From positions 1,586-65,585 of the forward strand of contig CBDUMN010000003.1 in assembly GCA_965368335.1 (NCBI GenBank): 64,000 bases of DNA, read 5' to 3'. Below, piece by piece: positions 1 through 64,000 of the stretch. Source of the DNA: an uncultured Rhodospirillales bacterium (lineage in GTDB: Bacteria > Pseudomonadota > Alphaproteobacteria > Rhodospirillales > JAPHRK01). The notes below the pieces were generated by a model. It did not search any database, was not told where the DNA came from, and was given only the letters and a program-made list of their open reading frames with translations. Each line of letters starts with the position of its first letter. Position 1 is the first letter of the stretch. A program made the position numbers and the translations under genes.

Positions 1-1
1 T

Positions 2-1426
2 TCGTTCTCCATGTACCCGGGCCTCTCCCACGGCGCTTACAACGCGCTGGAAGCCCACGGTACCGACGAATTGAAGAACCGCTTCCTGCCCAAGCTGACC
101 GAGGGCATCTGGTCGGGCACCATGTGTCTGACCGAGCCGCAGTGCGGCACCGACCTCGGCCTGGTGCGAAGCAAAGCGATCCCTCAGGACGACGGGTCTT
201 ACAAGCTCACCGGCACCAAAATCTTCATCTCGGCTGGCGATCACGACCTGACGGAAAACATTCTCCATCTGGTGCTCGCTCGCTTGCCGGACGCGCCGGA
301 AGGGATCAAGGGGATCAGCCTATTCCTGGTGCCCAAGTACATGCCCAATGACGATGACACGGTCGGCCCGGCAAACGGCGTCACCTGCGGCTCCATCGAG
401 CACAAGATGGGCATCCACGGCAACGCCACCTGCGTCATCAACTTCGACGACGCCACCGGCTGGCTGGTTGGCGAACCCCATAAAGGCATGCGCGCCATGT
501 TCACCTTTATGAACACGGCCCGTCTTGGCGTCGGCCTGCAAGGTCTGGCCCAAGGCGAAGCGGCCTATCAGGGCGCGCTGGAATACGCCCGCGAGCGCAT
601 CCAGGGCCGGTCGCTCACTGGGACCAAAGAGCCGGAGAAAAAGGCCGACAGCATCCTCGTCCACCCGGATGTGCGGCGTATGCTGCTGACCATCAAGGCC
701 TATACCGAAGGGGCGCGCGCCATGACTGCCTGGATCGCCCAGGAGATCGACTACGCGCACAAGAGCCCCGACCCCGAGCGGGCCCAGCAAGCCGACGATC
801 TGGCCAGCCTGATGACCCCGATCATCAAGGCTATCCAGACCGATAATGGCTATGAAGCGGCCAACCTGGGCGTCCAAGTCTTCGGCGGCCACGGCTACAT
901 CCGCGAACACGGCATGGAGCAGATGATCCGCGATGGCCGCATTGCCCAGATCTACGAAGGCACCAACGGCATCCAGGCGCTCGACCTGGTCGGCCGTAAA
1001 CTGCCCACGGGCATGGGCCGTCTGCTGCGGCGGTTCTTCCATCCGGTTCAGGACTTCATCACCGCCGAGATGGAAAACGAAGAGATGGAAGAGTTCGTCA
1101 TGCCGCTGGCTAAAAACTTCGGACGCTTGCAGCAAGTGACCGCATGGCTGGCCGAACAGGGCATGAAGAACCCGGACGAAGCAGGCGCGGCAAGCGTCGA
1201 GTACCTGCGCATGTTCGGTCTCGTCGCCATGGGCTACATGTGGGCCCGGATGGCCAAGATCGGTCTTGCCAAACAAGACGGCGACGAAGCCGTTTTCTAC
1301 AAGTCGAAAGTCAAAACGGCGCGGTTCTACATGGCCCGCCTGCTGCCCCAGTGCGGCGGCCTGATGTCCTCGATCATGGCGGGCTCCAGCTCGATCATGG
1401 ATTTCGAAGACGAACTGTTCGGCTAA
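2..1426 (+). CDS. acyl-CoA dehydrogenase, 5'-truncated by the window edge (C-terminal ~475 aa)
   Basis: Frame is open to the first base. Translation carries acyl-CoA dehydrogenase signatures (CLTEPQCGTDLG; GGHGYIREHGMEQMIRDGRIAQIYEGTNGIQALDL) and the long helical C-terminal extension of the ~600-aa FadE-like class. Confidence 0.85.
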   Translation, partial: SFSMYPGLSHGAYNALEAHGTDELKNRFLPKLTEGIWSGTMCLTEPQCGTDLGLVRSKAIPQDDGSYKLTGTKIFISAGDHDLTENILHLVLARLPDAPEGIKGISLFLVPKYMPNDDDTVGPANGVTCGSIEHKMGIHGNATCVINFDDATGWLVGEPHKGMRAMFTFMNTARLGVGLQGLAQGEAAYQGALEYARERIQGRSLTGTKEPEKKADSILVHPDVRRMLLTIKAYTEGARAMTAWIAQEIDYAHKSPDPERAQQADDLASLMTPIIKAIQTDNGYEAANLGVQVFGGHGYIREHGMEQMIRDGRIAQIYEGTNGIQALDLVGRKLPTGMGRLLRRFFHPVQDFITAEMENEEMEEFVMPLAKNFGRLQQVTAWLAEQGMKNPDEAGAASVEYLRMFGLVAMGYMWARMAKIGLAKQDGDEAVFYKSKVKTARFYMARLLPQCGGLMSSIMAGSSSIMDFEDELFG

Positions 1427-1436
1427 TAGGAAAACT

Positions 1437-1482
1437 GGAGGGGGCGCCCTTTTGCCCCCTCCAACTCCCCCTAAAAGGGGGA
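1437..1482 (+). terminator. tandem GC-rich hairpins after the acyl-CoA dehydrogenase stop
   Basis: GGAGGGGGC-N8-GCCCCCTCC (1437-1462) is followed by TCCCCC-TAAAA-GGGGGA (1466-1482). There is no clean U-tract, so the intrinsic-terminator call is tentative. Confidence 0.45.
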
Positions 1483-1530
1483 AAGCTATTTCATCCCTCC
1501 CCTACTGGGGAAGGCTAGGTGGGGTATCCC

Positions 1531-2076
1531 ATGCACCTGATCTTTCGGATGGCGAAAACGGTTCTGAAGGCGCACTACGGTCGTAAACTGACACCCGCCG
1601 ATGAATCTGTCCTTCAAGTCCGTTGCTGGCCTAACGACCTGGACGCCAATCTGCATATGACCAATGGGCGTTATCTGACGGTCATGGACTTGGGCAAGTT
1701 CGACCTTTGGGTGCGCGCCGGACTGTTTAAGGAACTAATGGTCAAGCGCAAGTGGCGGCCGATCCTCGGAGCGGCCAATATCCATTTCAAAGCACCGGTC
1801 CATCTCTTCGAAGCCTGTACGCTGCGCACCCGCATCGCCGGATGGGACGACAAGTGGTTTTTTCTCGAACATCGCCTGGAAGTGCGGGGCAAACTAGCGG
1901 CCTTGAGCGTACAAAAAGGCCTATTCCGCGAACCGGGCCGTTCAGTGCCGAGCGCCGAGTTGATCGAGGCTCTCAACCTGAATGTCGATAGCGTGGAAAC
2001 ACCGCCCTACGTCTCAGCCTGGCTAGCCGCCGAACCGGCCTTTGAAGAGGCCCTAAAGACCGTGGAAAACCCATAG
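1531..2076 (+). CDS. hotdog-fold acyl-CoA thioesterase-like protein
   Basis: ORF 1519-2076. ATG 1531 is preferred because GGTGGGG lies 6 nt upstream. Size and pattern (WPNDLDANLHMTNGRYLTVMDLG) resemble thioesterase-superfamily proteins. It sits directly downstream of an acyl-CoA dehydrogenase. Confidence 0.6.
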   Translation: MHLIFRMAKTVLKAHYGRKLTPADESVLQVRCWPNDLDANLHMTNGRYLTVMDLGKFDLWVRAGLFKELMVKRKWRPILGAANIHFKAPVHLFEACTLRTRIAGWDDKWFFLEHRLEVRGKLAALSVQKGLFREPGRSVPSAELIEALNLNVDSVETPPYVSAWLAAEPAFEEALKTVENP

Positions 2077-2105
2077 CCCGGCAATTCCATCTATGAAACA
2101 ATAGG

Positions 2106-2597
2106 ATGGAAAAGGGGAAGGCTATGGATTTCAACACCCTCATCACCAAACTGGCGACTGCGGCGGCTAAGGGAGACGGCCAGGGCGTCGCTTCCTGTTT
2201 TTGCCAAGACGGCATTTATCACGACGTTTACTACGGCGCATTCAAAGGGCGCGAAGCCATCGCCGATATGATCGAGAACTGGTTTCACCGCGACGGGGAA
2301 GACTTTGTCTGGGATATTCACGACCCGGTCAGCGACGGCCACACCGGTTACGCCCGCTACGTCTTCAGCTACAAGAGCAAACTGCCCGAGGCCAAGGGAG
2401 CAAGAGCCGGGTTTGAAGGGGTCAGTTTTGTAAAGTTGCGGGACGGCCTCATTGAGCACTATAGCGAAATAGCCAATACCGGCCCCGGGCTCATCGACCT
2501 CGGCTTCCCACCGGAACGGGTCTGCAAAATTCTTAAAAAAATCGGCGACGAAGTTTGGCGACGCCCAGAAGCGGAAAAACACCATAAGCATGAATGA
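2106..2597 (+). CDS. SnoaL-like / NTF2-fold protein
   Basis: 163-aa ORF with the N-terminal pattern typical of SnoaL-like domains (AAAKGDGQGVASCFCQDGIYHD...GREAIADM). An alternative ATG lies at 2124. Confidence 0.5.
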   Translation: MEKGKAMDFNTLITKLATAAAKGDGQGVASCFCQDGIYHDVYYGAFKGREAIADMIENWFHRDGEDFVWDIHDPVSDGHTGYARYVFSYKSKLPEAKGARAGFEGVSFVKLRDGLIEHYSEIANTGPGLIDLGFPPERVCKILKKIGDEVWRRPEAEKHHKHE

Positions 2598-2718
2598 CCG
2601 GCATAGGTTCCACTGTATGGAACATGACCAAAATCATTGATTTTTAAAGGGTTATACGATAATCTGGTTGCTAAAGCGGTATGGGCGCAACCACTGCCAC
2701 GGATGATGTGGCGGAAAG

Positions 2719-4245
2719 GTGGTGGACGTGATGTTTCTCTACCTGCCGAGACCGGAAACTACTTATAAGGCCTTGACCGCCGTCGCCTCTTTCATTCTCT
2801 CCACCGAAGCGATAGCGCAGACACTAGACGTCACGTCCAATCAGAAAGAACTACTGCTCCACCCCCAATGGGTTTGGTGGATTACAGGGGCTTCACTGAC
2901 GGTTCTTTTCTCCTTTCTTGCCTGGACGGCGACCGTCCGTCAGGAGCTGAGGCAACGTAGAAAAACAGACGAAATTCTAGCCGAGCGCACGGCTGAGTTG
3001 CAGCTCAACGAACGACGCCTCAACATGTTGCTCGCCCTTAGCAAGAGCATTCCCAAACTTACCGAAAAAGAGATACTGGAGCGCGCTCTCGATATCGCTG
3101 TGGAGGTTACCAAAAGCAAGGTCGGCTATCTCCATCTGGTTAACAATGACCAGAAAACCCTAGCACTCTCGACCTGGAATCAGACAACCCTTAAAGGCTG
3201 CACGGCAGCTCACAATGATCACTATCCTATTACGGAAGCAGGCATTTGGGCCGACTCCATCCGTCTCATGCGCCCGGTTGTACACAACGACTACCAAAAC
3301 GAACCTCTTAAAAAAGGCTATCCGAGAGGACACTTCCCCGTAATCCGCCACATGAGCACACCCGTCACCGACGGCCAAAAGGTCTCATTGGTGATTGGGG
3401 TGGGCAATAAAGAAACCGATTATACTCCGGCCGATATCATCCAACTTCAGTCTGTGGCTAACGACATTGAAAAGATGGTCATGCGGCGCAGGACTGAAAA
3501 AGCGCTCAAATCGGCCAAAGAGGAGGCCGAAGCAGCCAACGAGGCCAAATCGCGGTTCCTGGCCGAAATGAGTCATGACCTAAGAACTCCGCTCAACGCT
3601 ATCATGGGGTTTAGCGACATGATGCGCAGCCAATCGTTCGGTCCTCTGGGAAGCCCAAAATACGAGGAATACGCCAATGATATCTATGATAGCGGAACGT
3701 TACTGGTCAGCCTGATTAACGACGTTCTCGATGTGGCGAAAATCGAAGCAGGCAAGTACGCGCTGGTCGAGGAAGACCTAAGCATCGCCTCAACCGTTAA
3801 GACAAGCATTCGGCAACTAAAAAAAATGGCTGAAACCTCAGGGCAAACACTTAGCGCCAAGATAGAGCCGGAACACCTCTCTATGCGAGGCGATGGGCGA
3901 GCCTTGATTCAGGTTTTCAACAATCTCCTCTCCAACGCCATAAAATTCTCACCGGCAAACAGCACCATCAATCTGGAGGCCGGATTGAATGGAGACAAGG
4001 AGGTGGTCATCAAGATAGTCGATCAAGGCATCGGGATGTCCGAAGAAGGCATTAAAAAAGCACTCCAACCTTTCGAGCAGGCCGATGGGCTACACTCAAG
4101 GCGTCACGAAGGCACTGGCCTTGGGCTTCATCTTTGCGCAAATTTCATGAAGCTTTTCGGCGGTACGCTGGATATCGAGAGTTGCATCGGAGAGGGGACC
4201 ATCATAAAGCTCACCTTCCCTTCCGAAAGAACCCTTGCCGTTTAA
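2719..4245 (+). CDS. membrane-associated GAF-domain sensor histidine kinase
   Basis: Hydrophobic N-terminal segments and a GAF-like region are present. H-box is EMSHDLRTPLNAIMGF. N/G boxes are NLLSNAIKFSP, DQGIGM and GTGLGLHLC. The GTG start is uncertain. Confidence 0.85.
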   Translation: MVDVMFLYLPRPETTYKALTAVASFILSTEAIAQTLDVTSNQKELLLHPQWVWWITGASLTVLFSFLAWTATVRQELRQRRKTDEILAERTAELQLNERRLNMLLALSKSIPKLTEKEILERALDIAVEVTKSKVGYLHLVNNDQKTLALSTWNQTTLKGCTAAHNDHYPITEAGIWADSIRLMRPVVHNDYQNEPLKKGYPRGHFPVIRHMSTPVTDGQKVSLVIGVGNKETDYTPADIIQLQSVANDIEKMVMRRRTEKALKSAKEEAEAANEAKSRFLAEMSHDLRTPLNAIMGFSDMMRSQSFGPLGSPKYEEYANDIYDSGTLLVSLINDVLDVAKIEAGKYALVEEDLSIASTVKTSIRQLKKMAETSGQTLSAKIEPEHLSMRGDGRALIQVFNNLLSNAIKFSPANSTINLEAGLNGDKEVVIKIVDQGIGMSEEGIKKALQPFEQADGLHSRRHEGTGLGLHLCANFMKLFGGTLDIESCIGEGTIIKLTFPSERTLAV

Positions 4246-4317
4246 GCTGGCTCTGATTCCAATCAAACGACAGAAATACTCTCCATGCTATGCTATCTTA
4301 AATAGACATGACGGCGC

Positions 4318-5121
4318 ATGCAGAAAGGTTCGGAGAGTTTCGCCTTGCCCATTTTGGCACTTATCGTCATCACCGTTTTAACCACCTTTTCCCCTGCCGT
4401 GGCGGAGCCTCTTCAGGTGCCCTTCCACGATACGACAAAAGCTCCGTTGGTGATCAATAACGACGGCAAGCTCAGCGGTATTTACCCGGATATTTTTAGG
4501 GCCGTGATGAAGCAAGCCGGAATTGAAGTCAAGTTGACGCCAACGCCCAAGCTCCGGGTCCGCCGCTATTTCGAAACCGGCCAGGCGGTTCTTTCCTGTT
4601 GTGACAACCCGGCATGGCGACAACGCCCTTTAGAGCATAGTGTTCAGCTTTTCAGCAGGCCCTTCTACATAACGCGAGATATCTTTGTTTTTCGTCCCCA
4701 CAACGCCCGCCCGATTGAGGACTTAAAAGACTTAGCCAACCTGACCGTCGCGGTAATCAGGGGCTACGGGTATCAAGGTGAAGAATGGTTCGGAGAAAGA
4801 ACCGATTTCATCGATGAAACGGCCGTCATGCAGGCCGTCGCTTTCGGGCGCACCGACGTCGGAATCGTCAATCAGGACGTTGCTTTGCACTGGATGGGCC
4901 AAAACCCCGGAAAAATTGAAACCGGCAACCTACACGACAGCGCCTCGCTTCACATTCGGATACACAGAAGCCGGGCGGACCTATTGAAACCGATCAATAA
5001 AGCGATCCTGGATATTATTGAAGACGGCACGCGGGATCGAATTATCGAACGATACATTAAAAACCATCGTGACCGGATAAACAAAAAACGCGAAAACCTA
5101 AGTTTCCGCGCTTTTCTATAA
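4318..5121 (+). CDS. periplasmic solute-binding (family 3 / PBPb-like) protein
   Basis: 267 aa with a signal-like N-terminus (ALPILALIVITVLTTFSPAVA). Length and pattern fit type-2 periplasmic binding proteins. Ligand unknown. Confidence 0.55.
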   Translation: MQKGSESFALPILALIVITVLTTFSPAVAEPLQVPFHDTTKAPLVINNDGKLSGIYPDIFRAVMKQAGIEVKLTPTPKLRVRRYFETGQAVLSCCDNPAWRQRPLEHSVQLFSRPFYITRDIFVFRPHNARPIEDLKDLANLTVAVIRGYGYQGEEWFGERTDFIDETAVMQAVAFGRTDVGIVNQDVALHWMGQNPGKIETGNLHDSASLHIRIHRSRADLLKPINKAILDIIEDGTRDRIIERYIKNHRDRINKKRENLSFRAFL

Positions 5122-5142
5122 ACTCTTCATCAGGCGACCGCT

Positions 5143-5577
5143 TTAGTCCCGATGAGTTTTCTCCATCCGCTCGTGGCGCTCCTGGGCCTCAATAGAAAGG
5201 GTCGCCACGGGGCGAGCTTCCAAGCGACGAATGCTGATCGGTTCAGAGGTTTCCTCACAATAGCCATAGGAACCGTCATCAATCCGCTCGAGCGCTTCGT
5301 CGATCTTATTGATCAGCTTTCGCGCACGGTCACGAGTTCTGAGTTCCAAAGACCGGTCCGTTTCGGTCGAAGCGCGGTCAGCCAAATCGGGTTCAGCGAC
5401 ACTACCTTCCTGAAGGCTTTGCAAGGTTTCGTTCGACTCGTCGAGTAGTTCGGTACGCCAGTGAAGGAGCTTTTGACGAAAGTACTCCTTCATGACGGGA
5501 TTCATAAACGGTTCGTCTTCTGTCGGACGATAGTCGGGAGACAATGTAACCGTCATTCCGCAATTAACCTCTTCCAT
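5143..5577 (-). CDS. dksA: RNA polymerase-binding transcription factor DksA (single-Cys variant)
   Basis: DksA coiled-coil and tip region (DLADRASTETDRSLELRTRDRARKLINKIDEALERIDDGSYGYCEETSEPISIRRLEARPVATLSIEAQE). Only one of the four canonical zinc-finger Cys residues is present. Alternative start at 5556 (MTVTL). Confidence 0.85.
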   Translation of the reverse strand: MEEVNCGMTVTLSPDYRPTEDEPFMNPVMKEYFRQKLLHWRTELLDESNETLQSLQEGSVAEPDLADRASTETDRSLELRTRDRARKLINKIDEALERIDDGSYGYCEETSEPISIRRLEARPVATLSIEAQERHERMEKTHRD

Positions 5578-5758
5578 ATGCCGGGCGGGTTTAACCCAAT
5601 CTCCAGCGGGTCTTCTCGAAAAATATGGCGCGGAATATACGTATGTATACCCTTAGTCGCAATACGGAAATTAACAAAAAATCGGAAAGCCTAATGAATG
5701 GCCGAGAATCCGACATTTTCTCTTTGTTGAGATAATCCGAAAAATAATGGCTCGAAGA

Positions 5759-6190
5759 TCAGAAGCCTCTGGAAAACTTGGCAATTTCAACTTCGGCGCG
5801 CAATTCGATATCTTCGATAATGGCCTTAAGCGCCGGATCGTCTATCCGGCCTTTTCTGGCCCTCAACGTCTGCGCAAGAACGACAAGGCGCTCTTTGGGA
5901 ATACGGCCAAGCAGAATATCGCGGCGAATCTCGTCCAGTTTGTCGAGAATATCCTCACCCCAATCGACCATCGCCCGACGATGGGAATCCTCCGTAGCGT
6001 TGGGCACCTCCTGAACGCTAAGGATGGCATCGACCGAGGAAACGGGGGCAGAATCGGAAACGTTACTGCCTTCGGCAGCCGCTTCCGCTTCTTTCAGATG
6101 AACCGAAAAATCGGACCCCGCAGCACTTTTCTTCTTGGCCTTTTTGGCCGAAGACGGGCCGCGCGTCCCACCGATATCGGAAACCTTCAT
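5759..6190 (-). CDS. fliX: flagellar assembly regulator FliX
   Basis: 143 aa. The N-terminus MKVS..GG..G, a low-complexity Ala/Ser/Lys stretch and the C-terminal half (RRAMVDWGEDILDKLDEIRRDILLGRIP...DPALKAIIEDIELRAEVEIAK) follow the FliX pattern known from Caulobacter. The gene is divergent from flagellar structural genes. Confidence 0.75.
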   Translation of the reverse strand: MKVSDIGGTRGPSSAKKAKKKSAAGSDFSVHLKEAEAAAEGSNVSDSAPVSSVDAILSVQEVPNATEDSHRRAMVDWGEDILDKLDEIRRDILLGRIPKERLVVLAQTLRARKGRIDDPALKAIIEDIELRAEVEIAKFSRGF

Positions 6191-6245
6191 ATCCGGCCTT
6201 TCGATGGATACAAACCTTCGCAGAGCGTACCCTGCACCATTCCCT

Positions 6246-6260
6246 TTAAGAAGCCGTTAA
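6246..6260. promoter_or_regulatory. CtrA-type box TTAA-N7-TTAA in the fliX/flgE divergent region
   Basis: TTAAGAAGCCGTTAA read directly. On the fliX strand it reads TTAACGGCTTCTTAA. It lies 56-70 bp upstream of the fliX ATG. fliX is a CtrA-dependent class II gene in Caulobacter. Confidence 0.35.
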
Positions 6261-6388
6261 ATAACGCAGGAATCAATAGGCAAAATATGCCACCCAGCAC
6301 TGCTTACCGCATCATTTCTGCCGCAACACTATCTTGACATCGATACTTCCAGGAAGCAAACCCATTAAAAAACAAATAGATAGCCGTT

Positions 6389-6404
6389 TGGCATCCATCT
6401 TGCT
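6389..6404 (+). promoter_or_regulatory. sigma54 (RpoN) -24/-12 promoter of flgE
   Basis: TGGCAT-CCATC-TTGCT has correct GG/GC spacing (consensus TGGCAC-N5-TTGCW). It lies 63 bp upstream of ATG 6467. Confidence 0.6.
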
Positions 6405-6466
6405 GAGCAGAACCCAGGTTTAAGGCAGCATTGCGTCTGCCGCAAAAAGACAATTGGAGAACTGCG

Positions 6467-7708
6467 ATGGCGTTACAAACATTCTCCGCCAGTGTGTTGG
6501 GCATGATGTCCCAATCGGCGGCGATGGATAACATATCCAAGAACATCGCCAACATGAACACCGGCGGCTACAAGAAAATCGACACCGATTTCAGGACCGT
6601 CGCCAGCAAAATGTGGGACCACAGCCAGTCTGATATCGGCGGGGTGCTCCCAAAGGCCAGTTGGCGCGTCGATCAGTCGGGCTTCATCCAGTCCAGTTCT
6701 TCCTACATGGACCTTGCGATCAACGGCAGGGGTATGTTTGTGCTGAACAACCAATCAGATGGCAATGGAGACACATACTACGGACGAGACGGCAAATTAC
6801 AATTCGGCGGTGGCGGCGCAACCGGCGGATCGCCCGACTCCAGCGAGGCCTACTTAACCGATAAGAACGGTTACTACCTGATGGGCTGGCCCGTCGATTC
6901 GAACGGCGCCACGACCTCGACCACCCTTTCCGGCATGCGCATCGATCCCGAGGCTTTTACCGGTGAGGGAACGGCAACGAGCGCGGGCACGTTCAGCGCC
7001 AATCTCTCCGCCGGCCTTGACGCAGGGTCCGCCCATTCTTCTTCCATCTCGGCATATGACAGCGCCGGCACGAAACAGACGTTCAACCTCATTTGGACCA
7101 AACAACCAGCCGTCAACACCTGGGAATTGACCGTTCAATCGAACAGCGGCGGTGTCGTCACAGCTCCTGCCGCTGCCGTATCGCTCACCTTTAATGGCGA
7201 CGGCTCCCTCGCTACTCCAGCCAGCGGCGAAGTCGCAATCGCAGGCACCTTTGGAACCGATACCGCATCCTTCACCTTGGATATATCCGAAATGACCCAG
7301 TTCGCCGGGGCCTACCATCAGGTCGGCTACGAATACGATGGGCAATCGACAGCTAGCCTCGAATCTTTTGAATTTACACGCGATGGCTATGTCGTCGGCC
7401 GTTTCACCGACGCCACCACGCGCCCGCTCTACCGGATGCCGCTGGCCACCTTTCCCAACATGAACGGCCTATCCCCCGTCAACGGCAACGTCTGGGAAGA
7501 TTCCGCCAATGCAGGGACGGCAACGATTGAGGCCGCAGGATCAGGCAGTGTCGCTGAATTCGTTCCATTCGCTTACGAACTTTCCAATGTGCGGGTAGAT
7601 GAAGAGTTCACAAAGATGATCATGACCCAGCACGCTTATTCAGCAGCAGCCACCACATTCAAGACGGCTGATGAAATGCTCTCCGTGGCGAAAGATCTAA
7701 AACGATAA
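6467..7708 (+). CDS. flgE: flagellar hook protein FlgE (hook/rod family)
   Basis: The N-terminal rod/hook motif (MMSQSAAMDNISKNIANMNTGGYKK) and the C-terminal flg_bbr_C-like motif (ELSNVRVDEEFTKMIMTQHAYSAAATTFKTADEML) are both present. At 413 aa it is too long for a rod protein. ATG 6467 is preferred over the upstream in-frame TTG at 6431. Confidence 0.7.
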   Translation: MALQTFSASVLGMMSQSAAMDNISKNIANMNTGGYKKIDTDFRTVASKMWDHSQSDIGGVLPKASWRVDQSGFIQSSSSYMDLAINGRGMFVLNNQSDGNGDTYYGRDGKLQFGGGGATGGSPDSSEAYLTDKNGYYLMGWPVDSNGATTSTTLSGMRIDPEAFTGEGTATSAGTFSANLSAGLDAGSAHSSSISAYDSAGTKQTFNLIWTKQPAVNTWELTVQSNSGGVVTAPAAAVSLTFNGDGSLATPASGEVAIAGTFGTDTASFTLDISEMTQFAGAYHQVGYEYDGQSTASLESFEFTRDGYVVGRFTDATTRPLYRMPLATFPNMNGLSPVNGNVWEDSANAGTATIEAAGSGSVAEFVPFAYELSNVRVDEEFTKMIMTQHAYSAAATTFKTADEMLSVAKDLKR

Positions 7709-7733
7709 GATAAAATAACCTCTGACAGGCGAG

Positions 7734-7764
7734 AAGGCGCGCTCCCACCGGTTCGCGCCTTTTG
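7734..7764 (+). terminator. Rho-independent terminator after flgE
   Basis: AAGGCGCG-N12-CGCGCCTT followed by a T-run, embedded in a CCTTTTGA x3 run. Confidence 0.6.
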
Positions 7765-7788
7765 ACCTTTTGACCTTTTGAGAACACC

Positions 7789-7817
7789 GGGAAAAATTGA
7801 ATCGGCAAGTTTTTCCC
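7789..7817. promoter_or_regulatory. candidate enhancer (UAS) for the flgI sigma54 promoter
   Basis: Perfect 8-bp inverted repeat GGGAAAAA-N13-TTTTTCCC lies ~100 bp upstream of the -24 element. That is the usual distance for a bacterial enhancer-binding protein (FlbD/FleQ-type). Confidence 0.3.
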
Positions 7818-7860
7818 TCCCCCTTTCGCCAAAGGACATCAGCTCCACAGAATCAATCGT

Positions 7861-7873
7861 CAAGCCATTGATT
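7861..7873 (-). promoter_or_regulatory. IHF-like site between UAS and the sigma54 promoter
   Basis: The reverse complement reads AATCAATGGCTTG, matching WATCAANNNNTTR. It is part of a 7-bp inverted repeat AATCAAT-N9-ATTGATT (7851-7873). Confidence 0.3.
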
Positions 7874-7891
7874 TACAAAGAAACTGAAAAC

Positions 7892-7907
7892 TGGCACCGG
7901 ACTTGCA
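7892..7907 (+). promoter_or_regulatory. sigma54 (RpoN) -24/-12 promoter of the flgI operon
   Basis: TGGCAC-CGGAC-TTGCA is a perfect match to consensus. It lies 64 bp upstream of the flgI ATG. Confidence 0.7.
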
Positions 7908-7970
7908 AAACTAATTAGGCATAAAACTGTGCGAGCCGCTTAAGGCTCATGCAAGAACGGGAACGAAACA

Positions 7971-9113
7971 ATGAAACGCGCAACGGCACATATTTTTTTA
8001 GCAAAAACGGTCAAGCTACTGACGGCAGTTGCACTGCTGGTCACCTTGATCGCTGCTCCGGCCCAGGCCGCGTCGCGGATCAAAGACATCGCCGATTTTG
8101 AAGGCATCCGCGACAACATGCTGGTTGGATACGGCATCGTCGTCGGCCTCAATGGCACAGGGGATTCCCTTTCCGACGGACATTTTACCAAGCAAAGCCT
8201 GCTCGCCATGCTGGAACGCCTCGGCGTCAAGCCCACTGAAGACGGCCTGTCGTCGGACAACACCGCCGCCGTCATGGTGACGGCCACCCTTCCGGCCTTC
8301 GCCCGCCAGGGAACTCGCCTGGATGTCACCATCAGCGCGCTTGGCGATGCATCAAGCCTACTCGGTGGAACCCTTCTGGTTACGCCGCTTGTCGGCGCTG
8401 ACGGCGAAGTTTATGCGGTCGCTCAGGGCCAGGTGGCAGTTGGCGGTTTCTCGGCCCAAGGCAACGCCGAAACGGTTATCAAAGGCGTACCGACAAGCGG
8501 CCGTATCGCCAACGGCGGCATCGTTGAGCGGGAAATCGACTTTGCATTGACCAACATGGAATCGGTCAAGGTCAGCCTCCGCAACCCAGACCTAACCACA
8601 GCACGCCGCATGGCCCAGGCGATCAACGCCTTCCTCGGTTCTACCGATGCCCGTTCCACTGACCCCGCTACGGTCGTTATCCGGGTTCCCGGTTCTTATG
8701 AAGACAACGTGGTCGGCCTGTTGACCGATATCGAACAACTGCGCATCGCCCCCGACCAGATGGCCCGCGTCGTGATCGACGAACAATCCGGTATCATCGT
8801 TATGGGCGAAAACGTCCGCATCAGCACGGTCGCCATAGCACAAGGCAACCTGACCATCCGGATTACCGAAACGGCACAAGTCTCCCAGCCCGGCCCCTTC
8901 GCCGAAGCGGGCGAGACCACCGTGGTAGACCGCACCGACATCGAAGTTGATGAACAGGCAGAAAACCGCCTGACCATCGTTGATGGCGGCGTGAGTCTGC
9001 AAGAGTTGGTTAACGGCCTCAATGCGCTTGGCATCGGCCCAAGAGATATGATCACCATCCTTCAGGCGATCAAAGCATCCGGCGCTCTGCAAGCGGAAAT
9101 CGAGGTAATGTGA
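7971..9113 (+). CDS. flgI: flagellar P-ring protein FlgI
   Basis: A signal peptide ends AAPAQA. Hallmark motifs RIKDIADFEGIRDNMLVGYGIVVGLNGTGD and C-terminal ILQAIKASGALQAEIEVM are present. Confidence 0.95.
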   Translation: MKRATAHIFLAKTVKLLTAVALLVTLIAAPAQAASRIKDIADFEGIRDNMLVGYGIVVGLNGTGDSLSDGHFTKQSLLAMLERLGVKPTEDGLSSDNTAAVMVTATLPAFARQGTRLDVTISALGDASSLLGGTLLVTPLVGADGEVYAVAQGQVAVGGFSAQGNAETVIKGVPTSGRIANGGIVEREIDFALTNMESVKVSLRNPDLTTARRMAQAINAFLGSTDARSTDPATVVIRVPGSYEDNVVGLLTDIEQLRIAPDQMARVVIDEQSGIIVMGENVRISTVAIAQGNLTIRITETAQVSQPGPFAEAGETTVVDRTDIEVDEQAENRLTIVDGGVSLQELVNGLNALGIGPRDMITILQAIKASGALQAEIEVM

Positions 9114-9445
9114 TGCCTGACACCAGCATGACAGCCCAAACCATGTTATCATTGGGACAGGCCCAGGCGACAAAAGCGGCAGGTAACCCGCTTGCTAAGC
9201 GCCCGGCCACGGAAGCCCAGATGGATAAAACGGCCCAGGATTTTGAGGCCATGGTGCTTTCGCAGATGCTGCAACCCATGTTCGAGGGCACAGAAACCGA
9301 AGCGCCGTTTGGCGGCGGACACGCCGAGAAAATGTGGCGTTCGGTCATGATTGACGAAATGGCTAAGGAAATCTCGCGCGGCGGCGGCATCGGCATCGCC
9401 GACACCGTGAAGCGGGAAATGCTCAAAATGCAGGAGATTCGCTAA
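9110..9445 (+). CDS. flgJ: rod-binding protein (single-domain FlgJ/CheL-like, no muramidase domain)
   Basis: Rod_binding pattern FEAMVLSQMLQPMFEG...FGGGHAEKMWRSVMIDEMAKEI. The start overlaps the flgI stop (TGATG; ATG at 9113). Confidence 0.75.
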   Translation: MMPDTSMTAQTMLSLGQAQATKAAGNPLAKRPATEAQMDKTAQDFEAMVLSQMLQPMFEGTETEAPFGGGHAEKMWRSVMIDEMAKEISRGGGIGIADTVKREMLKMQEIR

Positions 9446-9885
9446 TGGATATCAACGACCGGATCACCGACGCCCTGGCGCTTGCCGAGCGACTGATCAA
9501 GCTGATCGACGAAGAAAACGCCCTACTTCGCGACAACGAAACCCACCGGTTAGCCGAAGTCGTGGAAGACAAGGCCAATCTCTCGATGGCCTTCGAAAAG
9601 GCTTACAAAGCCATCAAGAGCGACGAAGAAAACATGAAAAACGCCGATCAGGCACTGCGCGAAGATATGCGAGATGTCACCGAGCGGCTGGATGAAGCGA
9701 TGAAGGAAAATGGACGTCTGCTTGAAGCCGCTATCAAAGCACGGCAGACCTTCCTCAATCTGGTCCGCGAAGCCGCCCAGGAAAACGCACCGAAAACCGG
9801 AGCCTATTCCGCTACAGGCATCGTGGATACGGGCCGTACGGACAAGAAAACGAGAGCTTCGGTCGCCTACGACCAGTCTCTTTAA
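9445..9885 (+). CDS. FlgN-like flagellar chaperone (tentative)
   Basis: 146-aa helical protein (LIKLIDEENALLRDNETHRLAEVVEDKANL) that is translationally coupled (TAATG) and lies immediately upstream of flgK. This is the usual position of the FlgK/FlgL chaperone. Confidence 0.35.
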   Translation: MDINDRITDALALAERLIKLIDEENALLRDNETHRLAEVVEDKANLSMAFEKAYKAIKSDEENMKNADQALREDMRDVTERLDEAMKENGRLLEAAIKARQTFLNLVREAAQENAPKTGAYSATGIVDTGRTDKKTRASVAYDQSL

Positions 9886-9944
9886 ATACCTGACGAATGC
9901 GAACCGCAGAATGCAGAACGCAATGATGAATTGGAGACGTTAAT

Positions 9945-12200
9945 ATGGCTGGAAACCTTACACTTGCGCTCAGAACCGCCCAAAGCGGTCTGCTTGCCAG
10001 TCAGGGCGCGCTCGAGGCGCTGACCAACAACATCGCCAACGTCAACACGCCGGGCTATTCCAAAAAAGTCGTCAACCTGGAGCAGCGGGTGGTGGCCGGC
10101 ACGGGGGCGGGCGTCCAACTCTCCAATATCACCCGACAGGTAGACGAAGGCCTGCTCAAGACCCTGCGACGCGAAACAGCGACGCTGGAACGTCTAGACA
10201 CCATGCAGAGCTACTACGAGCGGGTCCAGGATCTTTTCGGCTCACCGGGGGACAACTCCTCCATCGCCCATATTATGTCGGAATTCACGGCCGCCGTGGA
10301 AAGCCTTGCGCTTTCGCCGGACCGAACGATTGAACAATCGGAGGTGACCCGTTGGGGCGAAGAGATCGGCGCCGAACTCGACGAAATGAGCGACATGGTC
10401 CAGGATTTGCGCCTTCAAGCCGACCGCGCCATTGGAGACTTGGTTGAACGGGTCAATGAACTGGGCAGCCAGATCGAAGACCTCAACAACAAGATCATTC
10501 GCAACGAAACAATCAGTGGCGACGTCACCGATCTCAAGGACAAGCGCGATATGGCGCTCGACGAACTGTCGGGTTACCTCGATATCGTCTATTTCGAGCG
10601 CAACCAGGGCGACGTGGTGGTCTTCACCGGTGGCGGCACCGTGCTCGTCGATAACACGGCACAGACCGTTTATCACACAGCAAGCACCCAAATGACCGCC
10701 TTGAATACCTTTGAAGAAGGGCATTTTAACGGCATCACTGTTGGTTCGACCAGCGCCAATGATATCACCAACGACCTGCAGAATGGCGCTATCAAAGGCC
10801 TGATAGACCTACGCGACAATATTCTGACCGGTATTCAGGCTCAACTGGATGAATTTTCGACAGAGCTACGCGACCAGTTCAACTTAGTTCATAACCGCGG
10901 CACCCCCTTCCCAGGCCTCCAATCGGCCTCCGGGACCAGAACGTTCATCGATTCCGGCGGCGTCGCCGCTCCTGACGGCGCAACCGACCAGACGATCACC
11001 CTCTCAGGCGGCGACGTCACCCTTGCGGTTTTCAATTCAACCGGCGATCAACAGGCGGTGACGACGCTGGGCACCATCATGGACAGCGCCACCTTCGGCT
11101 ATGACGCGGCCAACACTACCGGCCCCTGGACCATGGCCGCGGTCGCCCAAACCATCGAAGACTGGCTACAGGATAGCGCCAACGGAGGCCCCGGCCTGAC
11201 AGGCGCCTCCGTCTCCATCGATTCGGCTGGAAATTTCGCTGTTGAACTCAATGATTCAACGGCCTATCTCGCCTTCCGCGACGAAACGGCGTCGGCCAAC
11301 GGCAGCACGGCTTCCGACGTCACGATCCAATACGACGCCAATGGCGACGGCACGGTAGACGAACATATTGCGGGGTTCTCCAACTTCCTCGGCCTCAACG
11401 ACTTCTTCGTCGATGGCCTGGAAAAAACCACCTACGATTCGGAGACTAAATCCAGCGGTTACACCTTCACCCCGACCGCGAATATCACACTGACCTTCCG
11501 CGATGCCGGAAACACCGAAACGGTGACGCTCAACAGCGGCACCGCATATTCCCTCTCCGACCTGGCCAATGAAATCAACAACAACACGACTTTCATAACA
11601 GCCACGGTCATTCAGGACGGTTCAGGCTATCGCCTTCGCTTGGCAAACGACAATAATGACGCTTTGGTTGTTACCGATAACCAAGGCGTCGGCACAGCCA
11701 ATTCCTTCATGGAAGGTATGGCTTTGGAAGGCTCGCGCGCACGATCATCCAACTTCCTGAACGTACGTTCCGATATCCGCAGCAATTCCGCCCTCATGTC
11801 CCGCGGCCTCCCTCAATGGGATGCCGACAAAAACGCTTCTGGCGAATATTACGCCGCATCGGGTGATGCCAGCATCGCCCAGGCGCTTGCCGAAATTCTT
11901 ACATCCAACACCTCATTTGAAGCCTCTGGCGGGCTACCGGACCAGACCAAGAATTTCCACGAATACGCCAGCGCCATCATTGCCCAGGCGGCTAGCGATT
12001 CAGCCAACAACAGCGGCGACCTGGATACCCAATTGGCATTGAAGAATTCTCTGGAATTGAAATCGAACAACTTCCGGGGCGTCAACCTTGACGAAGAAAT
12101 GTCAGACCTTATCCTGTATCAAGAAGCTTTTTCGGCCGCTGCACGCATCATTGCCGTTGTGCAAGAAATGTTCGACGCGCTTGAACGAGCCGTCGGCTAA
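9945..12200 (+). CDS. flgK: flagellar hook-associated protein 1 FlgK
   Basis: N-terminus LRTAQSGLLASQGALEALTNNIANVNTPGYS and C-terminus DEEMSDLILYQEAFSAAARIIAVVQEMFDAL. 751 aa with a large variable middle. Confidence 0.9.
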   Translation: MAGNLTLALRTAQSGLLASQGALEALTNNIANVNTPGYSKKVVNLEQRVVAGTGAGVQLSNITRQVDEGLLKTLRRETATLERLDTMQSYYERVQDLFGSPGDNSSIAHIMSEFTAAVESLALSPDRTIEQSEVTRWGEEIGAELDEMSDMVQDLRLQADRAIGDLVERVNELGSQIEDLNNKIIRNETISGDVTDLKDKRDMALDELSGYLDIVYFERNQGDVVVFTGGGTVLVDNTAQTVYHTASTQMTALNTFEEGHFNGITVGSTSANDITNDLQNGAIKGLIDLRDNILTGIQAQLDEFSTELRDQFNLVHNRGTPFPGLQSASGTRTFIDSGGVAAPDGATDQTITLSGGDVTLAVFNSTGDQQAVTTLGTIMDSATFGYDAANTTGPWTMAAVAQTIEDWLQDSANGGPGLTGASVSIDSAGNFAVELNDSTAYLAFRDETASANGSTASDVTIQYDANGDGTVDEHIAGFSNFLGLNDFFVDGLEKTTYDSETKSSGYTFTPTANITLTFRDAGNTETVTLNSGTAYSLSDLANEINNNTTFITATVIQDGSGYRLRLANDNNDALVVTDNQGVGTANSFMEGMALEGSRARSSNFLNVRSDIRSNSALMSRGLPQWDADKNASGEYYAASGDASIAQALAEILTSNTSFEASGGLPDQTKNFHEYASAIIAQAASDSANNSGDLDTQLALKNSLELKSNNFRGVNLDEEMSDLILYQEAFSAAARIIAVVQEMFDALERAVG

Positions 12201-12213
12201 GGAGAAACAAGTC

Positions 12214-13752
12214 ATGCCACGCATCGCTGATCTCTCAAGTACGACCTCACTGGTCAACATTCTGCAAAAGACCCAGAACCGGATCTACGACTACCAAATG
12301 CAGGTTTCGACCGAACAGAAGTCGCAGGATTACGCAGGGATCGCCCTTGAAGCCCAACGCCTGATAGGCCTGGAGCACTCCAAGGCATTGGCCGAACGCT
12401 ACATCCGCAATAACGGGGTTCAGGAAACCCGCCTGGAGTATGCCCAATCTGCCCTGACGGCGATGGAAAAAACCATCGATTCCTTCAAGTCCGCATTGGA
12501 CAACTACGCCCAGAACATCAATAAGGACGAAAACGCCGTCAAAGTCGTCCAGACGGCCGCCTACAATGCCTTGAAAAGCCTTGAAGCCGACCTCAACCAG
12601 AAGACGGACGGGCAGTATCTTTTTTCCGGCTCACGCACCAATGTCACTCCTGTCGATTTTGGTCTCAGTTCAATAGACGATTTCCAGGCTACCTGGGATG
12701 GCGAAACCGTCACCTACCCGACAACTCGGGATGCACATCTACAGAATTTCTCGGCCTCGGCAAATACAAGCGGCGACGCCACTTGGCTCTATTTCGACGG
12801 CACCAATGGCCGCATCTACGCCAACGACGGCAGTTTCGACAACCTGACTGCCGGCGCGACTATTACCGTTTCAGGCACAGGTTCCAATGACGGCACCTAC
12901 ACCATCAGTTCCGTCGATGCCGCCAACGACTACATCGAGGTGAATACCGTATCGGTGGCGACTGATCTTGGTGATGCTGGCGTGTCTCTGACATTGCCAG
13001 ACGGTACGAGCCTTAATGCAGCCGATTTCACCAGCATCAACTTTACCGCACCTGATTCCTTGGTTGCTACCGGCGGGGTTTCCCCATTAAGCGGACTTTC
13101 GGTAGGAGATACTTTTACCATTTCAGGGGCTAATACAGCCAGCAACAACGGCACCTACACGGTTGAGTCTAACGATGGAACCAACCTAACCATTCGGTCC
13201 TTAACTCTCTCCGACGAAGGCACCGGGATTGGCACTGAGGATGCGGCAGGCACCATCACCACCAATCCATACTACGCAGGCGATGAGGTCACGCGGACCC
13301 ATCGCATCGACGAAGACCGCACCTTTGAGATGGAACTCACTGCGGCCTATCCGGGCTTTGAAAAGGCCATCCGCGCCATGTTCATTATCTTACAGGGCGA
13401 CTACGGAACGGCAGGCGGCCTCGATAACAATCCATCCCGCGTCGATGACGCCAACTGGCTCCTGGCTGCAGCCAAGTCAGGCCCTACTGACGGCTCTCCA
13501 CCCTACGGAACGGAAGAAATCGGCAACTTCATCAATGCCGGCATGGACGTGGCGCACAACATCGGCTTGATCAAAGCCGCAAACGAACGCTTTCAATCCT
13601 CTATCGGGTTTATCGACAAACACATTATCGGTATCGAAAATATAGATAAAACCATGGCGGTAACGTTGCTGCTGGATGAAGCCCGGGCGCTTGAGACTTC
13701 TTATCAGGCTTTCGCCAAGGTCCGCCAACTCAGCTTGACGAACTTCCTGTAG
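12214..13752 (+). CDS. flgL: flagellar hook-associated protein 3 FlgL (long form, 512 aa)
   Basis: ATG 12214 has GGAG 9 nt upstream, just after the flgK stop. The upstream part of the 12088 ORF merely overlaps flgK. A flagellin-N-like N-terminus (RIADLSSTTSLVNILQKTQNRIYDYQMQVSTEQKSQDYAG) and a flagellin-C-like end are present. Confidence 0.85.
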   Translation: MPRIADLSSTTSLVNILQKTQNRIYDYQMQVSTEQKSQDYAGIALEAQRLIGLEHSKALAERYIRNNGVQETRLEYAQSALTAMEKTIDSFKSALDNYAQNINKDENAVKVVQTAAYNALKSLEADLNQKTDGQYLFSGSRTNVTPVDFGLSSIDDFQATWDGETVTYPTTRDAHLQNFSASANTSGDATWLYFDGTNGRIYANDGSFDNLTAGATITVSGTGSNDGTYTISSVDAANDYIEVNTVSVATDLGDAGVSLTLPDGTSLNAADFTSINFTAPDSLVATGGVSPLSGLSVGDTFTISGANTASNNGTYTVESNDGTNLTIRSLTLSDEGTGIGTEDAAGTITTNPYYAGDEVTRTHRIDEDRTFEMELTAAYPGFEKAIRAMFIILQGDYGTAGGLDNNPSRVDDANWLLAAAKSGPTDGSPPYGTEEIGNFINAGMDVAHNIGLIKAANERFQSSIGFIDKHIIGIENIDKTMAVTLLLDEARALETSYQAFAKVRQLSLTNFL

Positions 13753-15826
13753 TAGGTGAAATCCGCTCCAGCTCCTGCATCGCCGTTCTGCTTTCAAGCA
13801 TCTTAAGCGTAGCGGCAATGGCTTTTTCATGGCCGCGAACGTATGGTGCGATACTCACGTCATCATGGATAATGTGATTGAACAGCCAACTGCAGAGCAT
13901 TCTGCGCATATCGGAAAGAACGGTTTGCGACGGCTCTGTATTCCAGGCCTTGACGAGCTGTAGCAATTCCTCACGCAATGCGTTATGGGTTTGTTTATGC
14001 TGTTCGATATCGGGAAACTCACAGGCTTCCATAATCGCTTCTTCCCGATCGAAATGATAGCCAGCGTAGGCTATTAGTTTTTCAATAATTTTATCGACGC
14101 CCTTATCGTCGGCCGTCATCTGACTAAACCGGTTGACCAGAGCGGCTAAGTGTTTGTGGTCGGCATCAATTTCCGGCACATCAATCAGCAACGAGTCGGT
14201 CCAGATCAGTGTCTCGAGGTTATCCACCGTTGGTATTTCGACCCAGAATGTGCTGCCGTCGCCAACCTCGCTATCGAAGCCAATTCGGCCCGCCATACGC
14301 TCAACCAGCATTTTGGAAACGGTCAATCCGATCCCCGTCCCCTTACGGGTCAACATGGGGTCGGCGCCCAGGCGATGGAACATATTGAAAACCGTATGCC
14401 TGTCTTTTTCAGCAATGCCGATCCCCGTATCGCAGACCGATATTCTGACAAACCCCTTGCGCCCCGATTCGACACGCACCTCAATGCTTCCATTATCTTT
14501 GTTATAGTTGACGGCATTGGATAGTAAATTGAGAAGAATTTGCTTAAGCCGCACCCGGTCAGTTCGCAGATAGGCGAGGTTATTTTTCGGTCTGTGCCGA
14601 ACGATTTTCAGGTTCCGTTCCTTAACAATCGGCGTAACCAACGCCACACAATCGGCGACCAGATGTTCGACCTCAACCTCATCGAGCGATAGAATAATCT
14701 TGTCCGCCTCGATTTTGGAAAGGTCCAAGACTTCGTTAACCAGGGACAGCAAGAGCTTGCCGCCTTCCATAATGTGATCAACGCTTTCCGCCTGCGATGG
14801 CGTCAAAGCCGTCTTCGGATCGTAAAGCAGCATTTCGGCAAATCCGAGAACGGCATTCAGTGGGGTCCGCAATTCATGACTCATGGAAGCAAGAAACTCA
14901 GACTTCGCCTGATTGGCCTGTTCGGCATCAATCAAAGCTCTCCGAAGATCTTCCTCCATATTTTTCATCGTTGTAACGTCAAGATGAATGCCGTTCATAA
15001 GAGCGGGCTTGCCATTACTATCCCGCTTAATCACCTTGCCACGCGCATTGACCCAAACCCAGCCTCCCGCCGCATGCGACTGTCGGTAGATGGCGTCGTA
15101 ATAATCCTTTTTTCCCTTAAAGTACTGCTTAACCTGGTTTTCAACATTAGGCAGGTCGTCGGGATGAATGAGATTTCGCCAGGTTTCAATGGTCGTCGGC
15201 TCCAACTCGGCTCGTGTTTTCCCGACAATCTCCGCCCAACGCTCATTAACCGCCAATACACCAGTCTGGATATTCCATTCCCAATAACCCGCGTTGGTTC
15301 CTTCTAGAATTTCCTTAGCCTTAGTCGCCAAATGAAGGTTGTCGATTTCCGCCTGCACCCTCGGAGCGAAACCCAGGAGAGTGTTCAGCACCTCGTCCAC
15401 ATCACCGATAACATCGTCATGAAGGACAACAAACGCACCAAGCGAGACGCCCCCTTCACCAAACAGAGGAACGGCGACATAGCCCTCCGCTTCCTGTTCT
15501 TCCAACAAATCGTTGGATGGAAAGCTTTTCTGGATATCCGTCGCCTGAGAAAACGGTTTCTGGCCAAAAACTTGCGCACAGGGGGACTGTGCGACGTTGT
15601 AGCTATAATTTTCGAGAAAATCAGTCCCAGACCAGAAAAAAAGAACCCTAACCCGGCTCGAGTCAGCGGGATCGATTTCGCTGATCAATACGCTTTTGAC
15701 ATTGAGTGCCTGGGCAAGCAATCGGCAAATTTCACGCAAAAAATCACGGCCGACCAGCACAGCGGCTTCGGCTGCGATCATCTTGATCTTGCCCTCCCCG
15801 TCGCTAGATAGCGACCCCTCAAACAT
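13730..15826 (-). CDS. cytoplasmic GAF-PAS sensor histidine kinase with C-terminal hemerythrin domain
   Basis: No TM segment. The PAS region is NAGYWEWNIQTGVLAVNERWAEIVG...IHPDD. H-box is SMSHELRTPLNAVLGF. ATPase boxes are NLLSNAVNYN, DTGIGI and GTGIGLTV. The C-terminal ~125 aa carry the hemerythrin His/Glu/Asp ligand pattern (DADHKHL...YHFDREE...HKQTHNAL...WLFNHIIHDD), spanning about nt 13835-14203. Confidence 0.85.
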   Translation of the reverse strand: MFEGSLSSDGEGKIKMIAAEAAVLVGRDFLREICRLLAQALNVKSVLISEIDPADSSRVRVLFFWSGTDFLENYSYNVAQSPCAQVFGQKPFSQATDIQKSFPSNDLLEEQEAEGYVAVPLFGEGGVSLGAFVVLHDDVIGDVDEVLNTLLGFAPRVQAEIDNLHLATKAKEILEGTNAGYWEWNIQTGVLAVNERWAEIVGKTRAELEPTTIETWRNLIHPDDLPNVENQVKQYFKGKKDYYDAIYRQSHAAGGWVWVNARGKVIKRDSNGKPALMNGIHLDVTTMKNMEEDLRRALIDAEQANQAKSEFLASMSHELRTPLNAVLGFAEMLLYDPKTALTPSQAESVDHIMEGGKLLLSLVNEVLDLSKIEADKIILSLDEVEVEHLVADCVALVTPIVKERNLKIVRHRPKNNLAYLRTDRVRLKQILLNLLSNAVNYNKDNGSIEVRVESGRKGFVRISVCDTGIGIAEKDRHTVFNMFHRLGADPMLTRKGTGIGLTVSKMLVERMAGRIGFDSEVGDGSTFWVEIPTVDNLETLIWTDSLLIDVPEIDADHKHLAALVNRFSQMTADDKGVDKIIEKLIAYAGYHFDREEAIMEACEFPDIEQHKQTHNALREELLQLVKAWNTEPSQTVLSDMRRMLCSWLFNHIIHDDVSIAPYVRGHEKAIAATLKMLESRTAMQELERISPTTGSSSS

Positions 15827-15898
15827 TTTTTACACCACCGTCAGAATTAGGTTGGGCACCATACTCAGGCGTCCAAATAAAATACATGACTTCGGTCA

Positions 15899-15956
15899 GG
15901 CTCGCGAGCCCAAAAGTAACGGCAGCTTTATTTCATAAGGACTCTCTTAAGGACTC
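15899..15956. promoter_or_regulatory. candidate operator elements upstream of the glycan operon
   Basis: A perfect 12-bp palindrome GGCTCGCGAGCC (15899-15910) and the direct repeat TAAGGACTC-TCT-TAAGGACTC (15936-15956) lie 58-115 bp upstream of the GTG at 16014. Confidence 0.2.
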
Positions 15957-16013
15957 GGGATCAATACTGTGCGTTGAAATTGGACCGGTTTATTTGCAGG
16001 GATTTGTTCAACC

Positions 16014-17024
16014 GTGAGCGCGCCTAAAAAAGTCATCGTCACCGGAGGGGCTGGGTTTATCGGCAGCCATCTCACCGAACGCCTAATCAATGACGGGCAC
16101 GCGGTTTCGGTGATCGATAATTTTTATATTGGCCGCGAGGAAAACATCGCACATCTGATGGAAACCGGCCGCCTCAACATTCACAAGGCCGATATCGCCG
16201 ATCTGGCAACCATTAAGCCGCTTTTTGAAGGTGTTGATTGGGTTTTTCACCTTGCCGCTATGGCCGATATCGTGCCCTCGATCCAAATGCCCCTGCCATA
16301 CCATAGGGCTAACGTCGATGGCACCATTGCCATTCTCGAAGCAGCCCGAACGGGGGGCGCTAAGCGCTTCGTCTACGCGGCCTCATCTTCCTGCTACGGC
16401 ATTCCAGATGAGTACCCGACCAAGGAAACGGCCGATATACGCCCCATGTACCCCTACGCATTGACCAAATACGTCGGTGAGGAATACGTGCGCCATTGGA
16501 ATCAAACCTATGGCCTGCCGACAGTTTGCCTAAGGCTGTTCAATGTTTATGGGCCACGCGCTCGGACCACAGGCACTTACGGGGCGGTTTTCGGCGTTTT
16601 TCTCGCTCAGAAACTAGCTGGCGAGCCTTTTACCGTCGTCGGAGACGGCAAGCAGACCCGTGACTTCACCTTTGTTACCGATGTTGCAGACGCCTTTGTC
16701 GCTGCCGCCCGGTCCAACCTCGACGGCGAGGTGATGAACGTCGGATCGGACAACACCTATTCGGTCAATCGCTTGGTTGAGCTGCTTGGCGGCGAAGTGA
16801 CCTATATCCCTAAACGCCCCGGCGAACCTGATTGCACCTACGCCGACACCTCACGGATCAAGGAAATGCTCGGCTGGAAGCCTCGGGTAACCTTCGAACA
16901 AGGGGTTTCCGTTATGCTAGAAAACATCGACCATTGGCGCACCGCGCCAGTTTGGACCGTCGATCAGATCGAAGAAGCAACAGCCGACTGGTTCAAATAC
17001 CTAAGCGATGGCGAGTCGTCCTAG
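16014..17024 (+). CDS. NAD-dependent sugar-nucleotide epimerase/dehydratase (extended SDR)
   Basis: GGAGFIGSH Rossmann motif and YALTK catalytic YxxxK. Length and pattern resemble UDP-hexose 4-epimerase or decarboxylase-type SDRs. Confidence 0.85.
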
Positions 17025-17059
17025 AAAAGGGCGAAACAAATGAGGAGAAGCCTCGCATT

Positions 17060-18616
17060 ATGACTGATAAGGACAATTCTGGCGGCAACCCACTGCTAAA
17101 CAAGCTCAAAACTCTCGAAGAGTTAGGCGTCATTTCCGATAAGGCGCGCAAAGACGGCAAGACCGTGGTGCTCGCACATGGCACATTTGACCTCTTGCAT
17201 ATCGGACATCTTCGGCATTTGCGGCTCGCCAAACGCGAAGGCGATATCCTGATCGTTACCATCACTGCCGACGCTCATGTCAATAAAGGGCCCGGTCGGC
17301 CGGTTTTCGCCGAGCAGATGCGCGCCGAAATGCTAGCCGCCATCGAATGCATCGATTATGTCGGCATCAACGACGGCCCCAAGGCGCTAGAAGTTATTCA
17401 GGCGGTGAAACCCAGCAAATACGTCAAGGGCTCCGACTACAAGAATGCCCAAGACGATGTGACGGGCGGCATCGTCGAAGAACGAGCCGCCGTTGAAGAA
17501 CATGGCGGTGAGTTGGTGTTTACCGACGAAATAACCTTCAGTTCCTCTTCTCTGATCAACCGCCACCTGGCAGTCTTCGATCCGACTCTGGACGAGTATC
17601 TGGAAGCCCAACGTTCAAAAGGTATTCTCGATCAACTCACCGAACTGATCGATAAGGTCAAGAACTACCGTATCCTGATGATTGGCGACGCCATCATTGA
17701 CGATTACGTTTATGTTTCCGCTCTCGGCAAGTCGCCGAAAGAACATATGATCGCCACTCTATTCGAAGACCGGGAGGTTTTTGCAGGCGGCGTTTTCGCA
17801 GCGGCAAACCATGTGGCCGATTTTTGCAAAGAGGTGGAAATCGTCACCACCTTGGGCGAAGGCTGCGAATACGAAAAAATGATCCGAGGCGCGCTACGGC
17901 CCAACGTGACCTTAAATGCTTTTTACCGGGAAAATGCGCCAACCACCCGCAAGACCCGCTTCATCGACCGCTCATATCTGCGCAAGATGTTCGAGGTCTA
18001 CGATATGGATGACACCCCGACAGACGTAACGCTTGAACGTGTCATCGACCGGATGATTTTACAGCGCGCCAGCGATTTCGACATGGTGATCGTTACCGAC
18101 TTCGGCCACGGTCTGATGACGCCCACCATGATCGCTTCACTGGAGCGCACCGCCAAATTCTTAGCCGTCAATACCCAGTCCAACAGCGCCAACCTGGGCT
18201 TCAACCTGATCACCAAGTATCCGCGAACCGACTATATCTGCATTGACGCACCCGAAGCCCGACTGGCTACCGGAGATCGACGCAGCGACATCGAAGACAT
18301 CGCCTCAAGAGCCCTGCCGGAACGTATCAGTTGCCCGAAACTGATCGTTACCCACGGCAAGAACGGCTGCATCGGCTACGAACACAAGTCTCAGGTGGCC
18401 CATGTTCCGGCCTTCACCAAAACAGTGGTCGATACGGTGGGCGCGGGCGACGCCTTTTTCGCCGTCACAGCCCCTCTGGCGGCAGCGGGCGGCAAGGTGG
18501 ATCAATTGGCCTTTATCGGTAATGCCGCCGGAGCAATCAAGGTGGGTATCGTCGGACACCGGAATTCGGTCGAAAAGATATCCGTGCTAAAGTTCCTCAC
18601 CACCCTGCTCAAGTAG
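17060..18616 (+). CDS. bifunctional nucleotidyltransferase (N-terminal) / PfkB-family sugar kinase (C-terminal), a domain-inverted HldE-like enzyme
   Basis: The N-terminal cytidylyltransferase-like HxGH motif (GTFDLLHIGHLRHL) resembles HldE domain II. The C-terminal PfkB/ribokinase signature is DTVGAGDAFFA. ATG 17060 is used because the 16832 ORF start lies inside the previous gene. Confidence 0.8.
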   Translation: MTDKDNSGGNPLLNKLKTLEELGVISDKARKDGKTVVLAHGTFDLLHIGHLRHLRLAKREGDILIVTITADAHVNKGPGRPVFAEQMRAEMLAAIECIDYVGINDGPKALEVIQAVKPSKYVKGSDYKNAQDDVTGGIVEERAAVEEHGGELVFTDEITFSSSSLINRHLAVFDPTLDEYLEAQRSKGILDQLTELIDKVKNYRILMIGDAIIDDYVYVSALGKSPKEHMIATLFEDREVFAGGVFAAANHVADFCKEVEIVTTLGEGCEYEKMIRGALRPNVTLNAFYRENAPTTRKTRFIDRSYLRKMFEVYDMDDTPTDVTLERVIDRMILQRASDFDMVIVTDFGHGLMTPTMIASLERTAKFLAVNTQSNSANLGFNLITKYPRTDYICIDAPEARLATGDRRSDIEDIASRALPERISCPKLIVTHGKNGCIGYEHKSQVAHVPAFTKTVVDTVGAGDAFFAVTAPLAAAGGKVDQLAFIGNAAGAIKVGIVGHRNSVEKISVLKFLTTLLK

Positions 18617-18626
18617 GAGGGGCTGA

Positions 18627-19232
18627 ATGACCAACCAAATCTTCAATCAATATCTCAAAACCCTGGCAGCCTGCCTAAGGGATTCCGAAGCCAGTACGCA
18701 AGATGGCGCACCCATGGAGATGGGAGACGCCATGGATTGGATCACCAACACAGCTAAAGCCGCCCATGAGCGGGGAAACAAGATGATGTTCGTCGGCAAC
18801 GGCGGGTCGTCGTCCATTTCCAGCCATCTTTCAGTGGATTTCGCCAAGAACGGCGGCATGCGGGCGATGACCGTTACCGATGCACCGATGCTCACTTGCC
18901 TGGGAAACGACCTGGGCTACGAGAATGTCTACGCCAAACCGGTCGAAATGTACGGCACGGCGGGCGACATGCTGGTCGCTATTTCCAGTTCCGGCGGCTC
19001 AGCCAATATTTTGAACGCCGTCGCCAAGGCGCGCGATATCGGCGCAAGCGTTCTGACTTTAAGCGGGTTCAAACCGGACAACCCCCTGCGCAGGTCCGGC
19101 GATGTGAACCTTTATGTCCCCTCTTACGAATACGGCTTCGTTGAAACAGCCCATACGGCCCTGCTCCACGCAGCGCTCGATCTAAGCATGGGCTGGACCG
19201 AGGAAGACGGCCTTTGGGAAAGAAAACAATGA
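18627..19232 (+). CDS. gmhA: SIS-domain phosphoheptose isomerase (GmhA-like)
   Basis: FVGNGGSSSISSHLSVDF and LVAISSSGGSANILNAV motifs. The ~200-aa size is typical of sedoheptulose-7-phosphate isomerase. Confidence 0.8.
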   Translation: MTNQIFNQYLKTLAACLRDSEASTQDGAPMEMGDAMDWITNTAKAAHERGNKMMFVGNGGSSSISSHLSVDFAKNGGMRAMTVTDAPMLTCLGNDLGYENVYAKPVEMYGTAGDMLVAISSSGGSANILNAVAKARDIGASVLTLSGFKPDNPLRRSGDVNLYVPSYEYGFVETAHTALLHAALDLSMGWTEEDGLWERKQ

Positions 19233-20233
19233 GCAATAAAAAAATCTGGAACGTCATGGTAACCGGCGGCGCCGGTTATGTTGGCTCCTCCCTGGTCCCC
19301 AAGCTTTTGGAAGAAGGTCACGGGGTCACGGTCCTCGATCTCTATCTCTATGGCGACGATATCTTTGAGGATCACCGCGACAACCCAAGACTACGTGAGG
19401 TTAAGGGCGACCTACGTGACATCGCAACCGTACGCAACGCCTTGAAGGGCTGCGATGCTGTCATTCATCTGGCCTGTATCTCAAACGATCCCTCCTACGA
19501 CCTCAATCCAGACCTTGGCAAATCGATCAACTACGACGCTTTTAGGCCGCTGGTTCGCGCCTCCAAAGAAGCAGGCGTTAAACGTTTTATCTATGCCTCA
19601 TCCTCATCGGTTTATGGCATCAAGGACGAAGCCCAGGTTACCGAAGACCTGCCGCTGGAGCCTTTGACCGACTACTCCAAGTTCAAAGCTCTCTGCGAAG
19701 AAGAGCTGGAGGAAGAACGCGAACCGGGTTTCGCCACGCTGGTTATCCGTCCTTCGACCGTCTGCGGCTACGCTCCCCGCCTGAGGCTCGACCTGACGGT
19801 CAATATCCTGACCAACCACGCCATCAACAAAGGCAAAATCACCGTATTCGGAGGCGCCCAGAAACGCCCCAACATTCATATCGACGATATGGTCGGCCTT
19901 TATCTTTTCGTGTTGCAGCAAGACGACGAGAAGATTGACGGCAAAATCTTCAATGCGGGATATGAAAACTTCACCGTCATGGAAATCGCCGAGATGGTGC
20001 GTGACGCCCTTGGGGGCGACATCGGCATTGATGTGACGCCCACCGACGACAACCGCTCCTATCATGTTTCATCCGACAAGATGAAAAAGGAACTGGGGTT
20101 CATGCCGCAGCATACGATTCTCGATGCGGTCAAGGAGCTGAAAGCAGCCTTTGAGGCAGGCAAGGTGCCGAACTCCATGGATGACCCTATCTATTTCAAC
20201 ATCAAGCTCATGCAGGACGTTGACCTGAAGTAA
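19229..20233 (+). CDS. NAD-dependent epimerase/dehydratase (extended SDR)
   Basis: TGGAGYVGS Rossmann motif and YSKFK YxxxK. ATG 19229 overlaps the gmhA-like stop (ATGA). The TTG at 19214 is less likely. Confidence 0.85.
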   Translation: MSNKKIWNVMVTGGAGYVGSSLVPKLLEEGHGVTVLDLYLYGDDIFEDHRDNPRLREVKGDLRDIATVRNALKGCDAVIHLACISNDPSYDLNPDLGKSINYDAFRPLVRASKEAGVKRFIYASSSSVYGIKDEAQVTEDLPLEPLTDYSKFKALCEEELEEEREPGFATLVIRPSTVCGYAPRLRLDLTVNILTNHAINKGKITVFGGAQKRPNIHIDDMVGLYLFVLQQDDEKIDGKIFNAGYENFTVMEIAEMVRDALGGDIGIDVTPTDDNRSYHVSSDKMKKELGFMPQHTILDAVKELKAAFEAGKVPNSMDDPIYFNIKLMQDVDLK

Positions 20234-20234
20234 C

Positions 20235-20852
20235 ATGCGGATTGGCATCGACTTCGACAACACCATCGCAAGCTACGACGCAGCTTTCCTCGCCGCGGCC
20301 CGAAACCAGGGCTTGATCGAAGAAAGCTTCACCGGAGGAAAGGCCGCGGTGCGCGACGCGATGCGAAGCCTCCAAGACGGTGAACGGAAATGGCAGACCC
20401 TTCAGGGCCGCGTCTATGGCGCTTTCATGGAACAGGCGGCCCTGATCCCCGGCGTGGCCGAGTTTCTGACAAAATGCAATAGGGCCCTGCTGGATGTTTT
20501 TATCGTCAGCCATAAGACCGAGTTCGGTCATTTCGACCCGGAGAAAGTCAACCTGCGCGACGCAGCCATGGCCTGGATGCACAAGCAGGGTTTCTTCGAC
20601 CCAGACAGGTTCAATCTTTCACCGCTCAATATTTACTTCGAGAGCACCCGCGCCGAGAAGTTGGCCCGCATCGGGGCGCTGGAACTCGATCTGTTTATCG
20701 ACGATCTACCGGAAGTGCTATCCGATCCAGACTTCCCAGACGGTCCTCAAAAGGTGCTCTACGATCCCGATGACATTGGCGCTGAACTACCATACGACAG
20801 GATCGCCCATTGGAACGTCTTAACCCAGGGAGTGTTCGATGGCGCCGCGTGA
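20235..20852 (+). CDS. HAD-superfamily hydrolase (putative sugar phosphatase, GmhB-analogous role inferred)
   Basis: N-terminal HAD motif I (IGIDFDNTIA) and a late acidic motif (LFIDDL). The role is inferred only from pathway context. Confidence 0.5.
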   Translation: MRIGIDFDNTIASYDAAFLAAARNQGLIEESFTGGKAAVRDAMRSLQDGERKWQTLQGRVYGAFMEQAALIPGVAEFLTKCNRALLDVFIVSHKTEFGHFDPEKVNLRDAAMAWMHKQGFFDPDRFNLSPLNIYFESTRAEKLARIGALELDLFIDDLPEVLSDPDFPDGPQKVLYDPDDIGAELPYDRIAHWNVLTQGVFDGAA

Positions 20853-21858
20853 GTATTCCCATCATACGGTTCGCGAGATCGGCGAAACATTAAGCGGCGA
20901 AGTCCTGCTCGATGTGGTTCACACGCGTCCCGGCGGCAACAACCGGATTTTTCAGCTCATCGGTGACAATCAGTCGTTTGCCTTAAAATTCTATCCAGCC
21001 CAGGACGAAGACCCTCGCGACCGACTGGGCAACGAATATGTCTTCCTCGATTTCCTTAAAAACTGCGGCATCCAACATGTGCCGGAGCCAATCATCCGCG
21101 ACGACACCAATTCCTGCGCCCTGTATAGCTGGGTTGAAGGCGAGGCTGTCGGCGAAGCGACGGATAAAGACGTTGAAGCGCTGGCTTGGTTTCTCATCGG
21201 TCTACAGCCTTTGAAACGTAAGCCGGAGGCCACACGGATTAACCCAGCATCCGCCGCCTGCCCGGCTCCCGATGACGCCTTCAAGCAACTGCACCAACGG
21301 CTTGAGTGCTTGAAAGAGGCTGGAAGCGAGCACCCTAGTCTCCATGAATTCCTCGAAAATGATTTCAAGCCCAAGGCTGAAGAGGTGACCGAACAAGCCC
21401 GGACGGCACTACAAGCCAGTGGAATCAACCCGGAGCGGTCGATGGCAGCAGAAAAACTCGCCATCAGCCCGTCCGATTTCGGCTTTCATAACGCTCTTCG
21501 CAATGAAAACGGCGGTTTGAGTTTTGTCGACTTCGAGTATGCCGGGTGGGATGATCCGGTAAAAGCCGTTGCGGACGCCATGCTGCATCCCGGCAGTGGA
21601 ATGAGCGAGGCACAGGCCGAACATTTCCGGGCTAAGATGTTTCCGGTTTTTGCAATCGATCCCAAGTTTGAAGAACGATTTAACGCACTCTACCCGGTCT
21701 ATGCCCTGATCTGGTGCCTCATCATTCTCAATGAATTTTTACCCGAACGCTGGACCCGTCGCCGCCTCGCCGGACAAGAGGCCGATCTGGCAACGATCCA
21801 GGACAGACAACTTGAGAAGGCCGCAACTTTGCTGACAAGGATTGCCCATGCCGCTTAA
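20839..21858 (+). CDS. APH/choline-kinase-family phosphotransferase
   Basis: Brenner/APH motif region SPSDFGFHNALRNENGGLSFVDFEYAGWDDPVKAVAD. It overlaps the HAD gene by 14 nt. Confidence 0.65.
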   Translation: MAPREYSHHTVREIGETLSGEVLLDVVHTRPGGNNRIFQLIGDNQSFALKFYPAQDEDPRDRLGNEYVFLDFLKNCGIQHVPEPIIRDDTNSCALYSWVEGEAVGEATDKDVEALAWFLIGLQPLKRKPEATRINPASAACPAPDDAFKQLHQRLECLKEAGSEHPSLHEFLENDFKPKAEEVTEQARTALQASGINPERSMAAEKLAISPSDFGFHNALRNENGGLSFVDFEYAGWDDPVKAVADAMLHPGSGMSEAQAEHFRAKMFPVFAIDPKFEERFNALYPVYALIWCLIILNEFLPERWTRRRLAGQEADLATIQDRQLEKAATLLTRIAHAA

Positions 21859-22693
21859 CCCGCCTTCGGGGGCCGAGCCCTTAGCCATGCCGCTCGACGA
21901 ACGATCCAAACATCTTCGCCGCTTAGCGCTTGGCTCCATGCTCTCGGCTGGACGCGGCCACTTGGGTCCAGCCATGAGTCTGATCGAAATTCTGCGCGTC
22001 CTCTATGACGACATCCTCCGCTATAAACCAGACAATCCTAAATGGGCCGGGCGAGACCGCTGCATTCTTTCCAAAGGCCATGGCTGCTTGGCGCTCTATG
22101 CCATTCTGGCCGACAAAGGTTTCTTCCCGGAAAGCGAATTGGCCAAGTTTTGCGCTTTCGATGGGTTGCTGGGCGGCCATCCGGAAGTGCTCGCCCCCGG
22201 TGTCGAGGCCAGCACAGGCGCACTAGGACACGGACTTTCCATCGGCGTCGGCATGGCGTTGGCCAATCGGATGAAAAAGCGTGACGGCAAGGTGGTCGTC
22301 GTGATGGGCGATGGCGAAATCAACGAAGGGTCCTGCTGGGAAGCAGCCATGGCGGCAGCCAAGCACGGGCTCGGCAATCTGACCGCCATCATCGACCATA
22401 ACAAAATCCAGTCCTACGGTCCGGTCAATGGGGTCCAGCCTCTCGAACCCCTGGCCGATAAATGGAGGGCCTTCGGCTTCGCCGTCGAGGAAGTGAATGG
22501 TCACGATGTGGCGGCCCTGCAAGAAACTTTAAAACGGCTACCCTTCACTTCGGACCGTCCCAGTGCGCTGATTTGTCATACGGTCAAAGGCAAGGGCATT
22601 CCACCCGCCGAAAACAATCCCACCTGGCACCACAAAAACAAGCTAAAGGATGAGGAACTCGCCCCCATCCGCGAAGCGCTTGGAGAGGGCTGA
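21842..22693 (+). CDS. transketolase, N-terminal (ThDP-binding) subunit
   Basis: GHLGPAMSLIEILRVLY, KGHGCLALYAILA and MGDGEINEGSCWEAAMAAAKHGLGNL motifs of split transketolases. A possible later start lies at 21887. Confidence 0.9.
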   Translation: MPMPLNPPSGAEPLAMPLDERSKHLRRLALGSMLSAGRGHLGPAMSLIEILRVLYDDILRYKPDNPKWAGRDRCILSKGHGCLALYAILADKGFFPESELAKFCAFDGLLGGHPEVLAPGVEASTGALGHGLSIGVGMALANRMKKRDGKVVVVMGDGEINEGSCWEAAMAAAKHGLGNLTAIIDHNKIQSYGPVNGVQPLEPLADKWRAFGFAVEEVNGHDVAALQETLKRLPFTSDRPSALICHTVKGKGIPPAENNPTWHHKNKLKDEELAPIREALGEG

Positions 22694-22697
22694 GACA

Positions 22698-23624
22698 ATG
22701 CGGAAAACAGCGCTCAACATGGTTCACGAACTGGCCCGCCAGGACGAGCGGGTGGTCTATATCGGCTCGGACCCCGGCCCCGGAACGCTTGACGAAATGC
22801 GCGAGGAATTCCCCGACCGTTTCTTCATCGAAGGAATTGCCGAAGCCAACGTGATCGGCATGGCTGCCGGGCTGGCCATGGAAGGTTATGTTCCCTACGT
22901 CAATACCATCGCCACCTTCCTGACCCGGCGTTGTTACGAACAACTGGCTATCGACCTTTGCCTGCATAAGCTGCCCGTCCGGCTGATCGGCAACGGCGGT
23001 GGGCTGGTCTATGCTCCCTTGGGCCCGACCCATCAGGCCATTGAAGACATAGCGATCACCCGCGCTCTGCCGAACATGACAGTCATCGCCCCGGCCGATG
23101 CCGACGAAATGCGCCGCATGGTTCCCCAGACTCTCGATGTGGAAGGGCCGGTTTATATCCGCCTCGCCAAAGGACATGACGAGATCGTCACCCAGGAAGA
23201 CCATGGCAACACCCTGGGCAAGGCGATTATGCACAGAGAACCGGGCGACGCGCTGCTCGTTACCACGGGTATTATGCTCCAGCGGGGCTTGAAAGCGGCC
23301 GAACTGCTGGCCGAAGATAGTATCGAGTGTGGCCTGCTCCATTGCCACACCATCAAACCCTTGGATGTCGAAACCCTGGCCCATGCCGCCCGTCGCGCCA
23401 AGGTCGTCATCACGGCCGAGGAACATCTAGTCTCCGGCGGCCTGGGCGGCGCGGTTCTTGAGGCTCTTTCCGACGCCATGCCGGGCGCCATGCCACCGAT
23501 TATCCGCAAGGGCATTCCCGATAAATTCACCCATCACTATGGCTCCCAGGATCTCCTGCTGGAACACTACGGCCTGCAAGCCCCCGGATTGGCCCAAACC
23601 GTCAAAGACGCGCTGTCGAAATAG
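22698..23624 (+). CDS. transketolase, C-terminal (pyrimidine-binding) subunit
   Basis: FIEGIAEANVIGMAAGLAMEGYVPYVNTIATFL and GPTHQAIEDIAITRALPNMTVIAPAD. ATG 22698 lies 2 nt after the upstream stop. Confidence 0.9.
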   Translation: MRKTALNMVHELARQDERVVYIGSDPGPGTLDEMREEFPDRFFIEGIAEANVIGMAAGLAMEGYVPYVNTIATFLTRRCYEQLAIDLCLHKLPVRLIGNGGGLVYAPLGPTHQAIEDIAITRALPNMTVIAPADADEMRRMVPQTLDVEGPVYIRLAKGHDEIVTQEDHGNTLGKAIMHREPGDALLVTTGIMLQRGLKAAELLAEDSIECGLLHCHTIKPLDVETLAHAARRAKVVITAEEHLVSGGLGGAVLEALSDAMPGAMPPIIRKGIPDKFTHHYGSQDLLLEHYGLQAPGLAQTVKDALSK

Positions 23625-23635
23625 GAACCTGCCCA

Positions 23636-24745
23636 ATGGTCGATAACGTTCGATATTCATACCTGCCCCAACAGTTCGCCGAAATCGACGACCTGTGGGA
23701 AGAGTTGAAAGCCTTCGTCCCCACCGGAGATTTCACCTTGGGCAAGCCGCTCACCGAATTCGAACAGCGTTTCGCCAAGCTGATCGGCTCTAAACATGCC
23801 ATTGGGGTCAATTCAGGCACCGACGCCATCAAGTTGGGGCTGAAAGCGCTCGGCGTCGGCTTCGGCGACGAAGTGATCACCACCGCAAATACCTTCATCG
23901 CCACCGTCGGCGCTATCGCCGAAATCGGCGCAACGCCGGTATTCGTCGATTGCGACGACACCTTTTGCATGAATGTCGGTCAGGTGGAAAGCACCGTCAC
24001 CGAGAAAACCAAGGCCATCGTGCCGGTCCATTTCACCGGCTATATGACCGACATGCGCAAACTCATGCCCATTGCCGAAAAGCACGGCCTTCCCATCGTC
24101 GAAGACGCCTGTCAGGGCATCCTCGCCGCCATCGAGGGGAAAAACGCCGGCACCTGGGGCCATACCGGAGCCTTTTCCCTCCATCCGTTGAAGAACCTCA
24201 ACGTCTGGTCTGACGGCGGCATTATCATCACCGACGACGACGAGCTGGACCGCAAACTACGGCTATTGCGCAATCACGGCATGAGAAACCGGGATGAAAT
24301 CGAACTCCTGGGCTATAACTCCAGGCTCGATACCATCCAGGCGGTGGTCGGCAACTGGCTGATCCCCCAAACCGAAGACATCGCCGCCAAGCGTATCGCC
24401 AATGCGGCCTATTATGACGATGCCTTCGGCGCGCTTTCGCAAATCCGTATCCCGCCGCGTCCCACCGATATGCGGCTGGTCTATCACCTCTATATCGTTT
24501 TCGCCGAAGACCGGGACGGCCTGTTGGAGCATTGCCTCAAAAAAGATATCGAAGCCAAAATCCACTATCCCATTCCACTCTATCAGCAGGATGGTCTGAA
24601 GCATCTGGGCTACACCCCGGGAGACTTCCCGGTCACTGATCGCCACACTCAGGAAATCATCACCTTCCCGGTCGATCAGCATATTTCGAAAGAAGAGATG
24701 GACTACGTGATCGCCACGGTTAAAGAGTACTATGGAGGCTCGTGA
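23636..24745 (+). CDS. DegT/DnrJ/EryC1/StrS-family sugar aminotransferase
   Basis: The family pattern GVNSGTDAIKLGLKALGVGFGDEVITTANTFIATVGAI, the SLHPLKNL lysine region, and LRNHG are present. Confidence 0.9.
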   Translation: MVDNVRYSYLPQQFAEIDDLWEELKAFVPTGDFTLGKPLTEFEQRFAKLIGSKHAIGVNSGTDAIKLGLKALGVGFGDEVITTANTFIATVGAIAEIGATPVFVDCDDTFCMNVGQVESTVTEKTKAIVPVHFTGYMTDMRKLMPIAEKHGLPIVEDACQGILAAIEGKNAGTWGHTGAFSLHPLKNLNVWSDGGIIITDDDELDRKLRLLRNHGMRNRDEIELLGYNSRLDTIQAVVGNWLIPQTEDIAAKRIANAAYYDDAFGALSQIRIPPRPTDMRLVYHLYIVFAEDRDGLLEHCLKKDIEAKIHYPIPLYQQDGLKHLGYTPGDFPVTDRHTQEIITFPVDQHISKEEMDYVIATVKEYYGGS

Positions 24746-25853
24746 GGTGAGCAGCTTGAAAATCCCCTACGTCAATTTCAAGGCTCAGTATGAAGCCGAG
24801 AAAGACGATCTCGCCCGGATAACCGACGAGGTTTTCGCTTCCGGCTGGCTGATCGGCGGCGAGCAGGTAGAAAGGCTGGAGGCTGAGCTTGCCACCTATT
24901 GCGGGGTCGAGCATACCGTGGCGCTCAACTCCGGCACCGACGCATTGATCCTCGGCATGAAGGCCCTGGAAATTGGTCCCGGCGACGAGGTCATTACGCC
25001 GCCCAACTCTTTCGTCGCCTCGACCGCCGCCATCATCGCCGTCGGCGCAACGCCGGTTTTTGCCGATGTAGGCGACGGCATCAACATCGACCCAACCAAA
25101 ATTGAAGACGCCATGACGGCCAAAACCAAGGCGATCATGCCGGTCCACCTTTCGGGCCGCATCGCGGACATGGACGCCATCAACGCCATCGCTAAGCAGC
25201 ATGGCCTTTACATCATCGAAGACGCCGCCCAGTCGGTGGGATCAACCTACAAAGGCAAAAAAAGCGGCAGTCTCGGGACCCTCGGATGTTTTTCCGCCCA
25301 TCCCTTAAAAAACCTCAATGCGGCAGGCGACGCCGGTTTCCTGACCACCAACAACGCAGGCATCGCGGAACGTATCAAGCTCCTGCGCAACCATGGCCTT
25401 AAAGACCGCAATACGGTGGTCGAATGGGGCACGGTTTCGCGGCTCGACAGCCTCCAGGCGGCCATCCTGCGCTATCGGCTTGGCAACATTGAGGCCACAA
25501 TTCGAGCCCGCCGAAACAATGCCCAACGCTACCGTGAGAAATTAGGCGGCAAGGGTTTTGAGTTGCCGCTCGGCAAGGAGCATGAGTTCAATACCTTCCA
25601 TACCTTTATCATCCATGCCGAACGGCGCGATGAACTGCAGGCCTACCTGCTGGAGCAAGGCATTGAAACGGCGATCCACTACCCGATCCCCATTCACCTG
25701 CAACCGGCGGCCCGAAGCCTCCGCTATAAAGAGGGCGATTTCCCAGTCTGTGAAGCCCAGGCGAAACGTATCCTCTCCTTGCCCATCCACCAGTATCTCA
25801 GCTACCAAGAAATCGATTTGGTGGCTGAATTAGTAAACCGTTTTTACAAATAG
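24732..25853 (+). CDS. DegT/DnrJ/EryC1/StrS-family sugar aminotransferase (second copy)
   Basis: LNSGTDALILGMKALEIGPGDEVITPPNSFVASTAAI, SAHPLKNL and LRNHG. It overlaps the previous gene by 14 nt. Confidence 0.9.
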   Translation: MEAREVSSLKIPYVNFKAQYEAEKDDLARITDEVFASGWLIGGEQVERLEAELATYCGVEHTVALNSGTDALILGMKALEIGPGDEVITPPNSFVASTAAIIAVGATPVFADVGDGINIDPTKIEDAMTAKTKAIMPVHLSGRIADMDAINAIAKQHGLYIIEDAAQSVGSTYKGKKSGSLGTLGCFSAHPLKNLNAAGDAGFLTTNNAGIAERIKLLRNHGLKDRNTVVEWGTVSRLDSLQAAILRYRLGNIEATIRARRNNAQRYREKLGGKGFELPLGKEHEFNTFHTFIIHAERRDELQAYLLEQGIETAIHYPIPIHLQPAARSLRYKEGDFPVCEAQAKRILSLPIHQYLSYQEIDLVAELVNRFYK

Positions 25854-25861
25854 GCGAAACC

Positions 25862-26704
25862 ATGGCGAAAAGAGTTCTTTTGTTTGGCTACACCGGCAAA
25901 TTGGGCCGAGCGCTGCATAAAGCCCTGGCAGACGACTTCGAGGTTACCGGCAAAAACACTTCAGATTTCGACGCCATGGATTTTGCCAGCGCGGATAAGC
26001 TGATCGACGAGATTCAGCCGGAAATTATCATCAATCCAGTCGCTTATCTGGGTATCGACGCCTGTGAGCAAAACCCATACCCTGCCTCTGTCATCAATAC
26101 GCTGTTTCCGCAACATTTGGCGCGGCGTTGCTTGGAAACGGAAGCATCTCTCGTACAATTCTCCACCGAGTCGGTTTTTTCGGGAAAGTTGAAACGGCCA
26201 ATTAGCGAAGAGGATACGCCCGACCCTGCCAATAACTATGGTTTCACCAAGTACATGTCGGAAGTGACCGTCCGGGACACCCTGGAAACCCATTATATTT
26301 TCCGCCTGCCCGTTCTGTTTGGCGAAAACCCACGTCGCAATCAGTTTGTCGAAAAGATGCTCGACATGGGCAAAGAGCGTGGAAGCTTGCGCATTGCCGA
26401 CGATATTATTACCGCACCCACCTATGCCAAGGATGTTGCCGAACGCATCGCGATCATGCTCAAGGGAAAGCCCCCCTTCGGACTCTACCACCTCGCCAAC
26501 GCAGGTCAGGCCACACTTTACGAGATGATAAACGAAACCGTCGCCAATCTGGGCCTCGACATTGAGATCAAGCGGGCGTCGCTCAATGACTTCCCGAGCA
26601 TTGGCAACAAAAACACCATTACGCCCTTAAAAACCATCAAGACCACCCCTCTGCGTCCTTGGCGGGAAGCCTTGGCTGAGTATTGTGCAGAACACGAAAA
26701 ATGA
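25862..26704 (+). CDS. RmlD-like (dTDP-4-dehydrorhamnose reductase family) sugar-nucleotide reductase
   Basis: 280 aa with FGYTGKLG nucleotide-binding start and YGFTK YxxxK, giving an RmlD substrate-binding-domain-like layout. Confidence 0.7.
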   Translation: MAKRVLLFGYTGKLGRALHKALADDFEVTGKNTSDFDAMDFASADKLIDEIQPEIIINPVAYLGIDACEQNPYPASVINTLFPQHLARRCLETEASLVQFSTESVFSGKLKRPISEEDTPDPANNYGFTKYMSEVTVRDTLETHYIFRLPVLFGENPRRNQFVEKMLDMGKERGSLRIADDIITAPTYAKDVAERIAIMLKGKPPFGLYHLANAGQATLYEMINETVANLGLDIEIKRASLNDFPSIGNKNTITPLKTIKTTPLRPWREALAEYCAEHEK

Positions 26705-26862
26705 ATATGAGAATCATTCACAAAACAATCGCTTTTTAAGCTTTTCTTGAGGGTTTTTGTGCCCATATAGAAGGCTGCGGTTTTTATCGGCACAAGCACA
26801 GCGCCGACAAGGAATAGGGCCTGGACAGAATATCCCGGCCATACGTGACCAGGAGTAACAGA

Positions 26863-28230
26863 ATGTCTCACATCACGACGGAACAGGTCCGCGACGCTCT
26901 CAAATCAATCACCGATCCGGATAGCGGGGCCGATATCGTCAGCCGCGGTATGATTTCGGAAATCGCCATTCACGGTCGCAAAGTCAGCTTTGCAATTATG
27001 GTCAATGGTGAGGGCGGCGAACGGATGGAACCAATCCGCAAGGCTGCCGAAGACATTGTTTCAAAAATTTCAGGTGTCGCTCAGGCCCATGTGGCCCTGA
27101 CCGCCGAACGCGCACCAACCATGCCCAACGCGGACGCGCGTAAACTCGACAAATACAAAATGGACGGCAACAAGATGCTCTGGCATATGGAGCGCGTCCA
27201 AGCCTGGAAAAACGGTGAGCGCATTGCTCCGCTACACATCGACGTCGGACTTTCAAAGGGTTGCAACATCCGCTGCCAATACTGTTATGGCGTGACCCAG
27301 GGCAATTTTTTCCGCAAAGGCTCAGAGCGCGTTTTCCCACGCGACGCACTGCTCCAGTACATGCAGGATTGCGGCGACCTCGGCGTGCGCTCTATCGCAT
27401 TGATCGGCGAAGCGGAACCCACGCTAAACCCGGCCGTTTACGAGGCCATCGCCACCGGCAAGAAAGCTGGGGTCGACATGTCGATGGGCACCAACGGCGT
27501 TTTGTTCGACACAACCAAGGTCGGTGAAGAAGCCCTGGAACATCTTACTTGGCTGCGCTTTAATATTTCCGCCGGGTCCGACTACGCCTACCGGCGCGTC
27601 CATGCTTCCAAAGAATTCAATACGGTGGTCGAAAAAATCCGCTTCACCGTCGAGACCAAGCGGAAACTCAACCTCGACACCACCGTCGGCCTACAGATGG
27701 TCCTCACCCCTCAAAATGTCGATCAGGCCGTTCCACTCGCCCAACTCGGCGCCGAGTTGGAAGTGGACTATCTGGTCATCAAGCAGTGCTCGGACACTCA
27801 GGAAGGTGACATCGGGGTCTATGACCAACTCGAGGTTTATCACGACTTCAGCGAAACCCTGCACCAAGCCGAAACCTTTTCCAATGACCACTACAACGTG
27901 ATCGTCAAATGGGACAAGATCACCAACGAAGGGCATCGAGAATACGACAACTGTCTCGGCACGCCTTTCCTGCTCTATTCCTCCGGCGACGGCAAGCTCT
28001 ACCCCTGCGGTCAGTGGTTTGGTTACCGCGAAGAAGAATTCCGCTTGGCCGACTTAACCCAGACGACCTTTAAGGAAGCCATCGAAAGCGATGCCTACTG
28101 GGACATCATCAAAAAGCAGGCCTGTCATGTGGACGTGCATAAAGAGTGCTACTCCAACTGCCGCACCCACTCGATCAACGATTTCCTGTGGAACTTCAGC
28201 CACCCACCGGCACATGTGAATTTCGTTTAA
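26863..28230 (+). CDS. DUF59/MIP18-like domain fused to a radical SAM enzyme
   Basis: AGGAG lies 7 nt upstream of ATG 26863. The N-terminal ~85 aa resemble the Mrp/ApbC N-terminal DUF59 (VRDALKSITDPDSGADIVSRGMISEIAIHGRKVSFAI). The radical SAM CxxxCxxC motif is GCNIRCQYCYG (Cys codons at 27262, 27274 and 27283). Confidence 0.75.
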   Translation: MSHITTEQVRDALKSITDPDSGADIVSRGMISEIAIHGRKVSFAIMVNGEGGERMEPIRKAAEDIVSKISGVAQAHVALTAERAPTMPNADARKLDKYKMDGNKMLWHMERVQAWKNGERIAPLHIDVGLSKGCNIRCQYCYGVTQGNFFRKGSERVFPRDALLQYMQDCGDLGVRSIALIGEAEPTLNPAVYEAIATGKKAGVDMSMGTNGVLFDTTKVGEEALEHLTWLRFNISAGSDYAYRRVHASKEFNTVVEKIRFTVETKRKLNLDTTVGLQMVLTPQNVDQAVPLAQLGAELEVDYLVIKQCSDTQEGDIGVYDQLEVYHDFSETLHQAETFSNDHYNVIVKWDKITNEGHREYDNCLGTPFLLYSSGDGKLYPCGQWFGYREEEFRLADLTQTTFKEAIESDAYWDIIKKQACHVDVHKECYSNCRTHSINDFLWNFSHPPAHVNFV

Positions 28231-28258
28231 GACGGCAATTTGCAGATCCATTAGAGAA

Positions 28259-30040
28259 ATGGAAATTCAACAAAAACTCCAGAACGGCCTGATGCTCCAC
28301 CGTAGCGGCGACAAGAAAGCTGCTGAAACGGCGTACCTCGATGTGATTTCTCAAGACCCTCTTCAGGTCGATGCGCTCCATCTACTTGCAGTATTGCGTC
28401 TTGAAGAAGGGCGGCAAGAAGATGCCCTAGAAAATATCGACAAGGCCCTACAAGTGGACCCGGAGTATCCTGCCGCACGGCTCAATCGGGCGAACATTCT
28501 CATGGCGCTTCATCGTCCTCACGAGGCCATAAGAGAGCTGCAGGAACTGAGCATCGCCAAACCGGATTTATTGGAAGTTTATATTAATCTGGGGAATGCC
28601 TTACTTTCCGTCAAAAAGTTTAACGCCGCCCTTATTGAGTTTGACAAGGCGCTCAAGGTTAACCCCAATCATCCAAATGCACGTATGGGATATGGGCTCG
28701 CCCAAGAAGGGCTGGAACACTATGCCGAAGCCGCCGAGGCGTTTAGGGGTGTCCTCAAACAAATACCCAATGAACCAACCGTGTTGGCGCGATTGGCAAG
28801 CGTCAACGGAGAAATGAGCAACCTAAACGAGGCCTTGCAGTATGCTCTTTCAGCCCTGGCCTTTAACACTAAATCGGCAGAAAATTATTATAACGTCGTT
28901 ATCTATGCTGGTGCGTTGGCCGAAAAAGGCGACCCAGCCGGACATCAAGCCCTTCAAAGCCTAGAGAACATCACCAAACCCGAAAGCCCCTTAACCAAGG
29001 CGGCTGAAAAACTCATGGTTTTCTATCAAGGACGGAAATCCCCTCAGGTAAAAATAATCAAGGCGTTAGGCGAAACATTTTCTGAGGAACAGCCAACCAC
29101 GCTTACGATTGAACAAGCCGAAGTGGTGAATGATCAATGGTACGTTATTAAGGATGATGTTCTTTACATAGACCCCCACGCTCATATCCGAGAAACGGAG
29201 CAGCAACCAACCGTGACCCTGCATCCTGGGGGAAAAGCGGTTTTATCCGAAGCCCCCCCTAAGCGCAGAAGCATTGATGAGCCGGTATTCCTCATGGGGG
29301 GATGTGGGAATTACTATCACTGGATTATCGATCATCTGCCAAATCTTATGGCGCTCGAGCAAGCGAATTTATCCAAACAACCACTTATTCTTCTTCATCA
29401 CGACCCATCACCAAATCAGCTGGAAGCTCTTACTTTGTTGGGTATCGACAAAGAAAGACTATGCTTCTTCTCCGACGCGGAAATTTTAGAATGCAGCCAA
29501 CTGTTGCTGCCTTATCTACCCGACAGGCGTCCCAACAAATGGGATGAAAAAAACTGGTGGTGGCAAACGACCGCAACACCCAAGGTTAGCGCATGGCTCA
29601 AAGAACGTTTTGCGCCAACACCAAAGACGGATGCCGCTGAAAAAATTTTTATAAGCCGGAGTACGGCAAAAACACGCCGTGTCGTTAACGAAGCGGAAAT
29701 AGCCAACTTAGCAAAAGCCGCGGGCTACAGGATTGTTGAGCCCGGCATGATGAGCTTTAAAGAACAAGTCTCCATTTTTTCCGCCGCTAAGAAAATTGTA
29801 GCCCCGCATGGTGCAGGATTAACAAACATGGTCTTTGCCCCCGATGGCGTTGAAGTAGTTGAGTTCGTCGGTGAGATTGCTCCTCCTGAATTCTTTGAGG
29901 CGTTGGCAAAAACAAAGAATGCCGCTTATCAGAGAGTAACCTGCAGGCTCAGCGATGGCTTTTCGTCATATCGAAAGCGAGACAACCGGTTCAATGACTT
30001 CATCATTGATCCTGAGGAAGCAAGAAGCGTTTTCACGTAG
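28259..30040 (+). CDS. TPR-repeat protein fused to a GT61/DUF563-type glycosyltransferase
   Basis: The N-terminal ~230 aa are TPR-like (AETAYLDVISQDPLQVDALHLLAVL...). The C-terminal half has GT61/DUF563 hallmarks GNYYHWIIDHLPNL and FISRSTAKTRRVVNEAEI...QVSIFSAAKKIVAPHGAGLTNMVF. Confidence 0.7.
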   Translation: MEIQQKLQNGLMLHRSGDKKAAETAYLDVISQDPLQVDALHLLAVLRLEEGRQEDALENIDKALQVDPEYPAARLNRANILMALHRPHEAIRELQELSIAKPDLLEVYINLGNALLSVKKFNAALIEFDKALKVNPNHPNARMGYGLAQEGLEHYAEAAEAFRGVLKQIPNEPTVLARLASVNGEMSNLNEALQYALSALAFNTKSAENYYNVVIYAGALAEKGDPAGHQALQSLENITKPESPLTKAAEKLMVFYQGRKSPQVKIIKALGETFSEEQPTTLTIEQAEVVNDQWYVIKDDVLYIDPHAHIRETEQQPTVTLHPGGKAVLSEAPPKRRSIDEPVFLMGGCGNYYHWIIDHLPNLMALEQANLSKQPLILLHHDPSPNQLEALTLLGIDKERLCFFSDAEILECSQLLLPYLPDRRPNKWDEKNWWWQTTATPKVSAWLKERFAPTPKTDAAEKIFISRSTAKTRRVVNEAEIANLAKAAGYRIVEPGMMSFKEQVSIFSAAKKIVAPHGAGLTNMVFAPDGVEVVEFVGEIAPPEFFEALAKTKNAAYQRVTCRLSDGFSSYRKRDNRFNDFIIDPEEARSVFT

Positions 30041-30087
30041 TCATGCTGGTTGCCCGGCAAGACACTTTATTAAGTAAGGAGAGCTCT

Positions 30088-31467
30088 ATGCCTCATTTGC
30101 TATCGGCCCCAACAACGGTGAATTTAGAACTCACGGAAATCTGCAATGTCAAATGCGATCATTGCTACAACTATTGGCGCGACGAAAGCATGGGCGAAAT
30201 CTCGCTTGATGGCGAAAGACTAGAGCGTGTCATTGACAACTTGGCGAAGGCTGGGGTTTTCCATGTCATCCTGAGCGGCGGGGAGCCAATGGCGAAATTC
30301 CCCTTGTTGCTGCAAGCCGTTGAGCGGTTGAATAGCCACGGGATGTCATTAAGCGTCAATAGCAATGTCATGCTGCTCACGCCGGAAAGAGCTTCCCAGC
30401 TTGTTGAAAGGGGCGTTGACCATATCCTGACCAGTTTGCCGTCACTCGATCCGGCGACCAATGATCGAATTATGAATAAAGTTGGAGCTTTCGAGAAAAT
30501 CGTAACAGGCATTACAAATGCGGTAGACGCAGGCATCCGCATCAGCGTCAACATGGTCATTACGAAGAAGAACTATCAAGACGTCTACAAAACCGCGAAA
30601 TTCGTAGCCAATCTAGGCGCACAACGTATTTTCATCACCCGTTCAGTGCCCCCGATATATACGGAAACAGTGTCCGACGACGAATACGACATGACGCCAG
30701 AGGAAGTTCGCTCGGCGCTCGACAGCGCCATCCAGGCGCGTGACGAGTTCGGCATCATGATCGGAACCCTGGTCAGCTACCCGCTTTGTTTCCTGAGCGA
30801 TTTAGAAAAATACAAAGACTTTGTCGGACGCGGTTGCCCGGCACAGCGCGGCGATCGGATGAGCATTAACGCCAATGGTGCGGTTCACGCCTGCGTCCAT
30901 GAAGAAGATGGTTACGGCAATATTCTGGAAAATGATATACGCGACATTTACCAAAACAGCATGCGCAAATGGCACGGAGGAAACCTCCACTACGATGGCT
31001 GCGAAGGGTGCGAATATATCGATGTTTGCGAATCTGGTTGTCGCATGAATGCACTGGGCCGCGAAGGCGCAATGAATCTTAAAGACCCACTGTATCAAGG
31101 ACCTACTCACTTCAAGCGCCATTTCAAGTTCGACCAAAACGACGACTCCATTACGCTGATCGAAGAGAATCAGGCATTCACGGTCCCTTCCCGGCTCAGA
31201 TTCCGGAAAGAAAACGATTTTTACTTGGTGAATATTCGATGGGGCAATTCGATCACCCTTGATAATGAAACGACCGAATTCCTGATAGCCCATCAGGAAA
31301 GCGGTGAAGCATTTACGCTAAATGACCTCGGAGAAACCAAAGCTAAGATTTTGCGCAATCTGTATTTCAAGGATGTCATTGAAACCAAGGACAGCCAGCC
31401 AACAGATAGCAACAAGGCGTTTCTCGGCCTCAGCCTTAATCCAGATGCACTAAAAACAGGGACCTAG
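30088..31467 (+). CDS. radical SAM / SPASM-domain enzyme
   Basis: AAGGAGAG RBS before ATG 30088. The CxxxCxxC motif is ICNVKCDHCYN. The C-terminal Cys-rich SPASM-like region is GCPAQRGDRMSINANGAVHACVHE...CEGCEYIDVCESGCRMN. Confidence 0.8.
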   Translation: MPHLLSAPTTVNLELTEICNVKCDHCYNYWRDESMGEISLDGERLERVIDNLAKAGVFHVILSGGEPMAKFPLLLQAVERLNSHGMSLSVNSNVMLLTPERASQLVERGVDHILTSLPSLDPATNDRIMNKVGAFEKIVTGITNAVDAGIRISVNMVITKKNYQDVYKTAKFVANLGAQRIFITRSVPPIYTETVSDDEYDMTPEEVRSALDSAIQARDEFGIMIGTLVSYPLCFLSDLEKYKDFVGRGCPAQRGDRMSINANGAVHACVHEEDGYGNILENDIRDIYQNSMRKWHGGNLHYDGCEGCEYIDVCESGCRMNALGREGAMNLKDPLYQGPTHFKRHFKFDQNDDSITLIEENQAFTVPSRLRFRKENDFYLVNIRWGNSITLDNETTEFLIAHQESGEAFTLNDLGETKAKILRNLYFKDVIETKDSQPTDSNKAFLGLSLNPDALKTGT

Positions 31468-31480
31468 CCCTATTAAAAAG

Positions 31481-31498
31481 CTAGGGTCAGAACCCTAG
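31481..31498. terminator. short hairpin between convergent operons
   Basis: CTAGGGT-CAGA-ACCCTAG lies between the radical SAM stop (31467) and the galE-like stop, which it overlaps. No obvious U-tract. Confidence 0.35.
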
Positions 31499-32472
31499 GA
31501 ACGGTTACCTTTTTCCAACCAGTCTGAGGCTGTTCGGATAATCGCTTCAAGGTCTGAGTTCGGGTGTCTAAAATTCAGCACGCGTTTGACCTTGTCTGGC
31601 TCGGCAATGAGACAAGCGGGGTCGCCAGGGCGGCGGGGCTTCACAACCGTTCTGACATTTTTACCCGTCACCTTTTCGACCGCGGCAATGACTTCCTTCA
31701 CGGAATGGCCAATGCCGGTGCCTAGATTGTAAGGAGAAAATTCCGGTGTATCTCGAAAACTTTCTAAAGCCGTGACATGGACGGTCGCCAGATCGCTTAC
31801 ATGCACATAATCGCGCACACAACTACCATCAGGCGTCGGATAATCATCACCATAAATTTCCACAACCGTGCCATTGATGGCCGCTTCGAGGATACGGGGG
31901 ATCAGGTGCGGCTCGGGATCATGAGCCTCCCCGACGTCTAAATCCGGGTCGGCCCCAGCAGCATTGAAATAGCGAAGCACAGCGGCTGAAATTCCCTCCG
32001 CCTTGACCATATCCTCAATGATCCGCTCACATGTCACCTTACTCATGCCATAAGGTGAAATTGGGTTGAGCGGCAGGCCCTCATCAATTGAGGTTGCGTT
32101 TTGGTCGCCAAAAATAGTGCAACTACTGGAAAAAACGATCTTCCGAACCCCAGTTTGCTGCATGGCTCGGGCCAATGAGATCATCCCCCCCACATTATTG
32201 TTATAGTAGAGCAAAGGCTGCTCGTTGGACTCTCCTACATAGGCAAATGAGGCGAAATGCATGACGCCTTCGACGCCATATTCGGTCATCACAGCCGCCA
32301 AACGCCCCTCATCGAGGATATCGCCTTCCTCTAACGGCCCCCAACGAACCGCCCAAGCATTTCCTCGGCACAGATTGTCATAGGTCACGGGCACATAACC
32401 GGCCGATGCAAGCGCTTTACAAGCATGGCTACCTATGTAGCCCGCGCCCCCGGTTACCAGGACCGACTTCAT
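31495..32472 (-). CDS. galE: UDP-glucose/UDP-hexose 4-epimerase (GalE family)
   Basis: VLVTGGAGYIGSHACKAL start, YGMSK YxxxK, and GalE-like motifs throughout (DYPTPDGSCVRDYVHVSDLA). Confidence 0.9.
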   Translation of the reverse strand: MKSVLVTGGAGYIGSHACKALASAGYVPVTYDNLCRGNAWAVRWGPLEEGDILDEGRLAAVMTEYGVEGVMHFASFAYVGESNEQPLLYYNNNVGGMISLARAMQQTGVRKIVFSSSCTIFGDQNATSIDEGLPLNPISPYGMSKVTCERIIEDMVKAEGISAAVLRYFNAAGADPDLDVGEAHDPEPHLIPRILEAAINGTVVEIYGDDYPTPDGSCVRDYVHVSDLATVHVTALESFRDTPEFSPYNLGTGIGHSVKEVIAAVEKVTGKNVRTVVKPRRPGDPACLIAEPDKVKRVLNFRHPNSDLEAIIRTASDWLEKGNRS

Positions 32473-33692
32473 TTTTCCGCCTTCCTTTTATCTGCAATAT
32501 CTTCAATAGCCTTCAAAATCGCCGCCTTTGCATCGCCCGGTCGAATAAAATAGTTTAATGGCTTGCCCCATCGATTCGCCTTGAAAACCCCCGTGTCCCG
32601 ATAGGTGGAGATCACCTCTTCCAATTCATCAAGCTCATCGACAACCCGCAATAAAGGGGATTTGATTTTTGGAAAACGATCAAAAAGCTTCGGCATCCGA
32701 TAAGTTACCACCGGCTTGCCATTGGCTAGAGCATTGAGAAACGTTGATGATGTCAACGTCACCACCATATCGACATTCTGATAGGTCTCATCAGTGATCA
32801 ACCGGGAGGAATCCAGGCGCATATATGCGCCAAAGTGATATTCCACATGGTTCCGTATTTCTTCGCTCTCTGACGGATGAAACTTATAGATGGGCGTGAA
32901 AGACGCCAAAGTCAGGATGAATGGCGGGTAGTGCTTTTGCCAATCCTGCATCCTCATTTTTCTTTGCCTGACAAAATTTTGGTCGGGATAAAAAACACTA
33001 AAGATTTCAGGATTTTCTCTTCTCTTAATTTTTGACGAAAACACCCGCTTATCAATCAGCAAAGAGCCGACGATATGGATGTTCTTCTTCGGCACACCGT
33101 AGAGCAAACGCATGGTTTCCTCCGCCGACTTGCCAAAGAGAAAAACGTAGTCGGGATGTGTTTTGCCAAAAGGCTGGGAGCGGTGAATTTGGTTTGCGAC
33201 AAAAAACTTCAAAGAATCGGGAAAATAGCCGAATAGAAGACAAAACCGACGGACAAGAGGATACCACCAGGGGGAAAACTCGGGCTGCGGCTCAAATCCA
33301 TGGAAACCATCCTGAACGGTCATGGTCTTCAGCCCTAACTCTCGCGCTATTCGTCCTAACGGAGCTGCTTTGAGGGTGCCATCATTAAAAGTCAGGAATA
33401 AATCACCATCCGCCATCAGCAAACGGGCTTTTTCACAAGCTAGGTCGATGCAGGCATCCAGATAGCTTTTTCGTATTCCTTTCGCTTTGAGAGCGGCGAC
33501 TGTTTCATCCAGCTTTTCATCCAACTCGACAAAAGTTACGCCAATCTCCCTCGCTTTATCGATCACCCCGCCAACATCGATCTTGGGGGTGATAAAAAGG
33601 ACAAGCTCATACCCTTTGGCCTGAAACTCAGGAAGCAAAACGCCCAGGTGGGCAACCTGGTTACTTGCCTCGCAGTATGAATATATCTTCAT
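32469..33692 (-). CDS. hypothetical protein, possibly a GT-B-fold glycosyl- or glycerophospho-transferase-like enzyme
   Basis: 407-aa ORF coupled by ATGA to galE. Only weak resemblance was seen by eye (two Rossmann-like halves; KFHPSESEE; LTSSTFLNALANGKPVV). No firm motif. Confidence 0.3.
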   Translation of the reverse strand: MKIYSYCEASNQVAHLGVLLPEFQAKGYELVLFITPKIDVGGVIDKAREIGVTFVELDEKLDETVAALKAKGIRKSYLDACIDLACEKARLLMADGDLFLTFNDGTLKAAPLGRIARELGLKTMTVQDGFHGFEPQPEFSPWWYPLVRRFCLLFGYFPDSLKFFVANQIHRSQPFGKTHPDYVFLFGKSAEETMRLLYGVPKKNIHIVGSLLIDKRVFSSKIKRRENPEIFSVFYPDQNFVRQRKMRMQDWQKHYPPFILTLASFTPIYKFHPSESEEIRNHVEYHFGAYMRLDSSRLITDETYQNVDMVVTLTSSTFLNALANGKPVVTYRMPKLFDRFPKIKSPLLRVVDELDELEEVISTYRDTGVFKANRWGKPLNYFIRPGDAKAAILKAIEDIADKRKAEK

Positions 33693-33710
33693 CGCCCGAA
33701 AAACTTCTTT

Positions 33711-34367
33711 CTATGGTTTGACTAAGTAGGAAATGGCATTGGAATAGGGGAGCTTCTCGACAATGATTTTCGTTTTTTCGAGAAATTCCTCAATCGCCTT
33801 GTTTGCTCCAGGAAAAGCGCCATAGTCATCCAAAATAACGATGCCCCCCCGAACCACATGATCAAATAAATTTTCCAGGCAAGCCTTGGTCGGCTCATAC
33901 AGATCCACATCAATATGCAGGAGAGAAATGCGAAGGGCTGGATTCTCCTCTAAAAAAGCCGGAAGCGTTTCGCGCAAATCTCCCGCAATAAGGTCAATGT
34001 TCGTATTGAGCCCCACCTTATCCAAACAGTTGCGCATATCTTCAATTGAGATACTCAGATCCCCCGCCTCAGAAACAAACCGTTGGCGCACCTCAACATC
34101 GGCCTCAAATTCAGCATCGGGAAATTTCCCAAAAGTATCAAACCCAATGATACGGCGACTTTTCGGATTCTCAAAAAGAGCTCGGAATTTAACCAGGCGA
34201 GAAAACGACGCCCCTTTAAAAACGCCACACTCAACGACTTCGCCCGGCAAATGACTGATCCGACGGTAAAGGTCCATATGGGTAGCAAACTTGCTAAAGC
34301 GTTCGACCGGGGCGGTTAAATAATATCCATTCTCGTAATCAAACTGTTTTTCAAAATCATAATCCAT
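33711..34367 (-). CDS. TylF/MycF-family (macrocin-type) sugar O-methyltransferase
   Basis: GEVVECGVFKGASFSRL SAM-binding motif and GGIVILDDYGAFPGANKAIEEF. The 218-aa size is typical. Confidence 0.75.
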   Translation of the reverse strand: MDYDFEKQFDYENGYYLTAPVERFSKFATHMDLYRRISHLPGEVVECGVFKGASFSRLVKFRALFENPKSRRIIGFDTFGKFPDAEFEADVEVRQRFVSEAGDLSISIEDMRNCLDKVGLNTNIDLIAGDLRETLPAFLEENPALRISLLHIDVDLYEPTKACLENLFDHVVRGGIVILDDYGAFPGANKAIEEFLEKTKIIVEKLPYSNAISYLVKP

Positions 34368-34421
34368 TTTCTGCCACCCGTTGCTTTATCACTTAAAAAC
34401 CAATCTTAACCCCATTCCATT

Positions 34422-35639
34422 TCATGAAGATTTACTTTGATATTTCTCCATGACTGATCGATAGAGCGATGGCGTCAAACTAAGGGGGCGTTTCCCATCT
34501 AACTCCGCCTGAGCAATGTAAACAGCTAGTGAGGCTTCATGGCGCGCATAATACTCTTCATTGTCAGCCTGAACCAACCCGCCATGAGATCTTCCAATTG
34601 TGTCGTGCTCGGCCGCTCTATGCGAAGCCCACATGGCGCTTGCCCCCTTTTCACGGCCATCTAAACCGGCTAGCAGCAACATCCGCCCCAGACTACAGGC
34701 GACAGGGAATGCCACCGATGTTGTGACATTCCAAGCATCGACACAAACAAACTCTCGGGTGAGGTCTAGGTTAACGCGGGCGGGAGGGAACCCCTCAAAC
34801 CGAGTCGGCACCCCAACCATTTTTTGATGTAAATTTTTTGGCGTATCTTGAAGGAAGTACCGCAGGTACTGAATTTGCGTCACAAAAAGGCGATTTTCAC
34901 GACTTAAGAAATCAGCCAAAACTCTTCGATAATTGCCGCCGTATCGGGAAACTCCGCAGAAGTAAGGATCACCGATCACCGCAACAACCGGCCCCACATG
35001 GTTCAAAATATGCTCTTGTCCAATCAGCGTATTGGGCACCACCAAGGTGGTGTTGTGAAATTTACTTAAATCGATTGTTTCGCAGCTATGCCCTGGAGCG
35101 AGAAGTAAGCTGGCCTCAATCCCCTGTTCTTGAAGCTTTTTAATGAAATGGGAAAAATAAACACGCGACACCCCCTCTTCACGCTTTGCCGGAAAGACCT
35201 TGGCAAAAGTTTCGGGCAATTCCGCAGCCTCAAATACATTGGCTTCGGTATCAATAATGACTTTATGGACTTCCTTGCGCTTCACTGCGAGTTCCAACGC
35301 AGGATAACGTTTTAGGACCAATTCGGCGGCACTGTGATCAACACAAATGATCACTGCCGCTTCCTCTAACCGACCATCTTGATCGGCGACAAAATCAAAG
35401 ATTTCCCAATTGGCGTTCAGGGTATCTATGCAACAGGGATGGAAAGGTTCGGGACAATTCGCCAGAACCTTTTCTTTCAATCTCGGGGCCTCCAAGAGAC
35501 TTTGCGTTACCGGCACGGAAACTTTAAGCCCGGCGCCTGAAAACGGCGCGCAATACCAGGCCAAGCGGTGAAGCACTTCGGCCAATTTCTCTAAACTATC
35601 TAGCGCGGGAAGCACGGAAAGACGGATGGCTTTGCTCAT
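34422..35639 (-). CDS. hypothetical protein (405 aa) inside the nonulosonate operon
   Basis: Long ORF in an operon with short intergenic gaps. No recognisable catalytic motif by eye. The stretch LLLAPGHSCETIDLSKFHNTTLVVPN vaguely recalls the GxGPS region of MptE/Maf-like proteins. Confidence 0.5.
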   Translation of the reverse strand: MSKAIRLSVLPALDSLEKLAEVLHRLAWYCAPFSGAGLKVSVPVTQSLLEAPRLKEKVLANCPEPFHPCCIDTLNANWEIFDFVADQDGRLEEAAVIICVDHSAAELVLKRYPALELAVKRKEVHKVIIDTEANVFEAAELPETFAKVFPAKREEGVSRVYFSHFIKKLQEQGIEASLLLAPGHSCETIDLSKFHNTTLVVPNTLIGQEHILNHVGPVVAVIGDPYFCGVSRYGGNYRRVLADFLSRENRLFVTQIQYLRYFLQDTPKNLHQKMVGVPTRFEGFPPARVNLDLTREFVCVDAWNVTTSVAFPVACSLGRMLLLAGLDGREKGASAMWASHRAAEHDTIGRSHGGLVQADNEEYYARHEASLAVYIAQAELDGKRPLSLTPSLYRSVMEKYQSKSS

Positions 35640-35661
35640 TGGACCGCTCTACACCATCATC

Positions 35662-37905
35662 TTAGAACCACTTTTCGAGCCGATTAAGCGCTATGGCGAA
35701 CCCTTCGCCACCGTTTTTATGTCCCTGCCAAATTTCGGGAATAAACGAAGCCGAGGAACAACACTTCTTCACCTGCTTTGCCAAGTGCTCAAAATCAATA
35801 TCTCCATCCCCGATCTGTAGTCCTTCATCATCGACCCCGCGAGCATCGACAAGATGCAAATGTTTTGAGTAAGGCCCTACGGTTTCAATAAATGAAGCAA
35901 ACGACCAGCCAAACTTTGTACAGGCCAATTTAGAATGAGAGGTATCCAAACAAATATTCGTTTCATATGTTTTGCAGAACCACTCGATTTCATCTGGGTC
36001 CATGAATAAGTTGTGGTAACGCTGCCCCCCCATTAACCAAGGAAACGGTGGCATGGTCTGAGGTAAAAGCTCGACCCCTTCGCTATCAACTCGCAAAAAC
36101 CCTTCTGCGACGCGCTCGTACATCTTGCGCCTGTCTGATTCAGGGATAAAACTCTTCTCTGAAAAGCCCCCAACATTGACAATAATGAACGGACGGTCGG
36201 CACGTTTAAAATAGGGCTTCAACGTCCGGGCCACATCGACAACATTTTGCAATTCACGAATGCCTCGCTCCCAAATTGCATTGTCGTCAGAGGCTAGATC
36301 GAGCAAATAATCACGAGCGAAAACCTCCGGGGAATGAACTACTAAATCCATATCCAGAGGCCCGTCCATATAACTTTCGACGGATATATCCATATCCTTG
36401 AAGCTCAGATGGAACTCCAACAAATCTGGTGCGATTTTCTCGAGAAACTGTTTGTAGTCATGGCATCGGACAGGCACGCCCCATGGATGCCTGAACTTAT
36501 AATCATGAAAAACGTTTTGTTCGCCAATGACATCTGCTTCAAAAAAGAAATCTCCAGCCTTGATATCCCGCGTCGCCAAGCTGCCGACCAACTCACTTCG
36601 CCGGTTGGGCTGGATACCGCGCCCCGGGTTCTTGATATCAATAATATCATCGGTGATGACATCACCCTTCGAAACATCACGAGTAGCAACGAGGCTTTTG
36701 GCGAGGATTTCGCGGTTCATCATTTCGCCCTGGCTTAAAACGCGGACAGGCTCACCAATGGAATCTTCAGTCTGCCGAATGGCCTCAACCATCTCCCGAA
36801 ACTCATCAGGCAATAAACTAATTCGATGGTCGTTGCCTTCTAGGGACCGGTCGACCGTAAAATGCTTCTCAACAATTTTTGCCCCTAGCGCAACCGCCGA
36901 AACAGCCACATGAATACCGCGTTCGTGTCCTGAATATCCCACCGGGCATTCACCGATTTCTTTCAAACGTTTTAGGTATGAAAGGTTGATGTCCTTGAAT
37001 GGTGGCGGGTATGCGGAATTGCAATGAAGCAAGGCAAACTGAGCCCCCTGCCTTTGCAGAAGTTTCACGGCATCCTTGATTTCCTGCTCATTCGACATGC
37101 CGGTCGAGACGATCATTGGTTTTTTAGTAGCGGCGACCGCCGCCAAGAGCTCATGGTTTGTCAGATCTGCGGATGCAATTTTATATGCTTGAACCCCCAT
37201 GCCCTCTAAAGCTTGCAAACTTTCCAAATCCCAGGGCGTACAAAGCGGGATAGCCCCACAACGACGGACATAATTCAGCGCCTCAGCCATTTCCTCGTTG
37301 GAAAGCTGGAACCGTGACAACAGGTCAAGCACATATTGCGACCCCAAATCTTCACTTGGGTCATTCGCAGCATCGGCATTGCGATAGAGGCTATCCATAT
37401 GGCGGAGCTGAAATTTAACGCAATCAGCTCCCGCATCGACGGCAAGGTCGATCAGTTCCTTCGCACGTTTCAAGCTGCCATTATGGTTGTTGCCGATTTC
37501 AGCAATAATAAATGCCTTGGAATCATCGGAAATCTCACGCCCTTCAATATTCATGAAGGATGCTTCATCAAAAGCAATCGCGACGAAATGCCCCATTTCA
37601 TTGACCAGGGGGACAAAGTGGATTTTGCTATCTAGTAGATTTCTAATGACCTCGGGGTCCTCATCAACCCCAGCCACAGTGATTTCCTTGGTCATTAAAT
37701 CTGCGACAGAGCGGTTGATATCAACCTGGTCTTCATTCACCACCCAACGCCTAAAATCGCCGTCGGTAAAAACCCCTTCGATGGTCCCTCTCTCCGTTAC
37801 GGCGCAAACAAAACCCTTCTTGTTCTGGCTCATCTTGATGAGAGCTTCCAAAACCGTTGCATGAGCAAGCAACACGAAAGATTCGACATTTGATTGGATA
37901 ATCAT
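35662..37905 (-). CDS. four-module fusion: CBS pair, NeuB-type nonulosonate synthase, SAF domain and xylose-isomerase-like TIM barrel
   Basis: Residues 1-~115 are CBS-like (GFVCAVTERGTIEGVFTDGDFRRWV). From ~130 comes the NeuB signature AFIIAEIGNNHNGSLKRAKELIDLAVDAGADCVKFQ. The SAF domain is LVATRDVSKGDVITDDIIDIKNPGRGI. The last ~280 aa are sugar-phosphate isomerase/epimerase (AP-endonuclease-2 TIM)-like (HLHLVDARGVDDEGLQIGDGDIDFEHLA). Confidence 0.85.
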   Translation of the reverse strand: MIIQSNVESFVLLAHATVLEALIKMSQNKKGFVCAVTERGTIEGVFTDGDFRRWVVNEDQVDINRSVADLMTKEITVAGVDEDPEVIRNLLDSKIHFVPLVNEMGHFVAIAFDEASFMNIEGREISDDSKAFIIAEIGNNHNGSLKRAKELIDLAVDAGADCVKFQLRHMDSLYRNADAANDPSEDLGSQYVLDLLSRFQLSNEEMAEALNYVRRCGAIPLCTPWDLESLQALEGMGVQAYKIASADLTNHELLAAVAATKKPMIVSTGMSNEQEIKDAVKLLQRQGAQFALLHCNSAYPPPFKDINLSYLKRLKEIGECPVGYSGHERGIHVAVSAVALGAKIVEKHFTVDRSLEGNDHRISLLPDEFREMVEAIRQTEDSIGEPVRVLSQGEMMNREILAKSLVATRDVSKGDVITDDIIDIKNPGRGIQPNRRSELVGSLATRDIKAGDFFFEADVIGEQNVFHDYKFRHPWGVPVRCHDYKQFLEKIAPDLLEFHLSFKDMDISVESYMDGPLDMDLVVHSPEVFARDYLLDLASDDNAIWERGIRELQNVVDVARTLKPYFKRADRPFIIVNVGGFSEKSFIPESDRRKMYERVAEGFLRVDSEGVELLPQTMPPFPWLMGGQRYHNLFMDPDEIEWFCKTYETNICLDTSHSKLACTKFGWSFASFIETVGPYSKHLHLVDARGVDDEGLQIGDGDIDFEHLAKQVKKCCSSASFIPEIWQGHKNGGEGFAIALNRLEKWF

Positions 37906-37946
37906 CTGAAATTTCCATTCTAGAGTTCAGAGAAACCGTTCTGATT

Positions 37947-38675
37947 TCATGATCCGCCCAAATTGGCGTTTTTCTGCCAATCAGGCTTACTGCCGAGGAT
38001 CATTTCGGCCATGGCAAAATCTTCTGGCTCGTCGATATCGATTGATTCCAACTTGTCCAACTCGAACAGGACAATCTTACCACCAAGACGACAACCTGTT
38101 TTTCTCAACAGTTCCGTTTTGAAAATGAAGATCGAGCCATTCTCCTGAAATAATTTGAGCGCCTCAGGTAAATTCTGGCGCATTGGACGATCTAAATAGT
38201 CAAACTCAGCCTGTGCGTCATCAGGGCTCCGCCAAAGGAATGGCGGATCCAATGGGGAAACCGAGACCAACGAATCCGCGCCCGTTTTCTCAAAGCGGCT
38301 TAGCGCTTGAACCAGCCGCTCCGGATGGCGGCAGGGAGATGTTGGCTGCAGCAAAACAACGACATCAGGTAGATACCCCTCGTTCGACTCGTACCAGTCA
38401 AGAGCATGTAAGAGGGCGAGCTCTGTCGGAGCATTATCGGTCGCCAACTCAGTTGGGCGAAGAAATGGCGCCTCGGCCCCCATAGCCAAAGCAATGGACT
38501 GAATATCAGGGCTATCCGTCGTCACCACGACCCTGCCGGGCAAATGACTATTGAGAGCAATCCCTATAGACCAAGCAATCAGAGGCTTCCCCAGAAGCAA
38601 CTTGGTATTTTTACCGGGTATGCCCTTTGAGCCTCCTCGCGCAGGAATAATACAGATGCATTCAGTCACAGCCAC
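37947..38675 (-). CDS. acylneuraminate cytidylyltransferase family (CMP-nonulosonate synthetase, NeuA/LegF-like)
   Basis: CIIPARGGSKGIPGKNTKLLLGKPLIAWSI and LLQPTSPCR motifs. Confidence 0.9.
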   Translation of the reverse strand: MAVTECICIIPARGGSKGIPGKNTKLLLGKPLIAWSIGIALNSHLPGRVVVTTDSPDIQSIALAMGAEAPFLRPTELATDNAPTELALLHALDWYESNEGYLPDVVVLLQPTSPCRHPERLVQALSRFEKTGADSLVSVSPLDPPFLWRSPDDAQAEFDYLDRPMRQNLPEALKLFQENGSIFIFKTELLRKTGCRLGGKIVLFELDKLESIDIDEPEDFAMAEMILGSKPDWQKNANLGGS

Positions 38676-38832
38676 AAGCTTCCCGATTTAGACACAAGCT
38701 CTCTATTTTGGCGGTATTTGGTTAATATTTTCGTAGCCTTGATCTCTCCCCCCAAAACCAGACAATCGGGTTGTTCACAGTCCTGATTCTGCGCTAGAAT
38801 CTCTTAGTTTTTTTGATCAGGGATAAGTTGGA

Positions 38833-40116
38833 ATGACCGTCAAGGAACAAGCTCCGCCCTCTTCAAGCGATGTTCAACGGCTGGAAGAGCGCATTGCCGA
38901 GCTTGAGGGAAAACTTGAGAATGTAACCCAATCCGCCCATAACGACATTACTCACTTTAAGCAGCAAGTTATGGCTGGCCACTCCGCCTACGCAAAAAAA
39001 ACTGAAAGCCATACCAAATTTATTGAAGGCTTATCGGGAGCAATAGACTCCCACTTAAAGCAAGATCATCGAGCGCTTCAGCATATTTTCAATTATATCG
39101 GCGACCGTTTCGACTATATGCGAATGGACCCCTTTGACATTTTGATTGTTGGAGAAGGGTTTGAGCATGTCACTGGAGGCTTGGTCTCCATTCGAAACTA
39201 TTACCGCCAATCACTTGAAGAAAAAAATATCAAGGTGCATTTACTGCCCACCAAAGAAATCAATAAGTGGGACGCCTGGATTTTATCACGCAAGGCTAAA
39301 TACCTAATCGTCAACAGCCTTGGCACGCTATATCAACGCAGCACCTTTTCTCTATTAGACAGTTTCAAGGAAACTTGGATTTACCTGCATGAGACCGACT
39401 GGACAATCCGGGCCTTCGAAGAAGTCGACAATATTAAGTACGAGCGGTTTAGAAAGATTGCCCCCAAACACGGTTTTCTCTGTGTTTCGAAGAAACAAGA
39501 GCAATATCTCAAAGATCGCTTTGGCATCACCAAAACTCATGTGATTGGAGAGTGCAGCGCGCCTTTCCGCATTCCCCCTCGGGAAGAGCTAATTAAGAAA
39601 CAGAAAGCCAATCAGCCGGCCAATATCTTGATGATTGGCTCAATCCAGCGACGAAAAGGCGCCTCCTTTTACTCTCTGACTGCAGAAATGGCTTTCAAAC
39701 AACAAAAATCATGGATTTTCTCTTGGATTGGCCCCGGCCCCGTCGATAACGTTTATATGTCACAAGGGGTCAAATGGCTGGGCGTTCAAAAAGACGAACA
39801 GCTCAACCGCTCCCTACGGGAAGCCGATGTGTTTTTTCTATCGTCAATCGATGACCCATTCCCCCTTTGCGTTCTTGAAGCCATTAGAGAGGGAAAGCGG
39901 ATCGTCGTTTATCGGGATGTGGGAAGCACCGAAATCATTGAAGGGCTTCCCGGCTGCGCCATCTACGACGAACACACGCCGGAAGCGGCCCTCGCCGCCA
40001 TCGACAAAGTACTCTCCGAAGAAGTTGACCTCGATGCTTACGAAGAAATCTGCCAAAAATACGTCGACACCAAAGTCTTTTACCACAGGATCAATGAAGT
40101 CCTCGGCCTGGAATAG
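38833..40116 (+). CDS. GT4/GT1-family glycosyltransferase with N-terminal coiled coil
   Basis: N-terminal heptad-like VQRLEERIAELEGKLENV. The C-terminal retaining-GT motif region is ADVFFLSSIDDPFPLCVLEAIREGKRIVV. Confidence 0.7.
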   Translation: MTVKEQAPPSSSDVQRLEERIAELEGKLENVTQSAHNDITHFKQQVMAGHSAYAKKTESHTKFIEGLSGAIDSHLKQDHRALQHIFNYIGDRFDYMRMDPFDILIVGEGFEHVTGGLVSIRNYYRQSLEEKNIKVHLLPTKEINKWDAWILSRKAKYLIVNSLGTLYQRSTFSLLDSFKETWIYLHETDWTIRAFEEVDNIKYERFRKIAPKHGFLCVSKKQEQYLKDRFGITKTHVIGECSAPFRIPPREELIKKQKANQPANILMIGSIQRRKGASFYSLTAEMAFKQQKSWIFSWIGPGPVDNVYMSQGVKWLGVQKDEQLNRSLREADVFFLSSIDDPFPLCVLEAIREGKRIVVYRDVGSTEIIEGLPGCAIYDEHTPEAALAAIDKVLSEEVDLDAYEEICQKYVDTKVFYHRINEVLGLE

Positions 40117-40129
40117 GCCCGCCGAAGGG

Positions 40130-41368
40130 TTAGGCTGGTTGTAAGGACGTTTTTTCTTCTTCTGTTTGAAGGATATGGCTAGCAAAGCTGGTGAAAACGT
40201 AATCTAGTTGGGCATCGAGCATGAGATGCCGATAGACAGGCTCGAAAATATCATCGGCCAAAATAACGAAATTTGGTTTTCTTTCGCGGAGGCAGCGGTC
40301 AATCTCACTCCGACTGAACCCGCCGTCACTCCCACGTTCACGGATAATCGCCATTCCCTCGACAGAGACGTCGTTTCTCTTCAATAGGCGCATAATAGGG
40401 TGGGCCCATTCAGGACTCGAAATAACCAGAGCCCGATCCTTTTCGGTCTTGCCGTTGCGTAAAAAATTTAGATCATTCTCCACGGCTTTCTCAATCTGGT
40501 TTTTCCGGTCCACCTCAAGGTTTGCCAAAATTTGCTTCCGATCCGCCTCACAAGCCTCCTTATACTCGGGCGCAAAACCGCCAATTTCTTCCCGAGTGAA
40601 CAGGAATTTAGCTCTAAGAGTTTGTTTGTTTACATTTATGGAGTGGGCATGGATGAACCCATGGTAGGCCATAATCTCACGCCAACCATCCAGCTGCAGC
40701 CATATTGAATGATCGGCGCCCATGCCTGAGCGCGGATGCCGATATTTCTTATTATCATCGATTTCTTCGATTTTAGCTGGCTCGCGATACCAAAAGGTTT
40801 TTAGATTATGACCGTTGAATGTCACATCCTGTCTCGGCACAACAACGCTGGCGAAATTCGATGAGGCAAGCTCATCTTCGGTGTCAGGAGCAAAGTGGGA
40901 ATCTATATAGATCGCCGTAGAGGTATTCCGTCCAAGCGCATCAAGAAAACCAATCGGGTCTGTAAGGTGATAGAGAATTCCAGCGGCAAAGGCGCCGTCC
41001 GCTTTTGGGATTGCACTAAAATCGAGAATATTTGCGGTCTGAATACTGACCCGATCCATCCCCAGAATTTCAGCAAGAAAGCGGCCTCTACGGGCCGAAT
41101 GATCCCGCCCTTCAAGTCCAATGACTCTATCGCCATCACGTCCCAAATTAAGGCACGTCACACCCTCATTGCAGCCCAGATCCATAAAGGTTATAGCGGC
41201 ATCCGGCCCCATCAATTTTCGAGTGTAGAAACGCAAAATGGTTTCCCGCCGATTGCTATTGAAGTCTTTCTCCAATGCCATATCGGGATAGATTGACCCA
41301 TCCGGCAATTGGATCGCCTCAACTGAGTTTGAGGGACCAAGCCTGTATTTTTCGTCATATTCTACCAA
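40130..41368 (-). CDS. class I SAM-dependent methyltransferase with an uncharacterised C-terminal domain
   Basis: Motif I is FMDLGCNEGVTCLNLG, followed by GILYHLTDPIGFL. A ~180-aa C-terminal extension has unknown function. Confidence 0.65.
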   Translation of the reverse strand: MVEYDEKYRLGPSNSVEAIQLPDGSIYPDMALEKDFNSNRRETILRFYTRKLMGPDAAITFMDLGCNEGVTCLNLGRDGDRVIGLEGRDHSARRGRFLAEILGMDRVSIQTANILDFSAIPKADGAFAAGILYHLTDPIGFLDALGRNTSTAIYIDSHFAPDTEDELASSNFASVVVPRQDVTFNGHNLKTFWYREPAKIEEIDDNKKYRHPRSGMGADHSIWLQLDGWREIMAYHGFIHAHSINVNKQTLRAKFLFTREEIGGFAPEYKEACEADRKQILANLEVDRKNQIEKAVENDLNFLRNGKTEKDRALVISSPEWAHPIMRLLKRNDVSVEGMAIIRERGSDGGFSRSEIDRCLRERKPNFVILADDIFEPVYRHLMLDAQLDYVFTSFASHILQTEEEKTSLQPA

Positions 41369-41438
41369 GACGCCCTACCTCTATAAGCTGGAAAGGAAAA
41401 ACTATTGTAATATCAGGGCATCATCTAGCCTAAATGAT

Positions 41439-42956
41439 TTAGGCGGTTTCTTGATATTTTTCAGCATACTCTTCCTTAAGCTCACCCCAGATTCTGTCCC
41501 CTTCCGGGGTCAGGGCTTCCGCCCGCTCGATATCTTTCCAGCGCTCTTCCGGAAACTTTAGGTAGAGGTTGAAAGTTCGGGCCTTGCCGTGAATTTGCTC
41601 TCGTGTGAACTGAGGCATTTCAAGGATCGAGTCGTCTAAGTTGGGCGGAGCGAGAACATTCGGATCTTTCAGGAAACCGTGCATGATCGAAAGCTTACGC
41701 AGCGGTGTGCCAAAGAAGGGGGTGAAAATCGAGCAACTTGAGGTATGCGCCCCGAGCGCTCTATTCAGGCGCACCGTATCCATATGCAGTTCCGGCGTCT
41801 CTAGCGGAAAGCCAACGATATTGTTGCAGCCGTATTGGACGCCATATTTCTTGAGCATCTGAACGTTATCGATAGCCTTTTGATTGGAATATTTGCGGTT
41901 AATCACCTCGGCACGGAACTGTTCATTGCCGTGCTCCACTCCCATACCCAATCGGTCCAGCCCGACCGAAACCAGCTTCTGAAGCTTATATTCGTTTAGG
42001 GTTGTCGGATAAGACTGGGCAAAGAAGGGGGTGCGGAATTCAGCGTATGCCTCGCAAAACTCATCAATCTCGGCCTTCGAATAAGCAAGGAAATTGTCCG
42101 CCCAGAAAAACAGGTATTCCGCTTTCATCTCCTTAACAAAATACTCCACATCCTCCATGACGCGGGGAATGGATTTTTTACGGAAATAGCGCGCGCCAGT
42201 TTCAGCCTTATAGGTCTCATCCTGCAATGGCGAATTACAGAAGGTGCATTTCAAAGGACAACCGCGATGGGTCTCCACCGGAAACATCCGATAAACCTTG
42301 CCCGCCATGGCTCGATAAAAGCGAGTATCGTCGAAAACAGAGGCATCGAACCGCGGCAGATCATCCATTTCGACGGCGGCCTGGAGCTTACCCCGAATAA
42401 TGTTGCCATCTTTGTCCTTAACCCACATACCCGACAAATCGGATATATCTCTCCCCTGAACCAACCGCTCAACCAAGGGAACGATAACCGGCTCCCCCTC
42501 ACCGACGCATATAGCGTCAACCTCTGGGAAGTTAATGGCGACCTCCGGCGCATAAGTTGGGAACACTCCCCCCAAAATGTGGGGTTTGCCCAAATCACGA
42601 ACGGCGGCTAGAAGATCGCGTGTTAGCTGGGCGGTGCTCTCCAAAGCTGAAGCCAAGATCACGTCTGGGTTATAATCTCGAACCTCCTTGCGGAAAGCCT
42701 CATAGACGTTTCCGTAGGTGGCGAAAGTGATGCCGCGTCTCTTGAGTTCCTTCTCATAAGGCGAGACGATAAGATTTTCCTGCATTTTCCGGTCAAAATT
42801 CGAGAAGTCTTCCGACATATCAAAAAATGTCGTATCGAAAAACCGCATCTCGACGCCATGTTGCTTGAAAATCGAGCTGAACAACGCAACCACTGGCTGG
42901 ACCAGAGACATTTGGCGCGGATTGGGATTGATGAACATCACTTTGATATTGGCCAT
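41439..42956 (-). CDS. B12-binding-domain radical SAM enzyme (class B, methyltransferase-type)
   Basis: ATG 42956 with GAGGAG RBS. The N-terminal Rossmann-like cobalamin-binding region is IKVMFINPNP...DVILASAL. The radical SAM motif is HRGCPLKCTFCNS. Confidence 0.85.
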   Translation of the reverse strand: MANIKVMFINPNPRQMSLVQPVVALFSSIFKQHGVEMRFFDTTFFDMSEDFSNFDRKMQENLIVSPYEKELKRRGITFATYGNVYEAFRKEVRDYNPDVILASALESTAQLTRDLLAAVRDLGKPHILGGVFPTYAPEVAINFPEVDAICVGEGEPVIVPLVERLVQGRDISDLSGMWVKDKDGNIIRGKLQAAVEMDDLPRFDASVFDDTRFYRAMAGKVYRMFPVETHRGCPLKCTFCNSPLQDETYKAETGARYFRKKSIPRVMEDVEYFVKEMKAEYLFFWADNFLAYSKAEIDEFCEAYAEFRTPFFAQSYPTTLNEYKLQKLVSVGLDRLGMGVEHGNEQFRAEVINRKYSNQKAIDNVQMLKKYGVQYGCNNIVGFPLETPELHMDTVRLNRALGAHTSSCSIFTPFFGTPLRKLSIMHGFLKDPNVLAPPNLDDSILEMPQFTREQIHGKARTFNLYLKFPEERWKDIERAEALTPEGDRIWGELKEEYAEKYQETA

Positions 42957-43181
42957 AGGATTCTCCTCATTAGCCAGTTTCAAGGCTATCGACCGACCGT
43001 CAGTCATCCTTCTGGATATGAACCAGCCTTGAATCTTATGTTCCGGTATATGGTAAACCTAAAAATAGATATCAAGGCGGCGACAACGGAGTTGGCCGAT
43101 AGCTAGCGCCTGGCGGCCACCGCCGATCCAGACAAGCACAGAGTAGCTTAGCGACTCATTCTTGAGAGAATCTTAAAAGGC

Positions 43182-44072
43182 CTACTTACCGTTTTTTAGC
43201 CCATCGATCATGTAGACTAAAATATACCTTTCATGCCCCTGTTCCTGATACCACCCCCGGTGGGCTCCGGCCTGATCGGAGAGTATTAAGGCACCCTTTT
43301 TGGCCAACGCATGAACCCTTCTTGCACGGTTAAAAAACTCATAGAAGGCATAGATACAGCCCGTACGATCGCCAATTTTCTTATTGATGGCACGCAGCTT
43401 TTCTTCCTTGTGAGTCCCTAGAGCATAGGAGTAGGGGCCATCGTCGACGGTCTCCACGTCGGTTAGGTAGACGAAGGCTTTTAACCCTCCATAGGCCCGG
43501 TCGTAATGCCACCCGGCGCAATCGCCCATCGAGCGACGCAAATAAAGATTGGGATTATCAAAACACCACTCCCGATCATCATAACCACTAATGATCGCCG
43601 GAATGAAAGAGCCGGGGCCATGCTCTTCTACAATTTCCTTACTTTCTTCGGACAACAACCGATGGACATTAAAAATATCGATAAATCCAACATCAGGCAC
43701 AGCCCGTACGTTAATGCCGGCAACACCTTCCTTGTCCCGCATTTCGGCATACCCCGGCGCAATGTTTTTTGGCGAGATAAACACACGTTCATCGGAAAAT
43801 TCTTTATCGCCGTTAATGGGCTCGTCGTACTCCGCAAGCGCCGTATCGACTTCCTCCCTGAGTTTGGCGACCTTATCCTCTGTCATAAAATTTTCTACGA
43901 CGACAAAGCCATGGTCCAAAAAAGCCTGTTTGATGCCCATGAAGAACCCATTTTCAGCACGCCTCTCCCAATCGTAAACATAAGGCGTATCCTTTAACGG
44001 CTCACAACCCGCCATCTCCTCAAAGGCGATATCCATCACTTCAAAAAGATCGTCGGTTGAAAGGGTTCTCAT
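43182..44072 (-). CDS. Fe(II)/2-oxoglutarate-dependent oxygenase, phytanoyl-CoA dioxygenase (PhyH)-like
   Basis: FLDHGFVVVENF start pattern, HxD in GWHYDRA, and a distal His in GAHRGW. ATGA overlap with the upstream methyltransferase gene. Confidence 0.5.
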   Translation of the reverse strand: MRTLSTDDLFEVMDIAFEEMAGCEPLKDTPYVYDWERRAENGFFMGIKQAFLDHGFVVVENFMTEDKVAKLREEVDTALAEYDEPINGDKEFSDERVFISPKNIAPGYAEMRDKEGVAGINVRAVPDVGFIDIFNVHRLLSEESKEIVEEHGPGSFIPAIISGYDDREWCFDNPNLYLRRSMGDCAGWHYDRAYGGLKAFVYLTDVETVDDGPYSYALGTHKEEKLRAINKKIGDRTGCIYAFYEFFNRARRVHALAKKGALILSDQAGAHRGWYQEQGHERYILVYMIDGLKNGK

Positions 44073-45841
44073 TCCTCTTTCCCTCTTGCTTGATTATTTT
44101 TAACAAGGATTTGGTCACGCCGTTGTTTGAATTTCTCAATATCACCGCCCGTCGGCTTTGGAATCTCGGGAACCGTACCGGGGACCGGAGCCGTTTGCCG
44201 CTTTTTCGAAACCAAAAGGCTGGTAATTCCAACCCCCCCAATACTTTCGCCAGGGATGTTTTTTTGCTGGATAAAATTATGGCGGCGGAAGCCATGGGTA
44301 GTTGCCGCCTCTTCAATAAGCCAGGAAACGAAACCGTCTTCGCCCCCTTTAATCAAAACAATCGAAGCTTCTTCAATGGGGCCTTCCATTAGGTTACGCA
44401 CGATGGCTTCATCCGTGCCTCCCTCACCAAAAACCAGAACACTTGGCTGCTCGACAAGTCGAACTCCAGCCAAGTCCTGCTCCAGACACTCGATTTCAGA
44501 TCTACTTAAGAAATTGGAGAAGTGGCTCCAATAGCCATTTTTACTGGATTTTTTAAGGCCATACTCACCAGCCGGGGCAAGAAAAAGCCTGACCTTCTTG
44601 AGCAAATCCGGCCGCTCCGAAAGATACATCAGCAGCCAAGTGGCAATTTCGGGATTGGAGAGCACCGAATAGCAAAAACCGACATGCTGCGCCCACCAGA
44701 GAGTTTCTCTCCCATCCCCGTAAACCAATAAAGTATCGGTTGGCAAGAGATGCCGCCCTAACCAGTCAAGGGCGGGTAGCGCATGTTCCGGCACATCAAA
44801 GGCAACCCGATGGCGCTCTGAAGCAGAGAACCGATCAACAAGTGATTCCACCGGCTGGTTCAACTCACCCGGCTTGAATTTGCTCTTACCGCCAGTGGCG
44901 GCGTCTTTTTCTATTTTCTCAGCTTCATTGAGCCTCGCGTGAAGTTCAAAAACTTGGCGGCTCAACTTCTCAATCAATGGCTCGGCCATTTCCGGCAGGA
45001 ACGACATTGGCTCAACCAAAGGCACTCCCGGTTTGCGCTGGAAAAGCGAACGGATGTAAACCCCTTTACCAGTCGGGTCGTCAATGGCGGCAAAATCAAG
45101 CGCCACCCCTTTGCCTATCACGTCAGTAGCCGGGTTGCCATCCACCCGCAGCGCTTTCTCTTCCAGCCAATCGAAGTTACCGCAAAGGCTCGAAAGGGTT
45201 TTCGGTGAAAAGAAATTGATATGGCCGTGTCCATAGCGTCGTCCGCCAGGCTTCCGCCCAACCATTTCAACGACCTCTTCCTCATTAGGCACCTCGATAT
45301 AGAGATGCCCCCCCTCTTTAAGCAAAGGAGAAAGACGGGCAATCCAATATGAAGGAGGATAAACATGCTCTAACACATGCGATAACGTTACGAGATCGAA
45401 CGCACCATCCAGATCGCCCGAAAACAGGGTCTCACTTTCCAAACGACTGACACCGTTGATCCCATCAATCATCTTTTGGAGCTTCTTGTCCTCTTCGACA
45501 GCCGTGACTTCAGCCCCCACTTCTTTCAAAAAGAGAGAGAGAGTTCCATATCCGGCGCCGAAATCGAGCACCTTCAAGCCCGTGAGAGGGGCTCCATTCT
45601 TTTGAATGAAATCAGCCTGCTGCCTAGCCCGAAGGAGCATAAACTGCAGGCGTTGCGCCGTTCCTAGCTCATTTTGGGAAGAGCGATAATCGTCACTATA
45701 ATACCGGTTCAGAACAGCCCCGGAGACAAAAGATATTTGGATGAACCCACAATTATTACACTTGAGAAGGTCTGCACCAAAATCAGGATGTGGCCAAAGT
45801 GTCTGATGATTTGTTTCTCCACAAACTTCACATTGGCTCAT
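44069..45841 (-). CDS. zinc-ribbon / class I SAM methyltransferase with a large uncharacterised C-terminal half
   Basis: N-terminal CEVCG...CNNCGF Cys4 ribbon. Motif I is VLDFGAGYGTLSLFL, followed by LVTLSHVLEHV. The ~300-aa C-terminal region has unknown function. Confidence 0.7.
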   Translation of the reverse strand: MSQCEVCGETNHQTLWPHPDFGADLLKCNNCGFIQISFVSGAVLNRYYSDDYRSSQNELGTAQRLQFMLLRARQQADFIQKNGAPLTGLKVLDFGAGYGTLSLFLKEVGAEVTAVEEDKKLQKMIDGINGVSRLESETLFSGDLDGAFDLVTLSHVLEHVYPPSYWIARLSPLLKEGGHLYIEVPNEEEVVEMVGRKPGGRRYGHGHINFFSPKTLSSLCGNFDWLEEKALRVDGNPATDVIGKGVALDFAAIDDPTGKGVYIRSLFQRKPGVPLVEPMSFLPEMAEPLIEKLSRQVFELHARLNEAEKIEKDAATGGKSKFKPGELNQPVESLVDRFSASERHRVAFDVPEHALPALDWLGRHLLPTDTLLVYGDGRETLWWAQHVGFCYSVLSNPEIATWLLMYLSERPDLLKKVRLFLAPAGEYGLKKSSKNGYWSHFSNFLSRSEIECLEQDLAGVRLVEQPSVLVFGEGGTDEAIVRNLMEGPIEEASIVLIKGGEDGFVSWLIEEAATTHGFRRHNFIQQKNIPGESIGGVGITSLLVSKKRQTAPVPGTVPEIPKPTGGDIEKFKQRRDQILVKNNQARGKEE

Positions 45842-46013
45842 CTGATCTTTGCTCCCTGTTGATAGCTCTTTCTACCCTTTAACAGCTTACGATAAGGTTG
45901 AAAGCGACCAAAAAAATTATCCGTAGTAGAAAAATATCTCAGATTTTGGGCAGAGCTATTTCTTACTCCATTCTCAAGAACCCTACCCCCACAAGCCCCG
46001 TTTAGCCCATCAA

Positions 46014-46694
46014 TTATAGATGACGCTGCTTCGCAGGGTTTCCATAAACAACGGCGCCCGACGGCACATCCTCAACCACCACAGCGCCACACCCAACGAC
46101 GGCACGGTCACCAAGCGCCAAACCCTGGCGGATAATTGCCCCAGCACCGACAAAGGCTAAACGGCCGACCGTTACACCACCAAGCAAGCAGGCCCGCGGC
46201 GCAATGTGCACATGGTCCCCAACCCGGCAATCATGTTCAACGACAGCCGCCGTATTGACGATGACGTTATCGCCGAGACAACTGTTGGCATTGATGACCG
46301 CACGCGGAAGCACCACCGTCCCCTCGCCTAACTTTGCAGATGGCGAAACGACCGCGGAATCATGAATGACCGTCAGAGGCGAAAGCCCCGCAGAGATCGC
46401 TTGGGCAAAAAGCTTTTCACGTTGTTGATTATCAATTCCGCCCCCGAGCCCCAACACAAACCAATGAAATCCATTGGCCACAGCGTCGCTTAGCACCTCG
46501 TCACCGCCAATGACAGGCAACCCATGGGCGGCGCCTTGAGCCTGGAGTTTTTTCTTTGAATCGAGAATGGCGGCTGTGCTCAGAAATTCCTTATGGGCAG
46601 AGCTTTGAAAAGCGTCCAGCACCACGCCTGCATGCCCACCACCACCAATGATGACCAGCCGCCCCTTGGAGACCTTGCCGCCGATATCGCCCAT
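46014..46694 (-). CDS. NeuD/PglD-family hexapeptide-repeat sugar N/O-acetyltransferase
   Basis: N-terminal Rossmann-like LVIIGGGGHAGVVLDAF. The C-terminal left-handed beta-helix repeats are VVSPSAKLGEGTVVLPRAVINANSCLGDNVIVNTAAVVEHDCRVGDHVHI. Confidence 0.85.
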   Translation of the reverse strand: MGDIGGKVSKGRLVIIGGGGHAGVVLDAFQSSAHKEFLSTAAILDSKKKLQAQGAAHGLPVIGGDEVLSDAVANGFHWFVLGLGGGIDNQQREKLFAQAISAGLSPLTVIHDSAVVSPSAKLGEGTVVLPRAVINANSCLGDNVIVNTAAVVEHDCRVGDHVHIAPRACLLGGVTVGRLAFVGAGAIIRQGLALGDRAVVGCGAVVVEDVPSGAVVYGNPAKQRHL

Positions 46695-46756
46695 AATTTT
46701 CCTGGGATCGCCAGCCGTTATAATCCACTTAAATAACGGCTGGAAACCGTTCTAAC

Positions 46757-47101
46757 CTAGCTTCCTTCGAGGAAACCTTCGGAAATTTGGAGATTGATAT
46801 TGATGAGGGTGTCCAAGGACTCGGAGGGTAATTCGACACCATGTTTCATAACGGTTTCTGCAACGAATTGGCTCAAACGAACCAAGTTCCCTGTTGTTTC
46901 TTCGGAAAGCCCATTGTCTGCCCGTTGCGCCAAAAGCCGAATGGCAATCCAGGTTTCCATGTTCTTTTCAAGCGCCGCCGCGAGCAGTCCTTGATCTTCC
47001 CGGGCATTATCCATCAGAACCGCGGCTTCAGATAACTGGTAAGCACTTTCTTTCGGTGCGTTTTCTTCCATTCCCGCGAAGGCCATTGATTCGTCTGCCA
47101 T
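46757..47101 (-). CDS. divergent FlaF-family protein (second copy)
   Basis: Aligns by eye with the FlaF at 59498-59938. LLAAALEKNMETWIAIRLL matches VLAAVRINWQLWTILQ, and LDTLININLQISEGF matches LDVLININRELAAGL. ATG 47101 is preferred (GGAAGGGG RBS). Confidence 0.55.
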   Translation of the reverse strand: MADESMAFAGMEENAPKESAYQLSEAAVLMDNAREDQGLLAAALEKNMETWIAIRLLAQRADNGLSEETTGNLVRLSQFVAETVMKHGVELPSESLDTLININLQISEGFLEGS

Positions 47102-47180
47102 ACTGACACCCCTTCCTATTAATGCCGTGTCCGGCCCACCTGTTTCACTGGCCGTCACGATACGCCGCACGATGCGGGAT

Positions 47181-47207
47181 CAATCGACCATTACACGAGG
47201 TAGTTTA
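47181..47207 (-). promoter_or_regulatory. weak sigma28-like promoter upstream of the FlaF paralogue
   Basis: The minus strand reads TAAA-N15-GTCGATTG (consensus TAAA-N15-GCCGATAA), ~70 nt upstream of ATG 47101. Only a 5/8 match in the -10 element. Confidence 0.2.
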
Positions 47208-47248
47208 CCTGATTCCTATGGCAAATCAACGCTCTCGCAAACTATCGA

Positions 47249-48766
47249 CTATTTCAGCAGCTCCGGATAGCGGCGCAGCATCCCAGTTGAAATGCGGGAG
47301 AGCAAGCCGACATGGTAGGGATCGGCAACTTGTCGATATTCAGCCTGCATATCATCTTCTTCCCGACTAGGCTCAACGCCATCTAAACGATCCATCATTT
47401 CAACAACTGCTTCACGCAATTCTTCCGACGTATTATCAACCACCTCAACCCCGTAACGCTCCAAGAACAATGGCTCGGTAGCCCCGAAAAGCGGGGCCTT
47501 GAGGCTCTCTGTCGTGCTCATAAGTTCACCCGTATCCTTTTTCTTTAGGAGTTTGGGCACGAACATATCTCCACTACAGAAAGGCCACCAGCCAAGCGGG
47601 AACCAGTTGGTCCCAAGACTCGGGACGCCAAAATTCGGCGGCAAGGCGCTCGGTCCAGAGGCCATACCTAAGAAAAACCGGCTTTCACCGATGAAAAATA
47701 CATCCATCCACTTTTCCCGGACATCGCCGCAGGCATGATCGATCACCCTATCCATTTTAGGTAAAGGCTCCATGGAAGGATCGCCAATACGGACAACCCA
47801 GCCGCCACGGCGAGTGATTTCCTCGATTGCAGGCAAGTAGCTCTCAACCTTGGCATTGCGGAAAACGTTGTTATTCCAGGGAACGTCTTCATCGAAGAAA
47901 CCGGCTTCACGCACATGCATGCTGACAAACCAAGCATCATCGGGCATGCCGCAATTTTTAAGAAAAGCGTAGCCCTTTTCCTTATGTTCTTCCTTGACCT
48001 TCAGAAGCGGCGGGCGTTTCTGCTTTTCCCATATTTCCTGAACCGCCCGGTGCGCCAGCATCCGATTCATCGTACGCCCGTCGGGCAATTCATAATAATC
48101 GGTATAGACCCAGTTATCGCGATATCTCGCAGATGCCTCGGCAATCTCCTCCTCACTAAAACAGACATCGATATGCTCTTGCCAATATTCAGCGAAGTCC
48201 TTGTTGACCAAGACATCGTTAGGCGCGAGCAAAACCGCCTTTTCCCCATCGATCAGACCAAGCTCCCGGCTTTTCAGATAAAGGTCCATGCGGTGCCCCA
48301 TTTCACCAAAAAAACGGCATATCAGCTTGTGGGGTTCAAGCAAATGGGTCACAGGCTCTTGCGCCTGATCCGACACCTGTCGCGCTTGCTGGTAAATCGC
48401 CGCATTGCCCCGGCGATAGAGGTCATAGGCATCCTCTTCCTGACCAATACGAAAGAGTTCATCGCCCAAATGGTAGATGAAATGTACTGATCCGGGCAAA
48501 GTCCTGATGGCGATCCGATAGATATCCGCAGCCATTTCCGGATATCCCTTAACCGTGCATATGCCTCCCAAACGCTCAAGGATGCTGCGCGTATATTCAT
48601 CCTTCTTGCCAAACGACAAAGCTTTTAAGAGATACGGCTCACCATGAATGAAGGTTTTGCGAATTGCCGAAAGATACAGCCCCATCCTGGCATTGCTCTC
48701 ATAGCCATCTGGGTCTTTTTCATAGAGCTCGAAAAGCTCGGTTGGATTTTCATTAATGAGGGACAT
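47249..48766 (-). CDS. helical-repeat N-terminus plus putative glycosyltransferase-like C-terminal domain (uncharacterised family)
   Basis: 505 aa with a TPR-like helical N-terminal ~130 aa. The C-terminal pattern (WFVSMHVREAGFF...FRNAKVESYLPAIEEITRRGGWVVRIGDP...FFLGMASGP) recalls, from memory, an uncharacterised 'putative glycosyltransferase' family. Not verifiable here. Confidence 0.4.
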   Translation of the reverse strand: MSLINENPTELFELYEKDPDGYESNARMGLYLSAIRKTFIHGEPYLLKALSFGKKDEYTRSILERLGGICTVKGYPEMAADIYRIAIRTLPGSVHFIYHLGDELFRIGQEEDAYDLYRRGNAAIYQQARQVSDQAQEPVTHLLEPHKLICRFFGEMGHRMDLYLKSRELGLIDGEKAVLLAPNDVLVNKDFAEYWQEHIDVCFSEEEIAEASARYRDNWVYTDYYELPDGRTMNRMLAHRAVQEIWEKQKRPPLLKVKEEHKEKGYAFLKNCGMPDDAWFVSMHVREAGFFDEDVPWNNNVFRNAKVESYLPAIEEITRRGGWVVRIGDPSMEPLPKMDRVIDHACGDVREKWMDVFFIGESRFFLGMASGPSALPPNFGVPSLGTNWFPLGWWPFCSGDMFVPKLLKKKDTGELMSTTESLKAPLFGATEPLFLERYGVEVVDNTSEELREAVVEMMDRLDGVEPSREEDDMQAEYRQVADPYHVGLLSRISTGMLRRYPELLK

Positions 48767-49085
48767 AATAATTCAGGTCAAATGAGCCTCTATCTTTTTA
48801 TATCCTGCCGCTTTCCAAAATATTAAAGCTATCTTCCCAGGGGCAAGGCTCATAAACGGAGACCTCATTGTGCAGGCATTTTCCTAAGGTCAGGCCCCAT
48901 TAATTTGATCCATTCCGCGCCCTGTCTCCTTGCCCTCGGCTAAATCGAATGAACAGAATTGCATCAGATTAATTGAGTCCTGACCCTAATATTAAATTTC
49001 CATCTGCAATACTCCGCCTAAGAGTTCGTTAAGAACAAACGGGCAAACTCGACATAATGGTAACTATGGCATTACGCGTCGCCGC

Positions 49086-50276
49086 ATGATCTCTCTTGAC
49101 CCTCTCCATCAAGCTTTGCGCAACAATCCTTCCGACCAATCCAATTGGATAAAACTTGGATTGGCCTTACTGCAGCTTGGTTGGCGTCAAGAGCTATTCA
49201 AACTCTGTCAAGTCCGCCAGGACCAATTCGGCGACGGTCCCCTTCTGTTGTTTACGATGCTCAACCATGCATCGACCCCTCAACTGAAACGCCGGATAGT
49301 CCAAATGGCCAATGATTCTCCGGCAGGGACACCGCTCACCATTATTTTTGATTTTTTCGCCGGTTGCCTCACACTGCTTGAAGGTAATCCTCGCAGTGGA
49401 TTTAGCTTTTTAGATAAAGCCGCCAGGAGTGCGGTCAATTTTGGAAGCCTGTTTCGGGATCACGAAAAGCTATCGAACATTATCATCCAACATTTTTTGA
49501 TCAGGCCGCCTGCTGATGTAGCCGAAACGGACCTTTCGTGGCCCCATACCGAACTCCCCCCTCTTGAGTGGGGAACGTCGGCACAGCAGCATCAAAAAAT
49601 CGAAAAAAATCTGGTCATCATGGCCTGCTGCAACGATACCTACCATCGTCGCTTTGGCGAGGAATTCATCAAAACTCTTTCGCCTTATGGCCACATCCAT
49701 ATCCACGTCGCCAACGCATCTGTAGAGATGCGGGAAGAATTGGAAAAGGATGCGGAAAATAAAGCCTTAAGCTACTCTTATGAAGACTCCGGTTCCCATG
49801 GAATCGGCCATTACTACGCCGTCATGCGGTTCCTCAACGCACGGGCGATTATGGAGTTCTTTAACCAGGATCTCCTTATTTTAGATATCGACTGCGAGAA
49901 AGTGTCGAACTTACCTGAACTCATCGAGGCCTCACAAAAGCACGATGTGAGCTATTTCAGAACCGGCAACTACATGCCCTGGCTCGACCACCACGCAGCT
50001 TATATGTATCTAGCGCAAACGGCCGGAGGACAAGCCTACGCTTCGCGCCTAAGGTCCTATATTGCCTCGAAACTAAACAAAGCCTGTTGGATGCTCGACC
50101 AATCATCCATGTGCTCTCTTTATAATTTTTATCTAAGCACCGATTTTCATGACGGGAAAACACCGGTCGATCTGCATACTTTCAAGCAGTCTGACGGATA
50201 CGATTTCTGGTCCTATTTTCAGCCAAGCGGAACTGCTGAAGAAAAATGGGAATATCGCCTACAAAAAAACGATTGA
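49086..50276 (+). CDS. hypothetical protein, possible GT-A-like nucleotide-sugar transferase
   Basis: 396 aa. The only hints are a central LVIMACCNDTY...LLILDIDCE (DxD-like) arrangement. The N-terminal ~60 aa look TPR-like. Confidence 0.3.
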   Translation: MISLDPLHQALRNNPSDQSNWIKLGLALLQLGWRQELFKLCQVRQDQFGDGPLLLFTMLNHASTPQLKRRIVQMANDSPAGTPLTIIFDFFAGCLTLLEGNPRSGFSFLDKAARSAVNFGSLFRDHEKLSNIIIQHFLIRPPADVAETDLSWPHTELPPLEWGTSAQQHQKIEKNLVIMACCNDTYHRRFGEEFIKTLSPYGHIHIHVANASVEMREELEKDAENKALSYSYEDSGSHGIGHYYAVMRFLNARAIMEFFNQDLLILDIDCEKVSNLPELIEASQKHDVSYFRTGNYMPWLDHHAAYMYLAQTAGGQAYASRLRSYIASKLNKACWMLDQSSMCSLYNFYLSTDFHDGKTPVDLHTFKQSDGYDFWSYFQPSGTAEEKWEYRLQKND

Positions 50277-50357
50277 TCGGAGGAAGAGGATTTCCCATTT
50301 CCGACAGACTCGGTCGCAGCCCATGGAATATATTGCTCGCACAAGCAAGAAACCCGC

Positions 50358-52280
50358 TCATGAGCCCCCCTTGCCAATTGGGCCAGGTCTCAGCCCCTCT
50401 CCATAATGTTTCCACATGGTTAAATACAGGGTTTCGAGGTTCCTGACCTTTGCAGTTGTATCGAACAAGGGGTGGGTTTTTCTGTTTTCAACAACACGAT
50501 ATTTTAGTTTCCGCAGCCGACCGATATCTTCAACGATTTCCAGAACAAGATTTTCATACGCCTCAAGATCAGACGCGATAAGTTCTTCCAAACCATGCGA
50601 ACAAAGAAGGCTCTCGGAAACTCTGGAAGCAAAATGGCTCCCAGCAATGGCGACGACCGGGATACCGGCCCATAAGGCGTCCGTTGTCGTGGTGTGCCCC
50701 GTATAGATCCGCGTATCGAGTGCCAAATCGGCCAAAGCAATACGCGCCAGATGCTCAGGCTTTGAAAGCTTATCGGCGAAAATCAAGCGATTGTCTTCTA
50801 TCCCTGCGGCCCGCGCCTGGGCCTTTAAGTTTTTTTCAGCTTCTCGGTTATGGCCGAACAGCCAAAGTACGCTTCCTTGAATTTGATGGAGCAAAGACAT
50901 CCAGACGGAAAACATCTGCCTGTCGATTTTATATGTCTGACAGAAGCAGCAAAATACCAATGCATTTTCCGGCAAACCCTGTGAAGCTCGACTTAGCAAT
51001 TGAGGGCCCACAGCCTGTTCATTATCGGTTGGCCAGTAGGTCCCCTCAAGATAAGCGGGGGCTTCCGTGAAGAATGGGACATCGCTGGCCGGGCAAACGA
51101 TGTCATCAACAAGTACGTAGTCGAGGAAATCCCCCCCACAGGTACCGGGATAGCTAAGATACCCTACCTGCAACGGGGCTGGCCGTAATGCACAAATTTC
51201 GAGTCGCGAGCCGTCCGTATGCCCCGTCAAGGCGATGAGGATATCAATACCGTCTCGATTGATCCGTTCCGCCGCTTCTCCATCGTTCAAACCAGCAACA
51301 TCGACAAAGCGGTCGCACGATGCGGTTATCGCTTGGCGGTGAGGACTTCCGTCATCGGGACCGAAAGAATAGGCAAACACCTCAAAAACATCCCGGTTAT
51401 GCTTGCCATAAAGGCCTGCCGTATTATGGGCGGTGGGGTGATCGTAAAAATTTCCACTCAAATAGCCGATCCGAAGTTTCCCTCCATGGAAGCCACTCTG
51501 GTTAAAGGAAACCCGCTGGCGAATGGGCGCCAATTTATCGACCATCTCCGTCGACCAAGCTTTGGCGACTTCCAAATTTCGCTCTGGATGTGCACTCCTG
51601 GCGATACTCATAAACGGCGTTTCTCCAGGGCGTTCGCCATCGGCCAGGGCCTTAACAGTTTGCTCTTCCATACGCGCCTCAACCTGTTCCATCTCCTCCC
51701 AGGAGCAGGTTTTCTGCAGAATATGGAAAAGTTGCGCAACGGCATCACGATCATCAGGCACACAGGAGACAACCTGATTCAGCATTTGCTTTGCTTCCCC
51801 AAAACGCCCGAGAAGCTCCAGGGCGCAGCCCCGATTGTAAAGGGCGGCGCAATTATCAGGAGCAAACTCAAGGGCTTTGTCAAACCGGCCAAGCGCCTTT
51901 TCTAGTTCCCCCATTTTGAGATAAACGCCACCCAGATTAAGATTTAATACAGGGTTCTCGGGGGCAAGACTCAAGGCCTCTTTAATAACGGACTCGGCAC
52001 ACGTAAGATCGCCACGGGCAATCAGGGTCAAACCGAGATTAACCGACGCTTCACTGAATGATGGATTAATCTCGAGCGCCCTACGATAATGTGCTTCTGC
52101 TTCGGCATACCTCCCCAAATCTGACAAGGCATTACCTAGATTGCTAGGCACAGCTGCCGATTGCGGCGCAAGCTCCATAATACGCTTTAACAGATGTATG
52201 GCCGCCTCCGCCTCCCCTGCGGCCCTAAGCGCGCTGGCCTTCTCAAAAAGAACCGCAAGATTGTCTTTCGGCATGTCCAT
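50358..52280 (-). CDS. TPR-repeat / GT41 (O-GlcNAc-transferase, SPINDLY-like) glycosyltransferase
   Basis: Roughly five to six TPR units in the N-terminal ~200 aa. The C-terminal GT41 hallmarks are LRIGYLSGNFYDHPTAHN, DGIDILIALTGHTDGSRLEICALRPAPLQVGYLSYPGTCGGDFLDYVLVD, and ALVFCCFCQTYKI. Confidence 0.8.
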   Translation of the reverse strand: MDMPKDNLAVLFEKASALRAAGEAEAAIHLLKRIMELAPQSAAVPSNLGNALSDLGRYAEAEAHYRRALEINPSFSEASVNLGLTLIARGDLTCAESVIKEALSLAPENPVLNLNLGGVYLKMGELEKALGRFDKALEFAPDNCAALYNRGCALELLGRFGEAKQMLNQVVSCVPDDRDAVAQLFHILQKTCSWEEMEQVEARMEEQTVKALADGERPGETPFMSIARSAHPERNLEVAKAWSTEMVDKLAPIRQRVSFNQSGFHGGKLRIGYLSGNFYDHPTAHNTAGLYGKHNRDVFEVFAYSFGPDDGSPHRQAITASCDRFVDVAGLNDGEAAERINRDGIDILIALTGHTDGSRLEICALRPAPLQVGYLSYPGTCGGDFLDYVLVDDIVCPASDVPFFTEAPAYLEGTYWPTDNEQAVGPQLLSRASQGLPENALVFCCFCQTYKIDRQMFSVWMSLLHQIQGSVLWLFGHNREAEKNLKAQARAAGIEDNRLIFADKLSKPEHLARIALADLALDTRIYTGHTTTTDALWAGIPVVAIAGSHFASRVSESLLCSHGLEELIASDLEAYENLVLEIVEDIGRLRKLKYRVVENRKTHPLFDTTAKVRNLETLYLTMWKHYGEGLRPGPIGKGGS

Positions 52281-52478
52281 TTATTGCTGCAGCCATTTTT
52301 CATTGTGTGATGAACAGCACAGCCCCATATTTGGCAAAATCCTATGATAATTAACGCAAAAGCAACCAAGCGCCTGTTAAGAATAAGTGTAATATCTTTA
52401 CCAGTTGCCCTGAAAGAGCTAAAATATCTTTTGGCTCAACGAGTTAATTGAAGGCTGGAAGATAGAGACGGAACCGCC

Positions 52479-53552
52479 ATGGACGTATTGACCGCCAGCA
52501 CCAAACAGACCAGTTTTGCACTTGCCCGCCTATTAACCCAGATGAGCGAGAGCCAAGAGGCGCGCATTAAAACCGAAATGCGCCCCATTGAAGCGAAGCA
52601 TGATAAACGGGTCCATAATGCAGAATTGCAGATGGATCGCTGGAAAAAGGTCAGCAAAGATATTGGCGAAGCTACGTCAACACTCGCAGGGAATATCAGC
52701 AACTTAAAATCAATCCGATCAAAACTCGACGGACTGCTCTCAGCCGTCAACAAAGCCGACCAGCGGGCCTCAGACCCCAGCTTTAACCCTGATGGGTATG
52801 CAGCCTCATTCGACGCTCTTATGAAAAGCATTTCCTCCAGTACGGAAGACTCCGGGCGCGACGTCAATCTGATCGGAAAACGCAAAGTCTCACTTGAATA
52901 TCCAACCGATATTTATGGCCGTAAAGAAGAGGTTGGGAGCGTTTCTCTGGATAGCGACTATTACATCATCGATAACGATGGCGGGCGCTGGGTTCTTGAT
53001 CGGCAAGCCGGAAATCTTAAACGTTATACCGATTATCCAAATGGCGCGACGAGTTCTGTCGGCAGCTTTCCAACGGGCATTCAGTTAGACAGCATCGATT
53101 CAGACGACAACCTCACTTTTACCATTGCTCCAAATACGGCATCCCCAGAAACTTTTTCCGGGACGCTCTATCGTAGCGGACTTAACATTATGGATTCATG
53201 GTACTATGAGGGGCTTTCAACGGCGGATGCGCGAAATGCCGCAATTAGTGACATTCATTCTGCACGCAAAGCTATAAAGCTCGAAATTGCGCGATACGAA
53301 AGCCAGTTCTCTCTGGCTCAGTTCTATGAAGAACGCGCCAACGGCGAGGTCGGAGGCCTACGGGAAGATAAGAACGAAGCCTTGTTAGCCAAAGCAAAAG
53401 AGGTGGGAAAAGCCAAAGAAAAACTCATCCGGGAATTTCAAGCAGCGCAAGACGCCATCCAGATGTCGACGATACTTAAAAGAGAATATGCATCTTTTCT
53501 CAAACCAACGGCCAACACGCTGGGTCGGCAACTGATCAGCATCTTAAGTTAA
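52479..53552 (+). CDS. hypothetical protein with degenerate flagellin-like termini
   Basis: 357 aa. The helical N-terminal ~110 aa, a Ser/Thr/Asp/Gly-rich middle and a helical C-terminus parallel the flagellin at 60394-61311. YAASFDALMKSISSSTEDSGRDVNLIG matches EYSDQLKELAVQIEKLVSDATYQGLNLLN. FSLAQFYEERANGEVGGLREDKNEALLA matches LQVRADFTEEYIGTLETGAGKLTVADLNEEGANLLA. Confidence 0.4.
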   Translation: MDVLTASTKQTSFALARLLTQMSESQEARIKTEMRPIEAKHDKRVHNAELQMDRWKKVSKDIGEATSTLAGNISNLKSIRSKLDGLLSAVNKADQRASDPSFNPDGYAASFDALMKSISSSTEDSGRDVNLIGKRKVSLEYPTDIYGRKEEVGSVSLDSDYYIIDNDGGRWVLDRQAGNLKRYTDYPNGATSSVGSFPTGIQLDSIDSDDNLTFTIAPNTASPETFSGTLYRSGLNIMDSWYYEGLSTADARNAAISDIHSARKAIKLEIARYESQFSLAQFYEERANGEVGGLREDKNEALLAKAKEVGKAKEKLIREFQAAQDAIQMSTILKREYASFLKPTANTLGRQLISILS

Positions 53553-53563
53553 TCATCCAACAA

Positions 53564-55546
53564 TCAAACGTCTGAGCGGGAAGCGGTTTTTTTTATCTGC
53601 CTTAAAAAAGCCTGTGCCTCTTTAAATATTTCTCCCGCCAACACATCGAACCGCCCCAGAAAAAAACAGAAATAAGCTGTTCGATCTTTGTCGCTGGCTA
53701 TTCGGGAACCGCGATAGGTGCCTAAACGTGCCAAAGACAACAGCGACCCATGCACTAATCTCACTACGCCCCGGAATTTATCTCCTCCTTCCCCTAAAAC
53801 AGCCTCAACCTGCCGCTGCAAGGCAATATATTCTTGGGGAGGATTAGTTGAGATGGAATTGTGAAGGGCATCATAAAGCGCATCACATGCCTCAATATGA
53901 CCATCAAAATCGGTATCACGCAAAAATTCAGCTGGCGTAAAATATCTCAAACTCATTTCCAGTTCTGAAATAAGTGTCTTTTGCGATATATCGCATATCT
54001 GAAAATCCAGGGTATTTGAGGCTAATGACTTGGCGCCATCAACCCGCGCCCCCCAACTACAGTTCGTCACATCAAGATTTTTTGTTCTGATAAGTTCCGT
54101 GATGGTCCGTCGGGAGAGATCATAATAAGCAGACGTAGCAATCTCACCGCCAAAATTGCCGGGCACAAGGCGGGTAAATTCGCCTTCAAGATATTCATGC
54201 CCCTCGCCTTCAATAAAATTGTCATAGCCCTTTTCATAATAGACTGCGTCTTTGGAATGATGCAGTCCTCCTTGCACCCGACCACAATCGACGCCAAACA
54301 TGACAAACCTCTTAAATCCAAGGCTCGACATCGCCGCCAATGCCGCATTGGCAACCAGAGGACCGGCGTAGGCAACAGGCTCCCACTTTGATGCAAGAAC
54401 GTGGGCGGGACTGAGCGTTGAACGGAAGTAATACCAAACCCGCTCAAACATTTCACTGGCCTCCCGGTTAACGGTAGCCGAGGCGATAAGAGTGATCCCT
54501 TCAAAGCCGAATTCATCTTGGAAGGTCTTCAAGTTTTGAACGAGAGGATAAGAATTTTCGTTCTCTATATGGAAATCTGGTCTGATCCCATTTTTGAGCA
54601 AAACGCCTAAACTACTGCCACAACTAACAACCAGCGCCCCTTTGCGGAGCTTAGCGATATCCTTAAGATCATTATCCAGAGAAGGCCCCGAACCGACGAT
54701 GAAAACCGTCTCATCCCTAGTTGCAGAATTGCTCCCTTCTAAAAGACGGACGCTTCCGGTCGCCAGATTATCGACCGCATTCTCCATCATCATTTTTTCG
54801 TCGCCAAAATGACCGGGGCGGATTAGGAAATTCCCAATTCTTTCATTCAGTATTTTCCGGCATTCAATCACTTGCCAGGACGGATAATGAATAAAGGCAA
54901 AGGTCCCATCGATAAAACGCGCAGCTCCCGAATGTATAATGAGCGCCTCAGCTTCAAGCATAAACCGCTCCGGCGTCAGTCCAATTTTAAAGTGAAGAGC
55001 CGTTCCCTGGTCTTCTGCCTGTTTAAACACCTTTTCCCAGTCAAGGGCGTACATTGAATGCTTAACGAACTCCGGCACCGGCTCGACCACAACCATCTGT
55101 TCAGCCCTGCATTGCTCGAGAAGCATCGGAATGTGGTAGCCGAGTCCCAGACCAAAAACGAAAGCAATACCGACATCGCTCACAGGAAAGTCTTCGGAAA
55201 TCCCAATCCCATTTTCTTGAGCAAACCGGTCTAACTCTTCAGCGAGCCTAAATGTCAAGGAGGGCTGGCTATCATCCAGCGGGTCGGGGATTTTCAAACG
55301 ATCCGGGCTGGAAAGGTAAGCCGCAACCTGTTTGGTTACATAGGATTTCGCCGCCTCCGGATACAGCTCTACACCGGCAACTTTTAAATTTACCGCCTCA
55401 CCGCCTTGATAAACAACTTGTCCACCTTGGCCACCGTTTCCCGATAAAGATCGCAAAACATGTGGATGTGCCCTGGCAAACGCCTGGAGATTTCTCGAGT
55501 AGAGCGAGGCTGCCTTTATGTCATTCGGGCCCGACACCGGCAACAC
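53564..55546 (-). CDS. maf: motility accessory factor Maf (DUF115/MptE-like putative flagellin glycosyltransferase), copy 1
   Basis: The central Maf signature is VFIVGSGPSLDNDLKDIAKLRKGALVVSCGSSLGVLLKNGIRPDFHIENEN, followed by MFGVDCG. The annotated GTG 55546 may be replaced by GTG 55537 (GAGGG 7 nt upstream). Confidence 0.85.
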   Translation of the reverse strand: MLPVSGPNDIKAASLYSRNLQAFARAHPHVLRSLSGNGGQGGQVVYQGGEAVNLKVAGVELYPEAAKSYVTKQVAAYLSSPDRLKIPDPLDDSQPSLTFRLAEELDRFAQENGIGISEDFPVSDVGIAFVFGLGLGYHIPMLLEQCRAEQMVVVEPVPEFVKHSMYALDWEKVFKQAEDQGTALHFKIGLTPERFMLEAEALIIHSGAARFIDGTFAFIHYPSWQVIECRKILNERIGNFLIRPGHFGDEKMMMENAVDNLATGSVRLLEGSNSATRDETVFIVGSGPSLDNDLKDIAKLRKGALVVSCGSSLGVLLKNGIRPDFHIENENSYPLVQNLKTFQDEFGFEGITLIASATVNREASEMFERVWYYFRSTLSPAHVLASKWEPVAYAGPLVANAALAAMSSLGFKRFVMFGVDCGRVQGGLHHSKDAVYYEKGYDNFIEGEGHEYLEGEFTRLVPGNFGGEIATSAYYDLSRRTITELIRTKNLDVTNCSWGARVDGAKSLASNTLDFQICDISQKTLISELEMSLRYFTPAEFLRDTDFDGHIEACDALYDALHNSISTNPPQEYIALQRQVEAVLGEGGDKFRGVVRLVHGSLLSLARLGTYRGSRIASDKDRTAYFCFFLGRFDVLAGEIFKEAQAFLRQIKKTASRSDV

Positions 55547-57515
55547 CCTCTATCTTATCACGCCCTTCCGCCATTTGCCCGAGTACGTTACGGGTATCAT
55601 CGACCATCAGCTCAACTTTTTCCTTATAGGCCCCCATAAAAAAGCGGAGGAAAGCCAAACGGTCGTCTTGGTTAGCGATCCGCGTTCCGGCAAAAGCCCC
55701 AACCCGGATCATTGATACCAAGCTTGATCTGATAATAGAGAGAATACCCCGGCAGGGGGCTTCCAGGCGATCACGGAGGGTGATAATCCGGTGATGAAAA
55801 TCCCAAAAACTTTCATCCTCCCCGAAAGCCTCATCCATCGCCTTGAGAAATTCGTCCTCAAAAAGATCACATTTGGCGACAAGGTCATCGAGATCAAGAC
55901 CCGACAAATATTCTCCAGCAGGAAATGAGGGTAACGTCTGTGCAATACGGTTGATTAGCTGGGCCTGATACCCTTCAGGTCCATGAAAGGTCAGAGCCGA
56001 CGCGGCTTTAGGGGCAGCTCCATCTATCTTTGCACCATCACTGCAATTGACAACTTTGACATCGGATCGCTGGCATAAAGGGCCAAAACTAGCCCGCGAC
56101 ATGTCCAAATACCATGTCGTTAAGGCCTCACCACCAAAGTTGGCGGGGACAACACGGTCAAACTCATTCTCTAATAGCTCAAAACTTTCGCCTTCAAGAT
56201 AATTGTCATAATCGTCTTCATAATAAATCGCTTCACCTGCATGGTGGCCATGCTCGGTCCGTCGCCCGCAGTCCACTCCAAAGAAATAGAAATTACGGAA
56301 CCCAACGCTCAGCATAGCGGCCATCGCCGAATTGGCGACAAGGGGGTCGGCCCCTAAAAGAGGCGCAAGCCCTCGATTGAGAGAGGCTGTACAGCTCAAC
56401 CCCGTACGATAATAAAACCATCTTTTGTCAAAAAGTTTTCCAGCTTCAGGGTTTACCGATGTTGAGGCCACATAGGTAATGGGTGAAAGATCGTACTTTT
56501 TCGAAAAATTCCTGAGGTTCTCGACCAAAGGCCATGAATTTTCATTTTCTCCATGAAAATCCGGAACAATTCCGTTTTTCAAAAGAATCCCTAGACTGCT
56601 TGTCCCACAAGAAAAAACGATGGCCTTATTGCGCCATTTTTTGACAACGTCCAAATCCTTATCCAACGACGGTCCAGAACCCACAATGAAGACGGGTTGC
56701 TCTCTCTGAACGACCGGTTTTCGCTGGAGAAAGGAAAGCGGAAAACGATGCAGATTGCCGTAGGAGTTTGTCATCATCAGCAATTCATCTTCATAAAAGC
56801 CAGAAGAGATATAACTGACTGCAATCCTTTCATTGAGCAATCTGCGGGCTTCAAGAAGCTCCCAAGAGGGGTAGTGTATATAGGCGTAAGATCCCTCGAT
56901 AAAAGTTTTCCCGTCATCCCAAATATACCGTTCAATACTACGCACGATAACGGCAGGCGGCGCCCCTACGATAAAGCGCACCTCCACTGACTGCGCGTCT
57001 GCCGCTTCAAAAAAATCCGCCCAGTCGAAGACCTCAAATGAAGCACGAAGCAAAGCCGGTTGCGGCTCAATAAGAACCATGACCTTCGCTTTGTTATTTT
57101 CAAGCAGCAGCTTTAGGTGATGCCCAAGGCCAATACCAAAGACAAAGCAAAAACCGATATCAACAAGAGGATGGGAACTGACTTCTTCCCCATAATCGTT
57201 GGCGATGTAATCCCTGACCTTCGAAAGTAGATCTTTTGATATGGGTGATAAATTGCAATAGGCGGGGCTGGCGAAACCAATGCGATCCGGATCGTCAAAA
57301 TAGTTTTCAACCTGTTTCTGACTGCAGCCGACAGCAGGTTCCTGATAAAGCAGAGTACCGCCGATACTTACATCGACGGCCTCCCCTTCTTCATAAACAA
57401 TCGATACATCCGGTGAGCGCCGTTCTTCCCCAAGACGCCAGAGGTCAGGAGATCGCGTTTGAAAAATTTGTCTGTTTTTTTCAAATAAAGTTAGGTCGCC
57501 AGCTTGATTGTTCAT
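55521..57515 (-). CDS. maf: motility accessory factor Maf, copy 2 (tandem paralogue)
   Basis: VFIVGSGPSLDKDLDVVKKWRNKAIVFSCGTSSLGILLKNGIVPDFHGENEN and FFGVDCG. It is collinear with copy 1 along the whole length. Confidence 0.85.
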   Translation of the reverse strand: MNNQAGDLTLFEKNRQIFQTRSPDLWRLGEERRSPDVSIVYEEGEAVDVSIGGTLLYQEPAVGCSQKQVENYFDDPDRIGFASPAYCNLSPISKDLLSKVRDYIANDYGEEVSSHPLVDIGFCFVFGIGLGHHLKLLLENNKAKVMVLIEPQPALLRASFEVFDWADFFEAADAQSVEVRFIVGAPPAVIVRSIERYIWDDGKTFIEGSYAYIHYPSWELLEARRLLNERIAVSYISSGFYEDELLMMTNSYGNLHRFPLSFLQRKPVVQREQPVFIVGSGPSLDKDLDVVKKWRNKAIVFSCGTSSLGILLKNGIVPDFHGENENSWPLVENLRNFSKKYDLSPITYVASTSVNPEAGKLFDKRWFYYRTGLSCTASLNRGLAPLLGADPLVANSAMAAMLSVGFRNFYFFGVDCGRRTEHGHHAGEAIYYEDDYDNYLEGESFELLENEFDRVVPANFGGEALTTWYLDMSRASFGPLCQRSDVKVVNCSDGAKIDGAAPKAASALTFHGPEGYQAQLINRIAQTLPSFPAGEYLSGLDLDDLVAKCDLFEDEFLKAMDEAFGEDESFWDFHHRIITLRDRLEAPCRGILSIIRSSLVSMIRVGAFAGTRIANQDDRLAFLRFFMGAYKEKVELMVDDTRNVLGQMAEGRDKIEGVAGVGPE

Positions 57516-57555
57516 CTCTCAAACTAGCCGTAAACCGGCTTTGCCATTAAGCAGA

Positions 57556-59490
57556 TCAGCAAACGTCTTTCCACAATCGCTCAAGAACCGTCTCCATATC
57601 AATGCAACGGGCCTTGAAATCAAACAACGGTGCTTTAGAGATTTTTTCAGCAGCATCCTGCTTGAAAGCTGCGCGCCCAGCCTCATCTTTAATCCATCGC
57701 TCAACTAAGGCTAAGTAATCTTTCCGGCTGGTCGCCACGCAACTTTCCGACATCCCCATTTGCGTCAGAACTTCCGCACTTACCTTATCCGCCGTGCGGC
57801 TACCTTTCATACAGATAGGAGGAACGCCAAAACCTGCACTTGTCACCACACTGAGATTTTGGTGACCGCTTGTAGGTACTAGCAGCAAGTCAATCTGAGA
57901 ATAAAACTCTGACTGCGTCGCGCTTTGAATAATGTCGATCCGGTGTGAAACACCAAAATTTCCAAATAAATCTAGGACTTTGCCCGCATTCTTCGCATTT
58001 TGGAAATCGTAATCCTGCATCAGCAAGGTTGCGCTAGGGTATTTTCTGAGAAGCTCCGCCCACAGTCCAACAGAATCTGGCGTCAACTCACACAGCTCGG
58101 CATCGACGCCAAACGTCAGAAGGTCACTCGTCCGCTCAAGAACAGAACGATCGTCGGGCTTAGGCACTTCCACCAGCATGTTTCCATGCTCAAGCAACAC
58201 GATCTTTTCTGCTAAAATACTCTTGTTTTCAGGAACCATCTCGCCCCCCAACATGAGAGCATCCATGTTCTTGAGCCCCGTTCCATAAGGCGTTCCATGG
58301 AGTGAAACTTGGAGAGGCGCCATACGGGCGCCGAATGCCCGCAACAACTGAGGATCATTAAACCCAACGGTATTGATAAAAATATCGACCCCTTCCGCCA
58401 AGCAAATGGCCGCCAAAGTCACCGGGTCCATTTCTCGAACATCGTGCCAGATATCAAATGCTTTTTGGTAATGGACATTTGATGCGTCACTTAAAGCCCC
58501 AAAACCGAAGCCAACCGTCCGGAAACGGGCGGCATTTCGGTGAGCGAGAATATTTGCAAGCGCTTTCCCCTCACTGCGACGGGATAGAGAGCCCAGCAGA
58601 TAGCCAGCGGTCAAAATCGGTTTGTCGGTTGCCTGCCCCTCATCAAAGCCTTGGTCTTCTTCGCCGAACCGAGCACCCCATTGAGCAGCCAGCTCACAAA
58701 GGGCTTCTTCCGTTGATTCTGGCGATAAGGCTAAATCTGAAATTGCTTTTGCAAAGTATTCAGAATTCTCGCTATCAAGATGCATCGCCCATTTGTGGAC
58801 GGACTGGCTTTGGCCATACTCACCAATGAGCGCGAGAAGAGATCCTAACATACTGGCGATATCAGGGTCTTCGGCTAGACGGTGCATTGCACCACGTAAA
58901 ATATCGACAGCTTCTTGGTAACGCCCCAATACCGTCAGGCAATTCACTAACCCAAGATAGGATTTCTTATCATCCTGCTTAAAATGAATACATTGCAAAA
59001 ACCAATGTATCGCCATCCCCCAGTCTTTAGACGAAACGGCCGCGACGGCACGAGTGAATAGTGGATTATCCTCAATATCGATAAAGGCGCTCGATAAGCT
59101 TGGAATCGATTGTGGCAAGATTTCCTTTAAGGCCGGAACGGAAGGAACCGAACTTGCTAATTTGGCATAAAACAGTGACTTGGTCAGTTCCCCTGCAAGG
59201 GCGTAAAGCACCGCCAAAAAATCGGCATATTCACTGACATTCGAATCCGCATTTAGCGCGGCTTCGCCAAGCGCCACGGCTTCAGCCCAGTCATCCTCAA
59301 GAAAGCGTCCAATTGCCAAAACATAGTACGCTTCAGCATAGATGGACGTTTCTTTTAAATCGGCTTGTTGCTCAAGAAAAGCAGCGCAGGCATTGCTAAT
59401 ATCAGACCAATTACCGTCCGCAACACCTTCGCCAACAATCGAAAGGAAACCCTCCCGCGTCGTAGCGGCATCAATAACCAAATTACTCAT
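57556..59490 (-). CDS. TPR-repeat / GT41-like glycosyltransferase (FlmG-like architecture)
   Basis: The N-terminal ~280 aa are TPR-like. The C-terminal half follows the GT41 layout (GVDIFINTVGFNDPQLLRAFGARMAPLQVSLHGTPYGTGLKNMDALMLG ... LLTFGVDAELCELT). It lies 7 bp downstream of flaF. Confidence 0.7.
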   Translation of the reverse strand: MSNLVIDAATTREGFLSIVGEGVADGNWSDISNACAAFLEQQADLKETSIYAEAYYVLAIGRFLEDDWAEAVALGEAALNADSNVSEYADFLAVLYALAGELTKSLFYAKLASSVPSVPALKEILPQSIPSLSSAFIDIEDNPLFTRAVAAVSSKDWGMAIHWFLQCIHFKQDDKKSYLGLVNCLTVLGRYQEAVDILRGAMHRLAEDPDIASMLGSLLALIGEYGQSQSVHKWAMHLDSENSEYFAKAISDLALSPESTEEALCELAAQWGARFGEEDQGFDEGQATDKPILTAGYLLGSLSRRSEGKALANILAHRNAARFRTVGFGFGALSDASNVHYQKAFDIWHDVREMDPVTLAAICLAEGVDIFINTVGFNDPQLLRAFGARMAPLQVSLHGTPYGTGLKNMDALMLGGEMVPENKSILAEKIVLLEHGNMLVEVPKPDDRSVLERTSDLLTFGVDAELCELTPDSVGLWAELLRKYPSATLLMQDYDFQNAKNAGKVLDLFGNFGVSHRIDIIQSATQSEFYSQIDLLLVPTSGHQNLSVVTSAGFGVPPICMKGSRTADKVSAEVLTQMGMSESCVATSRKDYLALVERWIKDEAGRAAFKQDAAEKISKAPLFDFKARCIDMETVLERLWKDVC

Positions 59491-59497
59491 CGAAACC

Positions 59498-59938
59498 TCA
59501 CGCGGTTATTTCACCATTGCCTAGCCCCTGGGGGACCTCCGCCTCTTCCTCTTTTTCTTTCTCTTTGGAAGAGCCGGGCAGCGGCGTCCTCAACCCAGCG
59601 GCCAACTCCCGGTTGATATTGATCAACACATCAAGCTTCTTATGATCCGGGTTCGCAATGAGATCCATGGAATATTTATCGATAAAATTCGCAAGAGAAA
59701 TGCCATTATTCCGGATATCATCCGGCAAGGGGCACTCTGGGCTGAGCAATTCCGCTTGCAGAATAGTCCAAAGCTGCCAATTAATGCGAACTGCAGCCAG
59801 AACAACCTCTGTCTCACCGCTTTCTTTCGCCGCTTTAAGCCGCAAGGCTGCTTGGGTTAATCCCCAGGCCTCAACCTCCCTCGGGTTCCCCGGAGCCGGG
59901 GGCGTCTCGTAGTTTTTCAGCAAGTTGTTCGTTGACAT
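59498..59938 (-). CDS. flaF: flagellar biosynthesis regulator FlaF
   Basis: LKNYETPPAPGNPREVEAWGLTQAALRL...NWQLWTILQAELLSPECPLPDDIRNNGISLANFI...LININRELAAGL matches the FlaF family pattern. Confidence 0.85.
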   Translation of the reverse strand: MSTNNLLKNYETPPAPGNPREVEAWGLTQAALRLKAAKESGETEVVLAAVRINWQLWTILQAELLSPECPLPDDIRNNGISLANFIDKYSMDLIANPDHKKLDVLININRELAAGLRTPLPGSSKEKEKEEEAEVPQGLGNGEITA

Positions 59939-60320
59939 GCATAAAAACCTTACTTTCGTGGGAAATAAGTCTCTGCGCTTTCTTCAAAGCCTTATAAAGT
60001 TCCCGTTTTTCAACCAGTCGCCATAACTCATCACCAATCGGCTGGGCGCTTGGTGCAGCCTTTAGGTAATCTGACAGGAATTCATTAAAGCGCCGTAAAT
60101 TGTCGGTGAATTCTGATGGGAAAAGGTAGAGACACTGCAAGGCGTAATAGGCCCGTGCGGCCGGGGTGACGGCGTCTTCCGGCGAAAGAACATCATTATC
60201 ACGCAATAGCGAGGCATCGTTCTTCAGAAGCAAGGATACATTACTGCTTCCGGTATTTTCGATAACCGCCCCGTTGATGATAATCTGCTGACCTTTTTTC
60301 AAATGAATTTTAAGCGGCAT
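59871..60320 (-). CDS. flbT: flagellin translational repressor FlbT
   Basis: MPLKIHLKKGQQIIINGAVIENTGSSNVSLLLKNDASLLRDNDVL...ARAYYALQCLYL is the conserved FlbT N-terminal pattern. Confidence 0.9.
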   Translation of the reverse strand: MPLKIHLKKGQQIIINGAVIENTGSSNVSLLLKNDASLLRDNDVLSPEDAVTPAARAYYALQCLYLFPSEFTDNLRRFNEFLSDYLKAAPSAQPIGDELWRLVEKRELYKALKKAQRLISHESKVFMHVNEQLAEKLRDAPGSGEPEGG

Positions 60321-60331
60321 GAACGACTTCC

Positions 60332-60371
60332 CCTAAAAAAATAACAGCCAGGGTAAAAAATACCCTGGCTG
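60332..60371 (-). terminator. strong Rho-independent terminator after the flagellin gene
   Basis: The minus strand reads CAGCCAGGGTA-TTTTT-TACCCTGGCTG (perfect 11-bp stem) followed by TTATTTTTTTAGG. Confidence 0.8.
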
Positions 60372-60393
60372 CCACTTTAAGAAAAGGAATGTC

Positions 60394-61311
60394 TTACCTG
60401 AACAGACCCAGGATCGACTGCTCGGCCTGACCTGCGAAGGACAGAGCCTGGATACCCAGCTGCTGCCTGGTCTGCAAAGCAAGAAGGTTCGCACCTTCTT
60501 CGTTAAGGTCGGCCACCGTCAGCTTGCCAGCACCGGTTTCGAGAGTGCCAATGTACTCTTCGGTAAAGTCGGCGCGGACCTGAAGAATGGCCACGTTGTT
60601 CGCCATCGTTGCCGCTTCAGCCTGAATGTTACTGATCGTTTCATCAAGACGAGTAACCGCCGTATCGGCCATAACGTTAAACGAAGCGAGAACTTCGGCG
60701 TCATCGAAATCAAATGTCGAAAGCAACGCCCCAAAACCGAGCGTACTCTGAACGATATCCTCCGTAACAGATGCGTTCGGTGCATTGAGCGCCGAACCGG
60801 CGGAATCCAAGAAGAAGGTCGAAGCATTGAAATCAACGCCATCCACATCCAGCTTAGAATCAGCCTTGTCGGAGAAGCGAACCGAAAGCTTCGAAGACGT
60901 GGAGTTCAAGAGGTTCAGACCCTGGTAAGTCGCATCGCTGACCAGCTTTTCGATCTGAACAGCCAGCTCTTTTAGCTGATCCGAGTACTCGGCGCGCTGA
61001 GCCGTGTCACCACTACGGGCACTGTCGATAATACCCTTCATCTGCTTGGCGAGATCTTCCAGCGCATCGGCCGCCTTCAAAGCGGTGTCGAGAGCGCTGA
61101 TACCTTGGTCGATCGCCGACTTACGGTCGGAAAGATCGGCCGCGCGGTCATTCAACGACTTAGCCTGGAAAAACTTCACCGCGTCATCAGACGGCGATGC
61201 AATTTCCAAGCCCGTCGACAGACGACCCTGCGTCCGGTCAATAAGACTTGTCGTATTTTGCAGAGAAAGTAGGTTTGAGCGTACTGCTGAGGATAGAGAT
61301 ACATCAGCCAT
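60394..61311 (-). CDS. flagellin (305 aa, alphaproteobacterial short type)
   Basis: N-terminus LSSAVRSNLLSLQNTTSLIDRTQGRLSTGLEIASPSDDAVKFFQAKSLNDRAADL and C-terminus NLLALQTRQQLGIQALSFAGQAEQSILGLFR. AAGGGAG RBS. Confidence 0.95.
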   Translation of the reverse strand: MADVSLSSAVRSNLLSLQNTTSLIDRTQGRLSTGLEIASPSDDAVKFFQAKSLNDRAADLSDRKSAIDQGISALDTALKAADALEDLAKQMKGIIDSARSGDTAQRAEYSDQLKELAVQIEKLVSDATYQGLNLLNSTSSKLSVRFSDKADSKLDVDGVDFNASTFFLDSAGSALNAPNASVTEDIVQSTLGFGALLSTFDFDDAEVLASFNVMADTAVTRLDETISNIQAEAATMANNVAILQVRADFTEEYIGTLETGAGKLTVADLNEEGANLLALQTRQQLGIQALSFAGQAEQSILGLFR

Positions 61312-61382
61312 TAGGAATTCTCCCTTTCTAGGTGAGACTGTACAGTTTGCGCTTTTCTAGCGCTTGCACACTGTATCATGCT

Positions 61383-61431
61383 GAAAATGAAAAATCCATT
61401 AACCTTATGGGCGTGGGGATATTTTCATTTC
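61383..61431. promoter_or_regulatory. imperfect inverted repeat upstream of flagellin
   Basis: GAAAATGAAAAATCC (61383-61397) and GGATATTTTCATTTC (61417-61431) form a ~15-bp imperfect inverted repeat with a 19-bp spacer, 72-120 bp upstream of the flagellin ATG. Confidence 0.25.
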
Positions 61432-61451
61432 CCGACTACGTTCCAGCGCCT

Positions 61452-62606
61452 CTAATCCAATGATAATATCTTGATAATCTTAGATATTTCACTCGACAAA
61501 AGAGTTGAAGACGAGGGCAGGCAAAGAGCTGATTTCTGAATTTTTTCAGCATTGTCTCCACCTAAAACAACCGAATCTTGATGCGCCGGACTTCTGTGAA
61601 GCGGTTGCCATAGGGGTCTTGTCTCAATCCCCTCTTGCCGCAGTTTTTCTGCAATTTCTATTCGAGAATTATTTTTGATGAGAACCGCAGAAAGCCAGTT
61701 GACGGCCTCTACATTTTTGGGAATCGGCATAAAGTTTAGAAAATCAACGGTTTTGCAGAATTCCGCATACTGCGCGGCAATGTCACGGCGGGCGGCAATA
61801 AATTGATCTATCCGCTCCATCTGGGCACAGCCCACCGCCGCCTGAATATTGGTCAGACGGTAATTGAACCCAATATCATCATGGATAGATTCAATGGGAT
61901 CGGCTTTCGCCTGGGTGGATAGGTGCGCAGCTTTTTCGAACCATTGGGTGTCGGGCGTAACGACCATCCCACCACCACCACTCGTCACGAGCTTATTACC
62001 GTTGAAACTGAAACAACCGATATCACCCAGCGTTCCCAGGAATCGACCTTCATATCGCGCTCCCAAACCTTCCGTCGCGTCCTCGATCAACGGAACGCCC
62101 AAGCTGCGCGTTACATCCAAAAGCGGCGGCAGGTTGACGGCGCTGCCAAGGATATGAACGGGGAGGACGGCGCCAATGCGTCGCCCCGTCTGTTTATTGA
62201 ACACGCCATCGGCACGCTTTTCACACCCGTTTTTTAGAAAATCGACAGCAAGCCCAACGTCCATCTGCCAATCATTCGGGTCGGCATCGACAAAAACCGG
62301 ATAGGCCCCAACATAGCGAATGGCATTGGCGGGCGCGATGAATGAAAGAGTGGAGACCAAAACCTCGTCACCGGGCCTAACGCCGGCCACGATCAATGCC
62401 AAATGCAGAGCCGCCGTGCCGGTCGCCGTAGCGACCGAGTGAGGCGCACCGACAAAATCAGCCACTATTTTTTCAAACCGACCGACAAAAGGTCCGGCGC
62501 TCGAAACCCAATTTGTGGAAATGCACTCAGCCAGATACGCCGCTTCATTACCCGATAGGTCTGGAGCGCTCAGCGGTATGAATGACTCTTTCGCGTCAGA
62601 TGGCAT
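61452..62606 (-). CDS. DegT-family aminotransferase, LegC-like
   Basis: IPLSAPDLSGNEAAYLAECISTNWVSSAGPFVGRFE and TGTAALHLALIVAGVRPGDEVLVSTLSFIAPANAI. Start ATG 62606 overlaps the upstream stop by 11 nt. The ORF also extends to an upstream ATG at 62651. Confidence 0.8.
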   Translation of the reverse strand: MPSDAKESFIPLSAPDLSGNEAAYLAECISTNWVSSAGPFVGRFEKIVADFVGAPHSVATATGTAALHLALIVAGVRPGDEVLVSTLSFIAPANAIRYVGAYPVFVDADPNDWQMDVGLAVDFLKNGCEKRADGVFNKQTGRRIGAVLPVHILGSAVNLPPLLDVTRSLGVPLIEDATEGLGARYEGRFLGTLGDIGCFSFNGNKLVTSGGGGMVVTPDTQWFEKAAHLSTQAKADPIESIHDDIGFNYRLTNIQAAVGCAQMERIDQFIAARRDIAAQYAEFCKTVDFLNFMPIPKNVEAVNWLSAVLIKNNSRIEIAEKLRQEGIETRPLWQPLHRSPAHQDSVVLGGDNAEKIQKSALCLPSSSTLLSSEISKIIKILSLD

Positions 62607-63579
62607 AGGTGTCCCGCCGGAAACGATCCCGGTTGGCCTCAATCCAGGCAATTGTTTTTTTCAACCCCTCCTCCAGAGCAACCTCCGGCTCCCAGCCGAT
62701 CACCTCTTTTGCCAAACGGTTATCAGAGAGCAGACGCTCAACCTCGCTAGCCGACGGGCGAACACGTTGCCGGTCTGTTTCGCTTGTCAGCTCCACCCCC
62801 ATCAACCTGCCAATCAAATCCCGAAGATCGCCAATACTGATCTCACGCCCCGTCCCGAGGTTGACCGTTCGGCCTTCGCACCCAACCGCTTCCCCTGCTT
62901 TTAAAAAGCCTCTGACCGTATCATCGACCAGCGTCAAATCACGGGTCGGTGAAAGACTTCCAAGCTTAACCACATTGCCATCCAGCGCCTGGGATATAAT
63001 CGTCGGAATGACAGCTCGAGCCGACTGGCGGGGGCCGTAGGTATTGAACGGTCGCACCGTAACCACAGGCGTTTCAAAGGCGCAATGGTAGGACTCGGCG
63101 ACCTTATCGGCTGCAATCTTGCTAGCCGAGTAAGGCGATTGCCCCTGTAAAGGATGATCCTCGTCAATCGGCACTCTTTTAGCCGTCCCATAAACTTCGC
63201 TGGTCGAAGTATGAACCACGCGCCGCGTCCCAAAATCACGCGCCGCCTGCAACAGGTTCATCGTTCCTTCTACATTGGTTCGGAGGTAAGAGCGCGGTGC
63301 ATGATAGGAATAAGGGATGGTAATGAGCGCCGCCAAATGGAACGCCGTATCAATCCCCTCCATGGCGCGCCGGACAGATTCCGGGTCGGCAATATCGCCG
63401 GGATAGATCTCCATCTCCTTGGCCAGCTTGCTGTCATCAAGCCAACCCCAGGTTCCTGCGCCATTGTAATGGACCATGGCCCGCACATCCGCGCCTTCTT
63501 CGGTCAACTTCTCGGCCAAATGGCTTCCAATGAATCCCCCCGCCCCGGTCACCAGAACTTTTTTGCCTTGCCATGTCAT
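62596..63579 (-). CDS. NAD-dependent sugar-nucleotide 4,6-dehydratase, LegB-like
   Basis: KKVLVTGAGGFIGSHLAEKL...VHYNGAGTWGWLDD...FHLAALITIPYSYHAPRSYLRTNVEGTMNLL follows the LegB-type pattern rather than PseB-type TGGTGSFG. ATG 63579 overlaps the upstream stop (ATGA). Confidence 0.8.
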   Translation of the reverse strand: MTWQGKKVLVTGAGGFIGSHLAEKLTEEGADVRAMVHYNGAGTWGWLDDSKLAKEMEIYPGDIADPESVRRAMEGIDTAFHLAALITIPYSYHAPRSYLRTNVEGTMNLLQAARDFGTRRVVHTSTSEVYGTAKRVPIDEDHPLQGQSPYSASKIAADKVAESYHCAFETPVVTVRPFNTYGPRQSARAVIPTIISQALDGNVVKLGSLSPTRDLTLVDDTVRGFLKAGEAVGCEGRTVNLGTGREISIGDLRDLIGRLMGVELTSETDRQRVRPSASEVERLLSDNRLAKEVIGWEPEVALEEGLKKTIAWIEANRDRFRRDTYAI

Positions 63580-64000
63580 TTTTTCAACTTCCCCTGCCCC
63601 GCATCGGCCTGAGCCTGAGCGTAATCGCCCAACTGCCCGATATCCATCCAATACTCATGAATGGGAAAGCTGCTCACCATCAAACCGTCAGTCATGATTT
63701 CATCGATGAGATCGGTCATATCGAGCCGCTGCCCTTTAGGTATCCGCTTCAAAACCTCCGGCTCCAGCAAATAGATCCCAGCATTGATAAAGAAAGAAAG
63801 GGACGGTTTTTCCGAAAGCTTTGAGACCCTGACACCATCAGCTTCAACCACCCCAAAGGGCACGGAGATATCATACTGACGAACCCCGACGGTCAGGTGA
63901 GAGGCATGCTCCCGATGAAAATCAAGCATCGCTCCAAAATCGACCGACGTCAGAATATCGCCATTGATAACCAGAACGGGTTCGTCGCGTGGCGGCAAAT
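63576..64000 (-). CDS. sugar-phosphate nucleotidyltransferase, C-terminal part (PtmE-like context), N-terminus beyond the window
   Basis: NTP_transferase pattern VLVINGDILTSVDFGAMLDFHREH...PFGVV...INAGIYLLEPEVL...EYWMDIGQLGDY. The frame is open to the window end. Confidence 0.8.
   Translation of the reverse strand, partial: LPPRDEPVLVINGDILTSVDFGAMLDFHREHASHLTVGVRQYDISVPFGVVEADGVRVSKLSEKPSLSFFINAGIYLLEPEVLKRIPKGQRLDMTDLIDEIMTDGLMVSSFPIHEYWMDIGQLGDYAQAQADAGQGKLKK

Follow-up and report, generated by a model that had tools for sequence, protein, structure and literature searches.

The stretch of DNA analysed here (64,000 nucleotides, hereafter the window) carries on its minus strand a string of genes encoding flagellin, FlbT, FlaF, a TPR/GT41-like protein, and two Maf proteins, as judged from the ORF list and Pfam searches. 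Flagellin (305 residues; 60394–61311; PF00669, 3.3e-16; PF00700, 2.4e-5), the presumed glycosyl acceptor, shares 86% identity with the orthologous flagellin of a related species. Directly 3′ of its stop codon, sequence reading and RNA folding revealed a perfect hairpin with a U-run (about 60335–60378, minus strand) resembling an intrinsic terminator, with a ΔG of −38.5 kcal/mol and a z-score of −7.9; none of 200 shuffled sequences equalled its fold. Flagellin is therefore probably transcribed mainly on its own. The following genes are flbT (59871–60320; 149 residues; PF07378, 2e-31), encoding a flagellin translation regulator with 91% identity to its orthologue in the related species, and flaF (59498–59938; PF07309, 7.6e-25), encoding a flagellin secretion chaperone/regulator, the start of which is uncertain (115 or 141 residues among public gene calls). 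The GT41-like gene (57556–59490) is separated by 7 nt from flaF and by 40 nt from the first maf gene (mafA, 55521–57515), which overlaps the second (mafB, 53564–55546) by 26 nt if mafB begins with the GTG at 55546. These spacings agree with the preliminary description, which had also assigned the transferase genes to one operon with flbT–flaF, reading downstream from flagellin; flbT–flaF–GT41-like–mafA–mafB is probably a tight unit, and the inclusion of flagellin is doubtful in view of the hairpin.

An alternative GTG for mafB at 55537, located 7 nt past a GAGGG, would give a 657-residue protein and a 17-nt overlap with mafA; it is chosen in three of four public gene calls and appears more likely to be the start than that at 55546. 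Convergent with mafB, a plus-strand gene (52479–53552) encodes a conserved protein of 357 residues and unknown function, for which no Pfam or NCBIfam match was found, and whose homologues adjoin the same gene module in other Maf loci (L013, L022, L023, L025–L028, L030, and L049).

Maf proteins and their sugar supply

MafA (664 residues; PF20157, 1.9e-37; PF01973, 7.6e-26) and MafB (660 residues from the GTG at 55546; PF20157, 2.4e-41; PF01973, 1.5e-28), previously termed maf copies 2 and 1, respectively, resemble known Mafs in combining the Maf N-terminal domain with an MptE-like GT-A domain, and in the location of their genes next to those of flagellin and of a CMP-nonulosonic acid pathway. 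In a search against solved structures, MafB (the copy tested) matched through residues 13–517 the Maf of Magnetospirillum magneticum AMB-1 (PDB ID: 5mu5; 5.6e-54; about 505 aligned residues), with which it shares the GSGPS, PDF..EN, and FGVD.G..HH motifs. Both window proteins are genuine full-length members of the Maf family. On the other hand, the Maf_C domain (PF20156) recorded for the Magnetospirillum group was not detected in them by the Pfam search, and two tandem Mafs are present in the window, unlike in Magnetospirillum. As the preliminary description had proposed, the two are tandem paralogues over their full length (39% identity across 631 residues; E = 2e-150). MafA and MafB are 67% and 60% identical, respectively, to their orthologues in locus L005, while the A–B cross pairs show 37–39% identity; the duplication is older than the split from a related species with about 60–67% identical Maf orthologues. 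The two Mafs are old tandem paralogues that have both been retained, and a division of labour between them is plausible.

Upstream of flagellin, the minus strand encodes an aminotransferase of the LegC type (61452–62651; TIGR04181, 1.6e-129; 431.9 bits, cutoff 420) and a 4,6-dehydratase of the LegB type (62596–63651; TIGR04180, 4.5e-134; 446 bits against a cutoff of 475). Further genes on the same strand encode a nonulosonic acid synthase fusion (35662–37905; PF03102 NeuB, 3.9e-84), which is scored higher by the NeuB_NnaB model (6.6e-100) than by PseI (8.5e-75), and a CMP-sugar cytidylyltransferase (37947–38675; PF02348, 1.1e-20); the latter two together supply the donor sugar. The Mafs are thus surrounded by a CMP-sugar pathway of the legionaminic acid type, in contrast to the Pse-type pathway reported for Magnetospirillum. 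More than one sugar pathway is present in the island, alongside genes for many tailoring enzymes.

GT41 fold and donor-binding residues

The Maf-associated GT41-like protein (644 residues; PF13844, 29.2 bits, cutoff 25) consists of about eight TPR-like helical hairpins followed by a GT41 catalytic domain with both of its Rossmann-like lobes. Its best sequence match in the PDB is SPINDLY (SPY; 7e-22), and its AF2 model (pLDDT, 83.7) was matched by Foldseek to SPY (3e-27) and to TtOGT (PDB ID: 5djs; TM-score, 0.83; root-mean-squared deviation, 3.7). The protein therefore has the GT41 (OGT/SPINDLY) fold, with the same domain order as human OGT, Arabidopsis SPINDLY, Xanthomonas XcOGT, and Thermobaculum TtOGT. 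It differs from these enzymes in the absence of residues equivalent to SPY Lys665, His495, Asn661, Thr748, and Thr749. In the active-site alignment, all five are missing from each of the 22 clade members, and Tyr744 from 21 of them, whereas the Lys, His, Tyr, and Thr-Thr residues are kept in all seven canonical GT41 controls. Likewise, none of 43 distinct maf-adjacent ORFs has Lys, His, or Tyr at the donor-binding columns, which are kept by the canonical OGTs of the same loci (3/3). In SPY, the K665A and H495A/F variants are dead, those of S496A, Y744A, and T748A are strongly impaired, and Asn661 contacts the GDP phosphate in the structure (PMC9715652). On the basis of the alignment, the clade has thus lost all of the GT41 donor-binding residues that have been validated by experiment. 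At the Lys column, the wider maf-adjacent family has Glu, Ala, Gln, Arg, His, Asp, or Thr, and its Thr loop is variable; the Arg of some subgroups, Magnetospirillum included, could still bind a phosphate. In the close clade, Glu or Asp replaces Lys in 19 of the 22 members, and this change might reflect a novel active site, such as one for a CMP-sugar having no β-phosphate, rather than a dead one.

The protein is not decaying. It is 57% identical to its orthologue in the related species (dN, 0.35; dS saturated), comparable to MafB (60%) and OGT (57%) in the same pair of species, and its catalytic-like half (N-lobe, 60%; C-lobe, 52%) is conserved to a similar extent as the TPR half (58%). Lys110, a VGFGxGxL motif, Asn338, and Asp355 are invariant and peculiar to the clade.

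A second TPR-GT41 gene located at 50358–52280 on the minus strand, also noted previously, is real (PF13844, 5.3e-98) and encodes in a separate transcription unit a 640-residue canonical O-GlcNAc-transferase-type enzyme, which matches human OGT (8e-138) and XcOGT (1.6e-76), keeps the Lys, His, Tyr, and Thr-Thr residues, and is probably active. Among the Maf loci surveyed, such an OGT is found near the module solely in the window's own lineage. The two proteins share 21% identity and only this one retains the catalytic residues, so that counting two of each transferase type, as had been done, is misleading.

Maf and FlmG are indeed treated in published work as two classes of flagellin glycosyltransferase, but the former designation of the two TPR-GT genes as FlmG/OGT-type fails in its FlmG part. 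Using authentic FlmG from C. vibrioides, recovered via a published primer sequence, BLASTP and profile comparison aligned it to the GT41-like protein solely across the TPR region (hhalign probability, 94.8%; E = 5e-8), with no homology detected between the catalytic halves; the catalytic half of FlmG gave no GT41 match and only a sub-threshold one to GT9 (E = 0.065). Neither window protein is homologous to FlmG beyond the TPR, and an FlmG-type identity was rejected on these grounds. The resemblance of FlmG (Caulobacter crescentus and Brevundimonas subvibrioides) lies in the order of an N-terminal TPR-like domain and a C-terminal GT-B-type domain, and in the position of its gene, which shares a flagellin locus of an alphaproteobacterium with flaF and flbT. 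FlmG acts alone in organisms without Maf, whereas the GT41-like protein is found beside a Maf in every context recovered.

Association with maf in other genomes

Of 77 metagenomic Maf loci, 53 have a GT41-like gene adjacent to maf, usually in the order flaF–GT41-like–maf, on the same strand and mostly within 0–260 nt of maf; this order was found in every genomic context fetched for members of the close clade. In L013 and L014, flaF overlaps the start of the GT41-like gene by 4 nt, and the two are translationally coupled in some genomes. In Magnetospirillum AMB-1 and MS-1, the order is flagellin–maf–GT41-like, with the same kind of neighbor, the start of which is overlapped by the maf stop; the AMB-1 gene encodes the structurally solved Maf. 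The GT41-like gene also follows maf, or adjoins it with no intervening flaF, in L034–L036, L044, L047–L058, and L067–L069, and maf rather than flaF is therefore the constant neighbor. The GT41-like gene is absent from at least three distinct Maf loci that have ample flanks on both sides (L045, L076/L077, and L081); the need of Maf for it in cis is therefore not universal.

Accordingly, the co-occurrence, formerly seen as an unusual meeting of alternative solutions, is normal for this Maf subfamily. Since the GT41-like gene stands next to maf in most related bacteria, its product probably works together with Maf as a partner rather than as an alternative enzyme; the adjacency indicates a shared process rather than a physical complex. 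A literature search found no description of this pairing. Flagellin glycosylation islands of enterobacteria also contain GT41/SPINDLY-domain genes (De Maayer & Cowan 2016, PMC4875605); these are presumed to encode active GlcNAc-type transferases, mostly fused to methyltransferase domains, and each island surveyed has glycosyltransferases from only one family among GT2, GT25, and GT41; unlike for the window gene, no pairing with Maf is mentioned in the parts of that account consulted.

Role of the GT41-like protein

We regard it as an even chance that the region represents a copy of a flagellin-glycosylation module widespread in alphaproteobacteria, (flagellin)–flbT–flaF–[GT41-fold TPR protein]–maf, with maf tandemly duplicated in this lineage and the GT41-like protein serving as an adaptor or scaffold for Maf. 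In this best reading, Maf transfers a sugar of the legionaminic acid type, with the GT41-like protein as its TPR partner, which is non-canonical and probably not catalytic. Before export, the Mafs (GT-A, sialyltransferase-like) would place a CMP-activated legionaminic acid derivative onto Ser/Thr residues of flagellin in the cytoplasm; the GT41-like protein, having abandoned the use of UDP- or GDP-sugars, would serve as their acceptor-recognition or scaffold subunit, its TPR superhelix holding flagellin that is possibly received from or passed to FlaF. MafA and MafB, both kept under constraint from a time before the species diverged, would probably share out acceptor sites or sugar variants, and the canonical OGT would be a real but lineage-specific enzyme. 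Such a role parallels that of the Maf-1 C-terminal TPR in Shewanella and that of GlfM, which acts in trans for Maf-2; in Shewanella oneidensis, Maf-2, part of a tripartite system with GlfM, needs this cis-encoded protein, and Maf-1 its C-terminal TPR, for binding flagellin and choosing sites (bioRxiv 10.1101/2023.12.03.569772). Like the GT41-like gene, that of GlfM stands next to maf in numerous genomes, although GlfM is an 89-residue four-helix bundle with no sequence relationship to the 644-residue partner, for which we infer the adaptor role. Counting against a partner, the Mafs of Geobacillus and Clostridium and Shewanella Maf-1 are functional without any such GT41-like protein.

A less probable, though still tenable, alternative is that the GT41-like protein is an active transferase with a rebuilt site, which either transfers CMP-nonulosonic acid as an FlmG analogue derived from GT41, or adds or extends a second sugar, with Maf performing a different step. 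Its GT-B lobes are as conserved as those of bona fide enzymes, the N-terminal catalytic lobe holds a cluster of invariant residues specific to the family, and a conserved acidic residue occupies the place of the Lys that neutralises the β-phosphate absent from CMP-sugars; FlmG also provides a precedent for a TPR and GT-B nonulosonic acid transferase. However, the replaced positions vary across the wider maf-adjacent family, as those of a common catalytic site should not; the His495 and Tyr744 equivalents, shaping the acceptor/sugar site, are gone as well; and a sialyltransferase-like catalytic domain is already provided by Maf in every such locus.

The view originally put forward, that Maf-type and FlmG/OGT-type proteins are alternative nonulosonic acid transferases and that four active enzymes divide sugars, sites, or priming and elongation, now seems improbable. 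It accords with the presence of two paralogous Mafs and a pair of GT41-type genes, with the multiple sugar pathways and many tailoring enzymes of the island, and with the probable activity of the canonical OGT, but neither TPR-GT shows FlmG homology outside the TPR, the operon copy has no GT41 donor-binding residues, and its association with maf is general within this Maf subfamily and not a special combination; the OGT forms a separate unit near the module in this lineage only, with nothing tying it to flagellin. Equally hard to credit is a TPR chaperone or checkpoint in the FlaF/FlbT circuit of secretion and translation control, next to maf only through common regulation of late flagellar genes. 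A secretion chaperone role is common among TPR proteins, and the GT41-like gene directly follows flaF in most loci, overlapping its stop codon in L013 and L014; against this, its constant neighbor, in Magnetospirillum and several other lineages, is maf and not flaF.

Organisation of the flagellin–maf region

Six consecutive ORFs, running from flagellin through mafB, occupy 53.5–61.3 kb of the minus strand. Flagellin (60394–61311), FlbT (59871–60320), and FlaF (59498–59938) were identified by ORF scan and Pfam, and Pfam assigned the remaining products as a 644-residue GT41-like protein (57556–59490; weak TPR matches and a C-terminal GT41 match just over the gathering threshold) and two full-length Maf proteins, MafA (55521–57515) and MafB (53564–55546). 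The spacings given in the preliminary description (gaps of 7 and 40 nt and a 26-nt overlap) are exact when the longest ORFs are taken; the likelier start of mafB is the GTG at 55537, which follows a GAGGG and is chosen by three of four public gene calls. A perfect hairpin with a U-run is located directly 3′ of the flagellin stop codon (60335–60378, minus strand; ΔG, −38.5 kcal/mol; z = −7.9), and is probably a terminator or attenuator parting flagellin from flbT–flaF–GT41-like–maf–maf. Flagellin is thus probably transcribed largely alone, the compact unit being flbT–flaF–GT41-like–mafA–mafB, which corrects the use of 'operon' in the preliminary description. A scan of positions 50000–62000 for sigma-70 promoters and terminators gave counts at the level of shuffled sequence, and the consensus terminator search omitted the flagellin hairpin.

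The second TPR-GT41 gene reported at 50358–52280 (minus strand) is real (PF13844, 5.3e-98). Its product is a canonical OGT, with full-length GT41 homology to human OGT (8e-138) and XcOGT (1.6e-76), and retains the K, H, Y, and TT residues discussed below. It constitutes a separate unit, because a conserved 357-residue gene is convergent on the mafB end. The product of this convergent gene (52479–53552, plus strand) has no family match, shares 71% identity with its counterpart in the related species, and has homologues adjoining the flaF–GT41-like–maf module in the fetched genomic loci L013, L022, L023, L025–L028, L030, and L049; it may be an additional component of the module. A 102-kb contig from JGI metagenome sample 3300010430 matches the window, and several related loci in the metagenome scan came from marine-sediment assemblies.

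GT41 fold and donor-site residues of the 644-residue protein

Structure modelling and profile searches identify the 644-residue protein as a GT41-fold protein, in which a bilobal GT-B domain comes after a TPR superhelix. In Foldseek searches, the AF2 model (pLDDT, 83.7) matched SPINDLY (SPY; PDB ID: 8dti) at 3.3e-27 and Thermobaculum OGT (PDB ID: 5djs) with a TM-score of 0.83 and an rmsd of 3.7 Å. Matches to Pfam PF13844 scored 29.2 and 32.2 bits (cutoff, 25), and the closest proteins by sequence are SPINDLY (phmmer, 7e-22) and bacterial OGTs.

Alignment with canonical GT41 proteins places Glu at the position of SPY Lys665 (Lys842 of human OGT) and Arg at that of His495 (His558 of human OGT). 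The Thr747–Thr749 phosphate loop of SPY is replaced by Asn-Leu-Ser, Tyr744 by Gly, and Asn661 by Ala. In SPY, Lys665 binds the donor phosphate, and mutants of Lys665 and of His495 are inactive (PMC9715652). Among the 22 full-length members of the clade of GT41-like relatives recovered by an index-free HMMER search, none has the Lys (17 have Glu and two Asp), the His, or the Thr-Thr pair, whereas all seven canonical controls, the neighbouring OGT among them, retain these residues. Lys, His, and Tyr were likewise absent at the three key columns from all 43 distinct maf-adjacent ORFs, and present in the three canonical OGTs found in the same loci (3/3). Word-indexed protein searches had yielded seven clade members, and the real spread emerged from the index-free search and the metagenome scan. 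Named relatives are annotated as hypothetical proteins in Rhodospirillales and Rhodobacterales MAGs. The top matches of the index-free HMM search (P0048–P0101) are giant proteins of 2000–3800 residues, each with 5–16 GT41-like stretches.

Mere decay of the gene was rejected, as its conservation is on a par with that of the Mafs and it carries invariant motifs of its own. Sequence identity to the orthologue from the related species is 57%, compared with 60% for MafB and 57% for the OGT, and its dN against this relative resembles the values for the real enzymes; dN and per-domain identity are reported in place of dN/dS since dS is saturated at this distance. Certain residues are invariant in, and peculiar to, the clade.

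Two classes of flagellin glycosyltransferase are distinguished in the literature, the GT-A type Maf and FlmG (TPR plus GT-B), the latter said to be confined to Caulobacterales. The operon-borne TPR protein had been taken as FlmG-type, an assignment that we examined against the authentic FlmG of C. vibrioides (596 residues; L008:1354–3144), located by a genome scan for the published primer NK-74. The N-terminal TPR domain is evident in the AF2 model as 16 paired helices (residues 12–275), its Pfam TPR matches being below threshold, and hhalign related it to the FlmG TPR with 94.8% probability over 178 columns. Such likeness is generic, and the TPR feature alone is therefore a weak sign of the FlmG class. 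BLASTP of FlmG against the GT41-like protein aligned 111 TPR residues and left the catalytic half unaligned; against the canonical OGT, the TPRs alone aligned. Profile–profile alignment of the GT41-like family with FlmG was confined to the TPR region (columns 58–256). The C-terminal half of FlmG itself has no GT41 match in Pfam or PDB, and gave a sub-threshold match to GT9 (E = 0.065). The FlmG label consequently fails for lack of homology in the catalytic domain that defines the class, and the resemblance is purely architectural. A TPR plus GT-B protein encoded beside flagellin is thus not necessarily FlmG, an annotation error that is easily made.

Pairing with maf and possible roles

Genes of this Maf subfamily nearly always have as neighbour a gene for a conserved GT41-fold protein devoid of the GT41 donor site, and the other flank of the GT41-like gene is usually flaF. 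Every recovered context of the clade members follows the order (flagellin)–(flbT)–flaF–GT41-like–maf, with flaF overlapping the GT41-like start by 4 nt in two genomes. A metagenome scan with a Maf alignment gave 77 loci, whose six-frame ORFs were searched with the clade HMM and a canonical GT41 HMM. A clade-type ORF is adjacent to maf in 53 of them. In most cases it immediately precedes maf on the same strand, 0–260 nt away; in a few it is 1.2–2.4 kb upstream, lies downstream, or is encoded on the opposite strand. The remaining 24 loci mostly have flanks too short to judge. The gene is clearly absent from L045, L076/L077, and L081, where the mafs lie outside flagellar loci; near the partner-less mafs of L045, L076, and L081, neither a fused TPR nor another adaptor was found. 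L081 (5737–14768) carries three tandem mafs followed by a NeuB and CMP-transferase fusion, with no GT41-like or flagellar genes nearby, and its Mafs may have a non-flagellar target. In L009 (3812–6404), the maf that follows the GT41-like gene is shortened to 385 residues and precedes a DDE transposase gene, which looks like a natural inactivation of the module. Directly 3′ of the maf of M. magneticum AMB-1, whose product has been crystallised (PDB ID: 5mu5), is a gene at L092:2650–4566 for a 638-residue GT41-like protein with overlapping stop and start codons, an arrangement also found after maf in M. magnetotacticum MS-1. With the clade HMM, the AMB-1 protein reaches 276 bits, versus 100 with the canonical one; its residue at the Lys column is Arg, and the His, Tyr, and Thr-Thr are missing. 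FlmG works in organisms without Maf, whereas the GT41-like gene is maf-adjacent in all contexts recovered; this genomic context argues against an FlmG-like self-sufficiency of its product.

Both Mafs of the window match PF20157 (Maf N-terminal) and PF01973 (MptE-like GT-A) far over the cutoffs, and MafB matched the solved Maf 5mu5 at 5.6e-54. Alignment of eight Mafs revealed 59 invariant columns, including the G-PS of GSGPS, FG.D.G, HH, and Asp319, Glu323, and Glu325 of the PDF..ENE motif; MafA and MafB both retain the motifs common with 5mu5. From family membership and the adjacent flagellin and legionaminic acid-type pathway genes, we infer that they transfer nonulosonic acid from CMP-Pse or CMP-Leg to Ser/Thr of flagellin. 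As noted in the preliminary description, the two are paralogous along their full length (39% identity over 631 residues). The proposed tandem duplication and divergence is also borne out, since the orthologues in the related species are 67% (MafA) and 60% (MafB) identical and the cross comparisons give 37–39%; the duplication is hence older than the species split, and both copies have been maintained. Tandem mafs occur also in L022/L023, L033, and L081, the common state being a single maf. MafA and MafB may divide the work between them, and the canonical OGT may have a role of its own.

According to a published view, reconstitution of the conserved Maf type has been hindered by missing components. 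In Shewanella, Maf-2 is served by a small adaptor, GlfM, and Maf-1 has a fused TPR domain (bioRxiv 10.1101/2023.12.03.569772). Judged by gap lengths, no GlfM-type gene (~89 residues, four-helix bundle) is present in the flbT–mafB string, there being no room for one in the 7, 40, and −26 nt gaps or the 11 nt after mafB. By analogy with the Maf-1 TPR and the GlfM/Maf-2 pair, the best-supported interpretation is that the GT41-like protein would act as an acceptor-recognition or scaffold partner of Maf, with transfer of the nonulosonic acid carried out by Maf itself. The main rival is that the GT41-like protein still transfers a sugar through a remodelled active site, perhaps fitted to a CMP-sugar; the Glu conserved in its clade and the conserved GT-B lobes are in keeping with such an enzyme, but these positions vary across the wider maf-adjacent family. 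Least supported is the original picture of four parallel transferases, in which FlmG-type and Maf-type alternatives are combined. We read the region as a Maf flagellin glycosylation system whose widespread probable partner had not been characterised before, a third arrangement beyond GlfM and the fused TPR that would be much more widespread in Alphaproteobacteria.

Extending the partner interpretation, the long-form alphaproteobacterial Mafs, including the crystallised AMB-1 Maf, might be two-protein enzymes, a proposal to which we give somewhat less than even credence. Their second subunit would be a pseudo-enzyme that selects flagellin and positions it for Maf, descended from O-GlcNAc/O-fucose transferases (GT41), with nucleotide-sugar binding lost and the TPR and GT-B scaffold kept. 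If so, it could be the missing component of alphaproteobacterial Maf systems and the first described pseudo-GT41. No Maf–GT41/SPINDLY-like pairing or pseudo-GT41 was described in the full-text literature searched, which covered work other than the Magnetospirillum Maf paper (Sulzenbacher et al. 2018), where the neighbouring gene may be mentioned; locus tags of the AMB-1 genes did not turn up there either. Passages of De Maayer & Cowan (2016, PMC4875605) note GT41 genes in enterobacterial flagellin islands as presumed active enzymes. Whether its part is that of a subunit without catalytic activity or of a new enzyme acting on CMP-sugars, the protein would represent a reuse of a glycosyltransferase fold, and OGT-derived proteins without the OGT donor site stand beside maf in dozens of lineages, including the tractable AMB-1 with its solved Maf structure.

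Sugar pathways and the surrounding island

Gauged against the GDP-GlcNAc route to CMP-legionaminic acid, the island around the module appears to encode a pathway of the legionaminic acid type, an assignment at the level of type with LegB, the synthase, and the cytidylyltransferase below their cutoffs. LegC scored 431.9 bits (NCBIfam cutoff, 420) and LegB 446 (just under the cutoff, 475); the island has a NeuD-type acetyltransferase, the NeuB-like synthase is nearer to NeuB_NnaB than to PseI and under both cutoffs, and the CMP-sugar cytidylyltransferase has its best match, below cutoff, in PseF. A gene with CBS and NTP_transferase domains (PtmE/LegX-like) is located at the right edge of the window, and no hydrolysing 2-epimerase was identified. 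The nonulosonic acid synthase (35662–37905, minus strand) is a 747-residue fusion of unusual architecture, composed of CBS, NeuB, SAF, and a xylose isomerase-like TIM barrel (AP_endonuc_2).

Numerous tailoring enzymes are also encoded in the island, as is a second sugar pathway, of heptose-like type. The latter (16014–25853, plus strand) includes an HldE-like bifunctional protein with reversed domains, a GmhA-like isomerase, a split transketolase, epimerases/dehydratases, and two further DegT aminotransferases, and suggests a heptose-derived glycan. A run of tailoring genes (40130–45841, minus strand) encodes a B12-binding radical SAM protein and two large methyltransferase-domain proteins, together with a weak, below-cutoff match to PhyH-like dioxygenases (E = 4.4e-4). 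The G+C content is 0.48–0.50 over most of the 28–62 kb island and reaches 0.55–0.60 in some stretches at the window's left end.

In the same island, a gene pair at 46757–48766 (minus strand) again unites a glycosyltransferase with a FlaF paralogue: a TIGR04372-family protein of 505 residues, scoring 189 bits (cutoff, 45), and directly after it a second, divergent FlaF-like protein (46757–47170). Between two radical SAM proteins, one with a SPASM domain, in the region 26845–31467 (plus strand), lies a TPR plus GT61 protein (28259–30040), a third kind of TPR-glycosyltransferase in the island. Just past the right end of the window (L001:1–4809) are a HisH/HisF-like amidotransferase pair, a 408-residue protein without assignment, and a further TPR-GT41 gene of 793 residues, which hint at an acetamidino-modified sugar and another OGT paralogue.
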